Below are positions 1-64,000 of a stretch of 64,000 nucleotides of DNA, one piece after another. Position 1 is the first letter of the stretch, and every line of letters begins with the position of its first letter. This DNA comes from Gammaproteobacteria bacterium (GTDB taxonomy: Bacteria; Pseudomonadota; Gammaproteobacteria; Steroidobacterales; GCA-2729495). The translations under genes were made by a program, and so were the position numbers. The notes under the pieces are model-generated. The model saw only the letters and a program-made list of their open reading frames with translations. It had not been told where the DNA came from and made no database searches. The DNA lies in NCBI GenBank assembly GCA_029245525.1, contig JAQWPD010000101.1, forward strand, positions 47,197-111,196, read 5' to 3'.

Positions 1-1497
1 GAGTTTTTGGCCGTAATTCTTGAGGAACTGGGCATTCCACCTGTGAACAATCCGGAGAGTATTAAAGAGCTGCATTCCGCTCTCAATGTTTATCTGTTAG
101 AAAACCACAGCCGTGGTCGACGCACAGTATTGATTGTTGATGAGGCCCAGAATCTGGCCATCGATGTACTTGAACAAATCCGCCTGCTTACAAACTTGGA
201 AACTGCGCAAACCAAACTTCTACAAATCACGCTAATTGGCCAGCCTGAACTGCGTCAGGTGCTCTCACGCAACGACTTAAGACAGCTTTCGCAACGCATT
301 ACCGGGCGCTATCATCTGGAGCCGCTGAGCAAGAAAGATACCAGTGAGTATATTCAGCATCGAATCGCGGTTGCGGGCGGCAATGGTGCTATTTTTTCTC
401 CAGCAGCATGTCGCGAAGCCTTTAAACTGTCTCATGGTGTGCCGCGGATTATCAATGTAATTTGTGACCGGGCGCTACTGGCTGCTTATACGCAGGAAGA
501 GCTGATGGTTACGCCGGCACTTATGCGCCAAGCCGCACGCGAGATTTATGATAACGGGCAATACAATGAATCGGTGTGGCTGCGCTGGCAAAAACCCCTT
601 ATTGCGTCAGCCCTGGTTGCTGCCCTGATGCTCGGCGGTTGGCTCGGCTCGAGCCAAAGACCGGATCAAATTGCTGACCGATCAATGCCTATTGCAGAGC
701 CTCTCCCAACGGAAACATTAGCGCTAACTGGTGACGAACAACCTTCTGAGCCTGCGCCAGCACTTCAACAGGAAACCGAGCAAAGCGAGGCGCAAGAGGA
801 CCTGTGGGAATCATCAGAAGAACACGCTGAATCTATGGGTGATCCAGCTGAAGATAACAGCTCAAGCACAGTATCGCTGGACGACTTTCTGCTCAAGCAC
901 AAAGACTCAACAAGTACCGCCGGCGCATTTAGTACGCTGTTTAGTCTTTGGGGCGTAGACTATACAGCTGGGCCGGGTAACGCCTGTGACTTTGCCAAAG
1001 AGTACGACCTAAGCTGCACCTGGCAACAAGGGTCACTGGCCCAACTGCAAGCCCTCAATCGACCGGCCATTCTAACAATACGGGACAGCAAGGGTGGCAG
1101 CCATAGTGTGGCTATCGTAAAACTGAGCCCGACGATTGCAACACTGGAAGTCGATCAAGAGCAGCTGGATATTCCGCTTGCAGAATTAAGTGCTGGATGG
1201 TTCGGCAGCTCACTGTTGCTCTGGCAGTTACAAATTGATCCAAATAAATCCTTGGCTCCTGGCGAACGAAGCGCCGATGTTCCCTGGTTGCGTCAAAGCA
1301 TAATAAATGTTCGTGGTTGGAACCCGGGCGAAGTCACAGACCCAGACTACTACGACGCAGCGCTCGCTAATGAAGTAAAAGAATACCAACGCCAACGACG
1401 CCTGAGTGTTGACGGCGTAATTGGAGCGCAAACACAAATTGCTATCAACACCGACCTAAATCTGCCGAATACGCCAATGCTCGTGACAAGGAATTAA
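1..1497 (+). CDS. exeA: ExeA/GspA-like secretion ATPase with C-terminal peptidoglycan-binding domain (5' end cut by window edge)
   Basis: The frame is open from nt 1. It shows a Walker-B-like LIVDEAQNL, a TM segment LIASALVAALMLGGWL, an acidic linker and a C-terminal PG-binding motif LSVDGVIGAQTQIAIN. A gspB-like gene starts 3 nt downstream. Confidence 0.8.
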   Translation, partial: EFLAVILEELGIPPVNNPESIKELHSALNVYLLENHSRGRRTVLIVDEAQNLAIDVLEQIRLLTNLETAQTKLLQITLIGQPELRQVLSRNDLRQLSQRITGRYHLEPLSKKDTSEYIQHRIAVAGGNGAIFSPAACREAFKLSHGVPRIINVICDRALLAAYTQEELMVTPALMRQAAREIYDNGQYNESVWLRWQKPLIASALVAALMLGGWLGSSQRPDQIADRSMPIAEPLPTETLALTGDEQPSEPAPALQQETEQSEAQEDLWESSEEHAESMGDPAEDNSSSTVSLDDFLLKHKDSTSTAGAFSTLFSLWGVDYTAGPGNACDFAKEYDLSCTWQQGSLAQLQALNRPAILTIRDSKGGSHSVAIVKLSPTIATLEVDQEQLDIPLAELSAGWFGSSLLLWQLQIDPNKSLAPGERSADVPWLRQSIINVRGWNPGEVTDPDYYDAALANEVKEYQRQRRLSVDGVIGAQTQIAINTDLNLPNTPMLVTRN

Positions 1498-1500
1498 GCC

Positions 1501-2097
1501 GTGTCGATCATCCTTGACGCACTTCGAAAGTCAGAACACCAACGCCAGCGTAATGCCACTCCGGGAATTGCTGACCATGCGGTTAAGCCGGCCGGAACCA
1601 AACGCGGGCCATGGCTAACGACCATTTTCGTGCTGCTCACGCTTAATGGGGTGCTGCTCGCCGTACTGTGGCTGCGACAGGATGCGCAGCCACCCCCAGC
1701 AGGAGCGCCCCAACTGCGGCAGGCACCTGTTCGTGAAAGCACTCGACCGGCCGCCAACAACAGCGCCAATGCCGAGCGGCAGCGAGCACCCGTCCCGACT
1801 GCTAAGGCTGCAACGCCTGCACCGGTTCGCGCACCGAAAACCACACCGGCACCAGCCAGTAACGACCAACTTCCCTCGATGGAAAGCCTGCAACTGAAAG
1901 GCATTATTACACTGGCACCAATGCGCATCGATCTGCATGTCTACAGTGACGTTCCCGCAGAGCGGTTTGTCTTCGTCAACATGAAAAAACAGACTGAGGG
2001 TTCGCAGTTGCCCGAAGGCCCTACGGTCGAAACCATTACTCCGGAAGGTGTCACTCTGTTTTGGCAGGGGCAACGGTTTGTAATGTCGAAAAACTAG
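1501..2097 (+). CDS. exeB: GspB/ExeB-like general secretion pathway protein B
   Basis: GTG start. The N-terminus MSIILDALRKSEHQRQ is typical of GspB. It has one TM segment, a Pro/Ala-rich linker and a C-terminal beta domain. It is paired with exeA. Confidence 0.7.
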   Translation: MSIILDALRKSEHQRQRNATPGIADHAVKPAGTKRGPWLTTIFVLLTLNGVLLAVLWLRQDAQPPPAGAPQLRQAPVRESTRPAANNSANAERQRAPVPTAKAATPAPVRAPKTTPAPASNDQLPSMESLQLKGIITLAPMRIDLHVYSDVPAERFVFVNMKKQTEGSQLPEGPTVETITPEGVTLFWQGQRFVMSKN

Positions 2098-2180
2098 TTT
2101 GCTTTTCCGGCCGACTAATATGTCTTTGGCCAGGCGCCTTTCCCGCGTTTAAACGCGGGTGAAAATGGTTATGTAAGAGG

Positions 2181-2963
2181 TTAGTCGCGCAACCCGATAC
2201 CCCTGTGAATAAGGTAGTAACAGGTGAGCGCAAACAACACCAGAAATATCAGAATTACTGCAAAAGCCGAGCCAATGCTTATATCAGACACCCCAATGAT
2301 GCCGTAGCGGAAGCCGTTTACCATATACAAAATAGGGTTAAATTTGGAAAGTCCGGCCCAAAAATCAGGCAACAACGATGTTGTGTAAAACACCCCGCCC
2401 AAATAGGTCAAGGGGGCTAAAATAAAGGCCGGAATAATTGCGATGTCATCAAATTTTTTCGCGAAAATCGCATTAATCATTCCCGCCATAGAAAAGACCA
2501 TGGCTGTAAGAATAAGCACTGCGAACGCAATAAGCGGGTGCTTTACGTCAACGTCAGTGAAAAACAAAGTGACCACCGTAACAATAGCGCCTACAGCAAG
2601 ACCACGGACAACGCCACCCATCACATGCCCTAGAATAATCACCCAGCCACTCAGCGGGGATACCAGCATTTCCTGAAGATAACCTTGAAACTTTGCGCCA
2701 AAAAATGAAGACACTACGTTGCCGTATGAACTTGTAATGACAGACATCATAATCAAACCTGGCGCCATAAACTGCATGTAGTCAAAGCCGCCCATATCAC
2801 CAATTCGTCGTCCGATAAGGTTACCGAAAATCACGAAATACAGCGACATCGTGATTGCGGGGGGCACTATGGTCTGTACCCAGATTCGCGCAACACGTGA
2901 AACCTCTTTGCGAACAATGGTGTAGAAGCCAACCAACTGAATTTTTAATGGGACACCTGACAT
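2181..2963 (-). CDS. yadH: ABC-2 type transporter permease (YadH-like)
   Basis: Strong resemblance along the whole length to E. coli YadH, for example RIWVQTIVPPAITMSLYFVIFGNLIGRRIGDM and FNPILYMVNGFRYG. It overlaps the stop of the upstream ATPase gene by 1 nt. Confidence 0.9.
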   Translation of the reverse strand: MSGVPLKIQLVGFYTIVRKEVSRVARIWVQTIVPPAITMSLYFVIFGNLIGRRIGDMGGFDYMQFMAPGLIMMSVITSSYGNVVSSFFGAKFQGYLQEMLVSPLSGWVIILGHVMGGVVRGLAVGAIVTVVTLFFTDVDVKHPLIAFAVLILTAMVFSMAGMINAIFAKKFDDIAIIPAFILAPLTYLGGVFYTTSLLPDFWAGLSKFNPILYMVNGFRYGIIGVSDISIGSAFAVILIFLVLFALTCYYLIHRGIGLRD

Positions 2964-3901
2964 TAATGGTCACTCCCGTCAGTGGACACATCTTTGCGCT
3001 GCGTCAGCCGTATGAACAGCTCTTCAAGCCGGTTGGTTTTATTGCGCAGGCTTGAAACAATAATGTTGCGCTCGTTTAACAAACTGAAGAGGTCATTAAT
3101 GCTTTGCCCTTTGCCAACTTGTACTTCAAGCTCCGATTCGCTTACCAAACGAACTTTAAAACCGGCCAAAACCGGTGCAGCATCGACCGTATTTTCTAAA
3201 TTAAGAACGAAAACTTCCTGATGCAGTTTGCGCAGGATTGCTGACATCCTGTCATTTTCAACAATTTTCCCATCGTCGATAATCGCAATGTTGCGACACA
3301 GAGTTTCTGCTTCTTCAAGGTAATGGGTCGTCAGAATAATTGTCGTGCCCTGCTCATTAATTTCTTTCAGAAAGCCCCACATTGAACGACGAATTTCAAT
3401 ATCGACACCCGCTGTAGGTTCATCAAGAATCAATAGTTTTGGCGAGTGAACGAGCGCGCGGGCAATCATTAACCGCCGCTTCATTCCCCCGGAAAGACCA
3501 CGCGCCTGATCATCGCGACGATCCCATAGCTGAAGCTGACGTAACATCGCCTCCGTGTGGGCCGCCGCTTGAGAACGCGGTATGCCGTAGTAGCCCGCCT
3601 GATTCATCACGATGTCATAGCAGCTCTCGTAGAGATTCATATTGATCTCCTGCGGTACAACACCAATGCATGCTTTCGCCGCATAAATATCATTATCGAG
3701 GCTGTGACCAAATACACGAATATCGCCGTGTGTTTTATTGACCAACGAAGTGATGATACCGATGGTGGTAGTTTTACCAGCACCATTGGGCCCCAGCAGC
3801 GCAAAGAAGTCGCCCTCTTCAACTTCCAGGTCAATACCGCGCAAAGCCTGAATTCCGTTGGGGTAAGTTTTAGTAAGGCTATTTATCGCTAATGCTTTCA
3901 T
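2963..3901 (-). CDS. yadG: ABC transporter ATP-binding protein (YadG-like)
   Basis: Walker A GPNGAGKTT, signature LSGGMKRRL and Walker B LLILDEPT. I chose the start at MKALAINSL (ATG 3901) rather than the longer ORF start at 3937. Confidence 0.9.
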   Translation of the reverse strand: MKALAINSLTKTYPNGIQALRGIDLEVEEGDFFALLGPNGAGKTTTIGIITSLVNKTHGDIRVFGHSLDNDIYAAKACIGVVPQEINMNLYESCYDIVMNQAGYYGIPRSQAAAHTEAMLRQLQLWDRRDDQARGLSGGMKRRLMIARALVHSPKLLILDEPTAGVDIEIRRSMWGFLKEINEQGTTIILTTHYLEEAETLCRNIAIIDDGKIVENDRMSAILRKLHQEVFVLNLENTVDAAPVLAGFKVRLVSESELEVQVGKGQSINDLFSLLNERNIIVSSLRNKTNRLEELFIRLTQRKDVSTDGSDH

Positions 3902-4007
3902 GCCGCACATTGTGAAGACCTTGGCGTCACAAACCAAGAGGGGCTGATTAATAAGGCAGTAGCACGGTCACCATAAGGGCTATCAGGCGAGCCATCTAAA
4001 ACAGCGC

Positions 4008-4619
4008 TCAGGCGAGAGTTCGCGCAACCAAGAGGGGCAGTGCAGCCAGCCTGGCCACGGCAGTGGTCTCACTATCTGGGGAGTTCGCGACACGCACTAA
4101 ATCCGGCCAGAAGCGCGGATCGGTAGTAAAGCGCGCTAGCAATTTGCGTGGGGCCTGTTCGACAAGGTGACGAATTTCAATAAAGCTCATTGCCGCAAGT
4201 GAAGCGATTGATTCCGGCCGCAAGCCTAAGAACAATCTTGCCGCTGCGGTGTCACGACGGACCACTGACCAAATGTACGTTAGGAGCCCTGCTGCGAATA
4301 CCTTAACGTCGCTCTGCCAAGCCGGAGATGCCTCTTCGGATATGGCTGCATTTTGCTGGCGCATCCTGTCGTGGCAGCTCACCGGGGAATCTGCGCGCGA
4401 AGATAACAGAGGCGCCAATTCGACCAGCAGGCATGGAACCTCATCAAGGCTGCCATAAACCGGAAAATCGGGATGCCGCAGTGCTTGCAACGATTGCTGC
4501 GGCATGCCGAACAGGTCTTTGGTGTCTGGGGCATCCGGGTCCAGCATCAGCCTAATGAATTCTCGATTGAACTCCGCAATTTCAGGGTACACATCTAAAT
4601 CAGTGAGTTTAGCTCGCAT
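4008..4619 (-). CDS. Hypothetical protein with two FlhD-like repeats (weak similarity, from memory)
   Basis: A GGAG lies 8 nt before the ATG. The segments DTKDLFGMPQQSLQALRHPDF...LLVEL and DTAAARLFLGLRPESIASLAAMSFIEIRHLVEQAPRKLLARF both resemble the FlhD core [42 protein letters not shown]. The gene is divergent from an FlhC-family gene. Confidence 0.45.
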   Translation of the reverse strand: MRAKLTDLDVYPEIAEFNREFIRLMLDPDAPDTKDLFGMPQQSLQALRHPDFPVYGSLDEVPCLLVELAPLLSSRADSPVSCHDRMRQQNAAISEEASPAWQSDVKVFAAGLLTYIWSVVRRDTAAARLFLGLRPESIASLAAMSFIEIRHLVEQAPRKLLARFTTDPRFWPDLVRVANSPDSETTAVARLAALPLLVARTLA

Positions 4620-4680
4620 TTTAGGCGCTCCAGTGCCAAAACAGGTGATTACTATATATTGACTTTTTAAACTCTATTAG

Positions 4681-4726
4681 AGGTATATTACCGTATATGG
4701 TCGAAAAACCACATATAAGGTATATT
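4681..4726. promoter_or_regulatory. Direct repeat AGGTATATT (4681-4689 and 4718-4726) flanking CCGTATATGG / CACATATAAGG in the divergent intergenic region
   Basis: Read directly in the AT-rich 174-bp spacer between the FlhD-like and FlhC-like genes. This is a candidate operator. No consensus for it is known to me. Confidence 0.3.
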
Positions 4727-4793
4727 GAGGTGTATCGGGCAGATTTAAAAAGAGGGCGCAGCAATAATAACTACAACATTACGAGGGATAACC

Positions 4794-5360
4794 ATGCGTA
4801 TCACCGACCAGCGCTACAACGGCGAAATTGAACGTTTTAACCTCGCGGTCCGTATGATTGGACACGAGGCTCGTACCGGCACTATTCGAAAATGCACAGG
4901 CTTTACCGAGGATAGAATCCGCAAAATTTACGGCAGTTATTTCAAATCTAATACAGATAATGTCGTCAAGCGTCGGCGTGGTAAGTCTCCCACACAAATC
5001 AATATGTTTATTAACACCAATAATCACCAGTTCGAATCGACGGTACTGGCGTGTTTGTTTGTCATGTGCGGGGTCATAGCATTCGATACGAAAGGGATAC
5101 CGGCAGCCGCTTGCGGGATTGATAAAGTTGGGGTTGGACAACGTCTTTGCGAGGCTTTCGAACGTTATCGCCAATTGCACCCAAACCCTCATTTCTCATT
5201 TGAAAAAGCATGGGGACTATTTAATGCGTTGACCCAAGCAAATGAACTGATCTTGTCTAATTGTGAAAGCTGCAACGGCAAGTACATTCACGACAGATAT
5301 GCGCTCAACTATCACTTCTGCGCCAGCTGCGAATTGCTCGATGCGGCTGTCCGGATGTAA
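4794..5360 (+). CDS. FlhC-family transcriptional activator-like protein (4-Cys zinc site)
   Basis: GAGGGA lies 5 nt before the ATG. The protein is about the size of FlhC. The C-terminal FSFEKAWGLFNALTQANELILSNCESCNGKYIHDRYALNYHFCASC matches the FlhC pattern [31 protein letters not shown]...FACSLC. Confidence 0.6.
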   Translation: MRITDQRYNGEIERFNLAVRMIGHEARTGTIRKCTGFTEDRIRKIYGSYFKSNTDNVVKRRRGKSPTQINMFINTNNHQFESTVLACLFVMCGVIAFDTKGIPAAACGIDKVGVGQRLCEAFERYRQLHPNPHFSFEKAWGLFNALTQANELILSNCESCNGKYIHDRYALNYHFCASCELLDAAVRM

Positions 5361-5392
5361 AGTGACCACTCCTTTACGCAGTGGCAGGATCA

Positions 5393-6340
5393 ATGGATCT
5401 TATTCAAACCTATTTCTCGGGCGGGACGATCGATCGGAGAAGCGCTGTGCGCAAAGATCCGCAATTACTGCAGAAATTATTAGAGCAGCCACGCACCTGC
5501 CTGCTGCCGATATCGGAGGGGCAGATGCTTGTTCGCGATGGAAAGCCCGCGTTGCTTGGGCTTTCAGAGATCGCTACCGCGACGCATCATCGCGTTCCTA
5601 CTCTCCAGCAACTGGTGTACCTGGGCCGGATTTCCGACCAGGACCTTTTCGCATTTAACACCCGCTCAAGCACAGACTTCAGTGCTCCGCAAAACTGTAT
5701 GTTCCTTAGCGGCCGTGAGCTGATGGGCAGCGTAGACAGCGAGTCAGCATCGCTATTGGCCTATGCCCGCGGCATCATCAACTGGCATGATAACCATCAG
5801 TTCTGCGGCCATTGTGGCGCTCCCAATAGTAGCACTGAGGGCGGCTTCGTTATGAAGTGCTCGTCATGCGGTCAACGCAGCTTTCCGCGACTCGATCCGG
5901 CAATCATCGTATTGGTCGCTCACGATGACCGCTGTCTGCTCGGACGCCAAGCATCATGGCCGGAGCAAAGGTTTTCAACCATAGCGGGATTTGCTGAGCC
6001 GGGTGAAAACCTCGAAGATGCAGTGAGGCGTGAGGTGCTTGAAGAGACAAACGTGAGTGTGGGCCGCTGCAACTATCTTGCCTCGCAACCCTGGCCCTTC
6101 CCCTCGGCACTGATGATTGGATTCCATGCGCAGGGTTTGTCCACCCACATCAAACTCAACGATGCTGAGCTCATCGAGGCCGGCTGGTTTAGCCGGGAAG
6201 ACCTTCGGAGCAGCAAAATTGTTCTGCCGCCGCAGCAATCGATCGCCTTTGAGCTAATAGCGGCCTGGCATGACCTGCGGAGCGATATCCGCCTCGGCGA
6301 GATCGCCGCATCGGTAGAATTCAACGCTCCTGGTGCATAA
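5393..6340 (+). CDS. nudC: NAD+ diphosphatase / NADH pyrophosphatase NudC
   Basis: Zinc ribbon CGHCG...CSSCG, then PRLDPAIIVL, the Nudix box GFAEPGENLEDAVRREVLEETN and SQPWPFP. A GTG at 5381 is an alternative start. Confidence 0.9.
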   Translation: MDLIQTYFSGGTIDRRSAVRKDPQLLQKLLEQPRTCLLPISEGQMLVRDGKPALLGLSEIATATHHRVPTLQQLVYLGRISDQDLFAFNTRSSTDFSAPQNCMFLSGRELMGSVDSESASLLAYARGIINWHDNHQFCGHCGAPNSSTEGGFVMKCSSCGQRSFPRLDPAIIVLVAHDDRCLLGRQASWPEQRFSTIAGFAEPGENLEDAVRREVLEETNVSVGRCNYLASQPWPFPSALMIGFHAQGLSTHIKLNDAELIEAGWFSREDLRSSKIVLPPQQSIAFELIAAWHDLRSDIRLGEIAASVEFNAPGA

Positions 6341-6364
6341 GCCTCGAATTGACAGCACAGGCGG

Positions 6365-6394
6365 CTTGACAAAAAGGCGATTCATCAATAATAT
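6365..6394 (+). promoter_or_regulatory. Putative sigma70 promoter of the argR operon (TTGACA-N18-TAATAT)
   Basis: TTGACA at 6365-6370 and TAATAT at 6389-6394. The -10 element lies inside the left arm of the inverted repeat. Confidence 0.45.
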
Positions 6395-6435
6395 GCGCAT
6401 GTGTTTTTATTTATGCGCATATTATTGATGAATCG
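6378..6435. promoter_or_regulatory. 23-bp perfect inverted repeat (CGATTCATCAATAATATGCGCAT / ATGCGCATATTATTGATGAATCG) with a 12-nt spacer; candidate ArgR operator
   Basis: The arms at 6378-6400 and 6413-6435 are exact reverse complements. The repeat ends 2 nt before the argR ATG. The outer ends carry ATTCA/TGAAT as ARG boxes do. Confidence 0.5.
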
Positions 6436-6437
6436 TT

Positions 6438-6893
6438 ATGCCTGCAACAATTGACTTACGCGAAAAACGACGTCAGGCGATACTGAATATTATTTCGCGG
6501 GAAGCCGTCGCGCGACAATCGGTGCTCGTGGAAAAGCTTCAGGCACAGGGGTTTCAGGCTACCCAGTCAAGTGTGAGTCGTGATCTGCGCGAGATGAACA
6601 TCACCAAAAACGGGCAGAATTATGCGCCACCGCAGAATGCCAACGAGGTATCGCAAGGGCTGATGGATATGCCGGAGGGCTTTGTCCGGCAATTCGAGAC
6701 GGCTGGAGCCAATATCACCGTCATCAAAACGGCAGTGGGAGCGGCGCAACGGGTGGCCGTTTTTCTGGATCGCAGCGAATGGCCTGAGATTGTTGGCACT
6801 ATTTCAGGCGATGACACTATTTTTATTGCCACGCGTGATGCGCGCGAGCAAAAAGCTCTGCTCATCAAATTGCAAAGCAGTTTGACGATTTAA
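6438..6893 (+). CDS. argR: Arginine repressor ArgR (E. coli type)
   Basis: 151 aa. N-terminal winged helix with GFQATQSSVSRDLREM. C-terminal oligomerisation and arginine-binding motif GTISGDDTIFI. First gene of the arg cluster. Confidence 0.9.
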   Translation: MPATIDLREKRRQAILNIISREAVARQSVLVEKLQAQGFQATQSSVSRDLREMNITKNGQNYAPPQNANEVSQGLMDMPEGFVRQFETAGANITVIKTAVGAAQRVAVFLDRSEWPEIVGTISGDDTIFIATRDAREQKALLIKLQSSLTI

Positions 6894-6912
6894 CCATCAG
6901 GAATTACGACGC

Positions 6913-8130
6913 ATGACTACAACAAATAATTCATCACCTATCCTTCTGGCTTATTCAGGCGGGCTGGATACTTCGTTCTGTGTACCTTGGCTGAAAGAGA
7001 CCTATGGTCGCCCAGTGATTACCGCCTGCGTGAACACTGGGGGCTTAAACGCAACGGCTGCAAAGAGTCTTGAAGACCGGGCAATGGCCCTCGGAGCAAC
7101 GGAGCATGTGCTTATTGAAGCCCGTGACATTTTCTTTAATCGGGTTTTAAAACACCTTATTGCGGGCAATGTCCGCCGTGGTCAGTTGTACCCGATGTGC
7201 GTGGGCGCCGAACGTGGTATTCAGGCAACGTTGCTGGCCGAGCTTGCTAAAAAGCGAGGGACAGCAACCGTTGCACATGGCTGCACAGCTGCAGGTAATG
7301 ACCAGGTTCGCTTTGAAGTTGCACTAAAAACCATCAACCCTGGCTTGGAAATTATTGCGCCGGTGCGTGACCAATCCTTCATCCGCGAAGAGCAGGTTGC
7401 TTACCTGCAAGCCGGCAACTACCCAATGCCGCCATCTGGCGCAAAGTACTCCATTAACCGGGGCTTATGGGGCGTTAGTATTGGCGGCAAAGAGACGCTG
7501 ACATCGGCAGACACTATTCCTGAAGAGGCGTGGGTGCTCTCCTCCAGCGCGCTTGACCAGCCAAAGGCTCCACAGGAGCTTGTTATCGGCTTTGAGAAAG
7601 GAGTGCCTGCAACAATCAATGGGGAAGAGCTTGCTCCGGTCAACCTGATAGAGAAGCTGGAAGCTATTGCGGGTGCTTATGGCATTGGCCGTGGCATTCA
7701 CCTCGGTGACACTGTGCTCGGCACCAAAGGCCGGGTAGCTTTCGAGGCTCCTGCGGCAGAGGTATTGCTCACAGCGCATCGTGAACTTGAAAAGCTGGTA
7801 CTCAGTTCTTTGCAGATGAGCATTAAAGAAGGTGTCTCGCTCAACTATGGCAACTTCGTGCATGAAGGTAAGCAGCTTGATCCGGTATGCCGCGACATCG
7901 AGGCGTTGCTGGAGTCTTCTCAACAACGGGTCACCGGCAGCGTAAAATTAAAACTGCGCCCCGGCAACTTATTCGTTGAGGGTGTTGAGTCAGAGTACTC
8001 TCTAATGGCGGCAACCAAAGGAGTGTATGGCGAGGCTGCTGGCGAATGGACTCCGCGCGATGCGCTCGGCTACTCAACCGTATTATCACTTTCCGGAATG
8101 CTACAAACCCGGGCAGGACAACAAAAATGA
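6913..8130 (+). CDS. argG: Argininosuccinate synthase
   Basis: N-terminal AYSGGLDTS ATP pyrophosphatase motif, HGCTAAGNDQVRFE, length 405 aa. Confidence 0.95.
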   Translation: MTTTNNSSPILLAYSGGLDTSFCVPWLKETYGRPVITACVNTGGLNATAAKSLEDRAMALGATEHVLIEARDIFFNRVLKHLIAGNVRRGQLYPMCVGAERGIQATLLAELAKKRGTATVAHGCTAAGNDQVRFEVALKTINPGLEIIAPVRDQSFIREEQVAYLQAGNYPMPPSGAKYSINRGLWGVSIGGKETLTSADTIPEEAWVLSSSALDQPKAPQELVIGFEKGVPATINGEELAPVNLIEKLEAIAGAYGIGRGIHLGDTVLGTKGRVAFEAPAAEVLLTAHRELEKLVLSSLQMSIKEGVSLNYGNFVHEGKQLDPVCRDIEALLESSQQRVTGSVKLKLRPGNLFVEGVESEYSLMAATKGVYGEAAGEWTPRDALGYSTVLSLSGMLQTRAGQQK

Positions 8131-9179
8131 AAACTGTGCTCGCAGACAAAATCGGATCGGTTGCGCTTCACAAAAGCATCAGCCAGGAGCTTCACCTAAG
8201 CCCGGAAATACCGTGCGAGGAAGGCGTGCTTATTGCCGTTGAAGTGCTGAACAATAAAGCCACTTACAACAAACTTGAACTGGTTAGCGGTCGGATGGCA
8301 CAGCTGAAGCGCGGCGATATCATCGTAGGTGCTCTCGGACATCGAAATGCCTTATTTGGTTACTCCGGTCACCTGCCAGAAACTGTAAAGCCCGGGGACA
8401 TTTTGCAGCTACTGAATATTGGTGGCGTGATTGGCGTCTGCGATTCTGTTAATGCCAATTTCGGCCAACCTTTTGAGGGTAAGGTACTGGGCGCAGTGCT
8501 CGAATTTCCGCATCTAGGCGAACGCATCGGCGTTCCGGCGCGTGTTGGTGGTGAAACGCTTGATGGATTACCGCCTCTCGATACGCAAGGCATCCCAATA
8601 GTTGCGCTTGCCGGAACCTGCATGGATTCAGGGAAAACAGCCGCCGCATGCGCAATTGTCAGCCGCCTGCGTCACCAAGGTTTTACAGTCGACGCCTTCA
8701 AGGCGACCGGTGTCGCTTTACGTCGCGATATTCTGGCTATGGAGGATGCCGGTGCGCGCAATACCGTCATTTTCAGTGATTTTGGCGTGGTTGCCAGCTC
8801 GGATGAAACCGGGCCCGCAGTGACTCGCACAATGCTAAATAAGCTGTGTGCCAAAAAACCTGACGTTGTGGTGTTTGAGCTTGGCGATGGCCTGCTAGGC
8901 ACTTATGGTGTCCAAGCGATACTGGCGGATGAAGACATTAAGAAGGCGCTATCCTGCATTATACTTTGCGCCAATGACCCTGTAGCGGCATGGGGGGGCG
9001 TCAAGCTCATGCAGCAAGACTACAACCTCGACACCAGTGCTGTTACAGGCCCTGCCACGGATAATCAGGTCGGAAAAAAATTGATCAATACCCGTTTAAA
9101 TGTGCCGGCATGGAATGCGCTGACTGATAGCACTGAGCTCGGTGATGAGGTTATCAACATTCTTAAACTGAAAAAATAG
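8127..9179 (+). CDS. Uncharacterised P-loop protein (BioD/CobQ/DUF1611-like GTxxxSGKT motif) embedded in the arg operon
   Basis: Its ATG at 8127 overlaps the argG TGA (ATGA). The N-terminal ~165 aa look like a beta-rich domain. Then comes IPIVALAGTCMDSGKTAAACAIVSRLRHQGFTVDAFKATG. I do not recognise any arginine enzyme family. Confidence 0.6.
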   Translation: MKTVLADKIGSVALHKSISQELHLSPEIPCEEGVLIAVEVLNNKATYNKLELVSGRMAQLKRGDIIVGALGHRNALFGYSGHLPETVKPGDILQLLNIGGVIGVCDSVNANFGQPFEGKVLGAVLEFPHLGERIGVPARVGGETLDGLPPLDTQGIPIVALAGTCMDSGKTAAACAIVSRLRHQGFTVDAFKATGVALRRDILAMEDAGARNTVIFSDFGVVASSDETGPAVTRTMLNKLCAKKPDVVVFELGDGLLGTYGVQAILADEDIKKALSCIILCANDPVAAWGGVKLMQQDYNLDTSAVTGPATDNQVGKKLINTRLNVPAWNALTDSTELGDEVINILKLKK

Positions 9180-9226
9180 CATAAAATTTTTTGCAGCACT
9201 GAAGTCGGTTGCATTGGACTAAAGTA

Positions 9227-10273
9227 ATGAGTGATACAGTTAAAACAGTGGTTATTGGCAGCTCCGGATATGTCGGCGGAGAGCTGCTGCGCCTGATAGC
9301 GGGGCACCCACAACTGGAGCTCGCTGCTGCAGTATCGGAGTCGAACTCCGGAATGCCCATCAATAGTGTGTTTCCGCATTTGCACAATGCACTGGGTGAG
9401 CAATGTTTTATTGGCCCGGATGAACTGCAGCAACATCTGCATGGCAAAATAGCGATATTTTCGGCCGCGCCTCATGGAGCAAGCGCGGGCATGATTGCCG
9501 ATGTTCTGGCACAAGCCAAGGACGCCGATGTGCGTGTAGTGGATGTGTCTGCTGACTTCCGCTTTGCCGATAGCGCCAGTTACTCTGCTGTTTATGGTGA
9601 ACATGGTGCTCCGGAACTGCTTGATCAGTTTGTCTGTGGACTGCCGGAACACATGCCCAATACAGAACACACGAGCGTGGGCCATCCTGGCTGTTTTGCT
9701 ACCGCTATGCTGCTTGCGGCTGTGCCGCTGCTGCAGTTGGACCTGATTGAGCCCGAACTGAACGCCTTTGGTATTACCGGCAGCACTGGCTCAGGTCAGG
9801 CGCCATCTGCGGGCACCCATCATCCGGTACGCAACTCGAATCTGTATGCTTATAAGCCGCTGGAACATCGTCATGCGCCTGAGGTTGTTGCTATCTGCAA
9901 AGCTCTAACCGGCAAAAACAGCACGCTCAACTTTATTCCCCACTCCGGCCCGTTTGCGCGGGGCATTCATATGACGGTTCAGGCTAAATTGAAACAGCCA
10001 CGGACGACCGAAGAACTGGTCGCAGAATTTACTGACTTTTATAACCACAACGAGTTCGTCACCGTGGTCAGTGGTCAGCCAAAGCTAAAAGATGTGACGT
10101 GCAGTAACTATTCACAAATAGGTATCGCCACTAATGGCGATACCGTGGTGGTATTCACGGTCATAGACAATTTAATTAAAGGTGCCGCGGGGGGCGCAGT
10201 TCAATGGATGAACCGCAAACTCGGCTTTGATGAAACACTGGGCCTGACGACACCCGGAAGTGGCTGGGGTTAA
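9227..10273 (+). CDS. argC: N-acyl-gamma-glutamyl-phosphate reductase
   Basis: VVIGSSGYVGGELLRL Rossmann motif and catalytic-Cys region GHPGCFATA. I chose the start at ATG 9227 (MSDTVK); the TTG at 9209 is the longer alternative. Confidence 0.9.
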   Translation: MSDTVKTVVIGSSGYVGGELLRLIAGHPQLELAAAVSESNSGMPINSVFPHLHNALGEQCFIGPDELQQHLHGKIAIFSAAPHGASAGMIADVLAQAKDADVRVVDVSADFRFADSASYSAVYGEHGAPELLDQFVCGLPEHMPNTEHTSVGHPGCFATAMLLAAVPLLQLDLIEPELNAFGITGSTGSGQAPSAGTHHPVRNSNLYAYKPLEHRHAPEVVAICKALTGKNSTLNFIPHSGPFARGIHMTVQAKLKQPRTTEELVAEFTDFYNHNEFVTVVSGQPKLKDVTCSNYSQIGIATNGDTVVVFTVIDNLIKGAAGGAVQWMNRKLGFDETLGLTTPGSGWG

Positions 10274-10277
10274 GGAC

Positions 10278-11441
10278 ATGAGCAACAAAAAAAATGCGGC
10301 GCAACAGGCCGAAGCCGAGCATCTGTTGCAGGTTTATGCTCAGTGGAATTTTGAGCCGGTATCCGCCAAAGGTGTGCATATTCAGTGCAAAGATCGCGAA
10401 TTGCTTGATCTTTATGGCGGTCATGCTGTCGCTGCTGTTGGCTATAGTCACCCCGCTTTGGTTAAAGCACTAGAACATCAGGCTAATACGCTATTTTTCC
10501 AAAGCAACGCTGTTGCGCTTGATGTGCGCGCAGAAGCAGCGCGCAAACTTGCTGATTTTGCGCCTCCAACGATGGACCATGTGTTTTTGGTTAATGGCGG
10601 TGCTGAAGCCAATGAAAATGCGCTGCGCATTGCTATTAAACACACTAATCGAGGCAAGGTAGTGGCTATCGAACATGGCTTCCATGGTCGGACTGCAGCG
10701 GCTGGCGCCTGCACTTGGGGCGCTAAAGATAATTGGTACAGCTTCCCGAACACGCCATTTGACGTCGATTTCCTGCCCAGAGACCAGGTTGGCGATATCA
10801 ATTCTTATATCGACAAAAATACCGCGGCCGTTATTCTGGAGCCCGTACAAGGTGTAGCTGGTGCGTATGACCTCAGCGTTGACTTTGTGCAAGGGATTGC
10901 GGAACGCTGCAAAGCTGTTGGCGCGCTGTTAATTGCGGATGAGGTACAAACCGGCATTGGGCGCTGTGGCACTGCCTTTGCAATTGAACTGTATGACATT
11001 ACGCCGGATATCATCACCACAGCTAAGGCGTTGGGTGGAGGTTTTCCTGTCGGCGCAGTAATTGTGGCAGAGCATCTTAAAGATGCCGTCCACAATGGCG
11101 ACCTTGGTACTACCTTCGGTGGTGGTCCACTCGCCTGTGCGGTGGTTTCTGCGGTGCTTGATGTAATTAACAAGGAAAACCTAATAAGCAACGTGTGTGA
11201 GCAAACAGAATTCTTGCACGCAAATCTGCCAGCCGGGCCGGTGGTTGGCATTCAGGGCAAAGGTTTTCTTGCCGGATTAATCTGCGACCGGCCAGCAAAA
11301 GAAGTGGCCGCGCAACTTCTGAAACGCAACATACTGGTAGGCAGTAGCTCTGATCCTAAAGTGATCCGCTTGTTGCCGCCATTGACGCTGCAGCGCGAAC
11401 ATATACAACAACTGCTCGATGCTTTGGCAGATATTAAATAG
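10278..11441 (+). CDS. argD: Acetyl/succinyl-ornithine aminotransferase (class III PLP aminotransferase)
   Basis: AAGGA lies before ATG 10278. Motifs include FHGRT, ADEVQTGIGRCG, and TTAKALGGGFP carrying the PLP lysine. Position within the arg operon. Confidence 0.85.
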   Translation: MSNKKNAAQQAEAEHLLQVYAQWNFEPVSAKGVHIQCKDRELLDLYGGHAVAAVGYSHPALVKALEHQANTLFFQSNAVALDVRAEAARKLADFAPPTMDHVFLVNGGAEANENALRIAIKHTNRGKVVAIEHGFHGRTAAAGACTWGAKDNWYSFPNTPFDVDFLPRDQVGDINSYIDKNTAAVILEPVQGVAGAYDLSVDFVQGIAERCKAVGALLIADEVQTGIGRCGTAFAIELYDITPDIITTAKALGGGFPVGAVIVAEHLKDAVHNGDLGTTFGGGPLACAVVSAVLDVINKENLISNVCEQTEFLHANLPAGPVVGIQGKGFLAGLICDRPAKEVAAQLLKRNILVGSSSDPKVIRLLPPLTLQREHIQQLLDALADIK

Positions 11442-11467
11442 CCTGACTCAATCCACAAGGTAATGAC

Positions 11468-12472
11468 ATGAAAGAGTTTCAAGATTTGGCCCTGATCACT
11501 CCGGAAGAAGTAGAAAATCTACTATCTCTGGCTCAGCGCCTAGAAACACACCCAGAGCCACGGGCTTTGGAAGGGAAGATTCTGGCACTGCTGTTCCTGA
11601 ATCCTTCGCTGCGCACATTAGCTTCATTTCAGGCGGCAATGGGTCGTTTGGGAGGTAACTCATTTGTCATCTCGCCAGACATGTCAATTCACGGATTAGA
11701 AACGCGTCGCGGTATCGTGATGGACGGACAAGCTGCTGAACATATTCGGGAGGCTATTCCCGTTATCGCATCATACGCAGATGCTCTTGGTATCCGAGCG
11801 TTTGCTGAACGCGAAGAACTTGATCATGATCTGGCCGACAAAGATTACATGGCATTTCGTGAGCTGGTAAAAATACCGCTCATCAACATGGAATCTGCCA
11901 TCAACCATCCCTGTCAAAGTCTAGCGGACTGGAAAACAATGGACGATTTGGGGATGCCACGCGTGGGCGGCAAGTTTGTGTTGAGCTGGGCCTATCACCC
12001 ACGGGCATTGCCACTGGCAGTGCCCTCAGCAACAGTGCATATGGCGGCGATGCGCGGGATGGACGTTACGGTTTTACGCCCAGAAGGCTTTGAACTGCCT
12101 GAAAGTATCATGAAAAAGGCACAAGAAGCAGCGCAGTTCTCCGGCGGGTCGGTAAGCGAGACTGATGACAAAGCTGCCGCACTGGAAGGTGCTCATGTGA
12201 TCTATGCAAAATCATGGGCATCAACAAAGCATTATGGTCACCTGCCTAACGACGAAAAAGCACGGGAAGGATTAAAACATTGGTGCATCAACAACAGTTG
12301 GTTTGATACCACGCAAAAAGATGCACGATTTATGCATTGTCTGCCGGCGAGACGCGGCATCGTTGTGGCTGATGAAGTTCTGGATGGACCACGCAGTGTG
12401 GTTATTCCGGAAGCGCGTAACAGAATGTATGCACAAATGGCTGTGCTGCATCAAATGCTAGGAACTAAGTAA
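11468..12472 (+). CDS. argF': N-acyl-L-ornithine carbamoyltransferase (AOTCase/SOTCase family, ArgF')
   Basis: The motifs SLRT, VMDGQAAEHIREAIPV, INMESAINHPCQSLAD, LSWAYHPRALPLAVP, YAKSW, HCLPARRG and VVIPEARNR match the Xanthomonas/Bacteroides acyl-ornithine transcarbamylases rather than classical OTCase. Confidence 0.8.
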   Translation: MKEFQDLALITPEEVENLLSLAQRLETHPEPRALEGKILALLFLNPSLRTLASFQAAMGRLGGNSFVISPDMSIHGLETRRGIVMDGQAAEHIREAIPVIASYADALGIRAFAEREELDHDLADKDYMAFRELVKIPLINMESAINHPCQSLADWKTMDDLGMPRVGGKFVLSWAYHPRALPLAVPSATVHMAAMRGMDVTVLRPEGFELPESIMKKAQEAAQFSGGSVSETDDKAAALEGAHVIYAKSWASTKHYGHLPNDEKAREGLKHWCINNSWFDTTQKDARFMHCLPARRGIVVADEVLDGPRSVVIPEARNRMYAQMAVLHQMLGTK

Positions 12473-12475
12473 CTG

Positions 12476-13402
12476 ATGATTAATAACACTAAAACCCGGG
12501 ACATCGTAGTAGCGGCGCTCACTCACGCGACGCCGTACATACGCATGTACAAAAACAAGGTCTTCGTTATTAAGGCCGGCGGTGAAGTGTTTGAGAACAT
12601 GGGAACCACCAAGACACTGGTTGAACAAATAGCAATACTTCATCAGATCGGCATTCGCGTGGTCATTGTTCATGGTGGCGGCCCGCAGTCAACGCGATTA
12701 GCCGACACACTAAATATCGAAACCAAGATGATCGAGGGACGTCGGGTAACAGATGCCAATATGCTGAAGGTATCGGCCATGGTTCTAAATGGTCAAATCA
12801 ACACCCAGATTCTGGCCGCTTGCCGAAGTCTAAGTGTGCCGGCCGTGGGAATCAGCGGCGTGGATTGTGGACTCATTAAGGCCAGCAAGCGTACTCCTGT
12901 AAAAATAGGTGATTCGACCGTGGACTTCGGTTTCGTCGGTAATATTGATTCAGTTGATATCAGTGTATTGCAGACGCAACTGGACAGTGGGTTGGTGCCG
13001 GTCATCAGCCCGTTATCAGCAGATGGCGATGGCACACTGCTGAACATCAATGCCGATACCGTCGCAGCAGAAATCGCCTCTGCATTGGGTGCGGAAAAAC
13101 TCATTCTTGCAACCGGCGCAGCGGGTATTCTTGGAAACGTCGATGACCCTGGCTCAATTATTAGCTATGTCGATATCGAGGGCTTACAGGTACTGCGAAA
13201 CAATGGCTCGTTAAAAGCCGGCATGTTGCCAAAGGCCACTGCTATCGAATCGGCTATTCAAGGTGGTGTATCGCGTGTGCATATGATCTCGTACAAGGTA
13301 CCCAACAGCCTACTGCTGGAAATCTTCACTAATGAAGGTACCGGTACACTAATCGTCAAACACATTGAAGCACTCTCCGCGGCAGAACAGGGGCAGGACT
13401 AA
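12476..13402 (+). CDS. argB: N-acylglutamate kinase
   Basis: Amino acid kinase fold, VIKAGGEV, VVIVHGGGPQ, NINADT. 308 aa with no fused GNAT domain. Confidence 0.9.
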   Translation: MINNTKTRDIVVAALTHATPYIRMYKNKVFVIKAGGEVFENMGTTKTLVEQIAILHQIGIRVVIVHGGGPQSTRLADTLNIETKMIEGRRVTDANMLKVSAMVLNGQINTQILAACRSLSVPAVGISGVDCGLIKASKRTPVKIGDSTVDFGFVGNIDSVDISVLQTQLDSGLVPVISPLSADGDGTLLNINADTVAAEIASALGAEKLILATGAAGILGNVDDPGSIISYVDIEGLQVLRNNGSLKAGMLPKATAIESAIQGGVSRVHMISYKVPNSLLLEIFTNEGTGTLIVKHIEALSAAEQGQD

Positions 13403-14595
13403 TGTCATCAAACACACGCTTGTGGGATAAAGGTCAGCCATTGGATGAGCGTATCCTCCGTTACACTGCAGGTGACGATCACATACTTGATGCTCGCCTG
13501 GTTCAGTATGATGTGCGCGCTTCTATTGCACACGCTGGCATGCTGCATGCGCAGGGGCTGATAAGCAAAGCCGATTACACTGCCATTGAAGCCGGTCTGG
13601 GTGCGCTAGCTGAATCTTACGCTGCAGGAGAATGGTGCATCTCGCTAGAAGATGAGGATGTCCATACTGCGCTAGAGAGTCGGCTCACCGATGCCATAGG
13701 TGATGCTGGAAAACGAATTCACTTAGGTCGCTCTCGTAACGATCAGGTGTTGGTCGCACTTCGTTTGTATTTGCGCGATGCGGCACAACAACTTGCAACA
13801 GCCGCACAAACCACCGTTACTGCCTTAGAGGAACTAGCAGACAAGCAAGGGCAGGTTGCCCTCCCCGGCTACACACATATGCAACAGGGCATGCCCAGCT
13901 CTGTGGATCTGTGGGCAGGTGCTTATGCCGCTGAGTTGCAGGATGATATCGCGGGCATTAAACGCACATTGGGGCGGATAAACCTCAGCCCTTTAGGCAG
14001 TGCAGCGGGCTATGGCACGCCCAATGTTCCGGTAGACCGGCAGTTTACGGCCGATGCTTTAGACTTCGACAAAGTGCACGAACCCGTCACAGCAGTGCAA
14101 CTCTCGCGCGGCAAAGCCGAAGCATCGTTAGTGTTTGAACTGTCCTTGCTTATGCAGGACCTAGGGCGACTCGCCTCCGACCTGCTGTTATTTTATACGC
14201 AGGAGTTTGCGTTTATTAGCCTGCCCGACAACATAACCACCGGCTCCTCAATTATGCCGCAGAAGCGTAATCCCGATGTACTGGAGCTTGTGCGAGCGGC
14301 ATCGGCAACCATGCAAGGCAGTCTAGTGGAAATAATGAGCATCACTGCTAAATTACCCTCAGGCTATCAGCGCGACCTGCAGCGCATTAAGTCGCCTCTT
14401 TTTAAGGCAATTGATCTCGCCCAAGATTCAGCGCTGATCATGACCAATCTTGTCAATGGCCTGAGCTTCAATGCCGAGAATATCGTATTGGATCCATCAG
14501 TTCATGCAGCTGCCGATGCTAACAAGATGGTTGTTGAAGAGGGTATTAGCTTTCGTGATGCCTATCGCCGGGTTGGCGAGGCTTATAAAAAGTGA
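13402..14595 (+). CDS. argH: Argininosuccinate lyase
   Basis: Fumarate-lyase family motifs TGSSIMPQKRNPD and HLGRSRNDQV. Its ATG shares 1 nt with the argB TAA. Confidence 0.9.
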   Translation: MSSNTRLWDKGQPLDERILRYTAGDDHILDARLVQYDVRASIAHAGMLHAQGLISKADYTAIEAGLGALAESYAAGEWCISLEDEDVHTALESRLTDAIGDAGKRIHLGRSRNDQVLVALRLYLRDAAQQLATAAQTTVTALEELADKQGQVALPGYTHMQQGMPSSVDLWAGAYAAELQDDIAGIKRTLGRINLSPLGSAAGYGTPNVPVDRQFTADALDFDKVHEPVTAVQLSRGKAEASLVFELSLLMQDLGRLASDLLLFYTQEFAFISLPDNITTGSSIMPQKRNPDVLELVRAASATMQGSLVEIMSITAKLPSGYQRDLQRIKSPLFKAIDLAQDSALIMTNLVNGLSFNAENIVLDPSVHAAADANKMVVEEGISFRDAYRRVGEAYKK

Positions 14596-14810
14596 TTGGC
14601 ACACAACCGAGCGTATTGCTTCTAGGCGTAATTTTTAGCCTTAGCCTTACGGCCTGTGGTCAGTCTGGCGCCCTGTATTTACCTGGTTCTGAGCCCATCA
14701 ACTCGGCAAGCTCAGCGCCTAACACGGAAACAGCTGCTGATGAACAGGACGAACTCACAGAGCTTACCGAATCGACAATACCGACCTCTGATACCGAAGT
14801 AACCGAATGA
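14592..14810 (+). CDS. lptM: Small lipoprotein of the LptM/YifL type
   Basis: GTG start overlaps the argH stop (GTGA). Lipobox SLTAC is followed by GQSGALYLPG, as in E. coli YifL (LTGCGLKGPLYFP). Acidic low-complexity tail. Confidence 0.7.
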   Translation: MIGTQPSVLLLGVIFSLSLTACGQSGALYLPGSEPINSASSAPNTETAADEQDELTELTESTIPTSDTEVTE

Positions 14811-17536
14811 GCAAAGAGCAATCATTGCTTTTGGTGGATGGGTCTTCATACCTATACCGCGCATTTCATGCTGCGCCGCCGCTAAATACACGCAGCGGTC
14901 AGCCGACCGGTGCTATCCACGTCATGCTGAATATGCTGCATAAGACTCTGCGTGAAGAGAATACCGATCTCGTCGCCATTGTCATGGATGCGCCGGGAAA
15001 AAATTTCCGTCATGACATGTATCCAGACTACAAAGCCAACCGGCCACCCATGCCCGATGATCTGCGACTGCAAGTTGATGCATTGAATACGGCTATCGAG
15101 TTATCGGGTTTACCGTTTATTCGCGCACCCGGTGTGGAAGCTGATGATGTAATTGGTACGCTGGCAACTCAGGCCACTGCTGCCGGAATCAGCACCATCA
15201 TCAGCACCGGCGATAAAGATATGGCGCAGCTTGTTAACAGCTCTGTGTCATTAATCGACACCATGCATAACCCGTCGCGCCGAACAGACATCATCGGTGT
15301 AAAGAAAAAATTCGACGTCACACCCGAGCAGATTATTGACTACCTTGCACTTGTCGGCGACACCTCCGATAACGTGCCGGGGATCCCAAAGTGCGGTCCT
15401 AAAACTGCTGCCAAATGGCTCAATGAATACGGTTCAATCGATAAACTGGTTGCGCATGCTGGCGATATCGGCGGCAAAATTGGCGAGAGCCTGCGTGCCA
15501 ATTTGGAGCAGTTACAGCTCTCCAGACGGTTGGTTACCATCGATACCGCCGTTGAACTGGACTATTCGCCAGACTCACTGGCTGCGACCAAGCCAGATAA
15601 TAAAGGGCTTCAGAAGCTGTACGAAGAACTCGAACTCAAAGGACTGCTGAAAACTCTGGGACAAGACTCTTCAGCAGCCGTAAGCGCCTCGTCTGAATCG
15701 GCTTATGATATGCCGGAAATCAATAACGAGCGCCAGTACGAAACCCTCCTCACTAACGCAGATCTGGAGCGCTGGCTCAAGAAAATAGAATCTGCTTCGC
15801 TGACGGCGTTTGATACTGAGACAACCAGCATTAACTATATGCAGGCTAAACTGGTGGGCATGTCGTTTGCAGTAGAGGCGGGCGAAGCCGCATATCTGCC
15901 GGTTGCTCACAGCTATACTGGTGCACCAAACCAATTGGATCTTGATGCTGTACTAAAGCGTCTCAAACCGTGGCTGGAAAACAACGCCCATAAAAAAGTG
16001 GGGCATCATCTTAAGTACGATGCGCACATTCTTGCCAACTACGGTATCAACTTGAACGGCATGGCCTATGACACCATGATCGAATCCTATGTACTGAACA
16101 GTACTGCAGGCCGCCATGACTTGGATTCGGTCGCGCTACGCTATCTCGGTGTTGAAACTATTCACTATGAAGATGTGGCCGGCAAAGGGGCAAAACAGAT
16201 AGGTTTTAACGAAGTCTCTTTAGAAATCGCCGCGCCATATGCCAGCGAAGATGCCGATATTTGCTTGCAACTGCATCAGCATTTATGGGGTTTAATTGAT
16301 GCCATTCCTACACTGCGTAATCTCTATCTGAATATTGAGCAGCCGCTGGTTAAAGTGCTCCAGATAATAGAAGAAACCGGCGTACGAATTGATGATTTTC
16401 AGCTGGCCCAACAGAGCACAGAGTTAGAACAGAAGCTCCAGAAAATCGGAGCCAAAGCCCATGATGTGGCCGGGCATTCGTTTAATCTCGCCTCTCCCAA
16501 GCAGCTCCAAGCTATTCTATTTGAAGAGCTGGAGCTCCCGGTAATTCGCAAAACCCCTAAGGGTCAGCCATCCACAGCAGAAGATGTACTGCAGGAACTG
16601 GCGGACGACTACGAGCTACCACGCCTAATACTGGAATACAGAGGCATGGCAAAGCTGAAGAGCACTTATACCGACAAATTGCCTGGCATGATTAGTCCGC
16701 GCACGGGGCGCATTCACACCTCTTATCATCAATCGGTTGCCGCCACCGGACGCCTCTCGTCATCGGACCCGAATCTACAAAACATTCCAATTCGAACAGA
16801 AGAAGGTCGGCGTATCCGTCAAGCGTTTATTCCAGAGAACGGCTATCAGCTCATTGCTGCTGACTATTCGCAAATTGAGTTACGCATCATGGCGCATATT
16901 TCTGAGGATCCGAATCTTCTGGAAGCCTTCGCTAACGATAGAGACGTGCACCAGGCCACAGCCGCAGAAGTGTTTTCAGTTGAACTTGATGTCGTCACCA
17001 TCGAGCAGCGCAGAGCAGCAAAGGCGATTAATTTCGGTCTGATGTATGGCATGTCTGCATTCGGTTTAGCCAAACAACTTGGTGTGGGACGTTATGAGGC
17101 ACAGGATTATATCGACACGTATTTTGCCCGCTACCCCGGAGTGAGTAAATTTATGGAGCACACCCGCGATGAAGCCAGGCGGCTGGGCTACGTCGAAACA
17201 GTATTTGGTCGCCGACTCTACCTGCCCGAGATCAATGATCGAAACGGTCAGCGGCGGCAGTATGCTGAACGCAGCGCCATCAACGCACCAATGCAGGGCA
17301 CAGCGGCTGACATCATCAAGAAAGCCATGCTAAAGGTTCAGAACTGGCTGGACGAGGAGCACGTGGATGCACGCATCATTATGCAGGTGCACGATGAACT
17401 CGTTCTCGAGACCCGAGAGGATTGCGTTGATAAGGTCAAATTACAGCTGGAGGACCTGATGTCACAGGCCGCAACCCTTAAAGTACCGTTGCGCGTTGAT
17501 GTTGGCGTTGGTGATAACTGGGATCAAGCGCACTAA
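14807..17536 (+). CDS. polA: DNA polymerase I
   Basis: 909 aa. Contains the 5'-3' exonuclease, 3'-5' exonuclease (FDTETTS) and polymerase domains (DYSQIELRI, QVHDELV). Its ATG overlaps the lptM stop (ATGA). Confidence 0.97.
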   Translation: MSKEQSLLLVDGSSYLYRAFHAAPPLNTRSGQPTGAIHVMLNMLHKTLREENTDLVAIVMDAPGKNFRHDMYPDYKANRPPMPDDLRLQVDALNTAIELSGLPFIRAPGVEADDVIGTLATQATAAGISTIISTGDKDMAQLVNSSVSLIDTMHNPSRRTDIIGVKKKFDVTPEQIIDYLALVGDTSDNVPGIPKCGPKTAAKWLNEYGSIDKLVAHAGDIGGKIGESLRANLEQLQLSRRLVTIDTAVELDYSPDSLAATKPDNKGLQKLYEELELKGLLKTLGQDSSAAVSASSESAYDMPEINNERQYETLLTNADLERWLKKIESASLTAFDTETTSINYMQAKLVGMSFAVEAGEAAYLPVAHSYTGAPNQLDLDAVLKRLKPWLENNAHKKVGHHLKYDAHILANYGINLNGMAYDTMIESYVLNSTAGRHDLDSVALRYLGVETIHYEDVAGKGAKQIGFNEVSLEIAAPYASEDADICLQLHQHLWGLIDAIPTLRNLYLNIEQPLVKVLQIIEETGVRIDDFQLAQQSTELEQKLQKIGAKAHDVAGHSFNLASPKQLQAILFEELELPVIRKTPKGQPSTAEDVLQELADDYELPRLILEYRGMAKLKSTYTDKLPGMISPRTGRIHTSYHQSVAATGRLSSSDPNLQNIPIRTEEGRRIRQAFIPENGYQLIAADYSQIELRIMAHISEDPNLLEAFANDRDVHQATAAEVFSVELDVVTIEQRRAAKAINFGLMYGMSAFGLAKQLGVGRYEAQDYIDTYFARYPGVSKFMEHTRDEARRLGYVETVFGRRLYLPEINDRNGQRRQYAERSAINAPMQGTAADIIKKAMLKVQNWLDEEHVDARIIMQVHDELVLETREDCVDKVKLQLEDLMSQAATLKVPLRVDVGVGDNWDQAH

Positions 17537-17592
17537 ATCAGCATTATCACTTTGATTAACATAAATTATTTCACTTCCGGTCACTAAAACAT

Positions 17593-17620
17593 GAACTTTT
17601 AGCACAGATGGGTATCATAA
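17593..17620 (+). promoter_or_regulatory. SigmaE/AlgU-type promoter candidate GAACTT-N16-TCATAA
   Basis: GAACTT at 17593-17598, a 16-nt spacer, and TCATAA at 17615-17620. This is close to the envelope-stress sigma consensus GAACTT-N16/17-TCnnA. Confidence 0.4.
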
Positions 17621-17625
17621 CTACT

Positions 17626-17746
17626 GGGCACTAAAAGCCCCCCGCTTGCCTCCCTAAGCGGGGCAGTAAGACAGGTTTCCCCAAGCCGCTTGCTGTAGCC
17701 CCGGGTGTAACCCCTGTAATCCGCACCCGGGGCACCTTTTCTTCTT
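17626..17746 (+). ncRNA. Candidate small RNA in the polA-engB spacer (same position as ErsA / Spot 42)
   Basis: It lies downstream of the sigmaE-like promoter. Hairpin 1 is CCCCGCTT-N8-AAGCGGGG (17640-17663). The terminal 10-bp hairpin is GCCCCGGGTG-N16-CACCCGGGGC (17698-17733), followed by ACCTTTTCTTCTT. No credible ORF is present. Confidence 0.4.
17628..17663 (-). terminator. Minus-strand intrinsic terminator candidate (probable engB terminator)
   Basis: On the minus strand this reads CCCCGCTT-loop-AAGCGGGG followed by GGCTTTTAG. Confidence 0.35.
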
Positions 17747-17812
17747 GGAAAGCTGCCGGCAAATTGCTGCCAATCCAGTATTGGCGCTTCTGTCCCGGGT
17801 GCCACCATCGGG

Positions 17813-18403
17813 CTACCCGCAGACCAAAAACTTATCCAAAACTGCCCTTGCCTCGGATGTACCGTCTTTTTTCAACGACGAAAAAAGCTGCACGGATGCT
17901 GCCCCTTCGAGCTCCTTGGCGACCTTCAGCAACGCTGCTTTTGCTGGGCCGCGCTTCAGTTTGTCGGATTTACTGAGCAAAATATGCACAGGACAACCCA
18001 CCTCCTGGCCCCAATTCACCATCTGCCAATCAAAATCGCCCAGCAAACGCCTAATATCAACGATCAGGAACATCCCCGCCAAAGACTGTCGCTGGTTGAA
18101 ATAACTGCCCATAAGCTCTTGCCAGTGGTCTTTCATGGCCATATTGACCTTGGCGTAGCCATAGCCCGGCAAATCGACCAGCCGTTGTCCGTCTTCGCGC
18201 AAGGTAAAGAAGTTGATCAATTGGGTGCGGCCGGGGCTCTTGCTGATCTTGGCAAAACCGCGCCGATTAACAATAGTATTAATAGCGCTGGACTTGCCTG
18301 CATTCGACCGTCCAGCGAAGGCAACCTCCGCTCCTGAATCAGCCACGAACTGTTTTGGCAGGTTGGCGCTCTTAATGAAACTGGCCGCTGGGTAATGAGA
18401 CAT
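17813..18403 (-). CDS. engB: Ribosome biogenesis GTP-binding protein EngB/YihA
   Basis: G1 motif GRSNAGKSSAIN, DLPGYGY, and LLSKSDK (NKxD-like). Conserved position next to polA. Confidence 0.93.
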   Translation of the reverse strand: MSHYPAASFIKSANLPKQFVADSGAEVAFAGRSNAGKSSAINTIVNRRGFAKISKSPGRTQLINFFTLREDGQRLVDLPGYGYAKVNMAMKDHWQELMGSYFNQRQSLAGMFLIVDIRRLLGDFDWQMVNWGQEVGCPVHILLSKSDKLKRGPAKAALLKVAKELEGAASVQLFSSLKKDGTSEARAVLDKFLVCG

Positions 18404-18543
18404 GAATTTTCAGCCTGAAAATCGCAGGATTTGGCCGATTCGGAGTCGTTTTGGTGTAGAATCCGCCGCTGACCCAAGTGTAGCATGGGGTCTTACAGTT
18501 AAACTCAAACAACCCCTACTTCAGTTCAGGCAGACTTCCGAAC

Positions 18544-19206
18544 GTGATTATCAAATCAACTTATTTAAATGCATCTCTGCGGGCTCTGCTTGCCGTGTTC
18601 TCAACCATTGCTCTCGCAAGCAGCGCACAAGCAGCTGGGTCTATCGATGCCGGCAAAGAAAAAGCCTTAACCTGTAGCGCCTGTCATGGCGTTGATGGCA
18701 ATAGCGCGAATCCGCAATGGCCAAGCCTTGCGGGTCAGGGCCAAGCTTATTTTATTAGCACAACGGAAGCTTTTCAGCAGCCCCTAGGAGATGCCGGCGA
18801 AGTCGTTGAGGGTGGTCGCTATGACCCTGTCATGGCTGCGCAGGCTATCAATCTCTCGGCCGAAGACTTGGCAGATTTAGCGGCCTATTTCAATGCTCAA
18901 ACAATGACAGGAAAAGTATCTGATCCTGCATTAGTTAGTGAGGGCGAGGGGCTCTACCGCGGTGGCAATACTGAAGCCAATGTTTCAGCCTGTATCGCAT
19001 GTCATGGGCCCAGTGGCCGCGGCAATGCGCCTGCCGCATACCCATCAATTGCCGGACAGCATGCCGTCTACACAGTCAAACAACTGCAAGACTATCGCTC
19101 GGGCGCACGTCAATCCGACAAATCAGCGGTCATGCGCAGCATTACCGAGCGCATGACAGACAACGAGATAGCGGCGGTAGCTTCATATATTCAGGGTCTG
19201 CGGTAG
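18544..19206 (+). CDS. Dihaem cytochrome c4
   Basis: Signal peptide ending ASSAQA and two CxxCH sites (CSACHG, CIACHG). GTG start. Confidence 0.85.
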   Translation: MIIKSTYLNASLRALLAVFSTIALASSAQAAGSIDAGKEKALTCSACHGVDGNSANPQWPSLAGQGQAYFISTTEAFQQPLGDAGEVVEGGRYDPVMAAQAINLSAEDLADLAAYFNAQTMTGKVSDPALVSEGEGLYRGGNTEANVSACIACHGPSGRGNAPAAYPSIAGQHAVYTVKQLQDYRSGARQSDKSAVMRSITERMTDNEIAAVASYIQGLR

Positions 19207-19260
19207 TACAGCTTAATACAGATCGACTACTATTGGGTTATTAGCAACGGGTGCGCGTTC

Positions 19261-20013
19261 ATGTTTAGAAAACTGCTGGCAATTTCTGCTCTCTCTATTC
19301 TGGCTGCATGCAGCCCGGCGCCGGAAAACACGCCAACCCTGGAGGCTCCTGCGGTTGAAGCGGCAGCAACATCCCCAACCATCGCCGATGTTATCGTTGT
19401 CGATGCGGCAGCCCAAACTGAAAGCACGGCAGAGACAGCGCAATTCAAGTATAAGCAGGGTGATCACTACGAGCGATTCACCAATGCTCAGGGAACCAGC
19501 AGCGCACCAGATAAGATCGAGGTTGCCGAAGTATTCTGGTATGGCTGCCCCCACTGCTATAGCTTTGAACCTTATCTGAAGAGCTGGAAAAAAACTCTCG
19601 GACCTGACGTCAGCCTGGTCCAGCTGCCGGTTATGTGGAACCCTACCAATGAAATCCATGCGCGCCTTTTCTATACCGCGCAGGCCTTGGGAATTCTCGA
19701 GCAGGCACACGGTGATATTTTTCAGGCGATCCACACGAACGGTGAAATGCTGGCATCTGAATCTGCACAACGCGATTTTATCACTAGCAAGTACGACATT
19801 AGCGAAGAAGACTTTGACAAGGCTTATCGCTCATTCTCTGTAAATAGCAAACTGCAGCAGGCAAAAAACTGGACTCAGCGCTATCAGATTCGATCAGTTC
19901 CCGTGCTAATCATCAACGGCAAATACGCGACGGTTGGCACCGAGCTGCGTGACTACGAACAAATTCTTGATGTTGCTGACGAACTTATCGAACGCGAACG
20001 TCAAGACCGATAA
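19261..20013 (+). CDS. dsbA: Thiol:disulfide interchange protein DsbA, with lipobox and N-terminal linker
   Basis: Active site WYGCPHCYSFEP. The N-terminus MFRKLLAISALSILAAC is followed by an Ala/Pro/Thr-rich segment of ~45 aa. Confidence 0.85.
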   Translation: MFRKLLAISALSILAACSPAPENTPTLEAPAVEAAATSPTIADVIVVDAAAQTESTAETAQFKYKQGDHYERFTNAQGTSSAPDKIEVAEVFWYGCPHCYSFEPYLKSWKKTLGPDVSLVQLPVMWNPTNEIHARLFYTAQALGILEQAHGDIFQAIHTNGEMLASESAQRDFITSKYDISEEDFDKAYRSFSVNSKLQQAKNWTQRYQIRSVPVLIINGKYATVGTELRDYEQILDVADELIERERQDR

Positions 20014-20062
20014 TCGCACTTCGGCGCTAAACGTTAACCGGAATGGAGTTGATTACCCCCAG

Positions 20063-20509
20063 CTAAGAGTGATGGTGGTTATGCTTGGCTGTTGCACAAG
20101 CCTCGCAGTTTACCCAACCCGAGTCACCATCTAAGTAATGCTCTTTCTTCCAGATTGGCACGCGCAGCTTCACCTCATCAATTACGTACCGACAAGCATC
20201 AAATGCCTCTCCACGATGAGGCGCGCTTACGCCAACCCATACAGCGATATCGCCTATATCCAGACTTCCTGTGCGGTGCACGCACACAACGCGGGCAATA
20301 GGGAACCTTTGGAGAGCTTCCGCAAGAATCTTCTCGCCTTCCTTAATCGCTAACGCTGGATAAGATTCATACTCCAAACGCAGCACCTGCTGCCCCTCAT
20401 TATGATTACGCACCCAGCCATCAAAGCTCACTAATGCACCGCAGGTCTCATTGCGCAACTGATCTGCGAATGTAGAAACAGAGATTGGATTTTCAGTCAA
20501 ATCGAACAC
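20063..20509 (-). CDS. moaE: Molybdopterin synthase catalytic subunit MoaE
   Basis: 148 aa with a MoaE-like core (GALVSFDGWVRNHNEG, HRGEAF, PIWKKE). Immediately downstream of moaD. Confidence 0.85.
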   Translation of the reverse strand: MFDLTENPISVSTFADQLRNETCGALVSFDGWVRNHNEGQQVLRLEYESYPALAIKEGEKILAEALQRFPIARVVCVHRTGSLDIGDIAVWVGVSAPHRGEAFDACRYVIDEVKLRVPIWKKEHYLDGDSGWVNCEACATAKHNHHHS

Positions 20510-20510
20510 A

Positions 20511-20750
20511 TCAACCTCCCGCTACTGGAGGAATAAATACAACGCGATCACCATCTTGCAATTTGGCGGCCCAAACGCTGAACTCATCGTTTATGGCAAC
20601 CTTAAAGTTACGCGGCGCGGCAAAACCATGTGCCGACTGAAGCTCCTGAAACAATGCCTCAGCGGTTGGCGCATCGGTAAGTAGCGACTCCGAAGCCCGC
20701 TCTGCCTGCTCGCGCAATATCGCAAAATATTCAATATGTATAGTTTTCAT
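20511..20750 (-). CDS. moaD: Molybdopterin synthase sulfur carrier MoaD
   Basis: Ubiquitin-like small protein ending in GG (IPPVAGG). I chose the start at MKTIHIEYFAILRE; the longer ORF starts at 20762. Confidence 0.85.
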   Translation of the reverse strand: MKTIHIEYFAILREQAERASESLLTDAPTAEALFQELQSAHGFAAPRNFKVAINDEFSVWAAKLQDGDRVVFIPPVAGG

Positions 20751-20976
20751 TCTGCATTCCATTTTTTTGCGTTCAACGCAACAACTGCGCGTAGCACTTT
20801 ATTATAAGCCTGCTATAGCGGCTGTAGCCTACACCCGGTAGGGCTTCGTGCCAACGATATATAGCGTGCGTATGCGCGATAGCCGTCAAAGCACTCAGCT
20901 TTTTTGTCACATGGTGAGCGCAGACACCTTCCTAGCTTCACTGGGGATACTGCACCCCGGGGCAATGCAAAGCAGC

Positions 20977-21399
20977 TCACCTGGCAAACAAAGCTTCCGG
21001 ATCGGCGAAGCCTTTAAACTCGAGCGCATTGCCGAAGGGGTCGTAGAGGAAGAATGTTCCCTGCTCGCCCGACTGTCCCGCAAAGCGGATTTTCGGCTCA
21101 AGCACAAAAACCTGATTGCATAAGCGCAAACGCTCGGCCAATTTCCGCCAGTCGTTCATGCTAAGCACTACGCCAAAGTGCGGCACTGGGACACTGTCAC
21201 TATCCACCTGGCTAAGCAATGTGTCCACCGCTATCGCCCCAGAATGACAAACCAACTGGTGCCCAAAAAAATCGAAGTCTACCCAGTGCTCAGCGCTTCG
21301 CCCTTCAGTGCAACCCAACACCTCACCATAAAAGTCACGAGCTTGTGCCAGCTCATGAACAATAATTGCAAGATGAAAAGGCGGCAGATTATAGCTCAT
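20977..21399 (-). CDS. VOC-family (glyoxalase/bleomycin-resistance/dioxygenase fold) protein
   Basis: 140 aa. PFHLAIIVHELAQARDFY...HFGVVL...FFLYDPFGNALEF is typical of the paired beta-alpha-beta-beta-beta fold. Overlaps the upstream gene by 4 nt. Confidence 0.7.
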   Translation of the reverse strand: MSYNLPPFHLAIIVHELAQARDFYGEVLGCTEGRSAEHWVDFDFFGHQLVCHSGAIAVDTLLSQVDSDSVPVPHFGVVLSMNDWRKLAERLRLCNQVFVLEPKIRFAGQSGEQGTFFLYDPFGNALEFKGFADPEALFAR

Positions 21400-22442
21400 A
21401 GCTCCACCGTAGACTCATACGCAGGCTCTGGCCCATGAGGATCCCAGGCAGATGGTGCCTGCGCGAGAAAATCGACCAGCTTAGGTATCAACACCGCAGC
21501 GCTAAGCCCAGTCGGCTGATTTTTCACTACTTGCAAACGAGCAGCAACCTCATTGACACCCTCAAAAGCCCATTGGGCATTTGCCGGCTCAAGCGCATTG
21601 AGGTGCTCTGCCAGCGGCGCCAAATCAACACGTGGTAACGGCCGAAAGCGGATTACCTGCACCCAACTTTCATAACGATACTGAAACGACATACGTTGAC
21701 CCTGAACCCAAAGAATCCGAGAGCAATCTGTGTGCTCAAATATTGCAAAAGGGTGCACTGGCAGCTCCCAACGAAGCAGATAACGCCGAATCGAAATACA
21801 CGGTAAGGTATCCGGCACGTGAATTACTGCCAGATCAACATCAGGATAAAGCTCTATTCGGACTTGACCGGCGGCGAGCAATTCACGACTCTGCTGCCAA
21901 AAGCTATATTCAGCCTGCCACTGCGTTGTATCACTAAATGGATCGGCTAAAATTGCCGGCAAAGCCCGCAACATACCCCGATATTGCTCAATAATGCGTT
22001 GACGCAAGGGCAAACTAAAAATCTTAGGCCCCAAGGGTGAACTTTCCTTATCGGACCACGCCCCTAAAACAAATGCTAATTTTGCCGCGGTCTCGTCAGT
22101 GCAGCGCCAGAAGTCAGTCGCATAGGAGGTCGCAATACACAGATCTCGGTGTTGATACGCGAGCTCCGGATTAACCAAAGCAAACATACTCAGCAAGCCA
22201 TCCTCATCATAATGACTGTTAGAGACAACTGACACGTCAACATGCGCCGAAGGGTCATCCAGATAGGTATAAACGATATGTGTTGAGGTGTCTTTTCGCA
22301 GGTGGTCAGGAGTCCTATTCCACGGCCAATGAGACAAGCTCAGAAGCGTTGAACCCTGATCTTTACCATCAACTACGATATGCGGATCGTCATTGATTTC
22401 GTGATAAGGCACATAACATGCGGGAGCGGGAAGAAGGGGCAC
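21396..22442 (-). CDS. Conserved-looking hypothetical protein (349 aa), no family recognised
   Basis: I re-set the start to GTG 22442, which is preceded by GAGGTG with a 4-nt gap. The 405-aa track ORF would add a Cys-rich extension that overlaps the upstream membrane gene. Confidence 0.55.
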   Translation of the reverse strand: MPLLPAPACYVPYHEINDDPHIVVDGKDQGSTLLSLSHWPWNRTPDHLRKDTSTHIVYTYLDDPSAHVDVSVVSNSHYDEDGLLSMFALVNPELAYQHRDLCIATSYATDFWRCTDETAAKLAFVLGAWSDKESSPLGPKIFSLPLRQRIIEQYRGMLRALPAILADPFSDTTQWQAEYSFWQQSRELLAAGQVRIELYPDVDLAVIHVPDTLPCISIRRYLLRWELPVHPFAIFEHTDCSRILWVQGQRMSFQYRYESWVQVIRFRPLPRVDLAPLAEHLNALEPANAQWAFEGVNEVAARLQVVKNQPTGLSAAVLIPKLVDFLAQAPSAWDPHGPEPAYESTVEL

Positions 22443-22471
22443 AGCCCACCTCAAAGAGTTCGGATTAGCGG

Positions 22472-22855
22472 CTACTTCGACCGGACAAAAAAGCCCAGCA
22501 CAAAAGCAAAAAGACTCACAGCTATTACGGCCAAAACATGATACTGAGGTGCGGCTATATACTCTGCTCCGGGCGCTACAACAGCCGGAGAGATAAGACG
22601 CCACACATACCAACCGACAATCCAGGCGGCAGGAACAATAGTTGGCAGAATAGCCACGACAGAGGCTATGTCATTATTCGCCTTGCGCAACATTAACCAG
22701 CTGAATAAACCGGCAATCAACACCGGCAACAGATTAATCCCAAATAGCGACACGGCGGCATCAGGGTTTCCGGGAAAAACGATCAGACTGGAAACAACTG
22801 CCATCAAAGGGACCGAAGCCATTCCTAACAGATTTAGTTTACCGTACTTAGTCAT
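22472..22855 (-). CDS. Small integral membrane protein (about four TM segments)
   Basis: Hydrophobic segments run throughout the 127 aa. Same strand as, and 29 nt upstream of, the 349-aa gene. Confidence 0.5.
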   Translation of the reverse strand: MTKYGKLNLLGMASVPLMAVVSSLIVFPGNPDAAVSLFGINLLPVLIAGLFSWLMLRKANNDIASVVAILPTIVPAAWIVGWYVWRLISPAVVAPGAEYIAAPQYHVLAVIAVSLFAFVLGFFVRSK

Positions 22856-22891
22856 ACCACTGATCCCGCAGAAACAATCACAAAGTTGTAT

Positions 22892-22936
22892 GCCGCAAAT
22901 AATAGCACCCCTGTCGCATTAAGGCGGCAGGGGTGC
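22892..22936 (-). terminator. Intrinsic terminator candidate after the carbamoyltransferase operon
   Basis: 9-bp perfect stem GCACCCCTG / CAGGGGTGC (22905-22913 and 22928-22936). On the minus strand it is followed by TATTATTTGCGG. Confidence 0.5.
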
Positions 22937-22994
22937 ATGCTTTTGCGGCAAAAATCCGCAGAATGGCTTCACAACTGCCCGAAGCCAGTCATGC

Positions 22995-23147
22995 TTAGAA
23001 CAATGTATAGATAAACGGTGCCGCTGCAGAACCCTGGGCAACAACAATCAATACACCAAGCAACAACATCACAAGAATAATCGGCGCCAACCAGAACTTT
23101 TTGCGCTCTCTCATGAAGCCCCACAAATCCTTACATAAATCAATCAT
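22995..23147 (-). CDS. DUF5989-type micro-protein (50 aa, one TM); absent from the ORF track
   Basis: Hand translation gives MIDLCKDLWGFMRERKKFWLAPIILVMLLLGVLIVVAQGSAAAPFIYTLF*. The ATG shares 1 nt with the SxtJ TGA. The motif FMRERKKFWL...APFIYTLF is the signature of the small protein found with SxtJ and carbamoyltransferase. Confidence 0.75.
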   Translation of the reverse strand: MIDLCKDLWGFMRERKKFWLAPIILVMLLLGVLIVVAQGSAAAPFIYTLF

Positions 23148-23602
23148 CAGAAGGGGTTCTCCAGGTTTTTAATCGGATTGTCTTTTGAAATAACCCTATA
23201 GGTGTCAACACTGTCATCCAGCTTGCGTGCCATGGCGTCTTTGCCCATAACTCGCATAACCAAACCAATCGGGGCAAACATTAGGTAGAAAACAATGCCC
23301 ATAATCAGGGGAGTCATAACCTTGCTCATCATCAGGCCGAAGCTCATCCAAACATGATGCACGCCTTTCAGACTCATCGGGGCAACCAAGCCCCATACAA
23401 TCAGCAGGCCTCCCAGTAGAAATGGCCAACGCAACGCTGTTTGAGATGGCTCTAACGCACCCCAAAAATCATAGCTGTGAAGGAATCTAATTTCTGAAAA
23501 CAGCCATGGAAAAAGAAAACCGAACAGACCGATAATAATTAGGCCGGTAACAACCCCGAAATCACGTAAACCCTTCTTGTCTAAAACAGGAATTTCATGC
23601 AT
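23147..23602 (-). CDS. SxtJ-family membrane protein
   Basis: 151 aa. KGLRDFGVVTGLIIIGLFGFLFPWLF plus further TM segments. Position immediately after the carbamoyltransferase gene. Confidence 0.7.
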   Translation of the reverse strand: MHEIPVLDKKGLRDFGVVTGLIIIGLFGFLFPWLFSEIRFLHSYDFWGALEPSQTALRWPFLLGGLLIVWGLVAPMSLKGVHHVWMSFGLMMSKVMTPLIMGIVFYLMFAPIGLVMRVMGKDAMARKLDDSVDTYRVISKDNPIKNLENPF

Positions 23603-23607
23603 AGCTA

Positions 23608-25458
23608 TTAATCCAACTCAAACTCATCTTTCCAATCATCGGTACCCTCCCACTTGGGCTGATCTTCTTTAGAAAGCAGAAAGTTATCAACAATCAAATA
23701 ATCCATCTCAGTGCGCATAAAGCATCGATACGCATCATCGGCAGTCATCACAATAGGCTCGCCGCGGACATTAAACGAGGTATTTACTAATACGCCGCAG
23801 TCTGTTTTCTTATTAAACTCACTAAGCACATTATAGAAATACGGATTAGTCTCTTTGTGCACGGTTTGGATTCGGGCCGAATAGTCAACATGAGTAATTG
23901 CGGGAAGCTTTGAGCGAGGCACATTCAATTTTGCAATGCCAAATAACTTATCCTGCTCCTCGGTCATTGCAATACGCTGCTCTTCAACAATTGGAGCAAC
24001 AATCAGCATATATGGGCTGGGGCGGTCTTGAACAAAATATTCGGACACGCGCTCAGCTAAAACTGCAGGGGCAAATGGCCGGAATGACTCACGGTATTTA
24101 ATTTTAAGGTTCATCACCGACTGCATCTTCGGGCTGCGCGGATCACCGATGATAGAACGGCCGCCTAAAGCACGCGGACCAAACTCCATACGGCCCTGAG
24201 CCATACCAATAACATTTTCGGTTGCCAGAATCTCGGCAACGCGGGGGAAGAAGTCAGCGTCTTCAAGCTGTGTATAAACCGCACCGTACGCATCCAGATC
24301 TTTTTTAATGCCTTCCTCGGTGAACTTAGGCCCAAGATAAGAACCGCTCATCAAGTCATTCTTGTTGTCGACGGCGCGCGGGCCATCTTTATAGTGATGC
24401 CAAATAACAGCAGCAGCCCCCAAAGCGCCGCCAGCATCACCTGCAGCAGGCTGAATCCAGATATCTTTAAACGGACCATCACGAAGAAGAATCCCGTTAG
24501 AAACACAGTTAAGCGCTACGCCACCAGCCAAACACAGATAGTCCGCACCGGTTTCTTTGTGCAATGTTTTGGCAAGCCGCATTACTACAATCTCAGTAAC
24601 TTTCTGAATCGATGCTGCAAGATCCATTTCCCGCTGAGTAATTTCAGTTTCTGCTGTACGCGCCGGGCCACCAAACAGATCTGCGAACTTATCGTTCGTC
24701 ATTGTCAGACCGGTGCAGTAATTAAAATAGGACATATCGAGGCGGAATGTGCCATCTGCCTTCAAGTCGAGCAGATTCTCCAAAATCAGATCAACATACT
24801 TAGGCTCACCGTAGGGCGCCAGACCCATTAGCTTGTATTCGCCTGAGTTAACTTTAAACCCGGTAAAATACGTAAATGCTGAATACAGGAGCCCCAAGGA
24901 ATGGGGGAAATCAATTTCCCATAAAGGCTTGAGGTGATTGCCCTCACCAAGCCATGCCGACGTTGTGGCCCACTCGCCAACACCATCGAGACACAACACC
25001 GCAGCCTTGTCATAAGGACTGTAGAAAAATGCAGAAGCCGCATGAGATTGATGATGCTCAGCAAACATAAGATCGGGCAGTTCTTTTTGTTTGCAGCCTG
25101 CTAATTTCGAGAGCTCACGCTTTAACGTGGTTTTTAAATAAAGCTTCTCTTTCAACCAAACAGGCATCGCTGCAATAAATGAACGGAAACCTTGTGGCGC
25201 ATAAGAAAGATACGTTTCGAGTAGCCGCTCAAACTTAACCAGAGGCTTGTCATAGAAAACGACATGATCAACATCAGTTAGATTGATACCAGCTTCTTGA
25301 AGACAGTACTGAATCGCTTCGGCAGGAAAACCCGGATCATGCTTTTTACGAGTAAACCGTTCTTGTTGAACCGCCGCAACAATATCCCCATCGTGGATCA
25401 ATGCCGCTGCACTGTCATGATAGTAGGCCGAAAGCCCTAAAATATAAGTCCCGCTCAC
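23608..25458 (-). CDS. Carbamoyltransferase (NodU/CmcH family)
   Basis: 616 aa. N-terminus ILGLSAYYHDSAAALIHDGDIVAAVQQERFTRKKHD (ASKHA/Kae1-like) and C-terminal YrdC-like carbamoyl-AMP domain (VNTSFNVRGEPIV). Confidence 0.9.
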   Translation of the reverse strand: MSGTYILGLSAYYHDSAAALIHDGDIVAAVQQERFTRKKHDPGFPAEAIQYCLQEAGINLTDVDHVVFYDKPLVKFERLLETYLSYAPQGFRSFIAAMPVWLKEKLYLKTTLKRELSKLAGCKQKELPDLMFAEHHQSHAASAFFYSPYDKAAVLCLDGVGEWATTSAWLGEGNHLKPLWEIDFPHSLGLLYSAFTYFTGFKVNSGEYKLMGLAPYGEPKYVDLILENLLDLKADGTFRLDMSYFNYCTGLTMTNDKFADLFGGPARTAETEITQREMDLAASIQKVTEIVVMRLAKTLHKETGADYLCLAGGVALNCVSNGILLRDGPFKDIWIQPAAGDAGGALGAAAVIWHHYKDGPRAVDNKNDLMSGSYLGPKFTEEGIKKDLDAYGAVYTQLEDADFFPRVAEILATENVIGMAQGRMEFGPRALGGRSIIGDPRSPKMQSVMNLKIKYRESFRPFAPAVLAERVSEYFVQDRPSPYMLIVAPIVEEQRIAMTEEQDKLFGIAKLNVPRSKLPAITHVDYSARIQTVHKETNPYFYNVLSEFNKKTDCGVLVNTSFNVRGEPIVMTADDAYRCFMRTEMDYLIVDNFLLSKEDQPKWEGTDDWKDEFELD

Positions 25459-25726
25459 GCTAATTTTCTCTACCCTATAGCTAATGCCGCATCACCGACA
25501 CAATTAATAACCTTTAAAATATCCTATTGCTATGGTCAAACCTGCTTCCGAAGCGATCCACTAAGGCAATAGCAGGGATTAATACTAGATACTAACAACA
25601 CATAGTTCTGTGACCATAGTCGCGGAACGCCATCTCACTAACAGCTCTGTTGCGAATGTGAGCATACACAACGTTTTGACCCAGTCAATCATCGGCTATG
25701 GTACAAAGCTGATGAGTCTTCCTTAC

Positions 25727-26077
25727 TTAGGGCTGCGCAAGGCCGAGTTCCCATTTTTCCAAGGTTTCCGGCATAAAACCACCTCTGGAATAGATCTCAA
25801 GGTAGTGCAAGCATCCATTTTTCATGAACAGGCTGCTTCCGGCTCCATCCATCAACATATCGCTACTGATATGAGGACATACCGGTCGGGTTCCATCCGG
25901 TATAGGGACAAATCCTTCGGGAACGCCCAGATACAAAAACAGACCGGTACCCATAAAATCGCGTTTTTGCACCTCAGCAGCGGCGATCTGGTCTGCCAAC
26001 TCCTGACTCCCAGAATGCTGCGCAATCCAGCCAAGAACCGCTTGCTCAAGCTCACCCATAAATAGCCCGCCAAACAC
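25727..26077 (-). CDS. Hypothetical small cytoplasmic protein (116 aa)
   Basis: Its composition looks more protein-like than the antisense 151-aa ORF. No family recognised. M7 (MGELEQ) is an alternative start. Confidence 0.4.
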   Translation of the reverse strand: MFGGLFMGELEQAVLGWIAQHSGSQELADQIAAAEVQKRDFMGTGLFLYLGVPEGFVPIPDGTRPVCPHISSDMLMDGAGSSLFMKNGCLHYLEIYSRGGFMPETLEKWELGLAQP

Positions 26078-26188
26078 TCAAAAATTGATCATCGCACACC
26101 AATTTTAATGGTACGCAATCTCTTTATATAAACCATGTTTTCCGCGCCAATGGACGTCGACTCCCGGCCGAAGCGATCGTTGACGCGC

Positions 26189-26869
26189 TTAAATTATTGC
26201 TGAAACCGCGTTCATGTATTTCGAATGCCTCGCGACCCTGATAGGCAAACCATTAAGCACTTGAGTAGCCAGCTGACGCTGAGCACGATCAAACTTACAC
26301 TCAACAACAACAGTCTCAGGCAGATTCGCCTTCAGGCGAACATTTGGTCGAGGATTTTTCCGCTGATCCCACACCATCTGATCGAAGTCGAGGGTAACCC
26401 GAATACGGCCACATGCGCTCAAATAATAAAAACGCCGATAGTGATTAATCATTACAGCCCAAGGATTTTGCTCCAGCCAGAGACGACCCTCGTGATCAAG
26501 CTGAAGGGCTATCATGTCGCGGATTTCTGTCCATGTTGTGCGGTCATCAACCGGCAGGTCTTTAACTTTGTACAGCAGTTTCCAGCCGTACTGATTACGC
26601 TTTTGCTTGATCTCAAGCTTGCCGGGAGACGGCAGTAAACTGTCCCCATACCAGCGATACCGTACTTTTGTGCGGTCACTTACGCCGGCCAAGTTCTCGG
26701 CATACGCTGAGTACTCCAAGGTATCAAAGTAAACATTATGCACCGTGCGCATCGGATACGCCTCTGAAAATGCCAGAGGGTGCAACCGCAGCCACTGGTA
26801 CACCACATCTGTATCACGCCGATTCGTAACAAACTTAATTTCTTGTCGGGCGCCGTCAGGAACTAACAT
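26189..26869 (-). CDS. VTC-domain (CYTH-like polyphosphate polymerase domain) protein
   Basis: RQEIKFV...VHNVYFDTLEYSAY...RTKVRYRWYGD...KLEIKQKRNQYGWK matches the bacterial VTC-domain pattern. The ATG shares 1 nt with the upstream TAA. Confidence 0.75.
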   Translation of the reverse strand: MLVPDGARQEIKFVTNRRDTDVVYQWLRLHPLAFSEAYPMRTVHNVYFDTLEYSAYAENLAGVSDRTKVRYRWYGDSLLPSPGKLEIKQKRNQYGWKLLYKVKDLPVDDRTTWTEIRDMIALQLDHEGRLWLEQNPWAVMINHYRRFYYLSACGRIRVTLDFDQMVWDQRKNPRPNVRLKANLPETVVVECKFDRAQRQLATQVLNGLPIRVARHSKYMNAVSAII

Positions 26870-29583
26870 TACTGGCGATCCTCCGGTTTAGGCCGCCGTA
26901 ACCCTGGCCTCATAACAGTGTTATAAAGTTCATCCACATCAATATCCTCCGGAGCAAACTCCTCGCCATCGAGAATTACCCGACTGCCGGTCTGCACCAC
27001 TGCGACCGCACGATTACCCTGCAGAGTCATATTCCTGGCCACTACTTCGGCGATGCCAAACTCTGGCTTCTTTATGTAAGCCATCAAGGCAGAAATTCTG
27101 GAATTAAAAATAGAAGAGTTTGCTATGTCGAGACGAGAGCCATCCTTGGCAGCAGCGCCCGTCCCGCACGCTTCAATAAATAAGTTTTCAGCCTGCACCT
27201 GACTGGCCTCGCCGACAGAGAGCGCTTTATCGTCGACATTTAAAAACCGTGTGCCATTCAGGCTAATATTACTTGTGCTGACGTCAACAGCATCTCCGCC
27301 TCCAGCGGTGCCGATACCTTCAAACAGACCGCCGATAATTTTGCCGGTGCAGAAATCACAGTCAAACCCATCGGACAAGGTATCAATAATCTGTAAATTA
27401 CTAATCGCAAAATCTGAGCTAATAATATTTAGTCCGTCCTCACCCTTATGATGCAGGATTGAGATGTCGGACATATCAACAGAATTGCGGTAAAAATTTG
27501 TGCCGCCCATCAGCTTCCAAACACCCAACTCCACGCCGCGAGTATCTTCCACAACCACATTGCTCCAGCGCGAACGCTCCGGCGCAGCAAACGCAACAAA
27601 CCCCAACCAGCTGTCCGCACCTGCCTCGGCGAGCAATTGCACAGGCTCCGCGACAGTGCCTTCAAAAAAGACATTGCCGCGAACAATCAAGGCAGCATCC
27701 TCGGCAAAACGCAAAGTAGTACCGGGACCCGCTTGAAGGGAGTAGCCTTCGGGGAAGGCCATTGTACTAGTGACTGACCACTCTCCTGCCGCAATACTCA
27801 CCTTTTTTGCAGACTCATCAAGCGATAAAAAGCTTGATATGGCCAACAGCTCATCGATACCCATAACAGGGATGGGGTTGCGATTAACCAAGGGCGCCTG
27901 CTTGACCGCTTTAATATTAAAGCCACGATCCTGTTGCCTACCCAAAACCAGAATGGTCTCCTCTGCCAAATCTGCAGGCAACTCTATTCTAGTCACCGGT
28001 GAAATATCATTAACTGCTCTGCTTTGAAGCTCCAGGGGCAAACCCGGCAAAACAATCTGTTGCCCATCCACCTCTATAGCATCTATCGTCACGGGGTAAG
28101 GAATCGCCGATGCCAAATCAAGATACGTCCGATCGCCGTCAATAACCTGGTATGCACGCAGCGCATTGGGGTAATAACTGGAAACACCTTGAGGCTGGCC
28201 AACCAAAAAATTAGCCGCTTGCAATTGGGTGTCATTAAGCGATCCGAGAAACGCCGCACGCTGCTCAATTTCATTCAAGGGATACTTAGGCAGAAAGAAA
28301 TATTCACTGTGCAGAATGTCAAGAAGCCGGCGCTCCTCTTCGCGCATGCTATCAATCAGCTCGCCTGTCTCAACTCTTGCGACCAAATCAGATAAAACCT
28401 CTTTGTAGCGTGCGAAAATTTTTGGATCCTGCAACATTTGCTGCACCATCGCTTCTTTCGCAGAGATATATTCATCGCCTGATTCACGCTGCTTAAGGCT
28501 TGCATCATAAGCAATGGGCTCCATCTTGAGCGTTATGGGGTTCATGTAAAATCGCTGGTTATGCCAGCGGATCGCATGAAACGCTCCCATTAACTCACTG
28601 ACCGCTAAGTAAGCCCCCATCGTATTAGCATCAAAAATTTCCGATGCTGCAACACGACCCTCACTGAAGGCACGAAGCATTCCTGAGGCAATCTGCGACT
28701 GACCATAGAGCGTGGGTGAATCGCTCAGCTTACCGCCCTGAAATACATCCGTAGCAGCATTGCGGAAATCATCGTAAACACCACCGAAGCCATTACCGCG
28801 AGGACCATCGAACGAACTAAAAACAAGGTCCTCATCGTAGCGGACAATAACGCCCTCACGGCGCGACTGCGACTCAAGCAACTCTTTCGAGAAGTGCTCT
28901 TCCAGTGCCATGATGCCAAGATCATTGCCGTTAAGCATCATGTTAACGTACAGATAACGCGGTGTCAGAACACCATAGTCCCGTAAAACATGGAAGTACA
29001 AATTCTCCGAATGGTAACCGCGCACAGCTGGGTTCTGTACGGAAAAATTCCGCATCCCGAGATAGGTTTCGCCTTTACGGACCTGCACCCGAAAGGACCA
29101 TTTTTCACCTCGCACGTGATCGGTAAAGTCTCCTTTCAAACGGATTTTTACAGGAATTGTGTTATCGCGACCACGAATTTTAGCCTTAACGAATGAGTCT
29201 TCCGTCTGGACAATACGCCCTCGGATCAAGGCTTCATCGCGCTGCTCATAGATAGCGCGCATATCTCGAAACTTCACATCAAGAACAAGGTCTGGAATAT
29301 CCCCATCAGAGCTCACGCTTGCTATGACATTGGGCCCTGCTTGCAAACTGGCGCTCAGCAGTCCTGGGCCATTATCAAATGCGGCATGCCCCCTTTCCCA
29401 AGGAAAGAGCAATATAGGGCCGTACTCGGCCTTTAGGTAATTGCTTGAAAAGAGCTTGGGATTGCCCAAACCTTCAATCAGGTAGGCGCAAACCAGCAGC
29501 ACCGGCACGCCCAAAATAAGCAGCACAGATGGTTTGGGGAAACGCCGCTTACCTCTGGCCGGCTTGCCGCCTTTGAGCTGCAT
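26869..29583 (-). CDS. Membrane-anchored CotH kinase-family protein with C-terminal parallel beta-helix repeats
   Basis: N-terminal TM segment SVLLILGVPVLLVCAYLI. CotH-like core YFHVLRDYGVLTPRYLYVNMMLNGNDLGIMALEEHFSKELL. The C-terminal ~330 aa contain Gly/Asn/Asp-rich repeats typical of right-handed beta-helices. Confidence 0.7.
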   Translation of the reverse strand: MQLKGGKPARGKRRFPKPSVLLILGVPVLLVCAYLIEGLGNPKLFSSNYLKAEYGPILLFPWERGHAAFDNGPGLLSASLQAGPNVIASVSSDGDIPDLVLDVKFRDMRAIYEQRDEALIRGRIVQTEDSFVKAKIRGRDNTIPVKIRLKGDFTDHVRGEKWSFRVQVRKGETYLGMRNFSVQNPAVRGYHSENLYFHVLRDYGVLTPRYLYVNMMLNGNDLGIMALEEHFSKELLESQSRREGVIVRYDEDLVFSSFDGPRGNGFGGVYDDFRNAATDVFQGGKLSDSPTLYGQSQIASGMLRAFSEGRVAASEIFDANTMGAYLAVSELMGAFHAIRWHNQRFYMNPITLKMEPIAYDASLKQRESGDEYISAKEAMVQQMLQDPKIFARYKEVLSDLVARVETGELIDSMREEERRLLDILHSEYFFLPKYPLNEIEQRAAFLGSLNDTQLQAANFLVGQPQGVSSYYPNALRAYQVIDGDRTYLDLASAIPYPVTIDAIEVDGQQIVLPGLPLELQSRAVNDISPVTRIELPADLAEETILVLGRQQDRGFNIKAVKQAPLVNRNPIPVMGIDELLAISSFLSLDESAKKVSIAAGEWSVTSTMAFPEGYSLQAGPGTTLRFAEDAALIVRGNVFFEGTVAEPVQLLAEAGADSWLGFVAFAAPERSRWSNVVVEDTRGVELGVWKLMGGTNFYRNSVDMSDISILHHKGEDGLNIISSDFAISNLQIIDTLSDGFDCDFCTGKIIGGLFEGIGTAGGGDAVDVSTSNISLNGTRFLNVDDKALSVGEASQVQAENLFIEACGTGAAAKDGSRLDIANSSIFNSRISALMAYIKKPEFGIAEVVARNMTLQGNRAVAVVQTGSRVILDGEEFAPEDIDVDELYNTVMRPGLRRPKPEDRQ

Positions 29584-30269
29584 TAGACGCTTGGAAGATG
29601 ATTCTGGTCGAGGAAGGTAATGCTGATGTCAGGGAATGCTTCGCGCAACGAGTCGACCAAGCCACTCAATGACTGGTCATCACGTAAATCGACAAGGTAG
29701 GTTGCTGATAACATCGCCTCACGAATATCATAGCGGCGTAAATCGCCTTTTGCAGCATGACTGACAATCACTTTATTTATTTCTTCAAGCTTACCTTTCT
29801 GCGTTGCTTGATCGCCTTCCCAATCCAGAGACAAGAATAGCTGACGGCCGGTATCACCTTGGCGAACCCATTTGAGACCCGCCATGGCACCGAGAATAAA
29901 CAGGGTAGCGATTACCGTCGGTACAGTCTGAGATGCACCAAGGCCAAGGCCAACAGCAATAGAAATAAAGAGGTAGGCCAATTCTTCAGGCTCTTTAATC
30001 GGTGTACGGAAGCGCACGATAGAGAGTGCGCCAACCAAACCCAACGACAAGGCGAGAGACGATTTAACGACCATAATAATCAGCACAACCGTTAGTGAAA
30101 CAAACGGAAATACCTGCGCAAACTCATCACGATTAGAAAGTGTTGAACCAAAACGTTTAAAGTGCCATCGGACGATCATCGAAAGAATAACGGCCACAAT
30201 AAGATTGAGCAGTAACTCAGGGATGGATAGTGGGGCATCGGAGCCAAAGGCTGAAATTTCGTCAAGCAT
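29583..30269 (-). CDS. DUF4956-domain membrane protein
   Basis: LLLNLIVAVILSMIVRWHFKRF...SLGLVGALSIVRFRTPIKEPEELAYLFISIAVGLGLGA is characteristic of DUF4956. First gene of the triad. Confidence 0.75.
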   Translation of the reverse strand: MLDEISAFGSDAPLSIPELLLNLIVAVILSMIVRWHFKRFGSTLSNRDEFAQVFPFVSLTVVLIIMVVKSSLALSLGLVGALSIVRFRTPIKEPEELAYLFISIAVGLGLGASQTVPTVIATLFILGAMAGLKWVRQGDTGRQLFLSLDWEGDQATQKGKLEEINKVIVSHAAKGDLRRYDIREAMLSATYLVDLRDDQSLSGLVDSLREAFPDISITFLDQNHLPSV

Positions 30270-30466
30270 GAAAAATATCCTGCTTAGTGTTGTTTAAGAG
30301 TTAAACCGCGTGACCCAGTGTCAACGGAGTACACAACTTAACTTAAAAGCGGCGGAAATTTAACAAATTCGTCACAAAAATGGTGATTAATACCTCAGAA
30401 TTGTGCTCCGACCAACCACCATGGGGCGACACAAGCCATCTAATTCATACTGACGCCCAGTAACTT

Positions 30467-30490
30467 GAGTGTTATTTTGAGCGTTATTTT
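30467..30490. repeat. Tandem 12-bp direct repeat GAGTGTTATTTT GAGCGTTATTTT
   Basis: Read directly. It ends 65 nt upstream of the pyrophosphatase ATG in the 286-bp divergent spacer. Confidence 0.6.
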
Positions 30491-30555
30491 CTCCACTCTT
30501 TAGGGTAAGCCGAGGTACTCTCGGCAATTCCGGCAGGAATCCACACGGTCAAACA

Positions 30556-31203
30556 ATGAAAAAACTATTATTTTTAATGTGCTTGCTCAACGCGACCGCC
30601 TGTGTCGCCGATAAACAGAGTAACGCAGCTGATGAAATCGCAACTCCCGCAAACATCTTGTTCGACTACCCCACTGTAGTTCAACCAGGTCTGGTCAACT
30701 TGCTGGTTGAGATTCCCGCTGGAACACAGCAAAAGTGGGAGGCCATGAAGTCCGGTGATGGACTTAAGTGGGACAGAAAGAATGGTCAACTTCGGGTCAT
30801 CAATTACCTACCCTACCCTGGCAATTACGGCATGATTCCTAGAACGCTGCTACCTCGTGAAGCCGGTGGTGATGGCGACCCGCTGGATGTCATCATGCTC
30901 GGTAGCTCAGTGCCACGTGCTACGGTGATAGCAGTTAAGCCCATTGCAGTGCTCCGACTCCTAGATAACGGCGAGCAAGACGATAAAATTCTTGCGGTTC
31001 CACTGGAGGGCGCCATGAGTGACCTAAGTTCGCTGGCTGAGCTCAACCAGCGATACGCTGGCGTTACACAAATTATCGAGCTCTGGTTTACCCACTACAA
31101 AGGTTCAGGCCGCATGGAATCGCAAGGTTATGCCGATAAAGATGCCGCCTGGGAAATGATCAATATCGCCAGCCGCGCCTTTGACGCCAAACACAGCGAT
31201 TAA
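30556..31203 (+). CDS. ppa: Family I inorganic pyrophosphatase with N-terminal signal peptide / possible lipobox
   Basis: PPase core LVEIPAGTQQKWE...YPGNYGMIPRT...GDGDPLDVIMLG, preceded by MKKLLFLMCLLNATAC. Confidence 0.8.
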   Translation: MKKLLFLMCLLNATACVADKQSNAADEIATPANILFDYPTVVQPGLVNLLVEIPAGTQQKWEAMKSGDGLKWDRKNGQLRVINYLPYPGNYGMIPRTLLPREAGGDGDPLDVIMLGSSVPRATVIAVKPIAVLRLLDNGEQDDKILAVPLEGAMSDLSSLAELNQRYAGVTQIIELWFTHYKGSGRMESQGYADKDAAWEMINIASRAFDAKHSD

Positions 31204-31217
31204 AGCTACACCTGAAC

Positions 31218-31901
31218 ATGCCCAATAAAAAAGCATTCGACTCATACCGCAAGCGGCCTATACGCAGCTTCGTCCAGCGGACAGGCCGCATGACCGAAGG
31301 GCAAAAGCGCGCCTTTGATTCTCTGTGGCAACAGTACGGCGTCAATTTTGAAGCCTTACCACTCGATCTCTCTTCAATCTTCAGTCGTGATGTTTATCGC
31401 ACGTTGGAAATTGGCTTCGGCGCTGGCACATCATTTGTAGAAACCGCAAAAAAATACCCGAATCATGATTTTCTCGGCATCGAGGTGCATGAACCGGGCG
31501 TAGGACGCTGCATGCTAGAGGCTAGTCAGCAAGACCTTAGCAACATTAAACTTATTTGCCACGATGCTGTTGAGGTGTTGAGAGACCAACTGCCGGCAGA
31601 CAGCTTCGATTGCATCAATTTGTTTTTCCCCGACCCGTGGCACAAAAAACGCCATCATAAACGCCGCATCGTCCAAGCGGAATTTGTTACGACACTAAGC
31701 AGCAAACTGCGTAGCGGCGGAATTTTTCATGTCGCAACGGACTGGCCAAATTATGCCGAACACATTCAGAACGTGTTTAATCAACAGCAGCAACTGCGCG
31801 AACATACAGGCGAAAACCCCTGGCGACCGGCAACACGATTTGAGAACCGTGGCGTCAAGCTTGGTCACAATATCTGGGAAAAAGTTTTCGTCAAGCAATA
31901 G
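31218..31901 (+). CDS. trmB: tRNA (guanine46-N7)-methyltransferase
   Basis: LEIGFGAG SAM motif and FPDPWHKKRHHKRR, which is diagnostic of TrmB. Confidence 0.93.
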   Translation: MPNKKAFDSYRKRPIRSFVQRTGRMTEGQKRAFDSLWQQYGVNFEALPLDLSSIFSRDVYRTLEIGFGAGTSFVETAKKYPNHDFLGIEVHEPGVGRCMLEASQQDLSNIKLICHDAVEVLRDQLPADSFDCINLFFPDPWHKKRHHKRRIVQAEFVTTLSSKLRSGGIFHVATDWPNYAEHIQNVFNQQQQLREHTGENPWRPATRFENRGVKLGHNIWEKVFVKQ

Positions 31902-32066
31902 CCCTGTACCCACCGGACCTTTAGGCGTATAAATATTTTACTGCTGATGCAGTCGCATCGCAGTGCGAAGAGAGCCCGCCAAGAGGCTCAATAGTATTGA
32001 GGTGCACCCCATGGGATAGCACTGCCTGAAGTTGGGAAATGGTATCGATGCAGCAACATAGGGTTA

Positions 32067-32345
32067 TTGGAAGTTGTCGCGACTGACCGGGACGATGCAA
32101 CCATCGAAATACAGCAGTACGATGGCACTATAGGCGAATTAGACTATCGAGCGTGGATCGCGGAAAAGGCCATCCCTACCGTGCCCCCCAATGACTGCCT
32201 TGGGTCGGTCGATATCAGTTACGAAGACAACCCTGATGCGCCCAATCGCATTACATTGACACTGAATGATTCGCTCAACTTGGTTGAACAACTGGATGAC
32301 CCTTCAGAAGACTGGCTGAGCATAATAACTATCGAAACAAGCTAA
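32067..32345 (+). CDS. Small acidic hypothetical protein (92 aa, TTG start)
   Basis: Open frame with plausible composition. No family recognised and the start is uncertain. Confidence 0.35.
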   Translation: MEVVATDRDDATIEIQQYDGTIGELDYRAWIAEKAIPTVPPNDCLGSVDISYEDNPDAPNRITLTLNDSLNLVEQLDDPSEDWLSIITIETS

Positions 32346-32354
32346 AGCCGGCAG

Positions 32355-32711
32355 CTACAAATGGCGCGATGAACTCGGTGCCCGAACCCAGATAATACCG
32401 CTGTCCTCATGGCACCCAAGGCGTTGTAGAGACTTTCCCGGGCAGGGTCCTGCAACGCAGGCCCCCGTAGCCGGCTCAAATTTTGCGCCGTGCGATAGGC
32501 AACGGATATAAATCCCGTCAGGCGTCATAAAATCATTGGGGCCGTAGTTAAGAGCATGCCCTGCATGAGGGCATGAATTAACCCATGCGTAACAGCCGCC
32601 ATCATGGCGAACAACAAAACCCTTCAGCGGCCAATCGCCACCGCCCAACTGAAACCCCAATGCCTTGCCTTCGGCCAGATCCGCACTCGCGCCTACGTCA
32701 TAGGTCTTCAA
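32355..32711 (-). CDS. Rieske [2Fe-2S] domain protein
   Basis: CPHAGH...CLSHGAKF Rieske ligand pattern. Start overlaps the ampG stop (ATGA). Confidence 0.8.
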   Translation of the reverse strand: MKTYDVGASADLAEGKALGFQLGGGDWPLKGFVVRHDGGCYAWVNSCPHAGHALNYGPNDFMTPDGIYIRCLSHGAKFEPATGACVAGPCPGKSLQRLGCHEDSGIIWVRAPSSSRHL

Positions 32712-34015
32712 GGCTTAGCGCCTGACGCACTGCGACGCACAACCCAGAACGACAAAAGAATTGCGGGTATACCCATGCAGGATGCATATACAAAGAATAC
32801 CGTCCAGTCGGTTGCAGCAACAATCTGCCCAGAAAACCCACTCAGCAACTTGCCAAAAAAATTCATTATCGAAGAAAACAAGGCGTATTGCGTGGCAGTA
32901 TAAGCGGCGCTTGTCAGGCCGGAAAGATAGGCGATGAAAACAGTACCCGTATAGCCGGCGGCAAAATTGTCCGCACTAATGGTAACCATCAAATAACTTA
33001 CGTCAGGCTCTCCATGGATCGCCATGCCAGCAAAAAACAAATTGGTAATTGCCAGCATAAAGGCCCCCCAAATCAAAGGCCGGTTGATACCAAAATAAGC
33101 CACCGAGACACCACCGAGGGCAGCCCCTAGCATCGTGATGATAAAGCCGAATACTTTAGTGACAGTGGCAATTTCTGATAAGGAAAATCCGATATCAATA
33201 TAGAACGGGTTCGCCATCACGCCCAAAACCAGGTCGCTAAAACGATACAAAGCAATAAAGGCAATAACCAGCAAGGCTGAGCGCCCCTGACGCACGAAAA
33301 ACTCACGGAATGGTCCGATTACTGCATCGTCAAACCATTCAAGTGGGCCTGCTGCAGCAATTATCCGCAGTTGTTGCTTTGGCTCAGCGATAAACAACGT
33401 GGTCACAATGCCCACAGCCATTAGCACGGCCATGCTTTGATAGGCCAGCGCCCAACTTCCAAGATCCGCGATATACAACGCACCGGCAACAGCCACCAAC
33501 ATAGCAACACGATAGCCAAGTTGGTATGCCGCTGCCATTGCGCCCTGAACATACTGCTGTACCGCTTCGATACGATACGCATCGATGACAATATCCTGGG
33601 TGGCAGAGAAAAATGCTACCGCAACCGACAACAACGCTATTCGCGTAAGACCCTCTGCCGGATCAGATGAGGCCATTAAGTACAATGGCAGTGCAATGCC
33701 CAACTGAGACAGAAGCATCCAGCTGCGCCGACGACCCAGCAATCGACCCAGCACCGGAATGGGCAGCCGGTCAACAAGAGGCGCCCAGAGAAATTTAAGC
33801 GAATACAACAAGCCGACCCAGGCGAACATGCCAATGTCAGTCATGCTGGCACTGCTGCTGGCCAGCCACGCTGTTAAAGTCCCGGCAACTAAGGCAAATG
33901 GCAGCCCCGCCGAAAAGCCCAAAAACAACATAGCGGCAACTCTGGGGTTGCGATATACCGCCAGTGCCGCCAGCCAGCCTGGTTCTTGGTGAGGGAGCTG
34001 AGCGTTATCAGTCAA
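32708..34015 (-). CDS. ampG: AmpG-family muropeptide MFS permease
   Basis: 435 aa with multiple TM segments. LFLGFSAGLPFAL and WAPLVDRLPIPVLGRLLGRRRSWML are typical of AmpG. Confidence 0.85.
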   Translation of the reverse strand: MTDNAQLPHQEPGWLAALAVYRNPRVAAMLFLGFSAGLPFALVAGTLTAWLASSSASMTDIGMFAWVGLLYSLKFLWAPLVDRLPIPVLGRLLGRRRSWMLLSQLGIALPLYLMASSDPAEGLTRIALLSVAVAFFSATQDIVIDAYRIEAVQQYVQGAMAAAYQLGYRVAMLVAVAGALYIADLGSWALAYQSMAVLMAVGIVTTLFIAEPKQQLRIIAAAGPLEWFDDAVIGPFREFFVRQGRSALLVIAFIALYRFSDLVLGVMANPFYIDIGFSLSEIATVTKVFGFIITMLGAALGGVSVAYFGINRPLIWGAFMLAITNLFFAGMAIHGEPDVSYLMVTISADNFAAGYTGTVFIAYLSGLTSAAYTATQYALFSSIMNFFGKLLSGFSGQIVAATDWTVFFVYASCMGIPAILLSFWVVRRSASGAKP

Positions 34016-34778
34016 TGCTGTAATCCATAATCAAAGGGGCGTGATCTGAGAAACGTTTATTCTTATATATTACAGCCCGTGTCGCCGCTCCCTTTAACTC
34101 GGGCGAAACGACCTGATAATCAATACGCCAACCAACATTGTTGTCCCAAGCACGCCCACGGTTTGACCACCATGTGTACTGATCGGCCTTTTGATTAAGC
34201 TCGCGGAATGCATCAACATAGCCCTCACGATCAAAAACATCGTCCAGCCAAGCTCGCTCTTCGGGCAGAAAGCCTGAGTTCTTGCGATTTCCCCGCCAGT
34301 TCTTTAAATCAATTTCTTTGTGCGCAATATTCCAGTCACCACAGATGATGTAACGGCGATCAGTCGCACGAATATCCTGCAAGTAGTGCATGAACTCGTC
34401 CAGATAACGAAATTTCGCTTGCTGTCGCTCTTCACTCGAAGACCCCGACGGCATATAGACAGAAATGACACTGAGGTCACCAAAACGCGCTTCAATGTGC
34501 CGACCTTCTGCATCAAACTCAGCAGACCCGAATCCATTGATAACATCGTCAGGTTCCTGTTTGGAATAGATCGCCACACCACTGTAGCCCTTCTTCTGAG
34601 CATCCTCATAGTAGCAATAGTGATTGCGCGGCCGAAACTCATCGGCATCAAGCTGGTGAGCCTGGGCCTTGGTCTCTTGAATACAGACGACATCGGCTTT
34701 CTGCCGCGGCAGCCAGCCAAAAAACCCCTTGCGTGCTGCTGCACGAATGCCATTGGCATTAAGACTAATAATTCGCAT
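34008..34778 (-). CDS. xthA: Exodeoxyribonuclease III
   Basis: MRIISLNANGIRAA..., CIQETK, GDWNIAH, SDHAP. Start set at ATG 34778, which has GGAG upstream; the track ORF extends to 34859. Confidence 0.93.
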   Translation of the reverse strand: MRIISLNANGIRAAARKGFFGWLPRQKADVVCIQETKAQAHQLDADEFRPRNHYCYYEDAQKKGYSGVAIYSKQEPDDVINGFGSAEFDAEGRHIEARFGDLSVISVYMPSGSSSEERQQAKFRYLDEFMHYLQDIRATDRRYIICGDWNIAHKEIDLKNWRGNRKNSGFLPEERAWLDDVFDREGYVDAFRELNQKADQYTWWSNRGRAWDNNVGWRIDYQVVSPELKGAATRAVIYKNKRFSDHAPLIMDYSID

Positions 34779-34888
34779 AGGTCTCCAATACAAGCAGAAT
34801 AAAAGTAGCTGCGTTACTCTAACAGAAGCAGCAACAGCAACCGGCATGAAACAGACCAACCCTCAGCACAGGATTAAGACGCACAATA

Positions 34889-35539
34889 ATGGATAACTAC
34901 AAAGCAGAATTTATTGAACTCGCCATGGAAGTTGGCGTTCTCAAACTGGGCGAGTTTGAACTGAAATCCGGGCGCATTAGCCCTTACTTTTTCAACTCAG
35001 GCTTGTTTAATACGGGTTTAGCAGCGGCGAAACTTGGGCGATATTACGCCGCTGCTGCCGAAGCTGCAGACATCGATTTCGATATGTTGTTTGGCCCTGC
35101 CTACAAAGGTATTCCATTAGTAACCCTAGCTGCAGCTTCGTTAGCCGATGACTATGGTCGCGACATGCCCTTCTCGTTTAATCGCAAAGAAGCCAAAAGC
35201 CATGGTGAAGGTGGCACCATCGTGGGTGCCCCTCTCAATGGCAAAGTACTTATTGTTGATGATGTCATCACGGCCGGAACTGCAATACGCGAGTCTGCAG
35301 ACATTATTCAGGCTGCAGAAGCCGAGCCAGCTGGAATATTGATCGCATTGGATCGTCAAGAACGCGGCACAGGGGCGTTATCCGCAGTACAAGAAGTGGA
35401 GCAAAGCCTCGGGGTAAAAGTATGCAGCATTATTCAGCTGGAAGACCTTATTCAGTGGCTGCAGCAGCAAGGCAATGACACCGAAATACTTGATTCTGTT
35501 AAAAACTACCGAAAAACCTATGGGATACAAACCCTTTAG
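34889..35539 (+). CDS. pyrE: Orotate phosphoribosyltransferase
   Basis: [14 protein letters not shown] and the PRPP loop [13 protein letters not shown]. Confidence 0.95.
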
Positions 35540-35647
35540 TGTTTCCTCTCAGCAGATCAACCGTGCGAACCGGGTCACAATTAAGATGGATGAACAATGC
35601 GATAATAACGGTATTATTCGCTGACGGAATCAACTGATGCGCTGCCG

Positions 35648-36307
35648 ATGAAAACTCTACCCCAAAAAACTCGCTTCAGCATGCTACTCCTAACCGGAAT
35701 CGCTGTGCTTAGCATTCAGGGCACTTATGCAAAAAACGTCTACAAGTGGGTCGATGATGATGGGGTAACTCACTATGGCGACTCTATTCCACCAAAATAC
35801 GCAACGCGCGAGCACAGCATTTTGAATGGGCAAGGGGTTGAAATAGAAGTTGTTGACGGCGCCCTCTCGAGCGAAGACCTGCAACAGCTCAAAGCTCAGG
35901 CCAAAGCCGCCGAAATAGCGCAGGAAGAGGAAGCTGCTGCTGCGATACGCGACCAAGTACTTTTAAGCACATACTTGTCGGTTGATGAAATCAAAGCGCT
36001 GCGTGACCGGCGATTAGAATTGGTTCAGGCTCAAGTTCAGGTCACAAAGCTCTACCTCAAGACCCTGCGCAACAAGCTTGAGACTCTCGAGGAAGAGGCT
36101 CAGCGCTATGGGCAGCAAAATATCGGTAAGAAAACTCAGCCTCTCGATGAAACTCTGGTACGAGAGCTTGCTGATACCATCGACTCAATTATTCTTTACG
36201 ATAAAACGCTGAAAGACTTAGAAGCTGATCAACTGGCCCTTCAAAAAAAATTCGTCGGCGATATCAATCGCTTTTTAGAGCTCAAGCAACTGCCTGCTAG
36301 CCGCTAA
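35648..36307 (+). CDS. DUF4124-domain protein with coiled-coil C-terminus
   Basis: A signal peptide is followed by VYKWVDDDGVTHYGD, then a long Glu/Ala/Leu-rich helix. Confidence 0.7.
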   Translation: MKTLPQKTRFSMLLLTGIAVLSIQGTYAKNVYKWVDDDGVTHYGDSIPPKYATREHSILNGQGVEIEVVDGALSSEDLQQLKAQAKAAEIAQEEEAAAAIRDQVLLSTYLSVDEIKALRDRRLELVQAQVQVTKLYLKTLRNKLETLEEEAQRYGQQNIGKKTQPLDETLVRELADTIDSIILYDKTLKDLEADQLALQKKFVGDINRFLELKQLPASR

Positions 36308-36308
36308 G

Positions 36309-36770
36309 CTAGCCTTGACCCGTGTGACCGAAGCCCCCAGCCCCACGCTTGCTCTCAATAAAGTCATCCACCACTTGGAACTCCGGCTGTACAACCGGCA
36401 CGATAACCAGCTGCGCCATACGTAAGCCGGGGTCAAGCACAAAGGGCTCCTGCCCCCGGTTCCAACACGAGACATACAGCTGACCCTGATAATCGGAATC
36501 AATAAGGCCCACTAGATTACCCAGCACAATACCGTGTTTATGCCCCAGACCCGAGCGCGGCAAGATAACCGCAGCCAGTGAAGGGTCTTCAATATATATC
36601 GCCATTCCCGTGGGAATTAATTCAGTTTGACCGGGCTTGATCTCCAATGGTTCATCGATACAAGCCCGCAAGTCCACGCCTGCAGAGCCCGCTGTAGCTG
36701 GCTCAGGCAGCGATATCGTGTCACCAATGCGGGGGTCCAGAATTTTTAATTGAATGGTTTTTTTAGACAC
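36309..36770 (-). CDS. dut: dUTP diphosphatase
   Basis: [19 protein letters not shown], and the C-terminal [10 protein letters not shown] motif. Confidence 0.95.
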
Positions 36771-36791
36771 AATAAAGGTTCCTTAAGCTGC

Positions 36792-38033
36792 TTAGTAAGC
36801 GACAGGGTTATGGCGAAGGTCGGCAGCAATGAATCGCCCACTGGTGCGGAAACGCTCTGCGACCACGGCAATAAGACGTCTGGACAAGTCTACCTTCGAC
36901 ATATTGGGTAAGGACACGCGCCCATCCGCCCACATTACAAGCGCAGCATTATCATCGCGATCGAACCCAGAATTATCACCCACCAGATTAGCAACAATCA
37001 TATCGAGCTTTTTTCGATTTAGTTTCAGCATGGCATGCTCCTCGAGTTTCTCAGTTTCTGCCGCAAAGCCAACGGTAAACGGCGCAGAATCAAGTGCGGC
37101 TATCGCTGCGAGAAGGTCGGGTGACTTCGCCATTTCGAGAATAAATCTCTCATCATGCTTCTTAATTTTTTGACTGGGCACAGACTCAGGGCGATAGTCC
37201 GAAATTGCTGCAGCACCTACGTAAATATCTTTACCCGCAATGCTGTCCATCGCTGCGTCATACATTTCCAATGCAGTTTGAACATTCACCCGCTCGACTC
37301 CTGGCGGCGTTGGCAATGAAACGGGACCGGCAATTAGGGTGACATGGGCGCCGGCATCGGCAGCAGCCCGCGCCACAGCAAATCCCATCTTTCCCGAACT
37401 GCGGTTACTCACGAACCTTACTGGATCAATTGGCTCTCGCGTAGGCCCCGCAGTGACCATGATTTTTAGGCCGCGCAAAGCACCCGCTGCATCTGACAGG
37501 GTAAGCTGAGCGATAATCTCTGCCGGCTCCGTCATGCGTCCTGGGCCGACATCACCGCAGGCCTGATCGCCCACATCCGGCCCAATAAACCGAACGTTAC
37601 GACGGCCAAGTGAATTGATATTAGCTTGGGTACTGTCGTTGCGGTACATAGCTTGGTTCATTGAGGGCGCGATCACGATCGGCGACTCTGTGGCAAGGCA
37701 CAAGGTACTGAGAAGGCTGTCGGCATTGCCGTTGGCCAACTGGGCAATCACATTTGCCGTAGCTGGCGCAATAAGTACCATGTCTGCCCACTTGGCCAGC
37801 TCGATGTGACCCATAGCTGCTTCTGCCTGCTCGTCCCAAAGGTCGCCGCGCACCGGTTCCCCGGATACCGCCTGAAATACCGCGGGAGACACAAGCTTCC
37901 CTGCGCTCGCGGTTAAAACCACGCGCACATCGGCACCACGATCTTTCAGGCGCCTAACAAGGTCTGGGCTTTTATAGGCAGCAATACTGCCGCTCACACC
38001 AAGCAATATTTTTTTATTCTGCAAATCAATCAT
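36792..38033 (-). CDS. coaBC: Bifunctional phosphopantothenoylcysteine decarboxylase / phosphopantothenate-cysteine ligase
   Basis: KKILLGVSGSIAAYK flavoprotein motif, PAMN-like SMNQAMY, and a CoaB half with SSGKMG. Start set at ATG 38033; the track ORF runs to 38153. Confidence 0.93.
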   Translation of the reverse strand: MIDLQNKKILLGVSGSIAAYKSPDLVRRLKDRGADVRVVLTASAGKLVSPAVFQAVSGEPVRGDLWDEQAEAAMGHIELAKWADMVLIAPATANVIAQLANGNADSLLSTLCLATESPIVIAPSMNQAMYRNDSTQANINSLGRRNVRFIGPDVGDQACGDVGPGRMTEPAEIIAQLTLSDAAGALRGLKIMVTAGPTREPIDPVRFVSNRSSGKMGFAVARAAADAGAHVTLIAGPVSLPTPPGVERVNVQTALEMYDAAMDSIAGKDIYVGAAAISDYRPESVPSQKIKKHDERFILEMAKSPDLLAAIAALDSAPFTVGFAAETEKLEEHAMLKLNRKKLDMIVANLVGDNSGFDRDDNAALVMWADGRVSLPNMSKVDLSRRLIAVVAERFRTSGRFIAADLRHNPVAY

Positions 38034-38133
38034 GGTGGGCTTCACATCGGTATAGGAAGGGCTTTTCAAAATTAGCGATACGCCCCAGATTCGAGACTGT
38101 ATAACGACTCGGGGCCGGGAGCAAAATCCCTGC

Positions 38134-38880
38134 ATGAGAACGACGAACAACATTGATACAAATACCCCGGCAGACCAATCAGGGTGCCTGTCGCCGGAGG
38201 AGCCTTTGAGCAGCGGTCATAGCGGTTCCATTGGCGGCAATCCCGCAAGTATTATGAACCCTAGCGCAGAGACCATGCCCGACATTGAACTCATGGCGCT
38301 CATTATTGATCAATCTAACCAGCCACAAGAAGCGCATGCCATGGCACATGAGCTGCTTTTGAGGTTTGGCTCTATCCGCGGGATTCTGAGTGCTCAGACC
38401 AATGATCTGCTGTCAATCCATGGCATGTGCCAGCGTCGGGCACGCATGATAAGCAGCTTAAGTGAGATCGGCGCTCGCTATCTGCAAGAGCGTATGCTGC
38501 CCGGCAGCAGCATCCAATCCCCCGGAGACAGCCAGCAATACCTGATAGCGAGGTTACGTGACCGGCCTCAGGAGGTTTTCTGTGCGCTATTTCTCGATAA
38601 CCAGCACCGGGTGCTCTCATTCGAAGAGCTGTTCCAGGGCACTATCGATGCAACCACGGTCTATCCGCGGGAAATACTCCGCCGCGCGCTCACCCGCAAT
38701 GCGGCAGCCGTAATTCTTGCACACAACCACCCGTCCGGTGTCGCCGAACCGAGTGCGGCCGACCAAAACATTACCCGCAGAGTGCGCGATGCGCTGGAGC
38801 TTATCGATGTGCGGCTGCTGGACCACTTTGTTGTGGGTGACGGCAGTTGCGTGTCACTGGCCGCGCGCGGCATGCTCTGA
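38134..38880 (+). CDS. radC: RadC-family JAB-domain protein
   Basis: The C-terminus HNHPSGVAEPSAADQNITRRV (JAMM motif) and LLDHFVVG. The N-terminal start is uncertain; ATGs at codons 41 and 48 are alternatives. Confidence 0.8.
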   Translation: MRTTNNIDTNTPADQSGCLSPEEPLSSGHSGSIGGNPASIMNPSAETMPDIELMALIIDQSNQPQEAHAMAHELLLRFGSIRGILSAQTNDLLSIHGMCQRRARMISSLSEIGARYLQERMLPGSSIQSPGDSQQYLIARLRDRPQEVFCALFLDNQHRVLSFEELFQGTIDATTVYPREILRRALTRNAAAVILAHNHPSGVAEPSAADQNITRRVRDALELIDVRLLDHFVVGDGSCVSLAARGML

Positions 38881-38948
38881 TGTGGCCAATCAATACAACG
38901 CCATCAACCACTGAGCTGCGCATGAAGATCAATACTCATAGGTATTAC

Positions 38949-38977
38949 TTGCCTCTGACACGCTAGACTGGTATAAA
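38949..38977 (+). promoter_or_regulatory. Putative sigma70 promoter of rpmBG (TTGCCT-N17-TATAAA)
   Basis: Hexamers at 38949-38954 and 38972-38977. A 7-bp leader hairpin ATCGACC/GGTCGAT follows. Confidence 0.4.
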
Positions 38978-39043
38978 AGCCGGCTCGGATCGACCGCAGT
39001 TCTTCGGGTCGATTATAAACATATGATTTACCAGAGGTTGCTC

Positions 39044-39280
39044 ATGTCACGGGTCTGTCAGGTCACCGGAAAACGTCCGATGTCCGGAAATAATGTGTCC
39101 CACGCCAACAATAGAACTCGGCGTCGGTTTTTGCCTAACGTGCATTCACGTAGGTTCTGGGTTGATAGCGAGCAGCGTTATGTCCGCTTGCGGGTATCCG
39201 GCAAAGGGCTGCGCATCATTGACAAGAAAGGTATTGATATCGTTCTTGCTGACCTGCGCAATCAGGGCCAAAAAGTCTAA
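39044..39280 (+). CDS. rpmB: 50S ribosomal protein L28
   Basis: [32 protein letters not shown], 78 aa. Confidence 0.97.
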
Positions 39281-39306
39281 ACGACGACACCAGCGGAGAA
39301 TCAGCT

Positions 39307-39462
39307 ATGAGAGACAAAATCAAATTGGTGTCATCGGCCGGCACCGGACACTACTACACCACGACCAAGAACAAGCGTCTGCACCCTGAGAAAATGGAAA
39401 CCAGAAAGTTTGATCCTGTCGTGCGTCAGCATGTGATGTACAAAGAAGCTAAGATCAAATAA
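39307..39462 (+). CDS. rpmG: 50S ribosomal protein L33 (not in the ORF track)
   Basis: Hand translation gives [51 protein letters not shown]. Confidence 0.95.
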
Positions 39463-39514
39463 CACTATTTTGACTGGTCGAGTCCATGTAATCGAGACTT
39501 ACCCCAGACCCGAG

Positions 39515-39550
39515 CAATAAAAAACCCGCTATAAAGCGGGTTTTTTATTG
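39515..39550. terminator. Bidirectional intrinsic terminator between rpmG and the desaturase gene
   Basis: CAATAAAAAACCCGCT-ATAA-AGCGGGTTTTTTATTG, a perfect extended palindrome with A and T runs on both sides. Confidence 0.85.
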
Positions 39551-39577
39551 CTCTAAATTTTGCTCCCTAATTACTGA

Positions 39578-40795
39578 TCAGGAATGCACCGGCACGGCAG
39601 GGATAACATACTCACGCAGTGTTTGAGAAAAATCTTCAAGGACCTTCACGCCGCTTGATTCCGCCTCAAGACACCACTCTTTCAAATGGGCTACCAAGCC
39701 ATCGTTGCTTACATTGGCCTGATCCCATAGGGCCATCAAACGCTCCCGATATTCATGCACGGTCTTCAATGCCTGATTCTCAGCAAGCAATTCTCTTAAG
39801 CGCTGCTCACTAAAACTATCAAGAAGCACAGGATTGCTCACCAACAACTTACGCGCCTTCGGCATCAATCCATAGTTTGACGATGACTCGTACTTAAGCA
39901 CAGGCAATGTCACACTCCGGGTATATGATCGCAATACGTTCATGCGGTTCATCAGTACCGCCTGAAGCGTCTCCAGATCAACCTGCCTTGGCGCTTCGGC
40001 AAGATGTGGTTTCGGCGAGGTCCGGAGCACCTTCACTAGCCCTAAATACCTCATCAGACAGATGTACATCCAGCCAATATCAAATTCCCACCATTGCACC
40101 GAAAACTTAGCGGACGTTGGAAATGCATGATGGTTGTTATGCAGCTCCTCACCGGCAATGAAAATTGCTAATGGCGTGAGGTTAGTTGCCGCATCATCAC
40201 ACTCGAAATTACGGTAGCCTTTGGCATGACCCAGGCCGTTGACAACACCGGCAGCCAGAACCGGAATAGTTAGCATCTGCAGAGCGTATACGATAATCCC
40301 CGGCACACCCAGTAACAGTATATAGGCCGCGAAAAGAAGCTTTAGGCCCAGATTCTCGTAGCGCATCAGGAAATGTTCAAGCGCATCGTCAGGACAGCCC
40401 CGACTGTACTTTGCAACGGTTTCGGGGTTCGAAGCTTCGAGCTTGTAAAGCTCGGCACCCTCTTGTAAAACCTTCTTTAATCCAAACACAACCGGACTAT
40501 GGGGGTCACCCTCACGCTCACACATAGCATGATGCTTTCGGTGCACAGCAACCCACTCACGGGTGATCATTGCAGTAGTCAGCCAAAGCCAGATGCGAAA
40601 AAACACCCGCAAGGCAGGGTTCAGTACTATCGACTGATGCGCCTGATCTCGATGCAGATATAACGTTACGGCCGCCAGAGTCAGCTGCATAACAAAGACC
40701 GTAAAAATAACACCGCCCCAAAAGCTCAGGTTCAAAAAGCCATGCATGTGCTCAAAGATAAAATTCAACATTCGTTCATCAACCTTGGGTTCCAT
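39578..40795 (-). CDS. Membrane fatty-acid (delta-9 type) desaturase with C-terminal extension
   Basis: Histidine boxes HRDQAH, HRKHHAMCE and HNNHHAF. N-terminal TM hairpins. Confidence 0.85.
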   Translation of the reverse strand: MEPKVDERMLNFIFEHMHGFLNLSFWGGVIFTVFVMQLTLAAVTLYLHRDQAHQSIVLNPALRVFFRIWLWLTTAMITREWVAVHRKHHAMCEREGDPHSPVVFGLKKVLQEGAELYKLEASNPETVAKYSRGCPDDALEHFLMRYENLGLKLLFAAYILLLGVPGIIVYALQMLTIPVLAAGVVNGLGHAKGYRNFECDDAATNLTPLAIFIAGEELHNNHHAFPTSAKFSVQWWEFDIGWMYICLMRYLGLVKVLRTSPKPHLAEAPRQVDLETLQAVLMNRMNVLRSYTRSVTLPVLKYESSSNYGLMPKARKLLVSNPVLLDSFSEQRLRELLAENQALKTVHEYRERLMALWDQANVSNDGLVAHLKEWCLEAESSGVKVLEDFSQTLREYVIPAVPVHS

Positions 40796-40932
40796 ACCCT
40801 AAAGCAATAATACACTCTGTATTTTAATAGAATTTGGACTGCTATAGTCACCTTATGGTTCACTATCATCGGTCAATGCAGGTTTATCTCTGACCCTGTC
40901 TGCTCTGCAACCGCCAAAAAGGCCGTTATTCA

Positions 40933-41748
40933 ATGCCCGAACTGCCCGAAGTCGAGACCACTCTGCGCGGCATATCGCCGACGCTGCTAAACCGCCGCAT
41001 CCATAAGGTTGTTGTTCGCAATCGCAAGCTGCGCTGGCCAATTCCTCGCAACCTGGAAGACAAGCTCACAGGTCAAAGAGTCACCAGCATGCGTCGGCGC
41101 GGCAAGTACCTGCTCATCGGCACGGATAAAGGAACCGCTATGCTGCACCTCGGTATGTCAGGCAGTCTGCGCATTCTGGACAAAGGCATTCCGCCGGAAA
41201 AGCACGATCATGTCGATATTATCTTACAAAACGACAAGATAATTCGCTTTAACGACCCGAGACGATTTGGCTCACTGCTTTGGGCAGGAGCCAATCCAGA
41301 CACACACCGCTTACTCAGCAATTTGGGCCCGGAGCCATTAGGCAGTGAGTTCGATGGCCATCACCTTTACCAAGCAGGCAAAGGGCGCAAAGTCTCAATC
41401 AAACAGCTCATTATGAACAGCAACGTCGTTGTTGGCGTCGGGAATATCTACGCCAATGAAAGTCTTTTTCGTGCCGGAATTCGACCAACGCGACAGGCAG
41501 GGCGGCTGAGTAAAAAGGGCTACGCCATGCTGGCCGGTAAAATTAAACGCGTACTCGACGAAGCCATATCTATGGGGGGCACAACACTCAAAGACTTTCA
41601 CGCTGCAGACGGCAAGCCCGGGTATTTTTCCATTCGCTTAAATGTATATGGAAGAAAGGACGAGCCCTGCACGAAATGCGGTACTAAGATAAAGCATTTG
41701 GTGCAAGCGCAGCGGGCCAGCTATTACTGCCCAAACTGCCAGAGCTAG
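40933..41748 (+). CDS. mutM: Formamidopyrimidine-DNA glycosylase
   Basis: MPELPEVET N-terminus and the C-terminal zinc finger CTKCG...YYCPNCQ. Confidence 0.96.
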   Translation: MPELPEVETTLRGISPTLLNRRIHKVVVRNRKLRWPIPRNLEDKLTGQRVTSMRRRGKYLLIGTDKGTAMLHLGMSGSLRILDKGIPPEKHDHVDIILQNDKIIRFNDPRRFGSLLWAGANPDTHRLLSNLGPEPLGSEFDGHHLYQAGKGRKVSIKQLIMNSNVVVGVGNIYANESLFRAGIRPTRQAGRLSKKGYAMLAGKIKRVLDEAISMGGTTLKDFHAADGKPGYFSIRLNVYGRKDEPCTKCGTKIKHLVQAQRASYYCPNCQS

Positions 41749-41760
41749 GCGCCTAAGCGT

Positions 41761-43485
41761 TCAATAAACCCGTGCCTCGCCCTCCCCTCGGGGATCTGTT
41801 GCGGCTTCGACGTCACCACTGAGATAATTCCAGGTCACCACGTTCATGTTCCCATAGGGACGACGGGACTCAGTCAAATCATGGCCTCGTGTAATCAGCT
41901 CCGCAACAACCTCGGAGCTCAGTGCCCCCGACTCATACACCACGGTATCCGGCAGATACTGCTGATGATAGCGTTTTAAATTGACCATTTCGCTCGCACT
42001 GGCTCCTTCTATCCAGGCCTGGGCAGCAAGCGCTACCTGCGTAATAATCCGGCTTCCGCCAGGCGAGCCTAAAATGGCAATACCATCGCTCGACTCAAGA
42101 AATGTCGGCGACATACTCGACAGCATTCGCCGATTTGGCGCAACAGAATTGGCGCCAGCTCCAACCAAGCCAAAACTGTTAGGCGCGCCGGGCTTAATCG
42201 AGAAATCATCCATCTCGTTGTTCAATATGACGCCAGTACCCGCGGGCATGAAGGCCGCTCCGTACCAAGTATTAATCGATTGAGTCGCCGCTACCCGGTT
42301 TCCTTCCGCATCAAGAATTGAAAAATGTGTGGTGTCGCTACCCTGGGAACCATCGGAAAAAACAGGGCGCAAACTTGCACTGGGTGTGGCCAGATCCATA
42401 TCGATCGATGCGCGTAACTCTGCAGCGTAGCCATCACTCAGCAACCGCGTCAGCGGCATGACGATCTGATCCGGATCGCCGAGGTACTCGGCACGATCTC
42501 TATAGGCTCGGCGCATCGCTTCAATATTGATATGCGCCTGATCAGCAGAACTCAATGAGTCCAAATCGTAGCCGGCCAAAATATTAAACACAGTGGCCAG
42601 CACAACACCTCCGGAGGATGGCGGTGGCGCAGTAATAACCCGCATACCACGGTAATTAAATACCAATGGTGGACGCTCAACCACGCGATAGTTAGCAAGG
42701 TCAGGCGCTGTCCAGATGCCACCAGCCTCCTGCACGCCGGCAATCAGTAGCGCTGCTGTCTCTCCCAAGTAAAATCCATCAAAGCCCTGCGCTGCCAAAC
42801 GCCTGAGCGTGCGCCCTAGATCCGGTTGGCGAATAATGTCGCCGGCTACTGGTAAGGTATTGTCAGGAATAAAGACCTCTTTAAACGCTGGGGATATATC
42901 ATAGGCAGTGCGCCGAAACTTCAACCCCAGCAACATGCGCGGCGTAGCAATAAAACCGGCTTCCGCAAGCTCAATGGCCGGTGCCAACGATACACTCAGA
43001 GGTAACCGGCCATAGTTCTCGGAGATATGCACCAGCGCAGCAGGCAGGCCCGGTATCCCTGCTGCTAAAGGGCCAGTGTAAGTAGCCCGAGGCAATGGCT
43101 CGCCATCGCTATCTAGATACATGCCCGTTGTTGCAGCAGCCGGTGCTGTCTCGCGCGCATCAAGAAATATTTGGCGGCCGGTTGCTGCATCATGGAGAAG
43201 AAAAAAACCACCACCACCCAGACCGGATGATGCCGGTTCAACCACTGCCAGCGCCGCACTGACGGCTACTGCGGCATCAAATGCATTACCACCAGCGGCA
43301 AGAGTCATCTCGCCTGCCGCAGTCGCCAGAGGATCGGCACTGGCAATAGCCGCTTCGGCCGGCGGTTTTATAACATCTACTGCAGACGGGCTGCCACAGG
43401 CGGACAGGAAAAAGATCAGGCAAACTAAGCTAAAGGGGCGCGCACGAAACGTAACCCCATAGATTGAGCGCCACCGATTAATCAC
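41761..43485 (-). CDS. ggt: Gamma-glutamyltransferase (probable lipoprotein)
   Basis: GGT motifs GGGGF and the autoprocessing site DTTHFS. I chose the start at GTG 43485, which overlaps the coaD TGA (GTGA). This gives a signal peptide ending FFLSAC. The track ORF start (43542) lies inside coaD. Confidence 0.85.
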   Translation of the reverse strand: MINRWRSIYGVTFRARPFSLVCLIFFLSACGSPSAVDVIKPPAEAAIASADPLATAAGEMTLAAGGNAFDAAVAVSAALAVVEPASSGLGGGGFFLLHDAATGRQIFLDARETAPAAATTGMYLDSDGEPLPRATYTGPLAAGIPGLPAALVHISENYGRLPLSVSLAPAIELAEAGFIATPRMLLGLKFRRTAYDISPAFKEVFIPDNTLPVAGDIIRQPDLGRTLRRLAAQGFDGFYLGETAALLIAGVQEAGGIWTAPDLANYRVVERPPLVFNYRGMRVITAPPPSSGGVVLATVFNILAGYDLDSLSSADQAHINIEAMRRAYRDRAEYLGDPDQIVMPLTRLLSDGYAAELRASIDMDLATPSASLRPVFSDGSQGSDTTHFSILDAEGNRVAATQSINTWYGAAFMPAGTGVILNNEMDDFSIKPGAPNSFGLVGAGANSVAPNRRMLSSMSPTFLESSDGIAILGSPGGSRIITQVALAAQAWIEGASASEMVNLKRYHQQYLPDTVVYESGALSSEVVAELITRGHDLTESRRPYGNMNVVTWNYLSGDVEAATDPRGEGEARVY

Positions 43486-43961
43486 GCGCGGAAACGCTCC
43501 GTAAGAGCCAGCAATACAGCGGGGTGCACAAAGGCAGAGCAATCCCCGCGGTTCGCCGCGATGTCACGGATCAGGGTCGATGATACAAACGTGTTGGCTT
43601 CGTCAGGGGTTAAATAAACAGTTTCAATATCTGCATTAAGCTTGTGGTTCATTCCAGCAAGCTGTCGCTCATATTCAAAATCAGTCACTGAGCGCAGCCC
43701 GCGAACAATGCCGCGCAAATTTTGCTTCCGTGCAAATTCCACTGTAAGCCCGTCATAAGGCATCACTTCAACATTCGAATAATCTTTCAATACGGCTCCA
43801 GCGAACTGAAGTCGCTCGGCAAGAGTAAATAAAGGCTGTTTTGAGGTACTTTCCGCCACGCCGACGACAACCTTGTCAAACAAGCCCGCGGCACGACGCA
43901 CAATCTCTTCATGCCCATTGGTAATCGGATCAAATGTTCCGGGGTACAACACAGCAACCAC
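43482..43961 (-). CDS. coaD: Phosphopantetheine adenylyltransferase
   Basis: YPGTFDPITNGH motif. Start set at GTG 43961, 6 nt after GGAGG, giving 159 aa. The ATG at 43994 is the longer alternative. Confidence 0.9.
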   Translation of the reverse strand: MVAVLYPGTFDPITNGHEEIVRRAAGLFDKVVVGVAESTSKQPLFTLAERLQFAGAVLKDYSNVEVMPYDGLTVEFARKQNLRGIVRGLRSVTDFEYERQLAGMNHKLNADIETVYLTPDEANTFVSSTLIRDIAANRGDCSAFVHPAVLLALTERFRA

Positions 43962-44009
43962 AGCAATCCTCCAGATGAAACTCAGATAAGCCAATAGAGC
44001 CTAAGAATA

Positions 44010-44588
44010 TCACGCCTCCCGACGAGCCAGTGCATAACAAACCTGACCAGCAGTCTTGTTTTTAAGCAACGCCCAGTTCTCAGGCAAATCAGGAAACTCT
44101 GTGGTAGAGGCCATTTCAAGATAAACATGAGCGACTGGAGACAACCAAGAGCCCTGCTCCAGATACGAGCAAAGCTTAACAAGTTCCTGTTCGACAAAGG
44201 GCGGGTCAAGAAACACAACGTCATACTGCTGGGGAAACAAGCGATCCGGTGAGGCAAGGTAGCCTCGTGCATCTTCGTTCCGCACTGTAACTTCTTCAGC
44301 ATCAAGTTCTGTAACCAGCGCTTGCAGATGCTGCGCGGTACCGCGCGACCTCTCAACCAGCACCACGCTAGCCGCGCCGCGCGAAGCCGATTCAAAACCC
44401 AACGCACCACTGCCAGCGAATAAATCCAGCACATTCGCGCCACGCAAATGAGGATCAAGCCAATTAAATACCGTTTCGCGCACGCGGTCGGCAGTCGGTC
44501 GGATGCCGGCGTTAGCCAAAGGCAGCCTCCGGCCACGCCATTTTCCGCCGATCATCCGAACTTTACCTGCTGCAAAGTGCTTCGCCAT
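44010..44588 (-). CDS. rsmD: 16S rRNA (guanine966-N2)-methyltransferase
   Basis: RMIGGKWRGRRL, DLFAGSGALGFEA, FLDPPF. Conserved divergent arrangement with ftsY. Confidence 0.9.
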   Translation of the reverse strand: MAKHFAAGKVRMIGGKWRGRRLPLANAGIRPTADRVRETVFNWLDPHLRGANVLDLFAGSGALGFESASRGAASVVLVERSRGTAQHLQALVTELDAEEVTVRNEDARGYLASPDRLFPQQYDVVFLDPPFVEQELVKLCSYLEQGSWLSPVAHVYLEMASTTEFPDLPENWALLKNKTAGQVCYALARREA

Positions 44589-44650
44589 ATCGGTAAGTGT
44601 TTCGAAAGACTGCTGCAGTTACAAGGTCTAATTCGTTACCATACGAACCC

Positions 44651-45658
44651 ATGACTAGCAGAGACAAAAATGCGCCTAAGCGCGAGGGCTTTTTTCGTCG
44701 CCTAAAAAAGCGCTTGAGCACAAATGAGCCTGAGGAGAGCCAAAATCAATTCGGCAAAGATCGCAACCTAAGCCTTGGGTTGGAGTCGCTCAGCTGGTTA
44801 AACGGTCGCAAGCTCGACGCCGAACTTGCCGAAGAACTCGAGGACCAATTACTTCTAGCCGATGTCGGTGTCGAAACCACCAATAAAATACTCAGAGAAC
44901 TCGAGACCCGACTGCGATATTCTGATTCGGTGGCCATGGCGCTGCGCGCAACACTTAATGATATTATCGCTCCGCGCTCGCAGGAGCTGCAGATCGACAA
45001 ATCCGTTAATCCGTACGTTATTCTCATGGTCGGGGTTAATGGCTCTGGCAAAACCACCACCATAGGCAAGCTCGCAAGACACTTTAAGCAGCAGGGGCTA
45101 TCGGTAATGCTGGCGGCCGGTGATACTTTTCGTGCTGCTGCTGTTGAGCAATTGCAGGCCTGGGGTGAACGCAACGACGTGCCGGTAATAGCCCAAGGTA
45201 CGGGCGCCGATCCGGCTGCTGTTATTTTTGATGCTATTGAAGCCGCAAGGTCCCGAAATATTGATGTGTTACTAGCCGATACAGCAGGCCGTCTACAGAA
45301 TCAGGAATCACTGATGAGGGAGCTGCAGAAAATCGTTCGGGTTGTTGGCAAAACAGACAGCTCCGCGCCTCATGAAACTATGCTCGTGCTCGATGCGAGC
45401 CTTGGACAGAACGCATTAACTCAAGCTATACAATTTCACAAAGTCATTGGTTTAACAGGCATAACCATGACTAAGCTCGATGGAGGCGCCAAAGGAGGCA
45501 CCTTGGTTGCTCTGGCAAACCAGCTGGATGTGGCCTTTCGTTTTATTGGCACGGGGGAAAATGCCGACAATCTGGAAAAATTCGATGTGGATGGCTTTAT
45601 CAATACTCTATTGACCATCGATAGCTCAATGACTGATGCGCCACCAGACAACAATTAG
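44651..45658 (+). CDS. ftsY: Signal recognition particle receptor FtsY
   Basis: NG domain with GVNGSGKTTT, DTAGR, TKLDG. Start set at ATG 44651 (MTSRDKN); the GTG at 44597 is the longer alternative. Confidence 0.93.
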   Translation: MTSRDKNAPKREGFFRRLKKRLSTNEPEESQNQFGKDRNLSLGLESLSWLNGRKLDAELAEELEDQLLLADVGVETTNKILRELETRLRYSDSVAMALRATLNDIIAPRSQELQIDKSVNPYVILMVGVNGSGKTTTIGKLARHFKQQGLSVMLAAGDTFRAAAVEQLQAWGERNDVPVIAQGTGADPAAVIFDAIEAARSRNIDVLLADTAGRLQNQESLMRELQKIVRVVGKTDSSAPHETMLVLDASLGQNALTQAIQFHKVIGLTGITMTKLDGGAKGGTLVALANQLDVAFRFIGTGENADNLEKFDVDGFINTLLTIDSSMTDAPPDNN

Positions 45659-45747
45659 TGTTTAAGGTTAAATGGCCGCACAATAGATTGTGGTTTTTTA
45701 TTGCCACACGCTCTGACAACCGGGGAACCCATGAGGCATAACATAGA

Positions 45748-46425
45748 GTGATTCGTTTCGACCATATGACCAAGCGCTATGAAGGTGGTCGTGATGCGCT
45801 TCGGAATATCAGTTTCGAAGTTCCCAAAGGGGAGCTCGTTTTCCTTACCGGCCCATCAGGTGCAGGTAAAAGCACTTTGCTAAAACTGCTCGCATGCATT
45901 GAGCGCCCCACGCGAGGCCAGGTCTTCGTAAACGATCGCAACATTGGGCGACTGCCTAATCGCCAGATTCCGCGTTATCGCCAGCAAATAGGTCTGGTAT
46001 TTCAGGACAACAAGCTTCTGCAGGATCGCAGCGCCTTCGATAATGTCGCACTGCCATTAATAATCACCGGGATGCACCAACGCGAAGTTGGCAGGCGTGT
46101 GCGCGCCGCACTGGATCAAGTGGGCCTGCTGAAAAAAGAAAAAAGTGCGCCAAGAACATTGTCTCTGGGAGAGCAGCAGCGCGTTGGCATTGCCCGTGCC
46201 GTGGTTTCCCGCCCCGGCTTATTGGTGGCTGACGAGCCAACTGGCAATCTTGACCCTGAACTGTCACTCGACATTATGCGTCTGTTCAAGCGCTTTAATG
46301 ACATCGGGGTAACTATGGTTATTGCCACACATGATCTGAACCTGCTGAATCAGCTTGGCGGTAAACGACTGGTGCTCAAAGATGGCGAAATTGATGAGCA
46401 CACTCTGCCGGAGTTCAAACGTTGA
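45748..46425 (+). CDS. ftsE: Cell division ATP-binding protein FtsE
   Basis: Walker A GPSGAGKST, signature LSLGEQQRV, Walker B LLVADEPT. GTG start. Confidence 0.93.
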   Translation: MIRFDHMTKRYEGGRDALRNISFEVPKGELVFLTGPSGAGKSTLLKLLACIERPTRGQVFVNDRNIGRLPNRQIPRYRQQIGLVFQDNKLLQDRSAFDNVALPLIITGMHQREVGRRVRAALDQVGLLKKEKSAPRTLSLGEQQRVGIARAVVSRPGLLVADEPTGNLDPELSLDIMRLFKRFNDIGVTMVIATHDLNLLNQLGGKRLVLKDGEIDEHTLPEFKR

Positions 46426-47345
46426 TCTACAAACTTCGTCATTACTTTGGCTTGCATCGCCAAAATGCTATCGATGCCTTCGATGACCTAATACAAAAAC
46501 CACTGGCGAGTATGCTCACTATTGCCGTCATCGGTATCGCTTTAGCGTTGCCCGCCGCCCTTAATCTGTTGGTGCAAAATGGTCGGTCGGTTGCCGATAG
46601 CTTTGACGGCATAAGGGATTTTTCGGTATACCTTAAACCCAGCACAAGCCTTGCCGATGCGGGCAAGCTGGCGGAAAGCCTCAGGCTCAGATCAAGCATT
46701 AAAACAGTGCGAATAATTAGTGCTGACGATGCGCTCAAAGACTTTCAAGAAACCTCAGGGTATAGCGAGGCACTGAGTACGCTCGGTACAAACCCGTTAC
46801 CTCATACGCTCGTCGTGCGGCCTACTGAGGCTGCTGATGCTGCCAGATTGACGACGCTGGCTGCGGAGCTAAGCAGCAAAAATAATGTCGATCAGGTTCG
46901 TATCGACACCGACTGGGTTAAACGACTTAGTGCTATTTTAGATCTCCTCAGACGCAGCGTAGCCATCGCTGGCGTCTTGCTCATTGCCGCTGTAATTATA
47001 ATCGTCGGTAATACTATCCGACTGGATATTCAGAGTCGGCGTGACGAAATTGAAGTGCTCAAGTTATTGGGGGCAAGTGATGGTTTTGTGCGTCGCCCGT
47101 TTCTTTATGTCGGCGTTTGGTACGGTCTGGTTGGGGGTCTGTTCGGGATTGTTCTGCTGGTGATTAGCGCGTTAATTCTAGCGGAGCCAATTGAGCGACT
47201 CACCGGTTTGTACCAAGCGAACTTTGCCCTTCAAGGCCTCAATTTTACCAGTATTGGTGCAATCCTTTTGGGCGGATTCCTGTCCGGCTGGATTGGCGCC
47301 TGGACCGCTGTGTCCCGGCATATCGCTTCCATACAGCCCGAGTAA
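46422..47345 (+). CDS. ftsX: Cell division permease FtsX
   Basis: Overlaps the ftsE stop by 4 nt. Four TM segments and the conserved EIEVLKLLGASDGFVRRPF. Confidence 0.92.
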   Translation: MIYKLRHYFGLHRQNAIDAFDDLIQKPLASMLTIAVIGIALALPAALNLLVQNGRSVADSFDGIRDFSVYLKPSTSLADAGKLAESLRLRSSIKTVRIISADDALKDFQETSGYSEALSTLGTNPLPHTLVVRPTEAADAARLTTLAAELSSKNNVDQVRIDTDWVKRLSAILDLLRRSVAIAGVLLIAAVIIIVGNTIRLDIQSRRDEIEVLKLLGASDGFVRRPFLYVGVWYGLVGGLFGIVLLVISALILAEPIERLTGLYQANFALQGLNFTSIGAILLGGFLSGWIGAWTAVSRHIASIQPE

Positions 47346-47383
47346 CTCATTGTTAAAAAAGAAGATTAAAGGGGTTTTCTGAG

Positions 47384-47411
47384 GGAACCCTGAGCGCTCT
47401 TAGCACTCTAA
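47384..47411 (+). promoter_or_regulatory. SigmaE-type promoter candidate upstream of rpoH (GGAACC-N17-TCTAA)
   Basis: GGAACC at 47384-47389 and TCTAA at 47407-47411. This is analogous to the sigmaE-dependent rpoH P3 of E. coli. Confidence 0.3.
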
Positions 47412-47476
47412 GGGTGAGAGTGCTAGACTACGCAACCGCTGCAGCAGAGCTGCACGGAAAATGGAGGAACTGATTG

Positions 47477-48337
47477 ATGACAACAGCACTAGCAAACAGT
47501 CCCATGAGCAGCATTCTGGCCGGCCCGGTTGGTAGCCTTGATAGCTATATTCATGCGGCGAATAACGTTCCCGTATTGTCGGCAGAACGTGAACACGAGT
47601 TAGCGACACAGCTGCATGAACATGCAGATATGAGTGCTGCGCGTGAAATGGTTTTATCGCAGCTCCGTTTCGTGGTTCATATTGCTCGCGGCTATAACGG
47701 TTATGGCCTACCGATGGCTGATCTTATTCAGGAAGGCAACGTGGGTTTGATGAAAGCCGTCAAGCGGTTTAACCCCGAAGTCGGCGTAAGACTGGTGACC
47801 TATGCCGTTCATTGGATACGTGCAGAAATCCATGAGTATGTATTGCGAAATTGGCGCATGGTCAAAGTTGCAACTACCAAGGCGCAACGTAAATTGTTCT
47901 TCAACCTGCGTAAGAAGAAAAAACATCTGGGCTGGTTGTCGGCAGATGAAACCGTAGCAATTGCTAATGACCTAGGGGTAAGCGCTAAAGACGTCACGGA
48001 GATGGAGAAACGCCTAGGCGCTTCTGATCTCACCTATGATGCACCCACTGATGGCGATGACGATGTCAGCTATGCACCGGTGCATTATCTGCCAAAAACC
48101 AATGCCGACCCGGCGGAGCTGATAGAACGCGAAGATCATAACGATGATCAAAGCAGCCGCTTAGAACTTGCTCTGGAACAACTCGACACACGCAGTCGTG
48201 AGATCCTGCAAGCACGCTGGCTGAATGATGCAAAGCTCACGCTGCATGAGCTGGCAACGCAGTATTCGGTATCCGCAGAGCGCATTCGGCAAATCGAGGC
48301 TGCTGCTATCAAAAAGTTACAGATCGCAATGGGCTAG
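47477..48337 (+). CDS. rpoH: RNA polymerase sigma-32 factor RpoH
   Basis: LIQEGNVGLMKAVKRF (region 2), the RpoH box KAQRKLFFNLRKKK, and region 4 SAERIRQIE. Confidence 0.96.
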   Translation: MTTALANSPMSSILAGPVGSLDSYIHAANNVPVLSAEREHELATQLHEHADMSAAREMVLSQLRFVVHIARGYNGYGLPMADLIQEGNVGLMKAVKRFNPEVGVRLVTYAVHWIRAEIHEYVLRNWRMVKVATTKAQRKLFFNLRKKKKHLGWLSADETVAIANDLGVSAKDVTEMEKRLGASDLTYDAPTDGDDDVSYAPVHYLPKTNADPAELIEREDHNDDQSSRLELALEQLDTRSREILQARWLNDAKLTLHELATQYSVSAERIRQIEAAAIKKLQIAMG

Positions 48338-48357
48338 CCAACCGAATACCCTTGCTT

Positions 48358-48384
48358 AAAGCCCCGCATTGCGGGGCTTTTTTA
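48358..48384 (+). terminator. Intrinsic terminator of rpoH
   Basis: AAAGCCCCGC-ATT-GCGGGGCTTT followed by a T run. Confidence 0.85.
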
Positions 48385-48425
48385 ATACTCTGGTCGAAGT
48401 CCAATCAACGGAACCCCACCGGTAA

Positions 48426-49751
48426 ATGCAAATAGGCCATAACGCTTACAGTGACCGTGCAATCTGGCGTATTGCTACGCCCATGATGCTGTCCGGAGTC
48501 TCTGTGCCGCTGTTGGGCTTCGTTGATACGGCGGTAATGGGCCACCTAGGTGATGCCTATTGGATGGGAGCCGTTGCTGCTGGCGCAACTATTTTTACCG
48601 TGCTGTTCATGGGAATGAACTTTCTCCGCATGGGCACTACCGGGCTTGCTGCACAAGCGTTAGGTGCGGGTAAGGCCGGTCTCGCACGAACTGTTCTGGC
48701 GCAAAGCTCTATCATTGCGCTCGCCATTTCGGTATTACTCATTCTCTTACAAGTGCCGCTGCTCAATATCTCACTGCAGTTAATTGCAGCACCACCGGAT
48801 GTTGAGATCGCGACCCGTGAGTATTTCAGCATCCGTATTTGGGCCGCACCGGCAACGCTTATAAATTACGCCCTGGTCGGTTGGTTCCTCGGCATGCAGA
48901 ATGCCCGCACACCACTCGCTATTATATTGCTGATAAATTCGCTAAATATCACTCTGGACCTGTTGCTGGTGCCTGTCTCCGGATGGCAGATTGCGGGCGT
49001 TGCTTGGGCCAGCGTTATTGCGGAATACGCGGGCACAGCCCTCGCCATTGTGCTGCTGCAGCGGGAACTCGCAGAACATAAGGGGCGTATTAACCTGCGT
49101 GAATTGTGTCAATTAAGTCGATATCGACGCCTGTTCTCCATTAATGCCAATCTCTTTTTTCGCACGATTACTTTGATGCTTATACTCGCGTTTATTACCG
49201 CGCAAGGCGCTCGCTACGGTGCGCTTATTTTAGCTGCAAATGCAGTGCTCCTAAATCTCCAGTTATTGTTATCTTACGCTCTGGATGGTCTCGCTCATGC
49301 TGCTGAAGCTTTAAGTGGTAAAGCTTTTGGCAGCCACGATCGAACAGCGCTTCGCTGGGTAGTGAAGCGATGCTTGTATTGGTCGGTATTTATTGCTGCG
49401 ATATTTTGTGGAGTCTACGCGTTGCTTGGCGAAGCCATTGTTGGAGTCATCACCAATATTCACGAGGTGCGACTGACGGCAGCAGAGTACCTTCCATGGA
49501 TTATTATTTCGCCGCTGATCTCTGTCTGGTGCTTTCTGTACGATGGCATTTTTGTAGGTCTAACCCGATCCAGAGAAATGCTCATAGTGATGGCAGGCTC
49601 TGCTCTGCTGGTATTTCTACCCGTGTGGTATCTCAGCACAAACCTCGGAAATAATGGACTTTGGCTGGCATTCACTTGCTTCATGGCCGCACGGGGCATG
49701 GGCATGCATCTCTGCGCCAAGCGGATACTCGCAGTGGCTGAGGTCAGGTAA
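48426..49751 (+). CDS. MATE-family efflux transporter (DinF-like)
   Basis: 441 aa with about 12 TM segments. N-terminal IWRIATPMMLSGVSVPLLGFVDTAVMGHLG. Confidence 0.8.
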   Translation: MQIGHNAYSDRAIWRIATPMMLSGVSVPLLGFVDTAVMGHLGDAYWMGAVAAGATIFTVLFMGMNFLRMGTTGLAAQALGAGKAGLARTVLAQSSIIALAISVLLILLQVPLLNISLQLIAAPPDVEIATREYFSIRIWAAPATLINYALVGWFLGMQNARTPLAIILLINSLNITLDLLLVPVSGWQIAGVAWASVIAEYAGTALAIVLLQRELAEHKGRINLRELCQLSRYRRLFSINANLFFRTITLMLILAFITAQGARYGALILAANAVLLNLQLLLSYALDGLAHAAEALSGKAFGSHDRTALRWVVKRCLYWSVFIAAIFCGVYALLGEAIVGVITNIHEVRLTAAEYLPWIIISPLISVWCFLYDGIFVGLTRSREMLIVMAGSALLVFLPVWYLSTNLGNNGLWLAFTCFMAARGMGMHLCAKRILAVAEVR

Positions 49752-50820
49752 GCACAGCGACTGCTTTGATCTGAGCAAAGACACTATCGCCAACCCTCAA
49801 ATTCAGTCGTTTCAATGAACTCATACTGATACAGCTAAGCAATATTGTTTCACCCATGACCAATCGCAAAATTACCTGGCCACATGTACTGTGTGAAATT
49901 GCATCGATACGCGTCGGTAGGATATTAATAATGCTGCTGTCGTCTGCTTTGGTCAATGCAACACTGATATCATGCGCAGCGATCTGTAGCCTTAATTTCT
50001 CGCCAACGACTAAGCGGTCATGCTTAATGAGCAAGTCGCCGCCCGGCGCCGTAACTCGAGCAAGACCAACAACGGCATCTGTTTCTGCAACCCTCACGTC
50101 AATAACAACTAGGGCCTGATCACCACCAACAAGCCCGGTACTGTTTTCGGGGTCAGTTAAAACATCCACGATGGGACCGTTGGCAACTATACGACCAGCA
50201 TCCAATAACAACAAATGATCGGCAATTCGGGTTACTTCAGAAATAGCATGGCTAACGTAAAGCCCTGGAACCTGAAGTTCACGATGCACACGCTCGAGGT
50301 ATGGCAATAGCTCGGCTTTGCGCCTTTCATCAAGTGCCGATAATGGCTCATCAAATAACAACAACTCCGGCGCCGATGCTAACGCTCGAGCAATAGCAAC
50401 CCGCTGCTGCTCGCCACCTGATAATGTCGCCGGCGATCTGTCCAATAAAGACTCAAGCCCAAGCAAACTGATGGCCGCATCGAGTGCAAAGCTCTGCTCT
50501 GTGGCACCTCGGAAACGCAAGCCGAAACAGAGATTTTCATTTACCGTGAGGTGTGGAAACAAATTCGGCTGCTGAAACACAAAGCCCACGCGGCGTTGAT
50601 GCACCGGGCGGGCGTATGACCCCTCCTGCCAACAGGTAGCACCTATATGAATGCTGCCTTGCGCCCGAGGCTCCAAGCCTGCGATAGCCCGGAGCAAGGT
50701 GGTTTTGCCACTGCCTGAATACCCCAGCACCCCAGTAATACCCGACGCTGGAATCTCGAACAGGGCATGCAGCGCAAAGTCCTGACGTGAAAACTGCAGA
50801 TCGACGCGGATGCTGCTCAC
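49744..50820 (-). CDS. modC: Molybdate ABC transporter ATP-binding protein
   Basis: Walker A GYSGSGKTT, LSGGEQQRV, LLFDEPLS and a C-terminal Mop/TOBE domain. Part of the modABC order. Confidence 0.9.
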   Translation of the reverse strand: MSSIRVDLQFSRQDFALHALFEIPASGITGVLGYSGSGKTTLLRAIAGLEPRAQGSIHIGATCWQEGSYARPVHQRRVGFVFQQPNLFPHLTVNENLCFGLRFRGATEQSFALDAAISLLGLESLLDRSPATLSGGEQQRVAIARALASAPELLLFDEPLSALDERRKAELLPYLERVHRELQVPGLYVSHAISEVTRIADHLLLLDAGRIVANGPIVDVLTDPENSTGLVGGDQALVVIDVRVAETDAVVGLARVTAPGGDLLIKHDRLVVGEKLRLQIAAHDISVALTKADDSSIINILPTRIDAISHSTCGQVILRLVMGETILLSCISMSSLKRLNLRVGDSVFAQIKAVAVLT

Positions 50821-51473
50821 GCGCCCACCACCCGCGCACGACGATTCAGCCCGTAAACCAACGCCAGAAGTCCGAAAGAAAGCAGCAATAGCAGCACAGC
50901 CAGCTCATGGGCAGCCACATAATCTAAGCCCTCGACACGCTCGTAAATCGCTATTGATGCAACCCGAGTTTCGCCAGGAATATTGCCACCAATCATTAGA
51001 ACTACGCCAAACTCACCCATCGTATGAGCAAACCCCAGCACCGCCGCGGTCAGAAAGCCAGGACGGGCCATGGGCACCACCACACTAAAGAATGCCTGCA
51101 AAGGCGTTGCACCCAATGTTGCTGCGGCCTCTAATGGTGGAGTGCCAACTGCCACAAACGCATCGCGTAACGGTTGCACCACAAACGGTAAGGAGTAGAT
51201 AACTGAGCCGATCACCAGGCCGGTGAACGTAAAAGCCAATGTGGGCAACCCCATAAGGCCACCAGACCCGAAAGCAAGCAAGAGATAAAAGCCCAGCACT
51301 GTGGGCGGAAGTACCAGAGGGAGAGCAACTGCAGCATCCACAAGGAAGCGATAACGCCACCGACTGCGGGCTAGCCACCATGCCAGTGGAGTGCCCAGCA
51401 CTAACAATACGAGGGTACTGACCAGAGCCAGTTTAAGCGTTAATAATACGGCATTAAAATCTGTAAGCATCAT
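50817..51473 (-). CDS. modB: Molybdate ABC transporter permease
   Basis: EAAATLGATPLQAFFSVVVP EAA loop. 4-nt overlaps with both neighbours. Confidence 0.9.
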   Translation of the reverse strand: MMLTDFNAVLLTLKLALVSTLVLLVLGTPLAWWLARSRWRYRFLVDAAVALPLVLPPTVLGFYLLLAFGSGGLMGLPTLAFTFTGLVIGSVIYSLPFVVQPLRDAFVAVGTPPLEAAATLGATPLQAFFSVVVPMARPGFLTAAVLGFAHTMGEFGVVLMIGGNIPGETRVASIAIYERVEGLDYVAAHELAVLLLLLSFGLLALVYGLNRRARVVGA

Positions 51474-52213
51474 GGTAAATGATACCCGTAGCTCGTAATC
51501 ACTGCCGCACCCGATTCCCCCACAATAAACTGGGCAAAATCTCGGGCAGCTGGCGAGTCCTGAAGAATTGCCGCCTGCTGGACGATGGGCTCATGCATCC
51601 AATCAGGGACCAGCCAAACAAAAGCAAATGACAGCTTTGGCATAGATAAATACGATGCTGCTACAAAGCCGAAACGGGCGTTGCGACTCGCTACAAACTG
51701 AAGAGCCTGACTGGCATTTTCGCCGATAACCAACCGCGGTTGCAATTGCGCCCACAAGCCTGCCTGCTGCAAAGTCTGCTGAGTGGCACGCCCATATGGT
51801 GCAAGCATCGGGTTGGCTATTGCAATGCGACCCGCGCGTTGAGCGAGAACCCCAAGCTTAGCCTCGGTGTCATTCTCTCTCTCCATCGACACCAGCGCTA
51901 AGCGACCAATCGCATAGGTAAATCGTGTCCCAGGAATAACTAATTCCTGCTGCTCAAGCAAATAAACTGTATTACTGTCGGCCGAGAACAACATGTCGAA
52001 TGGGGCGCCATTCTGAAGTTGCGCATAATGCTTGCCACTCGATCCTATGCTGAGCTTAATGGTGTTGTCGCTCTGCTGCTCATAGGCCGAAACAATCTGC
52101 TGCATTGGGAGATAAAAGTTGCTCGCCACGGCAACACGTAACTCTGCAGCATCCGCTTGCCCAACGCAGAGCACCAGAATATAAAATAAAAAATTGTAAG
52201 CAGGAAACGGCAT
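51470..52213 (-). CDS. modA: Molybdate-binding periplasmic protein
   Basis: Start set at MPFPAYNFLFYILVLCVGQADA (signal peptide), followed by LRVAVASNF... and SIGSSGK. The longer ORF start at 52279 abuts the cspA terminator (52278-52309). Confidence 0.85.
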   Translation of the reverse strand: MPFPAYNFLFYILVLCVGQADAAELRVAVASNFYLPMQQIVSAYEQQSDNTIKLSIGSSGKHYAQLQNGAPFDMLFSADSNTVYLLEQQELVIPGTRFTYAIGRLALVSMERENDTEAKLGVLAQRAGRIAIANPMLAPYGRATQQTLQQAGLWAQLQPRLVIGENASQALQFVASRNARFGFVAASYLSMPKLSFAFVWLVPDWMHEPIVQQAAILQDSPAARDFAQFIVGESGAAVITSYGYHLP

Positions 52214-52277
52214 TAACGAATCGTACTCTGGAGAGCAATGAGTTTCACCTCTCGCCCAGTCAACACAAAATTCATGC

Positions 52278-52309
52278 AAAAAAAAGCGGAGCCATTAGGC
52301 TCCGCTTTT
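52278..52309 (-). terminator. Intrinsic terminator of the cold-shock gene
   Basis: GCGGAGCC-ATTA-GGCTCCGC (52286-52305), with a run of T on the minus strand. Confidence 0.85.
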
Positions 52310-52335
52310 CATTAACTAATGCTTAGCAAAAGTTC

Positions 52336-52542
52336 TTATAAAGGCTTGATGTTCTCAGCCTGAGGACCTTTTTGACCCGCAGTTACTGTGAATTCAACCT
52401 TCTGACCTTCAACCAAAGATTTAAAGCCATCGCCACCAATCGCACTGAAGTGAGCAAACACATCAGGACCTGATTCTTGTTCGATGAAGCCGTAGCCTTT
52501 AGCGTCGTTAAACCATTTAACGGTACCGGTAGTAGTAGACAT
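52336..52542 (-). CDS. cspA: CspA-family cold shock protein
   Basis: [15 protein letters not shown] (RNP1) and VFAHFS (RNP2). 68 aa. Confidence 0.95.
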
Positions 52543-52686
52543 ATTTTCTATCCTGTTTAAACGAAGTAATTTGCCCCAAATGAGGCGTCGTGCTGGAAGT
52601 ACAGATTACTTATGGATAACAGAACGAATGGCTAAGCCGGATCGAAATGGTGCATAAAAATCAGTTCGCACTTTCAAGCTGGGCAA

Positions 52687-52714
52687 ATTATATAAAGTAA
52701 CCAGCCACAGTCAA
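52687..52714 (-). promoter_or_regulatory. Near-consensus sigma70 promoter for the csp gene (TTGACT-N16-TATAAT)
   Basis: On the minus strand, TTGACT is at 52714-52709 and TATAAT at 52692-52687. This implies a 5' UTR of roughly 140 nt, as is typical for cspA. Confidence 0.6.
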
Positions 52715-53193
52715 ACTTAATGGCACTCTCTGCAGCCTAGGCAAGGGGGGCCTTACACCAACTATTCAGGTCCGCGACAAGGCTTGTTGTCGAAAATGAT
52801 GGCTGCAATAACCCCTGTCATTACCGTGAATAAGCCTGCCAGCATGCGCATCTGCTGACTTCGAGTGGCTCAGACTGCTTAATCACAAAGGCATATCAGG
52901 CACAACAAAAACGGCTAAAGTCTGAGACTTGGTGCAAAAGCTGTTATTGCAAAACTGCAGCTTAATACCGCGTTCAAGAGCTTGCTTGCGCGGAAAAATG
53001 GCCTAATCTGCTCGATTGCTAACTTAGTACGCAACAACACATTTGTCAGAAAGGCCCTTTCGGAGCGGGATATTTCAGAGCAATCTGAATATTAACTCTC
53101 GGAATATCATACGGGTGGACGACTGAAAGACAATAAAAAAACCCCGAGGACATCAGTCGCACGAGGTCTTAGATCGGACTGTGGATTGCTCAA

Positions 53194-54690
53194 CTAACCC
53201 GTCGCAGTGCCCTGAGTAATGCCCGGTGCTGGCAACGTACTCCGGCCTTCCAAATAGGCATCAATCGATCGCGAGGCTCCGCGACCTTCATTGATACCCC
53301 AAACCACCAGAGACTGACCACGACGACAGTCGCCTGCAACAAATAGCCCGGCAACATTAGTGGTGAAATCACCATGAGCTGCCGCATAGTTACTGCGCGG
53401 ATCGCGCTCTATACCTAGTGCGTCAGCCACTGGGCTCTCAGGGCCTAAAAAGCCCATAGCCAGCAACACGAGATCACATTCATGGCGCTCTTCAGAGCCC
53501 GGAATCTCTCTCATCTGCATGCGGTCATTATCATCTTTCGCCCACTCAACACGGATAGTGTGCAGCGCCGTAACATTGCCCCTGCCATCATCTTCGAATC
53601 GTTTTGACAAAATGGTGTAAGAACGCGGATCAACACCAAACTTAGCAATAGACTCTTCATGACCGTAGTCGATACGCTGAATAAGCGGCCATAACGGCCA
53701 GGGGTTGCTGTCAGCGCGCTCTACCGGCGATTGAGACATTAACTCCAGGTTCATCATGCCGGCACAGCCATGGCGTAACGATGTAGCAATGCAGTCAGTG
53801 CCAGTATCGCCGCCACCAATGACAATAACCTTCTTGCCTGCAGCGCTAATATAGTCACCGTCTTGCAGTTCGCTGTCGAGCAGGCTCTTCGTATTCTTAG
53901 TCAAGAACTCCATGGCGAAATGAACGCCGTTTAACTGGCGGCCCTCAATAGGTAAGTCACGCGGAACAGTTGCGCCGGTCGCCAACAACACCGCATCATT
54001 GTTTTTCTGCAGCTCTGTGGCATCCAGATCAACGCCCACTTCTACACCCGTCACAAACTCAACGCCCGCTGTAGCCAGCAAATCAACGCGACGCTGAACT
54101 ACGCTCTTGTCGAGCTTCATATTGGGAATGCCGTACATCAGTAAGCCACCAATACGATCAGCCCGCTCATAGACTGTTACCTGATGACCTGCCTTGTTCA
54201 GCTGATCAGCGGCTGCCATGCCGGCTGGACCTGAGCCAACAATCGCTACCGTTTTACCTGTGCGTTCGGCCGGTTGAACCGCCGATACCCAGCCTTCTTC
54301 AAAACCACGATCGATAATCGCATTTTCAATATTCTTGATTGTTACAGCGGGGTTATTAATGCCCAGAACACAGGAGCCCTCACAAGGCGCCGGACATACC
54401 CGCCCGGTGAACTCAGGAAAATTATTGGTCTTATGCAGCCGGTCAAGGGCTTCTTCCCAACGACCTTTGTAAACCAGATCGTTCCACTCAGGAATAAGGT
54501 TATCAATAGGGCAGCCGCTATCCGACATGCAGAATGGAACGCCGCAATCCATACAGCGAGCACCCTGACGCTGCAAATGACTCTCTGTGGCGGGTGTATA
54601 AACCTCGCCGTAGTCTTTTAACCGATCGTTCGCATCACGCCAGGGCACCTTCTTGCGTGGATACTCCATAAATCCGGTTGGCTTACCCAT
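53194..54690 (-). CDS. gltD: Glutamate synthase small subunit
   Basis: Start at [10 protein letters not shown]. Fe-S Cys cluster region, and FAD/NADPH motifs [10 protein letters not shown] and [10 protein letters not shown]. Confidence 0.95.
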
Positions 54691-57600
54691 TGACACCCTC
54701 CTTCGATGAAAACGCATTGCTTTGGTCTTCGTGAATCGTTGCTTCCATTTCTTCGTCGTGTCGCTTGCGCTCCTGCAAAACCCGCTTGTAATCAGTAGGC
54801 ATAACCTTCACGAATTGACTCAAAATTTCAGGCCAACCATCAAGCAGCTTACCCGCAACAGCAGAGCCAGTGTATTTATCATGCAATTCCACAAGTTCAC
54901 GCAACTCAGCAATATCATCTTCATCGTCAACCGTGTCCAGCTCTACCATGCCCATATTGCACTTCGCCGCGAAGTCACCGGCTTGATCCCAGATATACGC
55001 TACGCCGCCTGACATACCAGCCGCAAAGTTAATTCCGGTTGAGCCAAGAACAACCGCCACGCCGCCTGTCATGTATTCGCAACCATGGTCGCCAACACCT
55101 TCAACCACCGTCTTTGCACCACTATTGCGCACGCAGAAACGCTCAGCAGCTTTGCCCCGGAAGAAAGCACGACCGCCGGTAGCGCCATACAGAGCTACAT
55201 TACCGATCAGCACATTGTCTTCAGCGACAAATGAACTTTGTTTCGGCGGATAGATAACGACACGCCCGCCTGACAATCCTTTACCCACATAATCATTACT
55301 GTCGCCTTCCAGCTCCAGAGTAATGCCTCGGGCAAGGAAAGCACCAAAGCTTTGGCCGGCAGAACCCGTGAAGCGAATATGAATTGTATCGACCGGCAAA
55401 CCTTTTTCGCCCCAACGGTTCACTACCGTATTAGTTAGCATGGTACCAACAGTCCGGTTGGTGTTTACGATGGGCACTTCTAAGTCCACCCTTGTGCCGT
55501 TTTCAATAGCATCTTTTGCCATGACAATTAAACGTTTATCGAGGGCCAACTCAAGATCATGATCCTGCGAAATAGTCTGCCGGACTTGCGTATTCGGGTG
55601 CAGCTTTTGAGCTGGTTCGAGAATCGGCGAAAGGTCGAGCCCATCGGACTTCCAATGGTTAATGGCATCCCTAGCCTCTAACAGGTCAACACGACCAATA
55701 AGGTCATTCATACGGCGGATACCCAGCCCGGCCATAATTTCACGAGCTTCTTCAGCAACCATAAACAGGTAGTTCACGATATGTTCAGGGGCTCCGGCAA
55801 ACTTCTTACGCAGCACCTTATCCTGGGTCGCAATACCTACTGGACAGGTATTCAAGTGACATTTACGCATCATGATGCAGCCCATAGCAATCAGCGGTGC
55901 TGTCGAGAAACCCATTTCTTCTGCTCCGAGCGCCGCTGCAATAACCACGTCGCGACCGGTCTTTAAGCCGCCATCGGTTTGCAAGGTTACGCGACTGCGA
56001 AGGTCGTTAAGAACCAGTGTCTGATGCGTTTCCGCCAGGCCCAACTCCCATGGCAAACCCGCATGCTTTACAGAGGTAAGTGGTGATGCGCCTGTACCAC
56101 CCGTATCACCCGAAATCAGAATGTGATCTGAATGAGCCTTAGCTACACCAGCCGCAATGGTGCCCACACCAACTTCGGAGACCAGCTTCACGCTAATGCG
56201 CGCTTTTGGATTTGCGTTCTTCAGATCGTAAATAAGCTGCGCAAGGTCCTCAATTGAATAGATGTCGTGATGCGGAGGTGGTGAGATTAAACCCACACCC
56301 GGGGTCGAGTAACGCAACCTGGCGATGTTGTCATCAACCTTACGGCCAGGCAGCTCGCCGCCTTCTCCGGGCTTAGCACCCTGCGCCATTTTAATTTGCA
56401 GTTCGTCGGCATTCGCCAGATACCAGGCCGTAACACCAAAGCGGCCGGAAGCAATCTGCTTAATTGCCGAACGCTTAGAGTCGCCATTGGGCAACGGCGT
56501 AAATCGCGCAGGATCTTCGCCGCCTTCCCCTGTATTGGACTTGCCTCCAATACGATTCAGCGCAACTGCCAGCGTCTCATGAGACTCCGGAGAAATTGAG
56601 CCAAAGCTCATTGCGCCGGTACAGAAGCGCTTAACAATTTCACCAGCAGACTCAACTTTATCCAACGGTATAGACTTGGCAGACTTAAAGCGCAACAAAC
56701 CACGCAAGGTACAATTCTCACGAGCATCGTCGTTCAACTTGTTCGCAAAAGCCTTGTACGCATCTTTGTTATTAGTCCGGGCTGCTGATTGCAAATTTGC
56801 AATATTATTTGGTGTCCATGCATGACGTTCGCCAGCACTGCGCCAATGGAAATCACCGGGATTCGGCAACGCAGGCAGCCTGTCTTCGGTGCGCGCCGGA
56901 TACGCTAAATTGTGGCGACGCATAGACTCTTGTTCGAGCACGTCAAAACTTACGCCCTGCAAACGGCTTGCGGTACCCGAGAAACAGCGATTAATCACCT
57001 CGTCACGAAGACCCAGCGCTTCAAAGATTTGAGCGCCTTTATATGATTGCAAAGTGGAAATGCCCATACGTGCCATAACCTTCAACATGCCTTTCGCAAC
57101 CGCACGCCTATAGCCCACAACAACCTCATCATCGTTCGAGTAAACGGTGGCATCGATCAGACCATCGCGGCGGGCCTGCCATAAAGCTTCAAAAGCGAGG
57201 TACGGATTAATGGCATCTGCACCATAGCCAACCAGTAAGCAATGATGATGAACTTCGCGCGCCTCAGCAGTCTCAAGCACAATCGCAATGCGGCTGCGCT
57301 TTGCTGTGGCAACCAAGTGGTGATGCACGGCACCGGTCGCCAACAATGCACTGACGGCAAGACGATCGGCACCTGCTGCGCGGTCAGACAAAAGCACTAC
57401 GCTAAAACCTTCATCAATGGCGGCTTCAGCTTCAGCGCAAATGCGTTCGATTGTTGCTACCAAGCCGCCCGGTGCTTCAGCAAGCGAATAGGTGATATCA
57501 ACAGTGCGCGACGTCCAGCCTCGATAGCTTATTTGTTTCAACGCCTCCAGACCCTCATTCGAGAGAATAGGATGACGAATACGCAGGCGCGCACAATTGG

Positions 57601-59302
57601 TCTCTTCCGTCTGAAGCAGGTTGGCCTCAGGACCAATATGGCACTCAAGCGACATAATGATTTCTTCGCGAATCGAATCAATCGGCGGATTTGTTACCTG
57701 AGCAAACATCTGCTTAAAGTAGTCATAAATCATGCGCGGCTTGTCAGATAAGCACGCTAAAGCTGAGTCATTGCCCATTGAGCCTACTGGGTCACGCAGG
57801 TCGCGAATCAATGGCAGCAGCATAAACTGCATAGTTTCCGTGGTGTAGCCGAACGACTGCATCCGCGGCAACAGTGTATCGCTATCGAGATGCTGAGCTT
57901 TAGGCTTGGGTAGATTTTTCAGCGAAAGACGACTGTTCTGCACCCACTCTGCATAAGGTTTTCTAGTGGCAAAATCGGCTTTAATCTCAGCATCCGGAAT
58001 CAGGGTTCCGTTCTCAAAATCAATGAGGAACATACGTCCCGGTTCGAGTCGGCCTTTTAGCTTGACATTCGACGGGGCAATATCGACCACACCCACTTCA
58101 CTGGCCATGATGACGCGATCATCATGAGTCAGATAGTAGCGGCTAGGGCGCAAACCATTGCGATCAAGAACTGCACCGATATAACGTCCGTCAGTAAAAG
58201 CAACAGAAGCCGGCCCATCCCACGGCTCCATCAGGCAGGAATTGTATTCGTAGAATGCACGGCGCTCGGCATCCATTTGTTTATTCTTCTGCCACGCCTC
58301 AGGCACCATCATCATAATGGCTTCCTGCAGCGTACGACCGTTCATCAACAAGAACTCGAGTACGTTATCAAACGCACCAGAATCCGAAACATCAGGCTCT
58401 ACAACCGGAAATAGGTCGGTAAGGCTTTCACCAAAAAATTCACTCTTAGCAATGCCTTCACGGGCACGCATCCAGTTAGCATTGCCGCGAAGCGTATTAA
58501 TTTCACCGTTATGCGCCATAAACCGACAGGGCTGGGCTCGGTCCCAGCTTGGGAAGGTATTGGTCGAGAACCGCGAATGCACCATCGCCAAATGCGTTGT
58601 GTAGTCCGTCTGCGACAGATCAGGATAAAACGGCTTTACCTGATCAGGCGCAAACATACCCTTATAAATAATAACTTTTGTCGACAGACTGCAAACATAA
58701 AAGGTCTTTGCCTCCTGCATACTACTGGAGCGCAAATGATGACTGGCTTTTTTACGAATTAAATACAGCTTGCGCTCAAATTCGTCGCCCTCTATACCGC
58801 TTGAGGCAATAATAAGTTGCTCAATTTTCGGCTGCGCTGCACGCGCAGTTGGGCCTATATCAGCAGCATCCGGATCAACCGGAACATCCCGCCAACCCAC
58901 CAGAATCTGGCCTTCTAAGGCGCACAGCTCTGCAACCAGATCCTTACAAATTGTGCGCTCGGCTGCATCCACCGGCAAAAAGACATTGCCTGCAGCAAAC
59001 TTTCCGGGAGCCGGAAGATCAGCCTGCAGGTCTTCTTTTGCTACTCGAGCAAGGAATTCATGCGGGAGAGCGGTAAGTATGCCTGCGCCGTCACCGGTAT
59101 TCCGCTCTGCACCGCGGGCACCTCGATGATCCATGCGGCAGGCAAGGTGGTCGGCATCCAGCAAAATCTGATGGCTGCGCTCGCCTTTAATGTGCGCAAC
59201 AAAGCCCACGCCACAGCTGTCTTTCTCGTTGGCAGGATCGTATAAACCTTGCGCTGCCGGAAAGCCAACTGCAGGAACGATGTTGCTTTGCTGATTACTC
59301 AT
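54683..59302 (-). CDS. gltB: Glutamate synthase large subunit
   Basis: 1539 aa. N-terminal amidotransferase Cys (DSCGVGF), FMN domain and GXGXG C-terminal domain. 8-nt overlap with gltD. Confidence 0.97.
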
Positions 59303-59803
59303 AGATACGTACTTCTCTTATCAAACCGCCGATTAAGCGCCGTGAGCCGAAAACTATGCCGCAGTCACACGCCGCTCGATGAATAACGCTTTCAACGAGG
59401 CAGACTGCTCAAAAAATTTAGTCAAAATAAGGCTGTGAAGAAGGTAAAACCAGACGCTATTAAGGCTAAAACTGTCCGAATACTCTTGTTTTCAGCGATT
59501 ATTTCCATCATTCAATGCGACGGACCGGGCGCTGCCGACTTCAGCCCTGATCCGCACGAACAGACCAAAACAGCGACACCAGCAGGTAAATTGTTGATTT
59601 TAAAATACTTATTGGCAAAGCTTGGCTGGGAAAGTCAACACTGCGACCCAGAACCGTTAATTATAGCCATATTAGCCCGTTTTGCTCAATCCAAAGCGAT
59701 CAGAATCAAGCGCAACCATTCGCCCAAGCCATTGTTTCAACTAACAAGCACCCTTGTGACGGTCGTCACGGTCGGTGACGCATGCACATGCCAATATCAC
59801 AGT

Positions 59804-60403
59804 ATGAAAACGACGCATCAAGATGTCCTCAATTACTGGTTTGGCGGCGATAGTCTCGATTCACCGAAGCTTGATGGCCGCATGAAACTGTGGTTTAACG
59901 ACAATATCTCAGCGGATAAAGACATGGCCCAGCGTTTCGCGGCACCGGTGAAGTCGGCTATTCGGGGTCAACTCAACGACTGGGCCAAAACGCCGGAAGG
60001 CCGCCTGGCGTTGATTCTTCTGCTGGATCAGTTCACCAGGCGCATATATTACGGTCGCAGAGACGCTTACGCTGGTGATACGCTGGCGCTGCAGCTGTGC
60101 GCCAAGGGGGCTAGCTGCAACATGCACAAGGGGCTCAGTCCAATACAGCGCCTATTCTTCTTTATGCCGCTGCAACGAGCAGAATCCGAAAAAATACAAG
60201 CGCGCTCGGTTCAAGTCTATAAAGCCATGGTCCCTAAAGTTTCTGGCACCCTGCACGCGACCTTTGAGACCTTCGCCATGATTGCTGAACTCAGGCACGA
60301 CGTTATTGCAGAGCATGGCCGATTTCCTCACCGCAACGTCGCACTCGGTAGAGAGACAAGCAAGGCAGAAGCGGCGGCTTCGACATCAAGCGTCGCTGCT
60401 TAA
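59804..60403 (+). CDS. DUF924-family protein
   Basis: Start set at ATG 59804 (MKTTHQDVLNYWFG...). LWFNDN...FAAPV...LLLDQFTRRIY fits the DUF924 pattern. The 123 codons upstream in the track ORF look non-coding. Confidence 0.7.
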   Translation: MKTTHQDVLNYWFGGDSLDSPKLDGRMKLWFNDNISADKDMAQRFAAPVKSAIRGQLNDWAKTPEGRLALILLLDQFTRRIYYGRRDAYAGDTLALQLCAKGASCNMHKGLSPIQRLFFFMPLQRAESEKIQARSVQVYKAMVPKVSGTLHATFETFAMIAELRHDVIAEHGRFPHRNVALGRETSKAEAAASTSSVAA

Positions 60404-60463
60404 ACAACCCGGCGAAGACTCACACAACACTCCGACCTAGGGCATAATTGCAACATCTCAGCC

Positions 60464-61765
60464 GTGCCGGAGCAATCGATGCATTACCGTGATACCCGTA
60501 AAGTCGCCATCTTGGGCGGCAACCGCATTCCATTTTGCCGTGCTTATACCGGCTACGCGAAGCAATCTAATTTAGACATGATGACGGCAACACTGAACGG
60601 ACTGGTCAGTCGCTATAAGCTCGATGGCTTGCGGCTCGGCGATGTCGCACTCGGCGCAGTAATGAAGCATTCACGCGACTGGAACATGGCTCGCGAGGCG
60701 CTGCTAGGCACCAAGCTTGCCCCTGAGACCCCAGCCTATGACCTCCAGCGTGCCTGCGGAACCGGCCTAGAAGCTGCCATTCAGGTAGGCAATAAAATTG
60801 CATTAGGCCAAATCGACGCTGGCATTGCCGGCGGCACCGATAGCGTCAGTGACACGCCTATTGTTTATCCCGATAGCTATCGCAGCATTCTGCTAGAAAG
60901 CTTTGTCGGCAAATCCATAATCGCAAAACTAAAACCATGGCTGCGTCTGCGGCCCAGCAACTTCAAACCGGAGCTGCCGAGCAGCGGTGAACCCCGCACA
61001 GGCCTTTCGATGGGCGAAAGCACCGAGCGCACAGCTAAAGCCTGGGGCATTACCCGCGAGGCACAAGATGAGCTCGCGTTTATGAGTCACCAGCGCGCTG
61101 CCAAAGCGTGGCGTGAAAACTTCTATGCCGATCTTGTCACTCCGTTTCATGGTATTGAGCGTGACAACAACATGCGTCCCGACACCACATTGGAAAAGCT
61201 GGCCAAACTAAAGCCCGCTTTTGACCGCAGTGTCTCGGGCACCATGACCGCCGGAAACAGCACACCACTCACTGACGGGGCAAGCGCGGTGCTGCTCGCA
61301 TCAGATGAATGGGCACAGGCGCACAACCTGCCAGTACAAGCGTATCTTCGCTACGGCAAAGTTGCAGCAATTGATTTTCTCGATAAATGCCCCGACGGTT
61401 TATTGCTTGCGCCTGCGTATGCCGTTTCAGACATGCTCAACGATGCGGGGCTTGGTCTTCAGGATTTCGATTTCTACGAAATTCACGAAGCATTTGCGGC
61501 ACAAACGCTAGCAACCTTAAAAGCGTGGGAATCGAAAGAGTTCTGCCACAAAGAACTCGGCAGAAGTGACGCGCTTGGCAGCATCGACCGCAGCAAACTG
61601 AATGTTAAAGGTGGCAGTCTTGCTATGGGGCATCCATTCGCTGCAACTGGTGGGCGCATCATCGCCAGTTTGGCTAAAATCATTCATGAGAATGGCGGCG
61701 GTCGAGGACTTATCTCAGTCTGTACCGCCGGGGGCATGGGTGTTACTGCAATTGTTGAAGGCTAA
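60464..61765 (+). CDS. Acetyl-CoA C-acyltransferase (thiolase family)
   Basis: Active-site regions LQRACGTGLEA, NSTPLTDGA, and the C-terminal GGSLAMGHPFAATG...CTAGGMG. The ATG at 60479 is an alternative start. Confidence 0.85.
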   Translation: MPEQSMHYRDTRKVAILGGNRIPFCRAYTGYAKQSNLDMMTATLNGLVSRYKLDGLRLGDVALGAVMKHSRDWNMAREALLGTKLAPETPAYDLQRACGTGLEAAIQVGNKIALGQIDAGIAGGTDSVSDTPIVYPDSYRSILLESFVGKSIIAKLKPWLRLRPSNFKPELPSSGEPRTGLSMGESTERTAKAWGITREAQDELAFMSHQRAAKAWRENFYADLVTPFHGIERDNNMRPDTTLEKLAKLKPAFDRSVSGTMTAGNSTPLTDGASAVLLASDEWAQAHNLPVQAYLRYGKVAAIDFLDKCPDGLLLAPAYAVSDMLNDAGLGLQDFDFYEIHEAFAAQTLATLKAWESKEFCHKELGRSDALGSIDRSKLNVKGGSLAMGHPFAATGGRIIASLAKIIHENGGGRGLISVCTAGGMGVTAIVEG

Positions 61766-61831
61766 TGACTAGTGGGTTGCATTGCCTTGATTACGGGCGG
61801 CTGTCAAACCAATAACCGGGGTTGAAAACGA

Positions 61832-63556
61832 ATGGATGCAATGAATCAATTTTTGGCGGCGGCCAATGCCATTCTCTGGAATGACTATGTGCTTTATGTG
61901 CTGCTGGGCACAGGCATTGTGTTTACCTTCCGCAGCGGTTTCTCTCAGTACCGCGCTCTAACTCATGGCTTCACAGTAGTGCGTGGCAAATATGACCACC
62001 CGGACGATCCCGGGGCCATCAATCATTTTCAAGCACTGTCTGCCGCCTTATCCGCAACTGTCGGGCTCGGTAACATCGGTGGTGTCGCATTAGCGATTGC
62101 GCTCGGCGGCCCAGGTGCAGTCTTCTGGATGTGGGTTATTGGCCTGTTTGGGATGGCCACCAAATTGGTGGAAGTTACCTTATCCATGCTCTATCGCAAA
62201 ACCGATAACCCCGGAAACCCTCACGGCGGTCCGATGTGGGTTGTGGCTGAAGGTCTCAAGCTGAAAGGTCCGGGGTGGGCAACATTAGGACGGGTAATCG
62301 GGGTTATTTTTTGCCTCACCACGCTGATCATGTGCATGACCGGCGGCAACATGTTTCAGGCCTGGAACGTCGGTGAAATTACACAGGCCTACTTTGGTAT
62401 TCCAAGCCTTGTTTGTGGGGTAATTCTCGTTATTGTTGTCGGCAGTACCATTCTGGGCGGGATCACCCGAATCGGCGCCATTGCCGGCCGCCTAGTCCCC
62501 GGCATGCTGGCGCTTTATCTGGTTGCGGCACTTGCTGTCGTCGCCGTTAATTTAGATCAGATACCGGCGATGTTTGCGACAATTATTCGTGGCGCTTTTG
62601 GGCCATTAGAAGCCAGTGGTGCATTTATTGGCGGTACCTTTGGCTACGCATTTTTATTTGGCATGAAACGGGCTCTTTTTTCCAGCGAAGCCGGCATGGG
62701 CTCGTCGCCTATCGCGCACTCCGCGGCCAAAACCAAAGAACCTGTCCGCGAGGGCATTGTTGCTGGTCTTGAGCCTTTCATCGATACCATTGTGGTTTGC
62801 ACGCTCACCTCACTCGTTATTTTGAGTACCGGCGTGTGGCAGCGAAGCGCCGAAGCCACGCTTGCGAGTGATGCCAGCTTTGTTCAGACTGAAGCAGGCG
62901 AATGGACACTCGACAACAATACACTGGGGCCGCGCATGGAAGGTCGCTGGACGGCTAACCAGCAGGTTTTCGTTTTGTTCAACGGCGATGATAACCCCGC
63001 CAGCGGCAATCAACTCCACCAGATTAATGGCCTCACAGTAGCAGGCGAGGGCGATACCTTGTCTGTTGAATGGGATAGCGTAAATAGCCGAACCACACCG
63101 ACGCTGCATGACGGTGGTATATACGCCAGCTATGTTGGCGCAACACTCACTGCGCATGCCTTCGATACATTTGTACCCGGACTTGGGAAATGGCTCATTA
63201 CTATTGCCGTTTGGCTATTTGCGGTGAGCACAATGATTTCATGGAGCTACTACGGCGAACAGGCCATGGTCTTTCTGGCTGGCGACCGCTCAGTCCTGCC
63301 GTATAAATTTGTATATTGCTCATTAATTCTGGTCGCTACTGCGGGGCTACTCCGCACCGATGTTGAGCTCGACAACCTAAGCAGCTTTGGCTCCGGTGTC
63401 ATGCTCATTGCCAACTTGCCTATTATGTGGATCTTTGGGGGGCAGGCCATCCGAGCTTATAAAGACTACATTCATCGTTTCGATAGTGGCAAGGTTGATG
63501 ACGATCATGAACCGCCCAGCATTAACGATTTAATTAGCGGAAAAGACGTTCTCTAG
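61832..63556 (+). CDS. Alanine/glycine:cation symporter (AGCS family) with an extra soluble insertion
   Basis: FQALSAALSATVGLGNIGGVA, FSSEAGMGSSPIAHSAAKT, STMISWSYYGEQ. At 574 aa it is longer than the ~450-490 aa I remember for this family. Confidence 0.85.
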   Translation: MDAMNQFLAAANAILWNDYVLYVLLGTGIVFTFRSGFSQYRALTHGFTVVRGKYDHPDDPGAINHFQALSAALSATVGLGNIGGVALAIALGGPGAVFWMWVIGLFGMATKLVEVTLSMLYRKTDNPGNPHGGPMWVVAEGLKLKGPGWATLGRVIGVIFCLTTLIMCMTGGNMFQAWNVGEITQAYFGIPSLVCGVILVIVVGSTILGGITRIGAIAGRLVPGMLALYLVAALAVVAVNLDQIPAMFATIIRGAFGPLEASGAFIGGTFGYAFLFGMKRALFSSEAGMGSSPIAHSAAKTKEPVREGIVAGLEPFIDTIVVCTLTSLVILSTGVWQRSAEATLASDASFVQTEAGEWTLDNNTLGPRMEGRWTANQQVFVLFNGDDNPASGNQLHQINGLTVAGEGDTLSVEWDSVNSRTTPTLHDGGIYASYVGATLTAHAFDTFVPGLGKWLITIAVWLFAVSTMISWSYYGEQAMVFLAGDRSVLPYKFVYCSLILVATAGLLRTDVELDNLSSFGSGVMLIANLPIMWIFGGQAIRAYKDYIHRFDSGKVDDDHEPPSINDLISGKDVL

Positions 63557-63570
63557 AAAAAGACAATCGT

Positions 63571-64000
63571 CTAGGGCAGCGCCCATAACAGCAACCATGG
63601 CAAGGATATAAAACTTAACACCGTCGACACCAGAATTGCGCCGGCAACATCCTCTGGCGCACGATCATAGCGCGCGGCAAACAGAAAGTTGAAGACCGCA
63701 ACTGGCATACACGCTTCGATCAGAACCACCCCGCGCAGCACGCCTTGCAGATCTAAAACCTCGATGGCAAGCAATCCAGCCAGCAGGCCAAGCGAAAAAC
63801 GCAGTGCGGTGATGCCAATGGCTGTATTAATGCGTGACACTTTAAACATAGCCAACGAATAGCCCATCGCAATCAACATAAGGGGCAAGGTCATGCCGCC
63901 GAGAAGCTCAACCGTGTTGGCCAGTGCCAACGGCATCTCAGTCTCTGTCTGCAACAGCAGCAAGCCTATTAGTGCCGCATAAATTATCGGCGTGGTCAGC
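63571..64000 (-). CDS. AEC-family (auxin efflux carrier-like) permease, C-terminal part only (N-terminus beyond window)
   Basis: The reading frame stays open to nt 64000 (LTTPIIYAALIGLLLLQ... upstream of the called TTG). Hydrophobic C-terminal half with LGGMTLPLMLIAMG. Confidence 0.65.
   Translation of the reverse strand, partial: LTTPIIYAALIGLLLLQTETEMPLALANTVELLGGMTLPLMLIAMGYSLAMFKVSRINTAIGITALRFSLGLLAGLLAIEVLDLQGVLRGVVLIEACMPVAVFNFLFAARYDRAPEDVAGAILVSTVLSFISLPWLLLWALP

Follow-up and report, generated by a model that had tools for sequence, protein, structure and literature searches.

FlhDC-type two-subunit activators are known, to our knowledge, from two settings only, namely the flagellar hierarchies and the control of transfer of conjugative elements, the latter being governed by AcaCD, SetCD and BisDC. 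What, then, could be the role of a pair of divergent genes encoding an FlhC-like protein of 188 aa (the C subunit) and a 203-aa protein resembling a doubled FlhD (the D subunit), which is found in a stretch of DNA of an uncultured marine gammaproteobacterium (64 kb, hereafter "the window") containing neither flagellar nor conjugation genes anywhere along its length? The data presented below make it fairly probable, in our opinion, that the two proteins are the subunits of a chromosomal heteromeric activator of the FlhDC/AcaCD superfamily that would regulate its own synthesis and act on the two flanking operons.

Organization of the locus

The two open reading frames were confirmed as initially annotated (Table 1) and represent real, conserved genes separated by a spacer of 174 bp. 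Their divergent arrangement between yadGH and nudC agrees with the coordinates and with the Pfam and NCBIfam assignments, and the non-flagellar, non-conjugative context ascribed to the pair in the initial annotation holds for the entire window, the genes around the pair being of the housekeeping kind. Searches of the window with Rfam and for tRNA genes gave no matches. The start codon of nudC is either GTG at 5381 or ATG at 5393, i.e., 20–32 nt past the stop of the FlhC-like gene, and no terminator-like sites were detected between positions 3850 and 5500; the earlier proposal that the two genes are co-transcribed fits this arrangement and, given the short gap and the lack of a terminator, nudC probably shares its transcript with the C gene. 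On the opposite side, the D gene stands at the head of the yadGH unit, a point missed in the initial annotation.

Table 1. Features of the locus (positions refer to the window)
Feature	Position	Strand	Basis or remark
yadG-yadH-type ABC-2 exporter genes	2181..3937	-	Pfam ABC_tran and ABC2_membrane
yadH, permease	2181-2963	-	downstream of and co-oriented with the D gene
yadG, ATPase	2963-3937	-	downstream of and co-oriented with the D gene
Tandem FlhD-like (AcaD-like) subunit gene, 203 aa	4008..4619	-	family profile, AcaD colinearity, AF2/Foldseek
C-terminal FlhD-like repeat, ~residues 112-170	4110..4286	-	aligns to FlhD 17-75
N-terminal FlhD-like repeat, ~residues 8-72	4404..4598	-	profile match to FlhD 4-71
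Putative divergent promoter/operator region	4620..4793	.	two invariant sequence blocks, six loci
Invariant block TACTATATAT (4650-4659), overlapping degenerate dyad O1 (4655-4676, 3 mismatches)	4650..4676	.	
Operator-like dyad O2, ATATGG-N10-CCACAT	4695..4716	.	within longer inverted repeat 4689-4722
FlhC-family subunit gene, 188 aa	4794..5360	+	Pfam PF05280, profile and hhalign matches
Four-cysteine zinc site C157, C160, C176, C179 of the FlhC-like protein	5262..5330	+	alignment to CxxC...CxxC in solved FlhC
nudC, NAD(+) diphosphatase / NADH pyrophosphatase	5381..6340	+	NCBIfam NF001299, 241 bits

The FlhC-like subunit

Several lines of evidence bear out the premise that the 188-aa protein has the FlhC architecture. 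Pfam FlhC (PF05280) matches it with 29.8 bits, above the gathering cut-off of 27, residues 11–181 corresponding to model positions 9–162 of 173. The profile of the 188-aa family (A4) finds the solved FlhC of C. necator (8j56_C, E 4e-9) and that of E. coli (2avu_E, E 9.5e-6), while hhalign aligns the family with E. coli FlhC over 152 columns (probability 94%, E 1.4e-7) and yields a weak match with AcaC (probability 58%, E 9.9e-5). Furthermore, both the C-terminal CxxC...CxxC motif and the FSFEKAWGLF segment preceding it are present and align with their FlhC counterparts, the segment with the LTRAWTLV region of the solved FlhC; the four cysteines of the zinc site are all invariant in 34 homologues. 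These similarities support the assignment of the 188-aa protein to the FlhC family as a member endowed with a zinc ribbon. On the other hand, the NCBIfam equivalog of flagellar FlhC (NF009365) gives only 27.9 bits versus a cut-off of 216, indicating that the protein, though a member of the family, falls outside the equivalog group of flagellar FlhC. Within the 188-aa family more than 50% identity is maintained over hundreds of clusters, a conservation that points to purifying selection in the host. Scanning of the pair with PHROGs and PADLOC yielded nothing besides a single weak match of the C subunit to a PHROG of unknown function.

The tandem FlhD-like subunit

The kinship of the 203-aa protein with FlhD emerged only with family profiles, single-sequence searches of Pfam, NCBIfam and PDB having produced no match, including to Pfam FlhD (PF05247). 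At 50% identity, the family to which this protein belongs forms ~969 clusters, almost all of them 190–240 aa long and matched over their full length, the identity of the relatives to the 203-aa protein ranging from 89% down to less than 25%. The N half of the broader family profile (A2) matches solved FlhD with E 6.7e-7 (8j56_A) and E. coli FlhD with E 6.4e-5, and an N-half profile by itself matches FlhD with E 3.4e-5. The C half, too, matches FlhD, with the register unchanged but more weakly: its profile aligns to E. coli FlhD with E 6.7e-4 by hhalign and with a marginal E of 0.037 by HMMER, and the narrow profile A1 matches 8j56_A over residues 104–182 with E 0.033. The two halves of the family match each other with E 4e-5 in the broader alignment, whereas in the narrow one their similarity (E 0.075) is not significant. 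As to single sequences, 26 of 86 family members are matched by Pfam FlhD and two of them, P0298 and P0299, pass its cut-off of 27 through their N halves, with 30.2 and 28.6 bits, respectively.

Taken from the sequences, these data support the view that the 203-aa protein is a covalently duplicated FlhD, as was originally suggested; the two FlhD-like segments, first placed at about residues 30–70 and 125–165, lie close to where the profiles align them. Indeed, the profile searches against FlhC and FlhD by which the initial annotation proposed to verify the pair were both significant (E 4e-9 and 6.7e-7, respectively).

The AF2 model of the full 203-aa protein (pLDDT 80.8, pTM 0.82) has FlhD chains as its top Foldseek matches, with TMt of 0.55–0.81 and with E-values that are weak (0.17 or worse); 2avu_B, for instance, is matched with probability 1.00, TMt 0.73 and rmsd 3.0, but with E 0.17, the half that is aligned not being given. 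When folded alone, the N half gives a model that is too poor to argue either way (pLDDT 62, pTM 0.43; no FlhD match in Foldseek), whereas inside the full model its pLDDT rises to 75–91. That the N half is modelled with confidence only together with the C half fits an intertwined pseudo-dimer.

Relationship with FlhDC, AcaCD, SetCD and BisDC

With the canonical flhDC, the flagellar master regulator of Enterobacterales and Burkholderiales, which forms FlhD4C2 (PDB 2AVU, 8J56), the pair shares the adjacency of the two genes, a colinear C subunit recognized by Pfam FlhC and carrying the zinc site, and a D subunit each half of which aligns to the FlhD core (4–71 and 17–75). However, E. coli FlhD is a single-domain protein of 116 aa that forms a homodimer, unlike the D subunit with its two repeats, and the E. 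coli genes constitute a co-oriented operon beside motAB in a flagellar context, whereas the genes of the pair are divergent, lie between yadGH and nudC and are surrounded by no flagellar genes within the window. The putative operator ATATGG-N10-CCATAT, too, seems unlike the FlhD4C2 box.

A parallel to the doubled D subunit is offered by AcaD. AcaCD is the master activator of the IncA/C (IncC) conjugative plasmids, a heteromeric activator whose two subunits, AcaC and AcaD (22.8 kDa), co-purify (PMC4207636). AcaD has 202 aa and is colinear with the 203-aa family (hhalign, 141 columns, E 2.8e-6, probability 88%), each of its halves matching each half of the family. Since the whole of the 203-aa protein is colinear with AcaD, the tandem-FlhD design also occurs in a known activator, and the doubling of the D subunit, which the initial annotation treated as special to this pair, is not peculiar to it. 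Sequence identity between the two systems is nevertheless very low (~16–21%), the match of AcaC to the C subunit is weak, and acaD and acaC are co-oriented, overlap and are carried, next to tra genes, by a conjugative plasmid, unlike the divergent pair, which resides in the core chromosome. Literature searches, partly swamped by unrelated word matches, retrieved no paper dealing with the 203-aa family or with a tandem-FlhD reading of AcaD.

SetCD of the SXT/R391 ICEs and BisDC of ICEclc provide further examples of FlhDC-like two-subunit activators operating outside flagella, as proposed for the pair, but both are borne by mobile elements, which the pair is not. The boxes of SetCD lie over or directly next to the -35 element, and SetCD as well as FlhD2C2 act from sites overlapping the -35 element of the promoter (PMC4344509). 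BisDC is part of a positive feedback loop; BisC belongs to the family defined in Pfam as DUF2857, while BisD is a ParB-domain protein in which no FlhD domain was detected (PMC7423338). In this respect BisDC differs from the pair, Pfam detecting no ParB domain in either the 203-aa or the 188-aa protein.

Conservation of the pair and of its intergenic region

The divergent C/D pair recurs in every distinct locus examined, i.e., in the window as well as in eight related loci, the distant ones included, and in all of them the surroundings are those of a core chromosome. In the closer relatives the D gene is followed by yadGH and the C gene by nudC; this applies to L001, L004, L006, L009 and L011, with yadG and yadH in this order and with gaps of 9–32 nt ahead of nudC. 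The distant relatives have other neighbours. The chromosomal position of the pair is kept even between lineages that share no more than ~30% identity in their D proteins. Because the region as a whole is syntenic (gspAB, arg genes), the linkage with yadGH and nudC may reflect general synteny and not function. So far, all known carriers of the pair are uncultured Gammaproteobacteria of marine and environmental origin; a search of genome contigs with a single protein query returned only two close MAGs.

The 174-bp spacer contains two blocks that are invariant over six aligned loci in which the D proteins are only ~30% identical. One of them, TACTATATAT, is found in all six (6/6). On the - strand its sequence is TATAGT, at ~30 nt ahead of the start of the D gene, where it could serve as a -10 element. 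The inverted repeat that encloses O2 has 11-nt arms that are 91% complementary. A 22-bp dyad, ATATGG-N10-CCATAT, recurs at the same intergenic place in L001, L007, L011 and L006: two exact copies 40 bp apart are present in L001, two copies 40 bp apart in L007 and an exact copy in L011. In the window, O1 lies 40 bp from O2, at the position corresponding to that of the second dyad in L001 and L007. With the pattern used, L004, L009, L012 and L013 show either a degenerate dyad or none. Overall, its density in the intergenic regions is ~115 times that found elsewhere in the loci.

Alternative readings

Could the pair represent the flagellar master regulator of the host, placed away from the flagellar genes and having as its regulon the class II flagellar operons located elsewhere? 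This reading, favored by a C subunit nearer to FlhC than to AcaC in the hhalign comparisons reported above, seems to us improbable: neither in the window nor within 6–8 kb of the related pairs was any flagellar, motor or chemotaxis gene found, the divergent order and the doubled D subunit are unlike flhDC beside motAB, and the only conserved dyads detected in the window and the related loci lie in the intergenic region of the pair itself.

It is quite improbable that the pair is what remains in the chromosome of a mobile-element activator of the AcaCD/SetCD/BisDC type, either domesticated or a relic, having no current function in the host or recognizing only targets of the element. Integrase, tra, relaxase and tRNA genes are not found near the pair, the GC content is uniform (46–55%) and a tblastn search of the PLSDB plasmids with the FlhC-like protein produced no match at E <= 0.01. 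These data, as well as the chromosomal position shared by lineages with highly diverged D proteins and the purifying selection to which the C subunit appears to be subjected, stand against the double-FlhD layout common to the D subunit and AcaD of the IncC plasmids and against the match of DUF2857, the BisC family (PMC7423338), to the FlhD-like N half of one member of the 203-aa family (E 3.3e-5), both of which would be in keeping with such an origin. A mobile-island origin of the pair was likewise considered and judged unlikely on the basis of composition and synteny.

Finally, that the 203-aa protein is neither a relative of FlhD nor a partner of the FlhC-like protein, which would act alone or with some other partner, the similarities being the noise expected of helical proteins, is hardly credible, for the lack of a Pfam match of its own, the E of 0.033 of the narrow profile and the weak Foldseek E-values are outweighed by the E of 6.7e-7 of the broader profile to solved FlhD, by single family members exceeding the Pfam FlhD cut-off, by the FlhD chains that occupy the first places among the Foldseek matches and by a D gene that adjoins the FlhC-like gene in every locus.

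A proposed chromosomal activator of the FlhDC/AcaCD superfamily

Returning to the reading that we favor, namely a chromosomal two-subunit activator, the association of the C and D subunits is suggested by their conserved adjacency. The D chain, with its two fused FlhD-like repeats, probably takes the place of the FlhD homodimer, and the complex would then be a D2C2 instead of an FlhD4C2. Its most likely targets would be the 22-bp dyads located between the two genes, two per region and 40 bp apart, although it might be a different regulator that recognizes them. Bound at these sites, the complex might control both divergent promoters, and control of both promoters would entail control of its own subunits, of the YadGH exporter and of the NudC hydrolase; the sign of this regulation may be positive, and the predicted regulon comprises the two flanking operons.

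A more ambitious proposal is that, in the uncultured marine Gammaproteobacteria of a widespread clade, the pair constitutes a switch owned by the host, in which the two opposite promoters are under the control of their own complex. The resulting circuit, either an AND-gate or one with positive feedback that might be bistable, would couple an ABC exporter to NudC, the NAD-cap/NADH hydrolase. We regard this proposal as doubtful; were it true, the fused, pseudo-dimeric D subunit (D2C2) would represent the common design in the non-flagellar branch, with AcaD and perhaps BisC/DUF2857, and the short FlhD would be the special case.

As to its significance, the 203-aa/188-aa family would represent a third setting for activators of this type, chromosomal, vertically kept and not linked to genes for motility or transfer, and a large one, considering its ~969 clusters. 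At the sequence level, the data argue that D subunits of ~200 aa, including AcaD of the multidrug-resistance IncC plasmids, consist of two FlhD repeats in tandem, from which a stoichiometry other than FlhD4C2 is predicted, and the conserved dyads provide biochemistry with a ready candidate DNA target. In the search for a regulon within the window, the matches to CCATATATGG were no more than expected by chance and those to TGGTCNAAAANNNCCA numbered 11, versus 5.2 expected, and fell mostly inside genes; O2 is the only site in the window having at most one mismatch (<=1) to the dyad.

Genomic setting and the FlhC-like subunit

The divergent gene pair is an uncharacterised chromosomal relative of flhDC and acaCD. 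A single-sequence search with the 188-aa protein (C subunit) retrieves both solved FlhC chains; the protein exceeds the cut-off of Pfam FlhC (29.8 vs 27 bits, residues 11-181), its FSFEKAWGLF segment being aligned with LTRAWTLV of FlhC and both CxxC pairs being in register. A profile of 34 homologues matches solved FlhC with E 4e-9 (C. necator) and 9.5e-6 (E. coli), the N-terminal and C-terminal stretches both being colinear, and C157, C160, C176 and C179 show no variation within the family, so that the FlhC identity proposed in the initial annotation is borne out. The hhalign probability is 94% with E. coli FlhC and 58% with AcaC, a 183-aa protein annotated as an FlhC-family regulator. Judged by its sequence, the 188-aa protein is an FlhC-family member and not an orthologue of flagellar FlhC, since its score with the NCBIfam flagellar FlhC equivalog (27.9 bits) lies far under the cut-off of 216. 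Judged from the 64-kb window and the related loci, it is unlikely that the pair is a true flagellar master regulator encoded apart from the flagellar genes.

The ORFs of the pair, separated by an AT-rich spacer of 174 bp, and their neighbours yadGH and nudC are all found where the initial annotation had placed them. The nudC start is 20-32 nt past the stop of the C gene, no terminator-like sites occur in window 3850-5500, and the D gene, encoding the 203-aa protein (D subunit), is the head of the yadGH unit, a point to be added to the earlier description. The 64-kb window carries core chromosomal genes (arg genes, polA, engB, dsbA, coaBC, fpg, ftsYEX, rpoH, gltBD) and no flagellar, chemotaxis, integrase, transfer or tRNA genes, in agreement with the non-flagellar, non-conjugative setting originally claimed, and its GC content is even.

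All relatives belong to MAGs of uncultured organisms, which carry the labels Chromatiales, Gammaproteobacteria or Pseudomonadota bacterium. In five related loci (L001, L004, L006, L009, L011) D-yadG-yadH runs one way and C-nudC, with a gap of 9-32 nt, the other, the identity of D ranging from 49% to ~30%. The conserved yadGH and nudC neighbours are by themselves no proof of a functional link because the entire region, with gspAB, polyprenyl synthase, mevalonate and arg genes, is syntenic. L012 and L013, which are distant, keep the divergent pair among different neighbours (C is followed by a CitMHS transporter and DUF885, and D adjoins unrelated genes); the divergent C/D pair itself is the conserved unit. 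That the pair is a mobile-element relic is improbable, and we give this reading little credence, in view of the synteny, the even base composition and the marked conservation of C, whose identity is >50% across hundreds of clusters.

Two further features were noted in the related loci. In most of them nudC has a TANGO2-family gene (PF05742) 3-35 nt behind it; the window and L001 have no such gene, and there argR comes directly after nudC. In L001, L004 and L006, mevalonate-pathway genes (diphosphomevalonate decarboxylase-like, GHMP kinases) adjoin polyprenyl synthase and gspAB; this pathway is uncommon in Gammaproteobacteria.

Coordinates of the features discussed (window positions unless a locus is named)
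Feature	Position	Strand	Remarks
yadH-like ABC-2 permease gene	2181-2963	minus	downstream of 203-aa gene, same strand
yadG-like ABC ATPase gene	2963-3937	minus	downstream of 203-aa gene, same strand
203-aa D gene	4008-4619	minus	ORF
Invariant block 1	4650-4659		TACTATA(T/A)AT
Second dyad position (O1)	4655-4676		degenerate, 3 mismatches
Inverted repeat	4689-4722		arms of 11 nt
Dyad (O2)	4695-4716		ATATGG-N10-CCACAT, 22 bp
Invariant block 2	4698-4713		TG(G/T)TCNAAAA..CCA
TATATT	4721-4726		17 nt beyond O2 centre
188-aa FlhC-like gene	4794-5360	plus	ORF
nudC	5381-6340		downstream of 188-aa gene; NCBIfam NAD(+) diphosphatase equivalog, 241 bits
argG	6913-8130		
Gene X	8046-9179	plus	~351-377 aa, no Pfam match
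argC	9209-10273		
VTC/CotH/DUF4956 cluster	26189-30269	minus	three genes
Inorganic pyrophosphatase gene	30556-31203		
405-aa ORF	39578-40795	minus	
TANGO2-family genes	L004:5558-6349; L006:5573-6346; L009:7539-8285; L011:7549-8316		
Mevalonate-pathway genes	L001:15019-16615; L004:15634-16576; L006:15711-16594		
acaD	L014:28425-29033		NC_012692.1 163424-164032; 202 aa, 'hypothetical protein'

The D subunit and its relationship to FlhD and AcaD

As a single sequence, the 203-aa protein finds no match in Pfam, NCBIfam or PDB. A profile search over 1.84 billion representatives yielded a family of 969 clusters (E <= 0.001), of which 262 reached E <= 1e-10; almost every one has a length of 190-240 aa and is matched over its full extent. 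The D subunit is annotated 'hypothetical' in all cases, and C, in some MAGs, is already annotated automatically as an FlhC-family regulator.

The top PDB match of the narrow family profile (A1) is solved FlhD, over the C half (E 0.033), and with the broad profile (A2, from 86 members) the N half matches FlhD of C. necator (E 6.7e-7) and E. coli (E 6.4e-5). When split off, the N half aligns with FlhD 4-71 (E 2.9e-5 by hhalign, 3.4e-5 by HMMER) and the C half with FlhD 17-75 (6.7e-4 and 0.037, respectively). The halves also match each other (E 4e-5) in a shared register comprising an LG(L/I/M) turn, two helices and a strand equivalent to the 'CHFRF' of FlhD. Pfam FlhD is matched individually by 26 of the 86 members, and the N halves of two family members, P0298 and P0299, lie above its cut-off.

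The AlphaFold model, with the family alignment as input, is confident (pLDDT 80.8, pTM 0.82), and in Foldseek FlhD chains rank best among PDB entries, 2avu_B (prob 1.00, TMt 0.73, 105 columns) being followed by 1g8e, 4es4, 8j56 and 5hxg, with weak E-values and the aligned half unreported. The N half modelled alone (pLDDT 62, no Foldseek match) gave a poor model that is uninformative on the fold; this loss of confidence is compatible with an N repeat whose folding depends on the C repeat, in the manner of the intertwined FlhD dimer. The absence of any relation to FlhD is most improbable, given the A2 match to solved FlhD, the single members passing the Pfam cut-off and the Foldseek ranking.

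In layout, the 203-aa protein is an AcaD-type protein with FlhD-like repeats in tandem. The covalent duplication of FlhD suspected initially, and with it the reading of the pair as FlhC-like plus duplicated-FlhD-like proteins, is supported by the profiles of both families, which reach solved FlhC and FlhD respectively.

AcaD, whose sequence, like that of AcaC, was taken from IncC plasmid pAR060302, has a size of 22.8 kDa, twice that of FlhD (PMC4207636). It is colinear with the 203-aa family profile across both halves (141 columns, E 2.8e-6, prob 88%), every family half matching every AcaD half with E 1.5e-4 to 4e-3. AcaD therefore seems to consist of two FlhD-like repeats in tandem; literature searches, which were noisy, found no statement to this effect. 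Since AcaD matches in both halves, the doubled D subunit is not peculiar to the window locus; it is the AcaD design, which extends the initial annotation.

The FlhD-like N half of P0299 (residues 22-85) also matches the first 69 model positions of Pfam DUF2857 (E 3.3e-5), the family of BisC of ICEclc, termed FlhC-like by Phyre2 (PMC7423338); because of this match, BisC-type proteins may start with an FlhD-like segment.

The spacer and a possible regulatory circuit

Alignment of six spacers reveals two invariant blocks, the second lying inside the O2 dyad, itself nested in a longer inverted repeat. The form ATATGG-N10-CCATAT occurs as two exact copies 40 bp apart in L001, as two copies at the same distance in L007 and as one exact copy in L011, and is degenerate in L006. 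Dyad density in the spacers is ~115x as high as over the remainder of the loci, and O2 is the sole window site with <=1 mismatch (chance expectation 0.145 per 64 kb). On the minus strand block 1 reads TATAGT, ~30 nt upstream of the D start codon, plausibly the -10 element of the D gene; TATATT is, equally plausibly, that of the C gene.

AcaCD, an experimentally demonstrated heteromeric activator with a D subunit laid out like the 203-aa protein, has subunits that co-purify and are both needed (PMC4207636). From homology with AcaCD and with FlhD4C2 (solved as 2AVU/8J56), the 188-aa and 203-aa proteins would form a single activator in which one fused D chain takes the place of an FlhD dimer, for a D2C2 stoichiometry. 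This complex would bind the dyads in its own intergenic spacer and control both promoters, hence its own subunits, yadGH and nudC; with the two subunits under separate promoters, both self-controlled, the arrangement would amount to a feedback circuit, for which BisDC of ICEclc offers a precedent in the superfamily (PMC7423338). The sites from which SetCD and FlhD2C2 act adjoin the -35 element or overlap it (PMC4344509), and dyads beside putative -10 elements would suit a similar action. We consider an FlhDC/AcaCD-type heteromeric activator acting on the intergenic dyads and both flanking operons to be rather probable; the homology is well founded and the family large, the function being a prediction for uncultured organisms.

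Other features of the window

Gene X is embedded in an argR-argG-X-argC-argD-argF-argB-argH cluster, and this unannotated gene, of 351 aa, also has its place between argG and argC in L001, L002 and L009. The VTC-domain, 904-aa CotH kinase-like and DUF4956 genes, adjoined by that for inorganic pyrophosphatase, may be a polyphosphate-related module. The 405-aa ORF joins a fatty-acid desaturase domain (residues 25-238) to a C-terminal ISL3-family DDE transposase fragment (residues 311-396), and probably represents the desaturase gene truncated by, or fused to, the remnant of an insertion sequence.

Follow-up and report, generated by a model that had tools for sequence, protein, structure and literature searches.

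A conserved two-domain P-loop protein encoded in gammaproteobacterial arginine operons, predicted to act as an N-succinylglutamate synthase

The arginine operon and its additional gene

The window, i.e. the whole 64-kb stretch of DNA analysed here, carries an arginine gene cluster on the forward (+) strand. Its first gene, argR, encodes the arginine repressor (6438..6893; Pfam Arg_repressor and Arg_repressor_C; TIGR01529, E = 1e-31) and is followed by argG, coding for argininosuccinate synthase (6913..8130; TIGR00032, 305 bits for a cut-off of 268). Behind an additional gene, designated X (8127..9179), come argC (9209..10273; TIGR01850, 312 bits for a cut-off of 234), argD for N-acylornithine aminotransferase (10260..11441; Aminotran_3, E = 1e-90; TIGR00707, E = 1e-97), argF' for an N-acylornithine carbamoyltransferase with a succinyl (SOTCase) signature (11468..12472; NF003384, 336 bits), argB for N-acylglutamate kinase (12476..13402; TIGR00761, 208 bits for a cut-off of 151) and argH for argininosuccinate lyase (13402..14595; TIGR00838, 331 bits over model positions 23-389 of 455). 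Pfam and NCBIfam searches were in agreement with the gene order argR-argG-X-argC-argD-argF'-argB-argH given by an earlier note on this DNA. ArgB, with 308 aa, consists of the kinase domain alone, AA_kinase being its sole Pfam match and a GNAT domain being absent. ArgH is a short form devoid of the C-terminal ~60 residues, and this short form is kept in 58 loci.

According to the earlier note, the operon lacks both a synthase (ArgA/ArgJ) and a deacylase (ArgE-like). This was borne out and extended to the window, where no ArgA, ArgJ, GNAT or M20 (ArgE-like) protein was found among the 53 scanned ORFs, a set that left out a few ORFs of at least 150 aa such as the one at 54683-59302.

Gene X starts with an ATG at 8127 that overlaps the argG stop codon (TGA, 8128-8130) in the form ATGA (aaaATGAaaact), and ends with a TAG at 9177-9179. 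The sequence check confirmed the previously reported coordinates, overlap and product length of 350 aa; the peptide IPIVALAGTCMDSGKTAAACAIVSRLRHQGFTVDAFKATG corresponds to residues 155-194. X is translationally coupled to argG. The junction between both genes spanned -8 to +9 nt in 61 of 78 related loci, with an overlap of 4 or 1 nt in 27 of the 78, and the X-argC junction was tight or overlapping in five of six distant loci. At E<=1e-3, the number of homologues exceeded 7,200, and 1,382 clusters were counted at 50% identity; many Gammaproteobacteria MAGs shared ~70% identity. Owing to this number of homologues and to the tight argG junction among relatives, X is to be regarded as a real, strongly conserved two-domain protein rather than a chance ORF. 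Its median identity (63%) equalled that of ArgG, ArgB and ArgH and exceeded that of ArgC, ArgD and ArgR.

Searches of X against Pfam, NCBIfam and the PDB sequences (phmmer for the latter) returned nothing above threshold. In Pfam and NCBIfam, neither a GNAT nor an ArgJ (Ntn) domain was detected at E<=0.1, nor was a Peptidase_M20 domain. Conservation and the family profile were derived from an alignment of 58 diverse homologues, and genome contigs were searched for relatives with a profile built on a 12-sequence alignment. The X-bearing lineages recovered by this contig search were Steroidobacteraceae, Woeseiaceae and related Gammaproteobacteria.

Acyl group, orthologue and genomic context

Residues A90, P182 and V299 of the window ArgF' correspond, by alignment to 3KZC and 3L02, to positions 92, 185 and 302 of the Xanthomonas campestris enzyme. 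In succinyl-specific carbamoyltransferases, position 92 is expected to be A/S/P/V/Q, position 185 to be P and position 302 to be V/I/E (PMC4581275). The window protein carries Ala/Pro/Val instead of Glu92/Asn185/Lys302 and agrees with this rule at all three positions. The related loci were uniform in this respect: ArgF' displayed Ala/Pro followed by V, A or S in 67 of 67 cases (one of them with an ambiguous residue, denoted X), and the corresponding triplets in four distant loci were S/P/V, Q/P/E, A/P/V and A/P/A. Since the ArgF' specificity residues are all of the succinyl type, the acyl group of the pathway is predicted to be succinyl rather than acetyl.

The closest reference for X is P0437 (ACG33_14140) of Steroidobacter denitrificans (CP011971.1), with 61% identity over 350/350 aligned residues (E = 1e-165). 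P0437 is the sole hypothetical gene of its arg cluster and occupies the same slot in argR-argG-X-argC-argD-argF'-argB-argH. From this single hypothetical gene, which links the old locus tag to the RefSeq tag, we infer that P0437 is identical with ACG33_RS14135 (A0A127FCT3), for which a role as N-succinylglutamate synthase has been explicitly predicted (GapMind 2026 preprint). On the basis of its sequence, X is thus an orthologue, in an uncultured relative, of the ACG33_RS14135-type predicted N-succinylglutamate synthase. Both share operon position, lineage and an adjacent ArgF' with a residue other than Glu at position 92, and no essential difference was noticed between them. The published case was based on gene context, on anti-correlation with ArgA and on a weak Foldseek match to DgcN: S. 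denitrificans has no recognisable ArgA although minimal medium supports its growth; X homologues and Pseudomonas-type ArgA never occur in the same genome; the orthologue matched the DgcN structure 7XRJ with E = 1.4e-7 and an rmsd of 5.6 A (GapMind 2026 preprint). The idea of an N-acyl-glutamate synthase, also put forward in the earlier note, is therefore not new and already stands in the literature as a prediction. Our data add to it the mini-operons, the M20-containing operons, an ArgB fusion, the three-residue ArgF' signature, an orphan N-terminal fold and BioD-type catalytic residues, and they weaken the DgcN argument.

Members of the family were found in arg operons in nearly all of 83 loci from close relatives and in six of seven distant members sampled, so that X is embedded in arg operons over several phyla. 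Two distant operons, argR-argG-X-argC-argD-argF'-argB-M20-argH (L095) and argG-(109-aa ORF)-X-argC-argD-argF'-argB-M20-argH (L096), contain a gene for every step of the pathway but the first, and X is their only unassigned enzyme-sized gene; because the M20 deacylase is already present there, step 1 is the sole gap. A further operon is arranged as X-argC-argD-argB-M20-argR-argG-argH (L090), and two loci are reduced to mini-operons X-argC-argD-argB (L092 and L094), which would encode exactly the segment from glutamate to N-acylornithine if X accounts for step 1.

One protein (P0257) is a genuine X-ArgB fusion, present without any sequence difference on four contigs, which come from four samples. 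Its logic recalls that of the synthase-kinase fusions of ArgA and NAGS-K; as the fusion represents a single cluster, it was taken as weak support only. An apparent X-ArgC fusion (P0169) was dismissed as an artefact of assembly or frameshift, neighbouring genes on the same contig being merged too.

Some loci departed from the general picture. In one member from Planctomycetota (L091), the arg context was absent, which counts against a synthase function for the family. In one related species (L002 and L003), a GNAT gene lies right after argH. Its product scored 19.7 bits against TIGR01890, for which the cut-off is 203, and was rejected as a hidden short NAGS, being a generic GNAT restricted to one species; the chance, in principle, that this GNAT is the actual synthase also counts against this function of X. 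Another gene recurrent after argH, in ~10 loci, encodes a hotdog thioesterase, i.e. neither a GNAT nor a deacylase.

Domain architecture and fold comparisons

The AlphaFold2 model of X (pLDDT 96.8) displays two domains. The N-terminal half had been described as beta-rich, and the model is in agreement with this description, with 11 strands in residues 1-126 (8127..8504, + strand; pLDDT 93.9 when this domain was modelled by itself). Residues conserved in this all-beta domain are S11, G33, E51, G71, R73, G81, P84, G100, G103 and G122. Foldseek returned no structural neighbour for it, the best E-values being 1.2 in the PDB and 1.1 in BFVD, a viral library. An internal duplication, suggested by two K-x-G-D-I motifs, was left unsupported by hhalign (probability 14% over 8 columns).

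The C-terminal domain (residues 157-350; 8595..9176, + strand) is an alpha/beta P-loop domain of SIMIBI/BioD-like type according to Foldseek, the family profile and hhalign. The best Foldseek matches of X in the PDB included Ffh (2.5e-6), BioD (2.6e-6; TM 0.53 normalised to target), the DUF1611 structure 2OBN (2.2e-5) and HypB (3.8e-5). With the 58-sequence profile, weak matches to PDB sequences were likewise of SIMIBI type, namely FtsY (2e-4), BioD (3e-4) and MobB, and sub-threshold Pfam matches in the family included CbiA (36 of 58 members) and AAA_26 (13 of 58). When a specific acyltransferase relative was sought with Foldseek, generic SIMIBI NTPases alone were returned; the fold argument is non-specific, which counts against an acyltransferase reading.

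A deviant Walker A motif, G163-T-C-M-D-S-G169-K170-T171 (8613..8639, + strand), has the GTxxxxGKT spacing of BioD G8-T16; among the 58 homologues, G169 and K170 never vary and the conservation of T171 is at least 90%. Two other invariant residues, K192 (8700..8702, + strand) and E251 in an ELGDG motif (8877..8879, + strand), align respectively with Lys37, the second catalytic lysine of BioD, and with Glu115, its Walker-B-like Mg ligand. These pairings come from hhalign between the X family and E. coli BioD (probability 71%, E = 3.6e-5, 101 columns), and the alignment with the Mtb BioD agrees on K192 and E251. BioD residues K15, T16, K37 and E115 act in Mg-ATP binding and phosphoryl transfer. 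X differs from BioD by its extra beta-domain of ~150 residues and by ~90 more C-terminal residues that remain unaligned, and the sequence relationship is marginal.

The earlier note had likened the C-terminal half to P-loop domains of the BioD/CobQ/Pta-N/DUF1611 type. The DUF1611_C model (PF07755; cut-off 25 bits) gave 11.9 bits with X, 17.3 with the S. denitrificans orthologue and 24.6 with the best-scoring of the family members scanned. Such sub-threshold matches were obtained for 35 of 58 members and span profile positions ~10-50 of 201, i.e. ~40 residues at the P-loop. A search for DUF1611_N (PF17396) in these 58 sequences returned nothing at E<=1, and the family profile detected no DUF1611 chain among PDB sequences at E<=10. 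By fold, 2OBN ranks only 17th for X (TMq 0.40, 239 columns), being preceded by Ffh/FtsY and BioD, and the top 50 Foldseek matches do not include 7XRJ. Membership of DUF1611 was consequently rejected by Pfam threshold and domain architecture. DgcN is a D-glutamate N-acetyltransferase (EC 2.3.1.312, PDB 7XRJ) and thus a precedent for glutamate N-acylation (GapMind 2026 preprint). It shares with X a P-loop domain whose Walker A is of the GTxxxxGKT type, but acts on D-glutamate with an acetyl group where L-glutamate and succinyl are predicted for X, and possesses a DUF1611_N domain where X has the all-beta domain without structural neighbour. Because only the Walker A region matches, below cut-off, and BioD and SRP GTPases score equally or better by fold, the link between X and DgcN, and with it the published structural argument, is weak.

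Proposed function of X and alternatives

Comparative genomics supports well the assignment of X to the missing N-acyl-glutamate synthase step, and we consider it probable that X is an N-succinylglutamate synthase catalysing the first committed step in arginine synthesis by a succinyl-type route like that of Bacteroides. Of the synthase function suggested earlier, the step-1 role is retained on account of operon context and the preprint; the acyl group is predicted to be succinyl, and the DgcN argument is weak. In the proposed pathway, X would succinylate L-glutamate to N-succinyl-L-glutamate, which ArgB, ArgC and ArgD would convert to N-succinylornithine; ArgF' would carbamoylate the latter to N-succinylcitrulline, and an M20/DapE-like desuccinylase with its gene elsewhere would liberate the citrulline needed by ArgG and ArgH. 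A pathway of this logic is known from Bacteroidetes, where the GNAT protein BT3761 is the N-succinylglutamate synthase and acts together with SOTCase, N-succinylglutamate kinase and the desuccinylase BT3549. The window shares with it the operon style, the SOTCase-type ArgF' and the predicted product; BT3761 is a GNAT acyl-CoA transferase, whereas X is devoid of any GNAT similarity and would represent an analogous solution if the prediction holds. ArgA, ArgJ and NAGS-kinase occupy the same pathway position as X but have no sequence or fold relationship with it.

As to the acyl donor, succinyl-CoA appears to be the most probable, and somewhat over half of our confidence in the synthase function falls on it. 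To our knowledge, all characterised step-1 enzymes use an activated acyl group, either acyl-CoA (ArgA-type) or acetyl transferred from N-acetylornithine (ArgJ); succinyl-CoA is favoured because of this and of the DgcN precedent. In such an enzyme, the nucleotide-diphosphate moiety of CoA would sit in the P-loop domain, and the glutamate site would come from the novel beta-domain. The chief alternative in mechanism, rather unlikely in our estimate, would make X an ATP- or GTP-dependent succinate:L-glutamate ligase acting via succinyl phosphate, without a CoA thioester; its BioD-like P-loop domain would phosphorylate succinate, and the amine of glutamate would then attack the succinyl phosphate. 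The context evidence for step 1 counts equally for such an enzyme. BioD and related SIMIBI synthetases form C-N bonds via a phosphorylated carboxylate or carbamate, and a ligase stays under consideration because the counterparts of the BioD catalytic residues (K170, T171, K192 and E251) are conserved; the BioD-like Walker A spacing and the rank of BioD among the top fold matches point in the same direction. However, the hhalign probability of 71% concerns 101 columns only and BioD Asp54 has no aligned counterpart, the P-loop residues could equally bind the CoA diphosphate, and the activated acyl group on which characterised step-1 enzymes draw argues against free succinate, as does DgcN, the only characterised P-loop-type glutamate N-acyltransferase, which is classed as CoA-dependent.

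Functions outside step 1 were given still lower probability. X could be an accessory NTPase (a SIMIBI-type regulator, assembly factor or metallochaperone), the true synthase being an unrecognised protein elsewhere. We hold this to be quite improbable, although non-enzymatic SIMIBI NTPases (Ffh/FtsY, HypB and MobB) are among the best fold matches, a GNAT gene adjoins the operon in one related species and one family member lies outside an arg context. An accessory protein hardly explains the mini-operons with argC, argD and argB or the operons short of step 1 alone; moreover, no ArgA-like protein was found in the prototroph S. denitrificans (GapMind 2026 preprint), X displays the second lysine of BioD type and, in alignments, no G3E/GTPase specificity motifs, and its conservation equals that of core enzymes. 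Finally, X might be an N-succinylcitrulline desuccinylase, or an ArgJ-like transacylase that uses N-succinylcitrulline or N-succinylornithine as succinyl donor for glutamate and thereby covers both gaps. Recycling of this kind would explain economically why ArgA and ArgE are both missing from the window operon and from S. denitrificans, but it is the least credible possibility and very improbable: X co-occurs with M20 ArgE/DapE-type deacylases in three distant operons (L090, L095 and L096), is accompanied in the mini-operons by argB, argC and argD alone, and has no similarity to the ArgJ (Ntn) or M20 families. Neither amide hydrolysis nor transacylation is known to us for a P-loop NTPase fold. 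Since X operons of other lineages already carry an M20 ArgE/DapE-type enzyme, the deacylase step, for which the earlier note had also considered X a candidate, is unlikely to be covered by X in addition.

The first step of arginine biosynthesis is the one most often 'missing' in automatic genome reading, and Steroidobacteraceae, Woeseiaceae and related Gammaproteobacteria are abundant in sediments and soils. As step 1 is missing in X-bearing Gammaproteobacteria and in Acidobacteriota-like and Myxococcota-like lineages, prediction tools would wrongly report arginine auxotrophy for them. If X is an N-succinylglutamate synthase, the succinyl-type pathway extends far beyond Bacteroidetes, and at least one further, unrelated enzyme for step 1 exists in nature. 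If it proved to be a ligase, it would represent a third independent start to arginine biosynthesis, the first without acyl-CoA, and a BioD-like P-loop domain joined to a beta-domain of previously unseen fold. The BioD-type residues make the choice between ATP and CoA chemistry a worthwhile question, and one that is directly testable. Gene naming is affected as well: the window ArgF' passes the NCBI 'N-acetylornithine carbamoyltransferase' model despite its succinyl signature, and automatic names for such ArgF' proteins are therefore probably wrong.

The arginine operon and the X family

X is a real gene, and its coordinates agreed with those of the earlier note: it begins with an ATG at 8127, which overlaps the argG stop (aaaATGAaaact), ends with a TAG at 9177-9179 and encodes 350 aa. 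Its operon neighbours were likewise borne out by Pfam and NCBIfam, in the order argR (6438-6893), argG (6913-8130), X (8127-9179), argC (9209-10273), argD (10260-11441), argF' (11468-12472; acyl-ornithine-type carbamoyltransferase), argB (12476-13402; kinase only, without a GNAT domain) and argH (13402-14595), all on the forward strand and with polA downstream. No ArgA, ArgJ, GNAT or M20 deacylase was detected among the 53 window ORFs scanned, a few ORFs of at least 150 aa lying outside the scan; the operon therefore has a gene for neither the first step nor the deacylase, as had been claimed from the sequence.

More than 7,200 homologues of X were found at E <= 1e-3, with a typical identity of about 70% across Gammaproteobacteria MAGs, all labelled 'hypothetical' and none with a Pfam domain, and the family came to 1,382 clusters when representatives at 50% identity were searched exhaustively. 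The order argR-argG-X-argC-argD-argF'-argB-argH was almost invariant among 83 related loci. The argG-X junction was a 4- or 1-nt overlap in 27 of 78 loci and lay between -8 and +9 nt in 61 of them. Median identity of X to its orthologues (63%) equalled that of ArgG, ArgB and ArgH and exceeded that of ArgC, ArgD and ArgR.

The window ArgH (13402-14595, forward strand) is a short form of 397 aa, matching positions 23-389 of the 455 of TIGR00838 and devoid of the ASL_C2 domain. This form is kept in 58 related loci; ArgH from the distant X-bearing loci L089, L090 and L096 has 441-470 aa, with ASL_C2 in L089 and L090. The gap between argH and polA is filled by a 72-aa ORF (14592-14810, forward strand), which begins at a GTG overlapping the stop codon of argH and whose product is a small lipoprotein of the LptM type (PF13627, 30.5 bits for a cut-off of 27.3), with the lipobox LSLTAC followed by GQSGALYLP. 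A hotdog-fold thioesterase gene (4HBT; MenI/EntH-like, TIGR00369), absent from the window, is the next gene after argH, in the same orientation, in some 10 related loci (for instance L093:16980-17465 and L069:16581-17018) and in S. denitrificans. One related species only carried a generic GNAT of 172-176 aa just after argH (L003:16715-17245; also L002), whose candidacy as a short NAGS was unconvincing (19.7 bits against a cut-off of 203 for the N-acetylglutamate synthase model).

Acyl group and pathway step

The functional idea for X is already in print, as a prediction. Minimal medium supports growth of S. denitrificans DSM 18526 although it has no ArgA, and its arg cluster includes the hypothetical protein ACG33_RS14135 (A0A127FCT3); homologues of this protein belong to arg operons virtually without exception, and none shares a genome with Pseudomonas-type ArgA (GapMind 2026 preprint). 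The S. denitrificans protein 'ACG33_14140' on CP011971.1 (P0437 among the X-family proteins) was 61% identical to X over its full length (E = 1e-165) and sits at the matching position of the corresponding operon, which makes X an orthologue of the candidate in that preprint. Cultured carriers of an X orthologue include S. denitrificans and Woeseia oceani. What is new beyond the published prediction concerns how X would work chemically (with CoA or with ATP) and its N-terminal domain, whose fold is an orphan. In Bacteroidetes, the same reaction as that predicted for X has been assigned, by genetic evidence, to the GNAT protein BT3761, which is unrelated to X, and the desuccinylase role to a DapE-like M20 enzyme (BT3549).

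Glu92, Asn185 and Lys302 (X. campestris numbering) are marks of N-acetylornithine transcarbamylase (PMC4581275), the succinyl enzyme having A/S/P/V/Q, P and V/I/E at 92, 185 and 302 (PMC4581275, transcarbamylase review). Alignment to the Xanthomonas structures gave Ala, Pro and Val at these sites of the window ArgF' (A90/P182/V299 for 92/185/302), the 20-residue tag offset being consistent at all three, and the top-scoring PDB chains were the E92A and E92S mutants. Ala and Pro followed by V, A or S were found in 67 of 67 full-length ArgF' proteins encoded beside X homologues (one with an ambiguous residue, written X); the S. denitrificans triplet was A/P/A, and distant operons displayed S/P/V, Q/P/E and A/P/V. 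Position 92 has been reported as A, P, S or V in 90% of 70 neighbouring ArgF' proteins (GapMind 2026 preprint). From this signature, the intermediates of the arginine pathway are predicted here to be N-succinyl compounds, like those of Bacteroidetes. The earlier note had proposed that X could be an N-acyl-glutamate synthase; the functional idea is reasonable, and the ArgF' residues indicate that the acyl group should be succinyl. The desuccinylase of this lineage is presumably encoded elsewhere in the genome, and our guess is a DapE-like M20 enzyme.

It is worth noting that the window ArgF' passes the NCBIfam equivalog model for N-acetylornithine carbamoyltransferase (NF003384, 336 bits against a cut-off of 288) despite all three succinyl residues. 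That name is probably a mistake here, and one that automatic annotation would be likely to make.

For the step of X, the strongest evidence comes from gene context in distant members of the family. Two loci (L092 and L094) consisted of X-argC-argD-argB only which, with X as step 1, would be exactly the route from glutamate to N-acylornithine. L095 (argR-argG-X-argC-argD-argF'-argB-M20-argH) and L096 (the same order, minus argR and with X preceded by a 109-aa ORF) had a gene for every step, deacylase included, the first step excepted, and an ArgE/DapE-like M20 protein was also encoded in L090 (X-argC-argD-argB-M20-argR-argG-argH). Of six distant loci checked, five had an overlap of 1-11 nt between X and the start of argC. 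A genuine fusion of X with an ArgB-type kinase domain, P0257 (L084:10001-11881; also L085-L087; 626 aa, X module at residues 4-305 and kinase domain at 363-597), had one and the same sequence on four contigs, each from a different sample, and formed a single cluster; an arginase gene (TIGR01229, 230 bits) adjoins it divergently. One Planctomycetota member of the family had no arg context.

An X-ArgC fusion, P0169, was rejected as an assembly artefact. In locus L088 (contig_55462), argR and argG, X and argC, and OTCase and argB each looked like merged genes, most likely through frameshift errors in assembly, and apparent fusions from such contigs are therefore not trustworthy.

Fold and candidate chemistry of X

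X had no match above threshold in Pfam or NCBIfam, nor any in the PDB by sequence. Its AlphaFold2 model, built on 58 diverse homologues, was very confident (pLDDT 96.8, pTM 0.92): residues 1-126 formed an all-beta N-terminal domain and residues 157-350 an alpha/beta P-loop domain, with a linker between the two. The P-loop domain alone was matched by Foldseek in the PDB, with the SIMIBI class as a whole about equal (Ffh/FtsY 2.5e-6, BioD 2.6e-6, HypB 3.8e-5). The DUF1611 structure 2OBN ranked 17th (2.2e-5), and the D-glutamate N-acetyltransferase DgcN (7XRJ), a DUF1611 member, was absent from the top 50 matches; for ACG33_RS14135, a weak Foldseek match to 7XRJ has been reported (E = 1.4e-7, rmsd 5.6 A; GapMind 2026 preprint). 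Among PDB sequences, the family profile weakly matched FtsY, BioD and MobB only, and no DUF1611 chain. Across the family, Pfam DUF1611_C remained below its gathering score (11.9 bits for X and 24.6 for the best member, cut-off 25), with matches confined to a stretch of some 40 residues at the Walker A loop, and DUF1611_N matched nowhere. By these tests, X is not a member of DUF1611, and the argument from DgcN and DUF1611 carries less weight than the earlier note or the preprint would imply. X is described here as a P-loop domain resembling those of BioD and DUF1611, followed by no known family at its other end, where the beta-domain is an orphan. Modelled on its own (pLDDT 93.9), the N-domain had no structural neighbour in the PDB (best E = 1.2) or in a viral library (best E = 1.1); an internal duplication suspected within it was unsupported on testing.

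Residues P84, G169, K170, K192, E251 and D284 were invariant in 58 diverse family sequences. A profile-sequence comparison with E. coli BioD (query sequence checked against PDB 1A82) aligned X 159-259 to BioD 4-123 (probability 71%, E = 3.6e-5), the Walker A loop G163...K170-T171 pairing with G8...K15-T16, K192 with K37 and E251 with E115. We take the K15-T16 loop, K37 and E115 of BioD to be Mg-ATP and phosphoryl-transfer residues. Conservation of these BioD-type residues suggests that X can bind a nucleotide, or a nucleotide-like ligand, at a site competent for catalysis.

The best-supported reading, and on balance a probable one, is that X N-succinylates L-glutamate, the product being N-succinyl-L-glutamate and succinyl-CoA one candidate donor. 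To our knowledge, all characterised enzymes for step 1 use an activated acyl group, from acyl-CoA or by acetyl transfer from N-acetylornithine; a succinyl-CoA donor would have precedent among them and in DgcN (EC 2.3.1.312). The conserved BioD-type residues leave some room for an ATP-dependent succinate-glutamate ligase, a chemistry that we consider rather unlikely. An accessory NTPase would fit the operon data poorly and appears improbable, and a deacylase or transacylase, also in poor agreement with these data, is hardly to be expected.

Other genes in the window

Upstream of nudC and argR lies a divergent gene pair, 4008-4619 (reverse strand) and 4794-5360 (forward strand). The latter is FlhC-like (29.8 bits for a cut-off of 27); the former had no Pfam match in the window, and its syntenic counterparts in the related loci L001 and L002 had faint or weak FlhD matches. 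The pair may represent diverged FlhDC-type regulators kept beside the arg operon in this lineage.

One 405-aa ORF (39578-40795, reverse strand) combines the N-terminal part of a fatty-acid desaturase (25-238) with an ISL3-family transposase fragment (311-396), a combination that suggests the remnant of an insertion sequence, either joined to a desaturase gene or cutting it short. At 23147-25458 (reverse strand), the gene for a 616-aa carbamoyltransferase (Carbam_trans_N/C) is followed by one for a small SxtJ-like protein of 151 aa, a pair that recalls saxitoxin-type tailoring genes amid what are otherwise housekeeping genes. Three clustered genes at 26189-30269 (reverse strand) code for a 226-aa protein with a VTC domain, a CotH-kinase-like protein of 904 aa and a 228-aa DUF4956 protein. 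An inorganic pyrophosphatase is encoded beside them, at 30556-31203, and the cluster may be a module related to polyphosphate.

Follow-up and report, generated by a model that had tools for sequence, protein, structure and literature searches.

A DUF4956, CotH/beta-helix and VTC gene trio that may connect polyphosphate with chemistry outside the bacterial cytoplasm

The window, by which we mean the entire 64,000-nucleotide stretch of DNA analysed here, carries three adjacent minus-strand genes (the trio) encoding a DUF4956 membrane protein (gene 1; 29583..30269, 228 aa), a CotH-like protein (gene 2; 26869..29583, 904 aa), and a VTC protein (gene 3; 26189..26869, 226 aa). Across a divergent spacer of 286 bp (30270..30555) lies a plus-strand gene for a family I inorganic pyrophosphatase (PPase; 30556..31203, 215 aa). 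The gene positions, the spacer, and the 1-nt overlaps at 29583 and 26869, both of which read TAATG and thus combine a stop and a start codon, agree exactly with the initial annotation of this DNA. The four family assignments proposed there were likewise recovered by Pfam matches above the gathering cut-offs (DUF4956, 3.1e-16; CotH, 1.8e-7 at aa 147–398; VTC, 4.9e-23 over the full length; Pyrophosphatase, 2.8e-31). A terminator-like hairpin (26091..26119, minus strand; 11 pairs followed by a T-run, identified by consensus match only) is located 70 nt past the VTC stop codon and is the probable end of the three-gene operon.

The VTC protein is a stand-alone protein with no signal peptide or transmembrane (TM) helix and is predicted to be cytoplasmic. 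It belongs to a family of 2988 representative clusters, nearly all of which are ~230 aa long. Searched against solved structures, the VTC profile matched Vtc2, Vtc4, and Vtc3 (E 5.5e-10 to 1.5e-7), and these were the only matches among the triphosphate-tunnel structures. In the alignment with the Vtc4 chain 3g3q, the bacterial motifs aRlEiK, tKvRyRWYG, inrYkRkYf, and vRvTlDt correspond to VRQTTK, AHRLRWYG, RSFYNRTAF, and VRISLDT, respectively; the aligned basic residues are what we take to be K200, R264/R266, R361, and R373 of Vtc4 in the numbering of Hothorn et al. 2009. The invariant residues of the bacterial family are R8, E10, K12, R41, K68, R70, R72, K88, K97, R146, R157, D161, E190, and K192, and those that match Vtc4 are also invariant in a wider VTC set with 25–36% identity. 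The bacterial protein thus retains the Vtc4-type basic motifs of the tunnel, along with a single glutamate (Glu10, in RxExK) of the hydrolase ExExK motif. Like the eukaryotic VTC complex, in which Vtc4 is catalytic and Vtc1/2/3 are its partners, the bacterial system combines a homologous tunnel domain with a membrane protein. However, the bacterial tunnel protein contains neither an SPX domain nor a fused DUF202-type TM domain, the latter being unrelated to DUF4956, and the CotH-like partner, which is obligatory in bacteria, is absent from the eukaryotic complex.

The DUF4956 protein comprises about five TM helices (aa 16–137) and a C-terminal domain, predicted to be cytoplasmic, with the secondary structure order beta-alpha-beta-beta-alpha-beta (aa 142–221), resembling ACT, PII, and MgtC C-terminal domains. 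This secondary structure was derived from a single-sequence AlphaFold2 model with a pLDDT of 58 overall and 70–83 in the C-terminal domain. A Foldseek search with the model retrieved SbtB, the MgtC C-domain (2lqj), and ferredoxin-like folds (E ~5e-3), and the Pfam match to MgtC was weak and sub-threshold (E 0.039; 14.7 vs the gathering score of 31.4 bits). The MgtC family shares with DUF4956 the set of about five TM helices and the C-terminal ferredoxin/ACT-like domain, but DUF4956 has an invariant motif of its own, GxVGALSIVRFRTxxKxPEEL, and is always encoded together with VTC and CotH partners. MgtC itself is known as a regulator rather than as a channel.

The 904-aa protein was modelled with high overall confidence (AlphaFold2, pLDDT 90.7), and the TM helix, the CotH fold, and the beta-helix expected from the initial annotation were all present in the model. 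The N-terminal TM anchor (aa 19–40; 29464..29529, minus strand), found both in the sequence and as a helix in the model, is preceded by a Lys/Arg-rich segment, KGGKPARGKRRFPKP, which implies an N-in orientation with the remaining protein outside the cytoplasm; by this positive-inside rule, we infer that the protein is membrane-anchored and periplasmic. The CotH kinase-like domain follows (aa ~98–455; 28219..29292, minus strand), as delineated by Pfam, Foldseek, and profile alignment. Its Foldseek matches include B. cereus CotH (5jd9/5jda; E 1e-10, TM 0.63–0.67), with which it has the atypical kinase fold in common. The spore CotH residues R45/G46, H48, K54–S56, E123, N228, and the Mg-binding Asp have conserved equivalents in the 904-aa family, and the conserved residues of the window protein include K150, G151, H156, K161, S163, E229, N342, and D360. 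In contrast, the place of the spore CotH catalytic aspartate (B. cereus D223, equivalent to B. subtilis D228) is occupied in the hhalign alignment by His336, whose codon (28576..28578, minus strand) lies within the sequence encoding AFHAI. A histidine is found in this hmmalign column in 73/78 and 28/31 long family members, that is, in 101 of the 109. The domain thus retains the metal- and nucleotide-binding residues, with the catalytic Asp exchanged for an almost invariant His; alternatively, this exchange could signify a loss of kinase activity. The 904-aa family further differs from spore CotH in being membrane-anchored, predicted periplasmic, and fused to additional domains, and in occurring in non-sporulating Gram-negatives and other phyla.

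Secondary structure of the model additionally delineates a beta-sandwich linker domain (aa 475–562; 27898..28161, minus strand), which had not been recorded in the earlier description. The C-terminal part forms a right-handed parallel beta-helix (aa 586–871; 26971..27828, minus strand) that is evident from the model, Foldseek, and alignment invariants; its presence had been correctly anticipated, while its length is ~285 aa and not the ~330 aa claimed. The beta-helix displays an invariant ladder rich in Asp, Glu, and Lys (E715, D716, N719, S737, D738, D741, D743, D764, D767, D785, K786, E792, K813, D814, Y836, and K838). Its Foldseek matches (GH87, tailspike, AlgG, GH28, and PL3) include polysaccharide-active enzymes, and there is a weak match to rhamnogalacturonase A (E 0.018). 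The protein has more than 716 homologues with lengths of ~900 aa, and PF13229 (Beta_helix) was detected in many of them too.

The gene order DUF4956, CotH-beta-helix, VTC is shared by 63 of 77 genome loci spanning more than 10 phyla, with a mean column identity of 44–58% for the three proteins across phyla. Overlap of start and stop codons is the usual state; at the CotH/VTC junction, 36 loci have a 4-nt overlap and 10 a 1-nt overlap. The three families were again adjacent in a second sample of 80 metagenome loci, which was seeded with a distant VTC subfamily that is only ~35% identical. By its kept order, overlapping codons, and the terminator-like hairpin after VTC, the trio behaves as a single operon, which would be translationally coupled and serve a conserved envelope machine. 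The survey of neighbouring genes revealed no other family broadly conserved beside the trio. Most trios, including that of the window, are free-standing cassettes whose 10-kb surroundings lack polysaccharide genes. Across the loci, there is a loose enrichment of neighbouring glycan genes (GT1 in 10 loci, NAD-epimerase in 7, GT2-GtrA in 7, and AsnB in 5), and UDP-glucose dehydrogenase, a sulfotransferase, and a pectate-lyase-like gene are among the further neighbours of this type.

The trio had been put forward as an undescribed system, which does not hold because the cotH, polyphosphate-polymerase, and DUF4956 genes were previously noted as accessories of the pel operons of Gram-positives, with or without DUF4832 (Whitfield 2020, PMC7112168). 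The same families are carried by C. perfringens NELoc-2 (PMC2879425), where they adjoin a chitin-synthase-like glycosyltransferase. In S. intermedius, deletion mutants of the homologues SIR_1592-1594 have mild phenotypes: mutants without the DUF4956 and CotH homologues show an altered exopolysaccharide level and aggregation, and deletion of the VTC homologue has no clear phenotype, the authors suggesting that polyphosphate (polyP) stays cytoplasmic (PMC12345266). The pel-associated version and the cassette described here share the side-by-side arrangement of the three families, an exported CotH protein, a cytoplasmic VTC protein, and a multi-TM DUF4956 protein with a C-terminal ACT-like domain. 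They differ in that CotH is fused to FN3 in the pel version and to a beta-helix in the window, where the 10 kb around the trio are free of pel and other polysaccharide genes. The spread of free-standing cassettes over more than 10 phyla contradicts the published statement that the synteny is confined to pel loci.

The window PPase shares the Pyrophosphatase domain and a visible DGDPLDV active-site signature with E. coli Ppa-type enzymes, but carries a signal peptide of the lipoprotein type and is one of a large subfamily of exported enzymes: signal-like N-termini are present in 109 of its 120 nearest homologues. Its score of 75.7 bits is far below the NCBIfam equivalog cut-off of 200. The signal peptide and possible lipobox suggested earlier are consistent with a hydrophobic N-terminus and with the clear lipoboxes of the closest homologues (SATAC, LSAC, LTGC, and SSGC); that of the window, LNATAC, is slightly off-consensus and is a probable lipobox. 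The association with the trio is not conserved, as a PPase adjoins it in 4/79 genome loci (three lineages: Chromatiales-like, Methylomarinum L019, where the PPase is just upstream on the same strand, and Myxococcota L052; lipobox in all four) and in 0/80 metagenome loci. The PPase is thus a facultative neighbour of the trio and not a core part. About 29% of the trios adjoin some exported phosphohydrolase, namely a metallophosphoesterase, PPase, NPP, or PhoD, and ~70% have no adjacent phosphohydrolase. Metallophos is found beside the trio in 12 genome loci, in two of which it is inserted between DUF4956 and CotH, and in 12 of the metagenome loci, each time with a signal peptide or TM helix; NPP and PhoD, both with signal peptides, occur at one locus each (L039 and L025). 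Phosphohydrolase HMMs had no matches elsewhere in the trio flanks (up to ~10 kb per side). The metallophosphoesterase, a frequent partner that would act across the membrane from the VTC protein, recalls yeast Ppn2, a metallophosphatase that cuts VTC-made polyP in the vacuole lumen (PMC7381174). Since the slot beside the trio is recurrently held by exported phosphohydrolases of four unrelated families, the trio may plausibly be tied to phosphoanhydride or phosphoester chemistry outside the cytoplasm, and the PPase would be one optional form of this partner. The proposal of a phosphoanhydride-polymer system outside the cytoplasm therefore survives in this broader form, without the conserved PPase link.

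We hypothesize, with a rough probability of 0.45, that cytoplasmic polyP synthesis feeds an enzyme outside the cytoplasm, either a His-type phosphotransferase or a glycan enzyme, the PPase being a facultative accessory. By homology, the VTC enzyme would make polyP from ATP, or handle triphosphate or polyP chains, on the cytoplasmic side of the membrane. DUF4956, with its MgtC-like five-helix membrane domain and cytoplasmic ACT/PII-like domain, might dock or regulate this enzyme and could perhaps provide a path across the membrane. The 904-aa protein, with an architecture taken from sequence and structure prediction and a chemistry we infer, would display the CotH kinase-like domain and the conserved acidic groove of the beta-helix to the periplasm, most likely transferring phosphate or a polyP chain to, or close to, a glycan or protein of the envelope. 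As the periplasm lacks ATP, the donor may be an exported phosphoanhydride instead. The recurrently adjacent phosphohydrolase (here a lipoprotein PPase, more often a metallophosphoesterase, sometimes NPP or PhoD) would trim or recycle phosphoanhydride products, much as Ppn1/Ppn2 process VTC-made polyP in the yeast vacuole lumen. Points that weigh against this hypothesis are the lack of a clear phenotype in the S. intermedius VTC deletion, the likeness of DUF4956 to the regulator MgtC, the hydrolases and cyclases among tunnel enzymes together with the retained Glu10, a possible loss of kinase activity through the Asp-to-His exchange, the many trios that adjoin no phosphohydrolase, and the apparent co-transcription of the window PPase with trmB. 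The trio may nevertheless give bacteria a route to the production or use of polyphosphate beyond the cytoplasm.

A different, rather unlikely reading makes the trio an accessory module for exopolysaccharide or capsule, in which polyP stays cytoplasmic and never crosses the membrane, DUF4956 is an MgtC-like regulator of phosphate/ATP homeostasis, and the CotH protein, as an ATP-dependent kinase or through its beta-helix as a glycan hydrolase or epimerase, acts on a surface polymer or its machinery. It draws on the Gram-positive pel operons and their mutants with shifted Pel level and aggregation, the C. perfringens glycosyltransferase, the loose glycan-gene enrichment, the likeness of the beta-helix to AlgG, GH28, and GH87, and the weak MgtC match, but most trios stand apart from polysaccharide genes, a periplasmic kinase would have no ATP supply and has His in place of the catalytic Asp, and the exported phosphohydrolase neighbours are left unexplained. 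The CYTH/triphosphate-tunnel superfamily also covers cyclases and triphosphatases or other hydrolases, and the VTC-like protein could instead be a tunnel hydrolase or nucleotide cyclase in a transmembrane signalling device, the periplasmic CotH/beta-helix protein sensing glycan while the ACT-like domain and tunnel enzyme make or destroy a small phosphate signal. The retained Glu10 and the similarity of the DUF4956 C-terminal domain to PII/ACT ligand sensors such as SbtB fit this idea, which we regard as improbable given that, among solved tunnel enzymes, the profile retrieves the Vtc2/3/4 polymerase branch alone, that the whole set of Vtc4-like basic motifs is invariant, and that the strongly conserved enzyme-like sites of the CotH domain and beta-helix are unusual for a sensor. 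An anti-phage defence or toxin system, suggested by a compact, mobile-looking three-gene cassette with variable neighbours in many phyla, is very improbable: PADLOC matched none of the proteins, recurrent neighbours include no integrase or other mobile-element signature, and conservation across phyla is housekeeping-like.

For the PPase, it is quite possible, at somewhat under even odds, that it is an unrelated housekeeping periplasmic lipoprotein, a chance neighbour with no functional tie to the trio. Its rare adjacency and the size of the exported family favour this explanation, as do four more distant exported PPases (P0264, P0270, P0278, and P0360), all in unrelated neighbourhoods. The PPase also looks co-transcribed with trmB, which begins 14 bp past its stop codon, and searches of the 30270..30555 spacer found neither a Pho box nor a sigma-70 consensus site, leaving no shared regulatory site identified. 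Against chance stand the lipoprotein PPases directly beside the trio in three independent lineages, a rough chance expectation of ~0.4 PPase genes of any kind over all flanks, and the other exported phosphohydrolases that take the same slot in more than 20 further loci. Within the spacer, the block AATTTAACAAATTCGTCACA (30357..30376) is conserved in the window and in loci L008 and L007.

The trio comprises minus-strand ORFs for a DUF4956 protein (29583..30269, 228 aa), a CotH-beta-helix protein (26869..29583, 904 aa), and a VTC-like protein (26189..26869, 226 aa), with the sequence TAATG at both junctions. A divergent spacer of 286 bp separates the trio from the plus-strand ORF of a family I inorganic pyrophosphatase (PPase; 30556..31203, 215 aa), and trmB (31218..31901) starts 14 bp beyond the PPase ORF. 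The ORF positions, TAATG overlaps, and spacer length reported in the initial annotation were all reproduced from the sequence. A terminator-like hairpin (26119..26091) lies 70 nt past the VTC stop codon, marking the trio as a predicted three-gene operon. The spacer contains no Pho box (CTGTCATN4CTGTCAT, up to 3 mismatches; the five matches in the window are at chance level) and no sigma-70 site, the counts for the latter matching the shuffle level. None of the three trio proteins is covered by an NCBIfam model. The closest matches of the window are uncultured Chromatiales-like gammaproteobacterial MAGs, with identical contigs in ENA metagenomes, and the 904-aa protein is 91% identical to its counterpart in 'Chromatiales bacterium SI072_bin130'.

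The VTC-like protein matches Pfam VTC (PF09359) with 82.3 bits against a cut-off of 23 (E = 4.9e-23) over HMM positions 2–233 of 235. A PDB search with the single sequence retrieved nothing, and a profile was required: the only solved structures matched by the profile of 53 trio-linked VTC homologues (A2) were those of Vtc2, Vtc4, and Vtc3 (E = 5.5e-10 to 1.5e-7). The initial placement in the VTC family thus holds over the whole domain. In the alignments of A2 with Vtc4 (chains 3g3q and 3g3o), aRlEiK pairs with VRQTTK (RxExK/RQTTK), tKvRyRWYG with AHRLRWYG (RyRWYG/RLRWYG), inrYkRkYf with RSFYNRTAF (YkR/YNR), and vRvTlDt with VRISLDT. We take these motifs to correspond to Vtc4 K200, R264/R266, R361, and R373, the basic tunnel residues of Vtc4 being K200, R264, R266, K281, R361, and R373 (numbering of Hothorn et al. 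2009). Basic tunnel residues of the Vtc4 type are invariant in A2 and in alignment A7, a set 25–36% identical. A scan of 1.84 billion representative proteins assigned 2988 clusters to the VTC-like family at E ≤ 1e-3 and 1911 at E ≤ 1e-10, and nearly all of the best 150 clusters are stand-alone proteins of ~230 aa. The window protein lacks a signal peptide, a TM helix, and an SPX domain, and its RxExK motif retains one Glu of the hydrolase ExExK motif; polymerase activity is thus likely but not certain. Eukaryotic VTC has SPX and forms its polyphosphate (polyP) channel from a three-helix TM domain of the DUF202 type, either fused or in a partner, whereas the bacterial protein is the VTC domain alone, with DUF4956 as the membrane partner, and the Pfam search found no SPX or DUF202 match in the trio proteins.

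The membrane protein matches Pfam DUF4956 (PF16316) with 60 bits against a cut-off of 30.6 (E = 3.1e-16), in agreement with the family named initially. Mean column identity across phyla is 58% (alignment A3), and the block GxVGALSIVRFRT..K.PEEL is invariant. The architecture is like that of the MgtC family, but the score against MgtC (PF02308) is below the cut-off (14.7 bits versus 31.4, E = 0.039). The single-sequence AlphaFold2 model (pLDDT 58) is poor in the membrane part, still shows five helices, and contains a beta-alpha-beta-beta-alpha-beta domain at aa 142–221 (pLDDT 70–83), for which Foldseek returned weak matches (E about 5e-3) to PII-like SbtB, the MgtC C-terminal domain (2lqj), and ferredoxin-like folds. 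In line with the five helices and the C-terminal domain, S. intermedius SIR_1592 has been described as MgtC-like plus ACT (PMC12345266). Any channel function of DUF4956 would be putative.

The 904-aa protein matches Pfam CotH (PF08757) at aa 147–398 with 31.4 bits against a cut-off of 23.8 (E = 1.8e-7). A PDB search with the single sequence gave weak matches only. The AlphaFold2 model, built from an alignment of 67 homologues (A1; mean pLDDT 90.7, pTM 0.89), contains a helix at aa 19–40 preceded by a Lys/Arg-rich N-terminus, juxtamembrane helices, an alpha/beta domain (about aa 98–455), a beta-sandwich (aa 475–562), and a beta-helix (aa 586–871). The N-terminus is predicted to be N-in by the positive-inside rule. 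In a Foldseek search of the PDB, B. cereus CotH ranked at the top (5jd9 and 5jda; E = 1e-10, TM 0.63–0.67 on the target), followed by right-handed polysaccharide-active beta-helices, namely GH87 glucanases, phage tailspikes, AlgG epimerase, GH28, PL3, and PL6. The kinase-like core and the beta-helix that had been proposed from the sequence are thus both seen in the model. Pfam Beta_helix (PF13229) is precomputed for many homologues, and the window protein does not reach the Pfam E cut-off of 0.01 for it. An invariant Asp/Glu/Lys ladder runs across successive beta-helix coils in A1, more suggestive of an active-site groove than of a passive stalk; the beta-helix aligns weakly with rhamnogalacturonase A (E = 0.018).

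The trio CotH was compared with 24 canonical spore CotH proteins (A4) by profile-profile alignment with hhalign (probability 74%), residue roles being taken from PMC7821199. The N-lobe residues R45/G46, H48, K54–S56, and E123 of spore CotH are kept as K150/G151, H156, K161–S163, and E229, and the catalytic-loop segment HN...Y.N......E is common to both. The catalytic Asp of B. subtilis CotH, D228 (D223 in B. cereus), the D228Q mutant of which is inactive (PMC7821199), is not kept; its position aligns with His336/Ala337. By hmmalign, 101 of the 109 long family members have His336 (73/78 in the genome set, 28/31 in the aligned metagenome set); the catalytic-loop Asn342 occurs in 74/78 and 28/31, and Asp360 in 74/78 and 27/31. 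Both hmmalign and ungapped alignment equate Asp360 with the canonical metal/Mg-binding Asp (B. subtilis D251), whereas in hhalign it falls on the second of the two Asp residues in DxD. Those few canonical CotH sequences that could be aligned in this region have Asp at column 336 or 337 and a DFG-like Asp at column 360. Compared with spore CotH, the trio enzyme has the same fold and the same metal Asp and Asn, but His in place of the catalytic Asp. The domain thus retains the nucleotide/phosphate and metal ligands, with His replacing the general base. Because His336 is nearly invariant, we infer changed chemistry, with the His as a base or phospho-acceptor, rather than decay.

In the metagenome loci, short CotH paralogues have a degenerate site in which position 336 is E or Q and position 360 is N. 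Two CotH genes flank DUF4956 and VTC in loci L103, L110, L113, and L129 (and in L116, L119, L142, and L165), one being short (~550 aa, degenerate site) and the other a canonical-like or long beta-helix CotH. Such loci could pair an enzyme with a pseudo-enzyme.

The 900-aa CotH-beta-helix architecture has more than 716 homologues. From 246 tblastn-confirmed places in one-genome-per-species GTDB contigs, 79 loci were fetched, covering Gamma- and Alphaproteobacteria, Nitrospirae, Nitrospina, Myxococcota, Planctomycetota (including Ca. Uabimicrobium), Acidobacteriota, Chloroflexi, Elusimicrobiota, Armatimonadota, Spirochaetes, Vampirovibrionales, and others. HMMs built from the window proteins and searched against six-frame ORFs of these loci detected VTC in 68 and DUF4956 in 67. 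The order DUF4956-CotH-VTC on one strand is found in 63/77 loci, the exceptions being mostly truncated contigs, and CotH overlaps VTC by 4 nt in 36 loci and by 1 nt in 10 others. When 2244 flanking ORFs were clustered, only lineage synteny emerged, with no further broadly conserved neighbor; glycan genes are loosely enriched (GT1 in 10 loci, NAD-epimerase in 7, GT2-GtrA in 7, AsnB in 5). A metagenome scan that started from a distant VTC subfamily (A8) supplied a second, independent sample of 80 loci; with the single protein P0484 as query, the same scan gave no match. In this sample, VTC adjoins a CotH gene in loci of at least 4 kb, except at contig ends, and DUF4956 wherever the contig is long enough. 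Gene order is more variable than in the genome loci, the arrangements being CotH, DUF4956, VTC; DUF4956, VTC, CotH; DUF4956, short CotH, VTC, long CotH; or canonical-like CotH with short CotH.

Two CotH-beta-helix loci occur on different contigs of one MAG in seven pairs (L009/L013, L010/L023, L026/L029, L014/L028, L024/L043, L050/L066, and L053/L057), which shows that some genomes carry a duplicated cassette. Two of the trio loci (L040, L061) belong to Ca. Uabimicrobium amorphum and one (L048) to Ca. Uabimicrobium sp. HlEnr_7; a Hanks-type Ser/Thr kinase gene (Pkinase, E ~1e-50) directly follows VTC in L048 (13040..13993) and L061 (13000..13998). In a Myxococcota MAG (L052, 13335..14165) and a Spirochaetaceae MAG (L062, 5267..6586), a protein without a Pfam match is encoded directly downstream of VTC; the two are 72% identical over 240 aa, which suggests a recent transfer or a further accessory gene.

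The PPase matches Pfam PF00719 above the gathering cut-off (108.9 bits, E = 2.8e-31) and carries the DGDPLDV (D-x-D-P-x-D) signature. The initial annotation took its position next to the trio as a hint of an extracytoplasmic system. A strict claim that the PPase is a conserved partner of the trio fails, because PPase adjacency is rare (4/79 loci in three lineages, and 0/80 in the second sample) and the more distant exported PPases lie in unrelated gene contexts (4/4). The four loci are L007 and L008, close kin of the window; L019 (Methylomarinum), where the PPase is on the same strand directly upstream; and L052, where it is divergent from the trio. All four PPases have a lipobox (LSAC, AVAC, LTGC, and SSGC). 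The exported subfamily has 1324 matches at E ≤ 1e-10; among the nearest 120 homologues (P0241–P0360), 109 have a hydrophobic N-terminus and 58 a lipobox-like motif. Exported PPases (P0241–P0360; L086–L089) occur in varied neighborhoods in Gammaproteobacteria, Planctomycetota, Bacteroidia, and Calditrichota, and the periplasmic role of exported family I PPases seems to have been little studied. These counts would suit chance adjacency of the PPase to the trio; on the other side stand the other phosphohydrolases that occupy the same slot. Metallophosphoesterase genes lie beside the trio in 12 genome loci (L011, L017, L018, L019, L020, L024, L030, L040, L078, L079, L080, and L083), inserted between DUF4956 and CotH in L078 and L080; representatives were verified as Pfam Metallophos, and every one of these proteins carries a signal peptide or TM anchor. 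A signal peptide is also present in an NPP-type phosphodiesterase/pyrophosphatase in L039, the one locus in which such a neighbor was pinned down, and in a PhoD in L025. In the second sample, metallophosphoesterase genes occur in 12 loci, often beginning right at the VTC stop codon. In a Pfam census of 95 immediate neighbors, Metallophos ranks first; PPase comes just after Metallophos and four overlapping methyltransferase models. As an internal control, metallophosphoesterase HMMs had 0 matches elsewhere in the flanks (up to ~10 kb on each side). In total, an exported phosphohydrolase of one of four unrelated families adjoins ~18/63 complete trios (29%). Because non-homologous enzymes replace each other in the same slot, there is good evidence, from gene neighborhoods, for a functional link of the trio to extracytoplasmic phosphoanhydride or phosphoester turnover; the window PPase is one rare version of this slot. 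In yeast, the polyP that VTC delivers to the vacuole lumen is cut there by the metallophosphatase Ppn2 and by Ppn1, which PPi inhibits (PMC7381174). This is a direct parallel to the trio with its exported phosphohydrolase, the metallophosphoesterase likeness being at the level of the shared superfamily; PDB searches with the neighboring metallophosphoesterases gave marginal purple-acid-phosphatase matches or none.

The trio, named in the initial annotation as a candidate for an undescribed system, cannot be called undescribed, since the genes had been noticed beside pel operons and in NELoc-2. Accessory genes contiguous with Gram-positive pel operons include cotH, a polyphosphate polymerase gene, DUF4956, and DUF4832 (Whitfield et al. 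2020, PMC7112168), and in C. perfringens NELoc-2, VTC/membrane protein pairs lie beside cotH and a chitin-synthase-like gene (PMC2879425). When the three genes were deleted in S. intermedius, loss of the DUF4956 and CotH homologues altered Pel level and aggregation (mBio 2025, PMC12345266), and loss of the VTC homologue caused no clear change in either (PMC12345266). Such phenotypes are compatible with the trio being an exopolysaccharide accessory whose polyP stays cytoplasmic. The S. intermedius authors did not find the synteny outside pel loci (PMC12345266), whereas in our survey it is widespread without pel genes. Unlike the Gram-positive cluster, the window trio has no contiguous pelDEADAFG or DUF4832 hydrolase, and the called genes within 10 kb on either side include no pel, glycosyltransferase, or DUF4832 gene. 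Alternatively, the VTC-like tunnel enzyme might have a signaling role. An anti-phage defense function is unlikely and was rejected because PADLOC had no profile match for the trio. The literature covered, which leaves many subscription journals outside, contains nothing on the beta-helix variant, the His substitution, or the phosphohydrolase neighbors. The trio is thus a new, widespread variant of a noticed gene set that has never been characterized biochemically. In the best-supported reading, a cytoplasmic VTC-type enzyme probably makes polyP, DUF4956 would be an MgtC-like/ACT membrane partner, a predicted periplasmic enzyme would join a His-type CotH domain to a glycan-enzyme-like beta-helix, and exported phosphohydrolases would be facultative partners.

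A bolder extension, to which we assign a probability of a little under one in five, would make the trio a bacterial counterpart of VTC and a third polyP route beside PPK1 and PPK2. Cytoplasmic ATP would be converted to polyP and sent through or along a DUF4956 oligomer to the periplasm, where polyP would serve as phosphoryl donor for the CotH-derived phosphotransferase. The latter would act through His336, possibly via a phospho-histidine intermediate, on an envelope glycan held by the beta-helix, which would become (poly)phosphorylated, and exported metallophosphoesterases or PPases would recycle the leftovers. If true, a polyP donor would solve the absence of ATP outside the cytoplasm and provide a possible mechanism of energy-dependent phosphorylation there.

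PPK1 and PPK2 are at present considered the source of bacterial polyP, and VTC-type polymerases are regarded as eukaryotic, the VTC domain having been mapped across eukaryotes only (PMC10657179). Bacteria nevertheless have a stand-alone VTC-like family of ~3,000 clusters at 50% identity, and in both samples surveyed its genes adjoin those of a membrane protein and a predicted exported kinase-like enzyme, so that the trio may represent an ancestor of the VTC system in prokaryotes, or an analogue of it. The CotH proteins would represent a new class of CotH-fold enzymes, with His replacing the catalytic Asp. The trio is hosted by bacteria that abound in marine and sediment habitats (Chromatiales-like, Nitrospina, Nitrospirae, Beggiatoa-like, Myxococcota, and Planctomycetota including Ca. 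Uabimicrobium), so a surface or extracellular polyP role would bear on marine phosphorus cycling and biofilm matrices.

Several smaller features surround the trio. A 20-bp block, AATTTAACAAATTCGTCACA, at 30357..30376 (TGTGAyGAATTTGTTAAATT on the trio strand) is invariant in the spacers of the window, L008, and L007, the remaining spacer sequence having diverged; a common operator or promoter element may lie here. A 12-bp unit is duplicated in tandem upstream of the PPase start (GAGTGTTATTTT GAGCGTTATTTT, 30467..30490) and is present as a single copy in the close relative L008. A 110-aa ORF (25727..26059, minus strand) just past the terminator-like hairpin is kept only in the closest relatives, L007 and L008, and has no match in Pfam, NCBIfam, or PADLOC. 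An sxtI/J/K-like (saxitoxin-like) arrangement is found downstream of the trio (window 22990..25458, minus strand; L001 11411..15892): genes for a 616-aa carbamoyltransferase of the NodU/CmcH type, a 151-aa SxtJ-like protein, and a 50-aa DUF5989 protein precede DUF6687 and a glyoxalase-fold gene. Four further loci, unrelated to this one (L018, L020, L076, and L079), also have a carbamoyltransferase gene no more than 10 kb from the trio.
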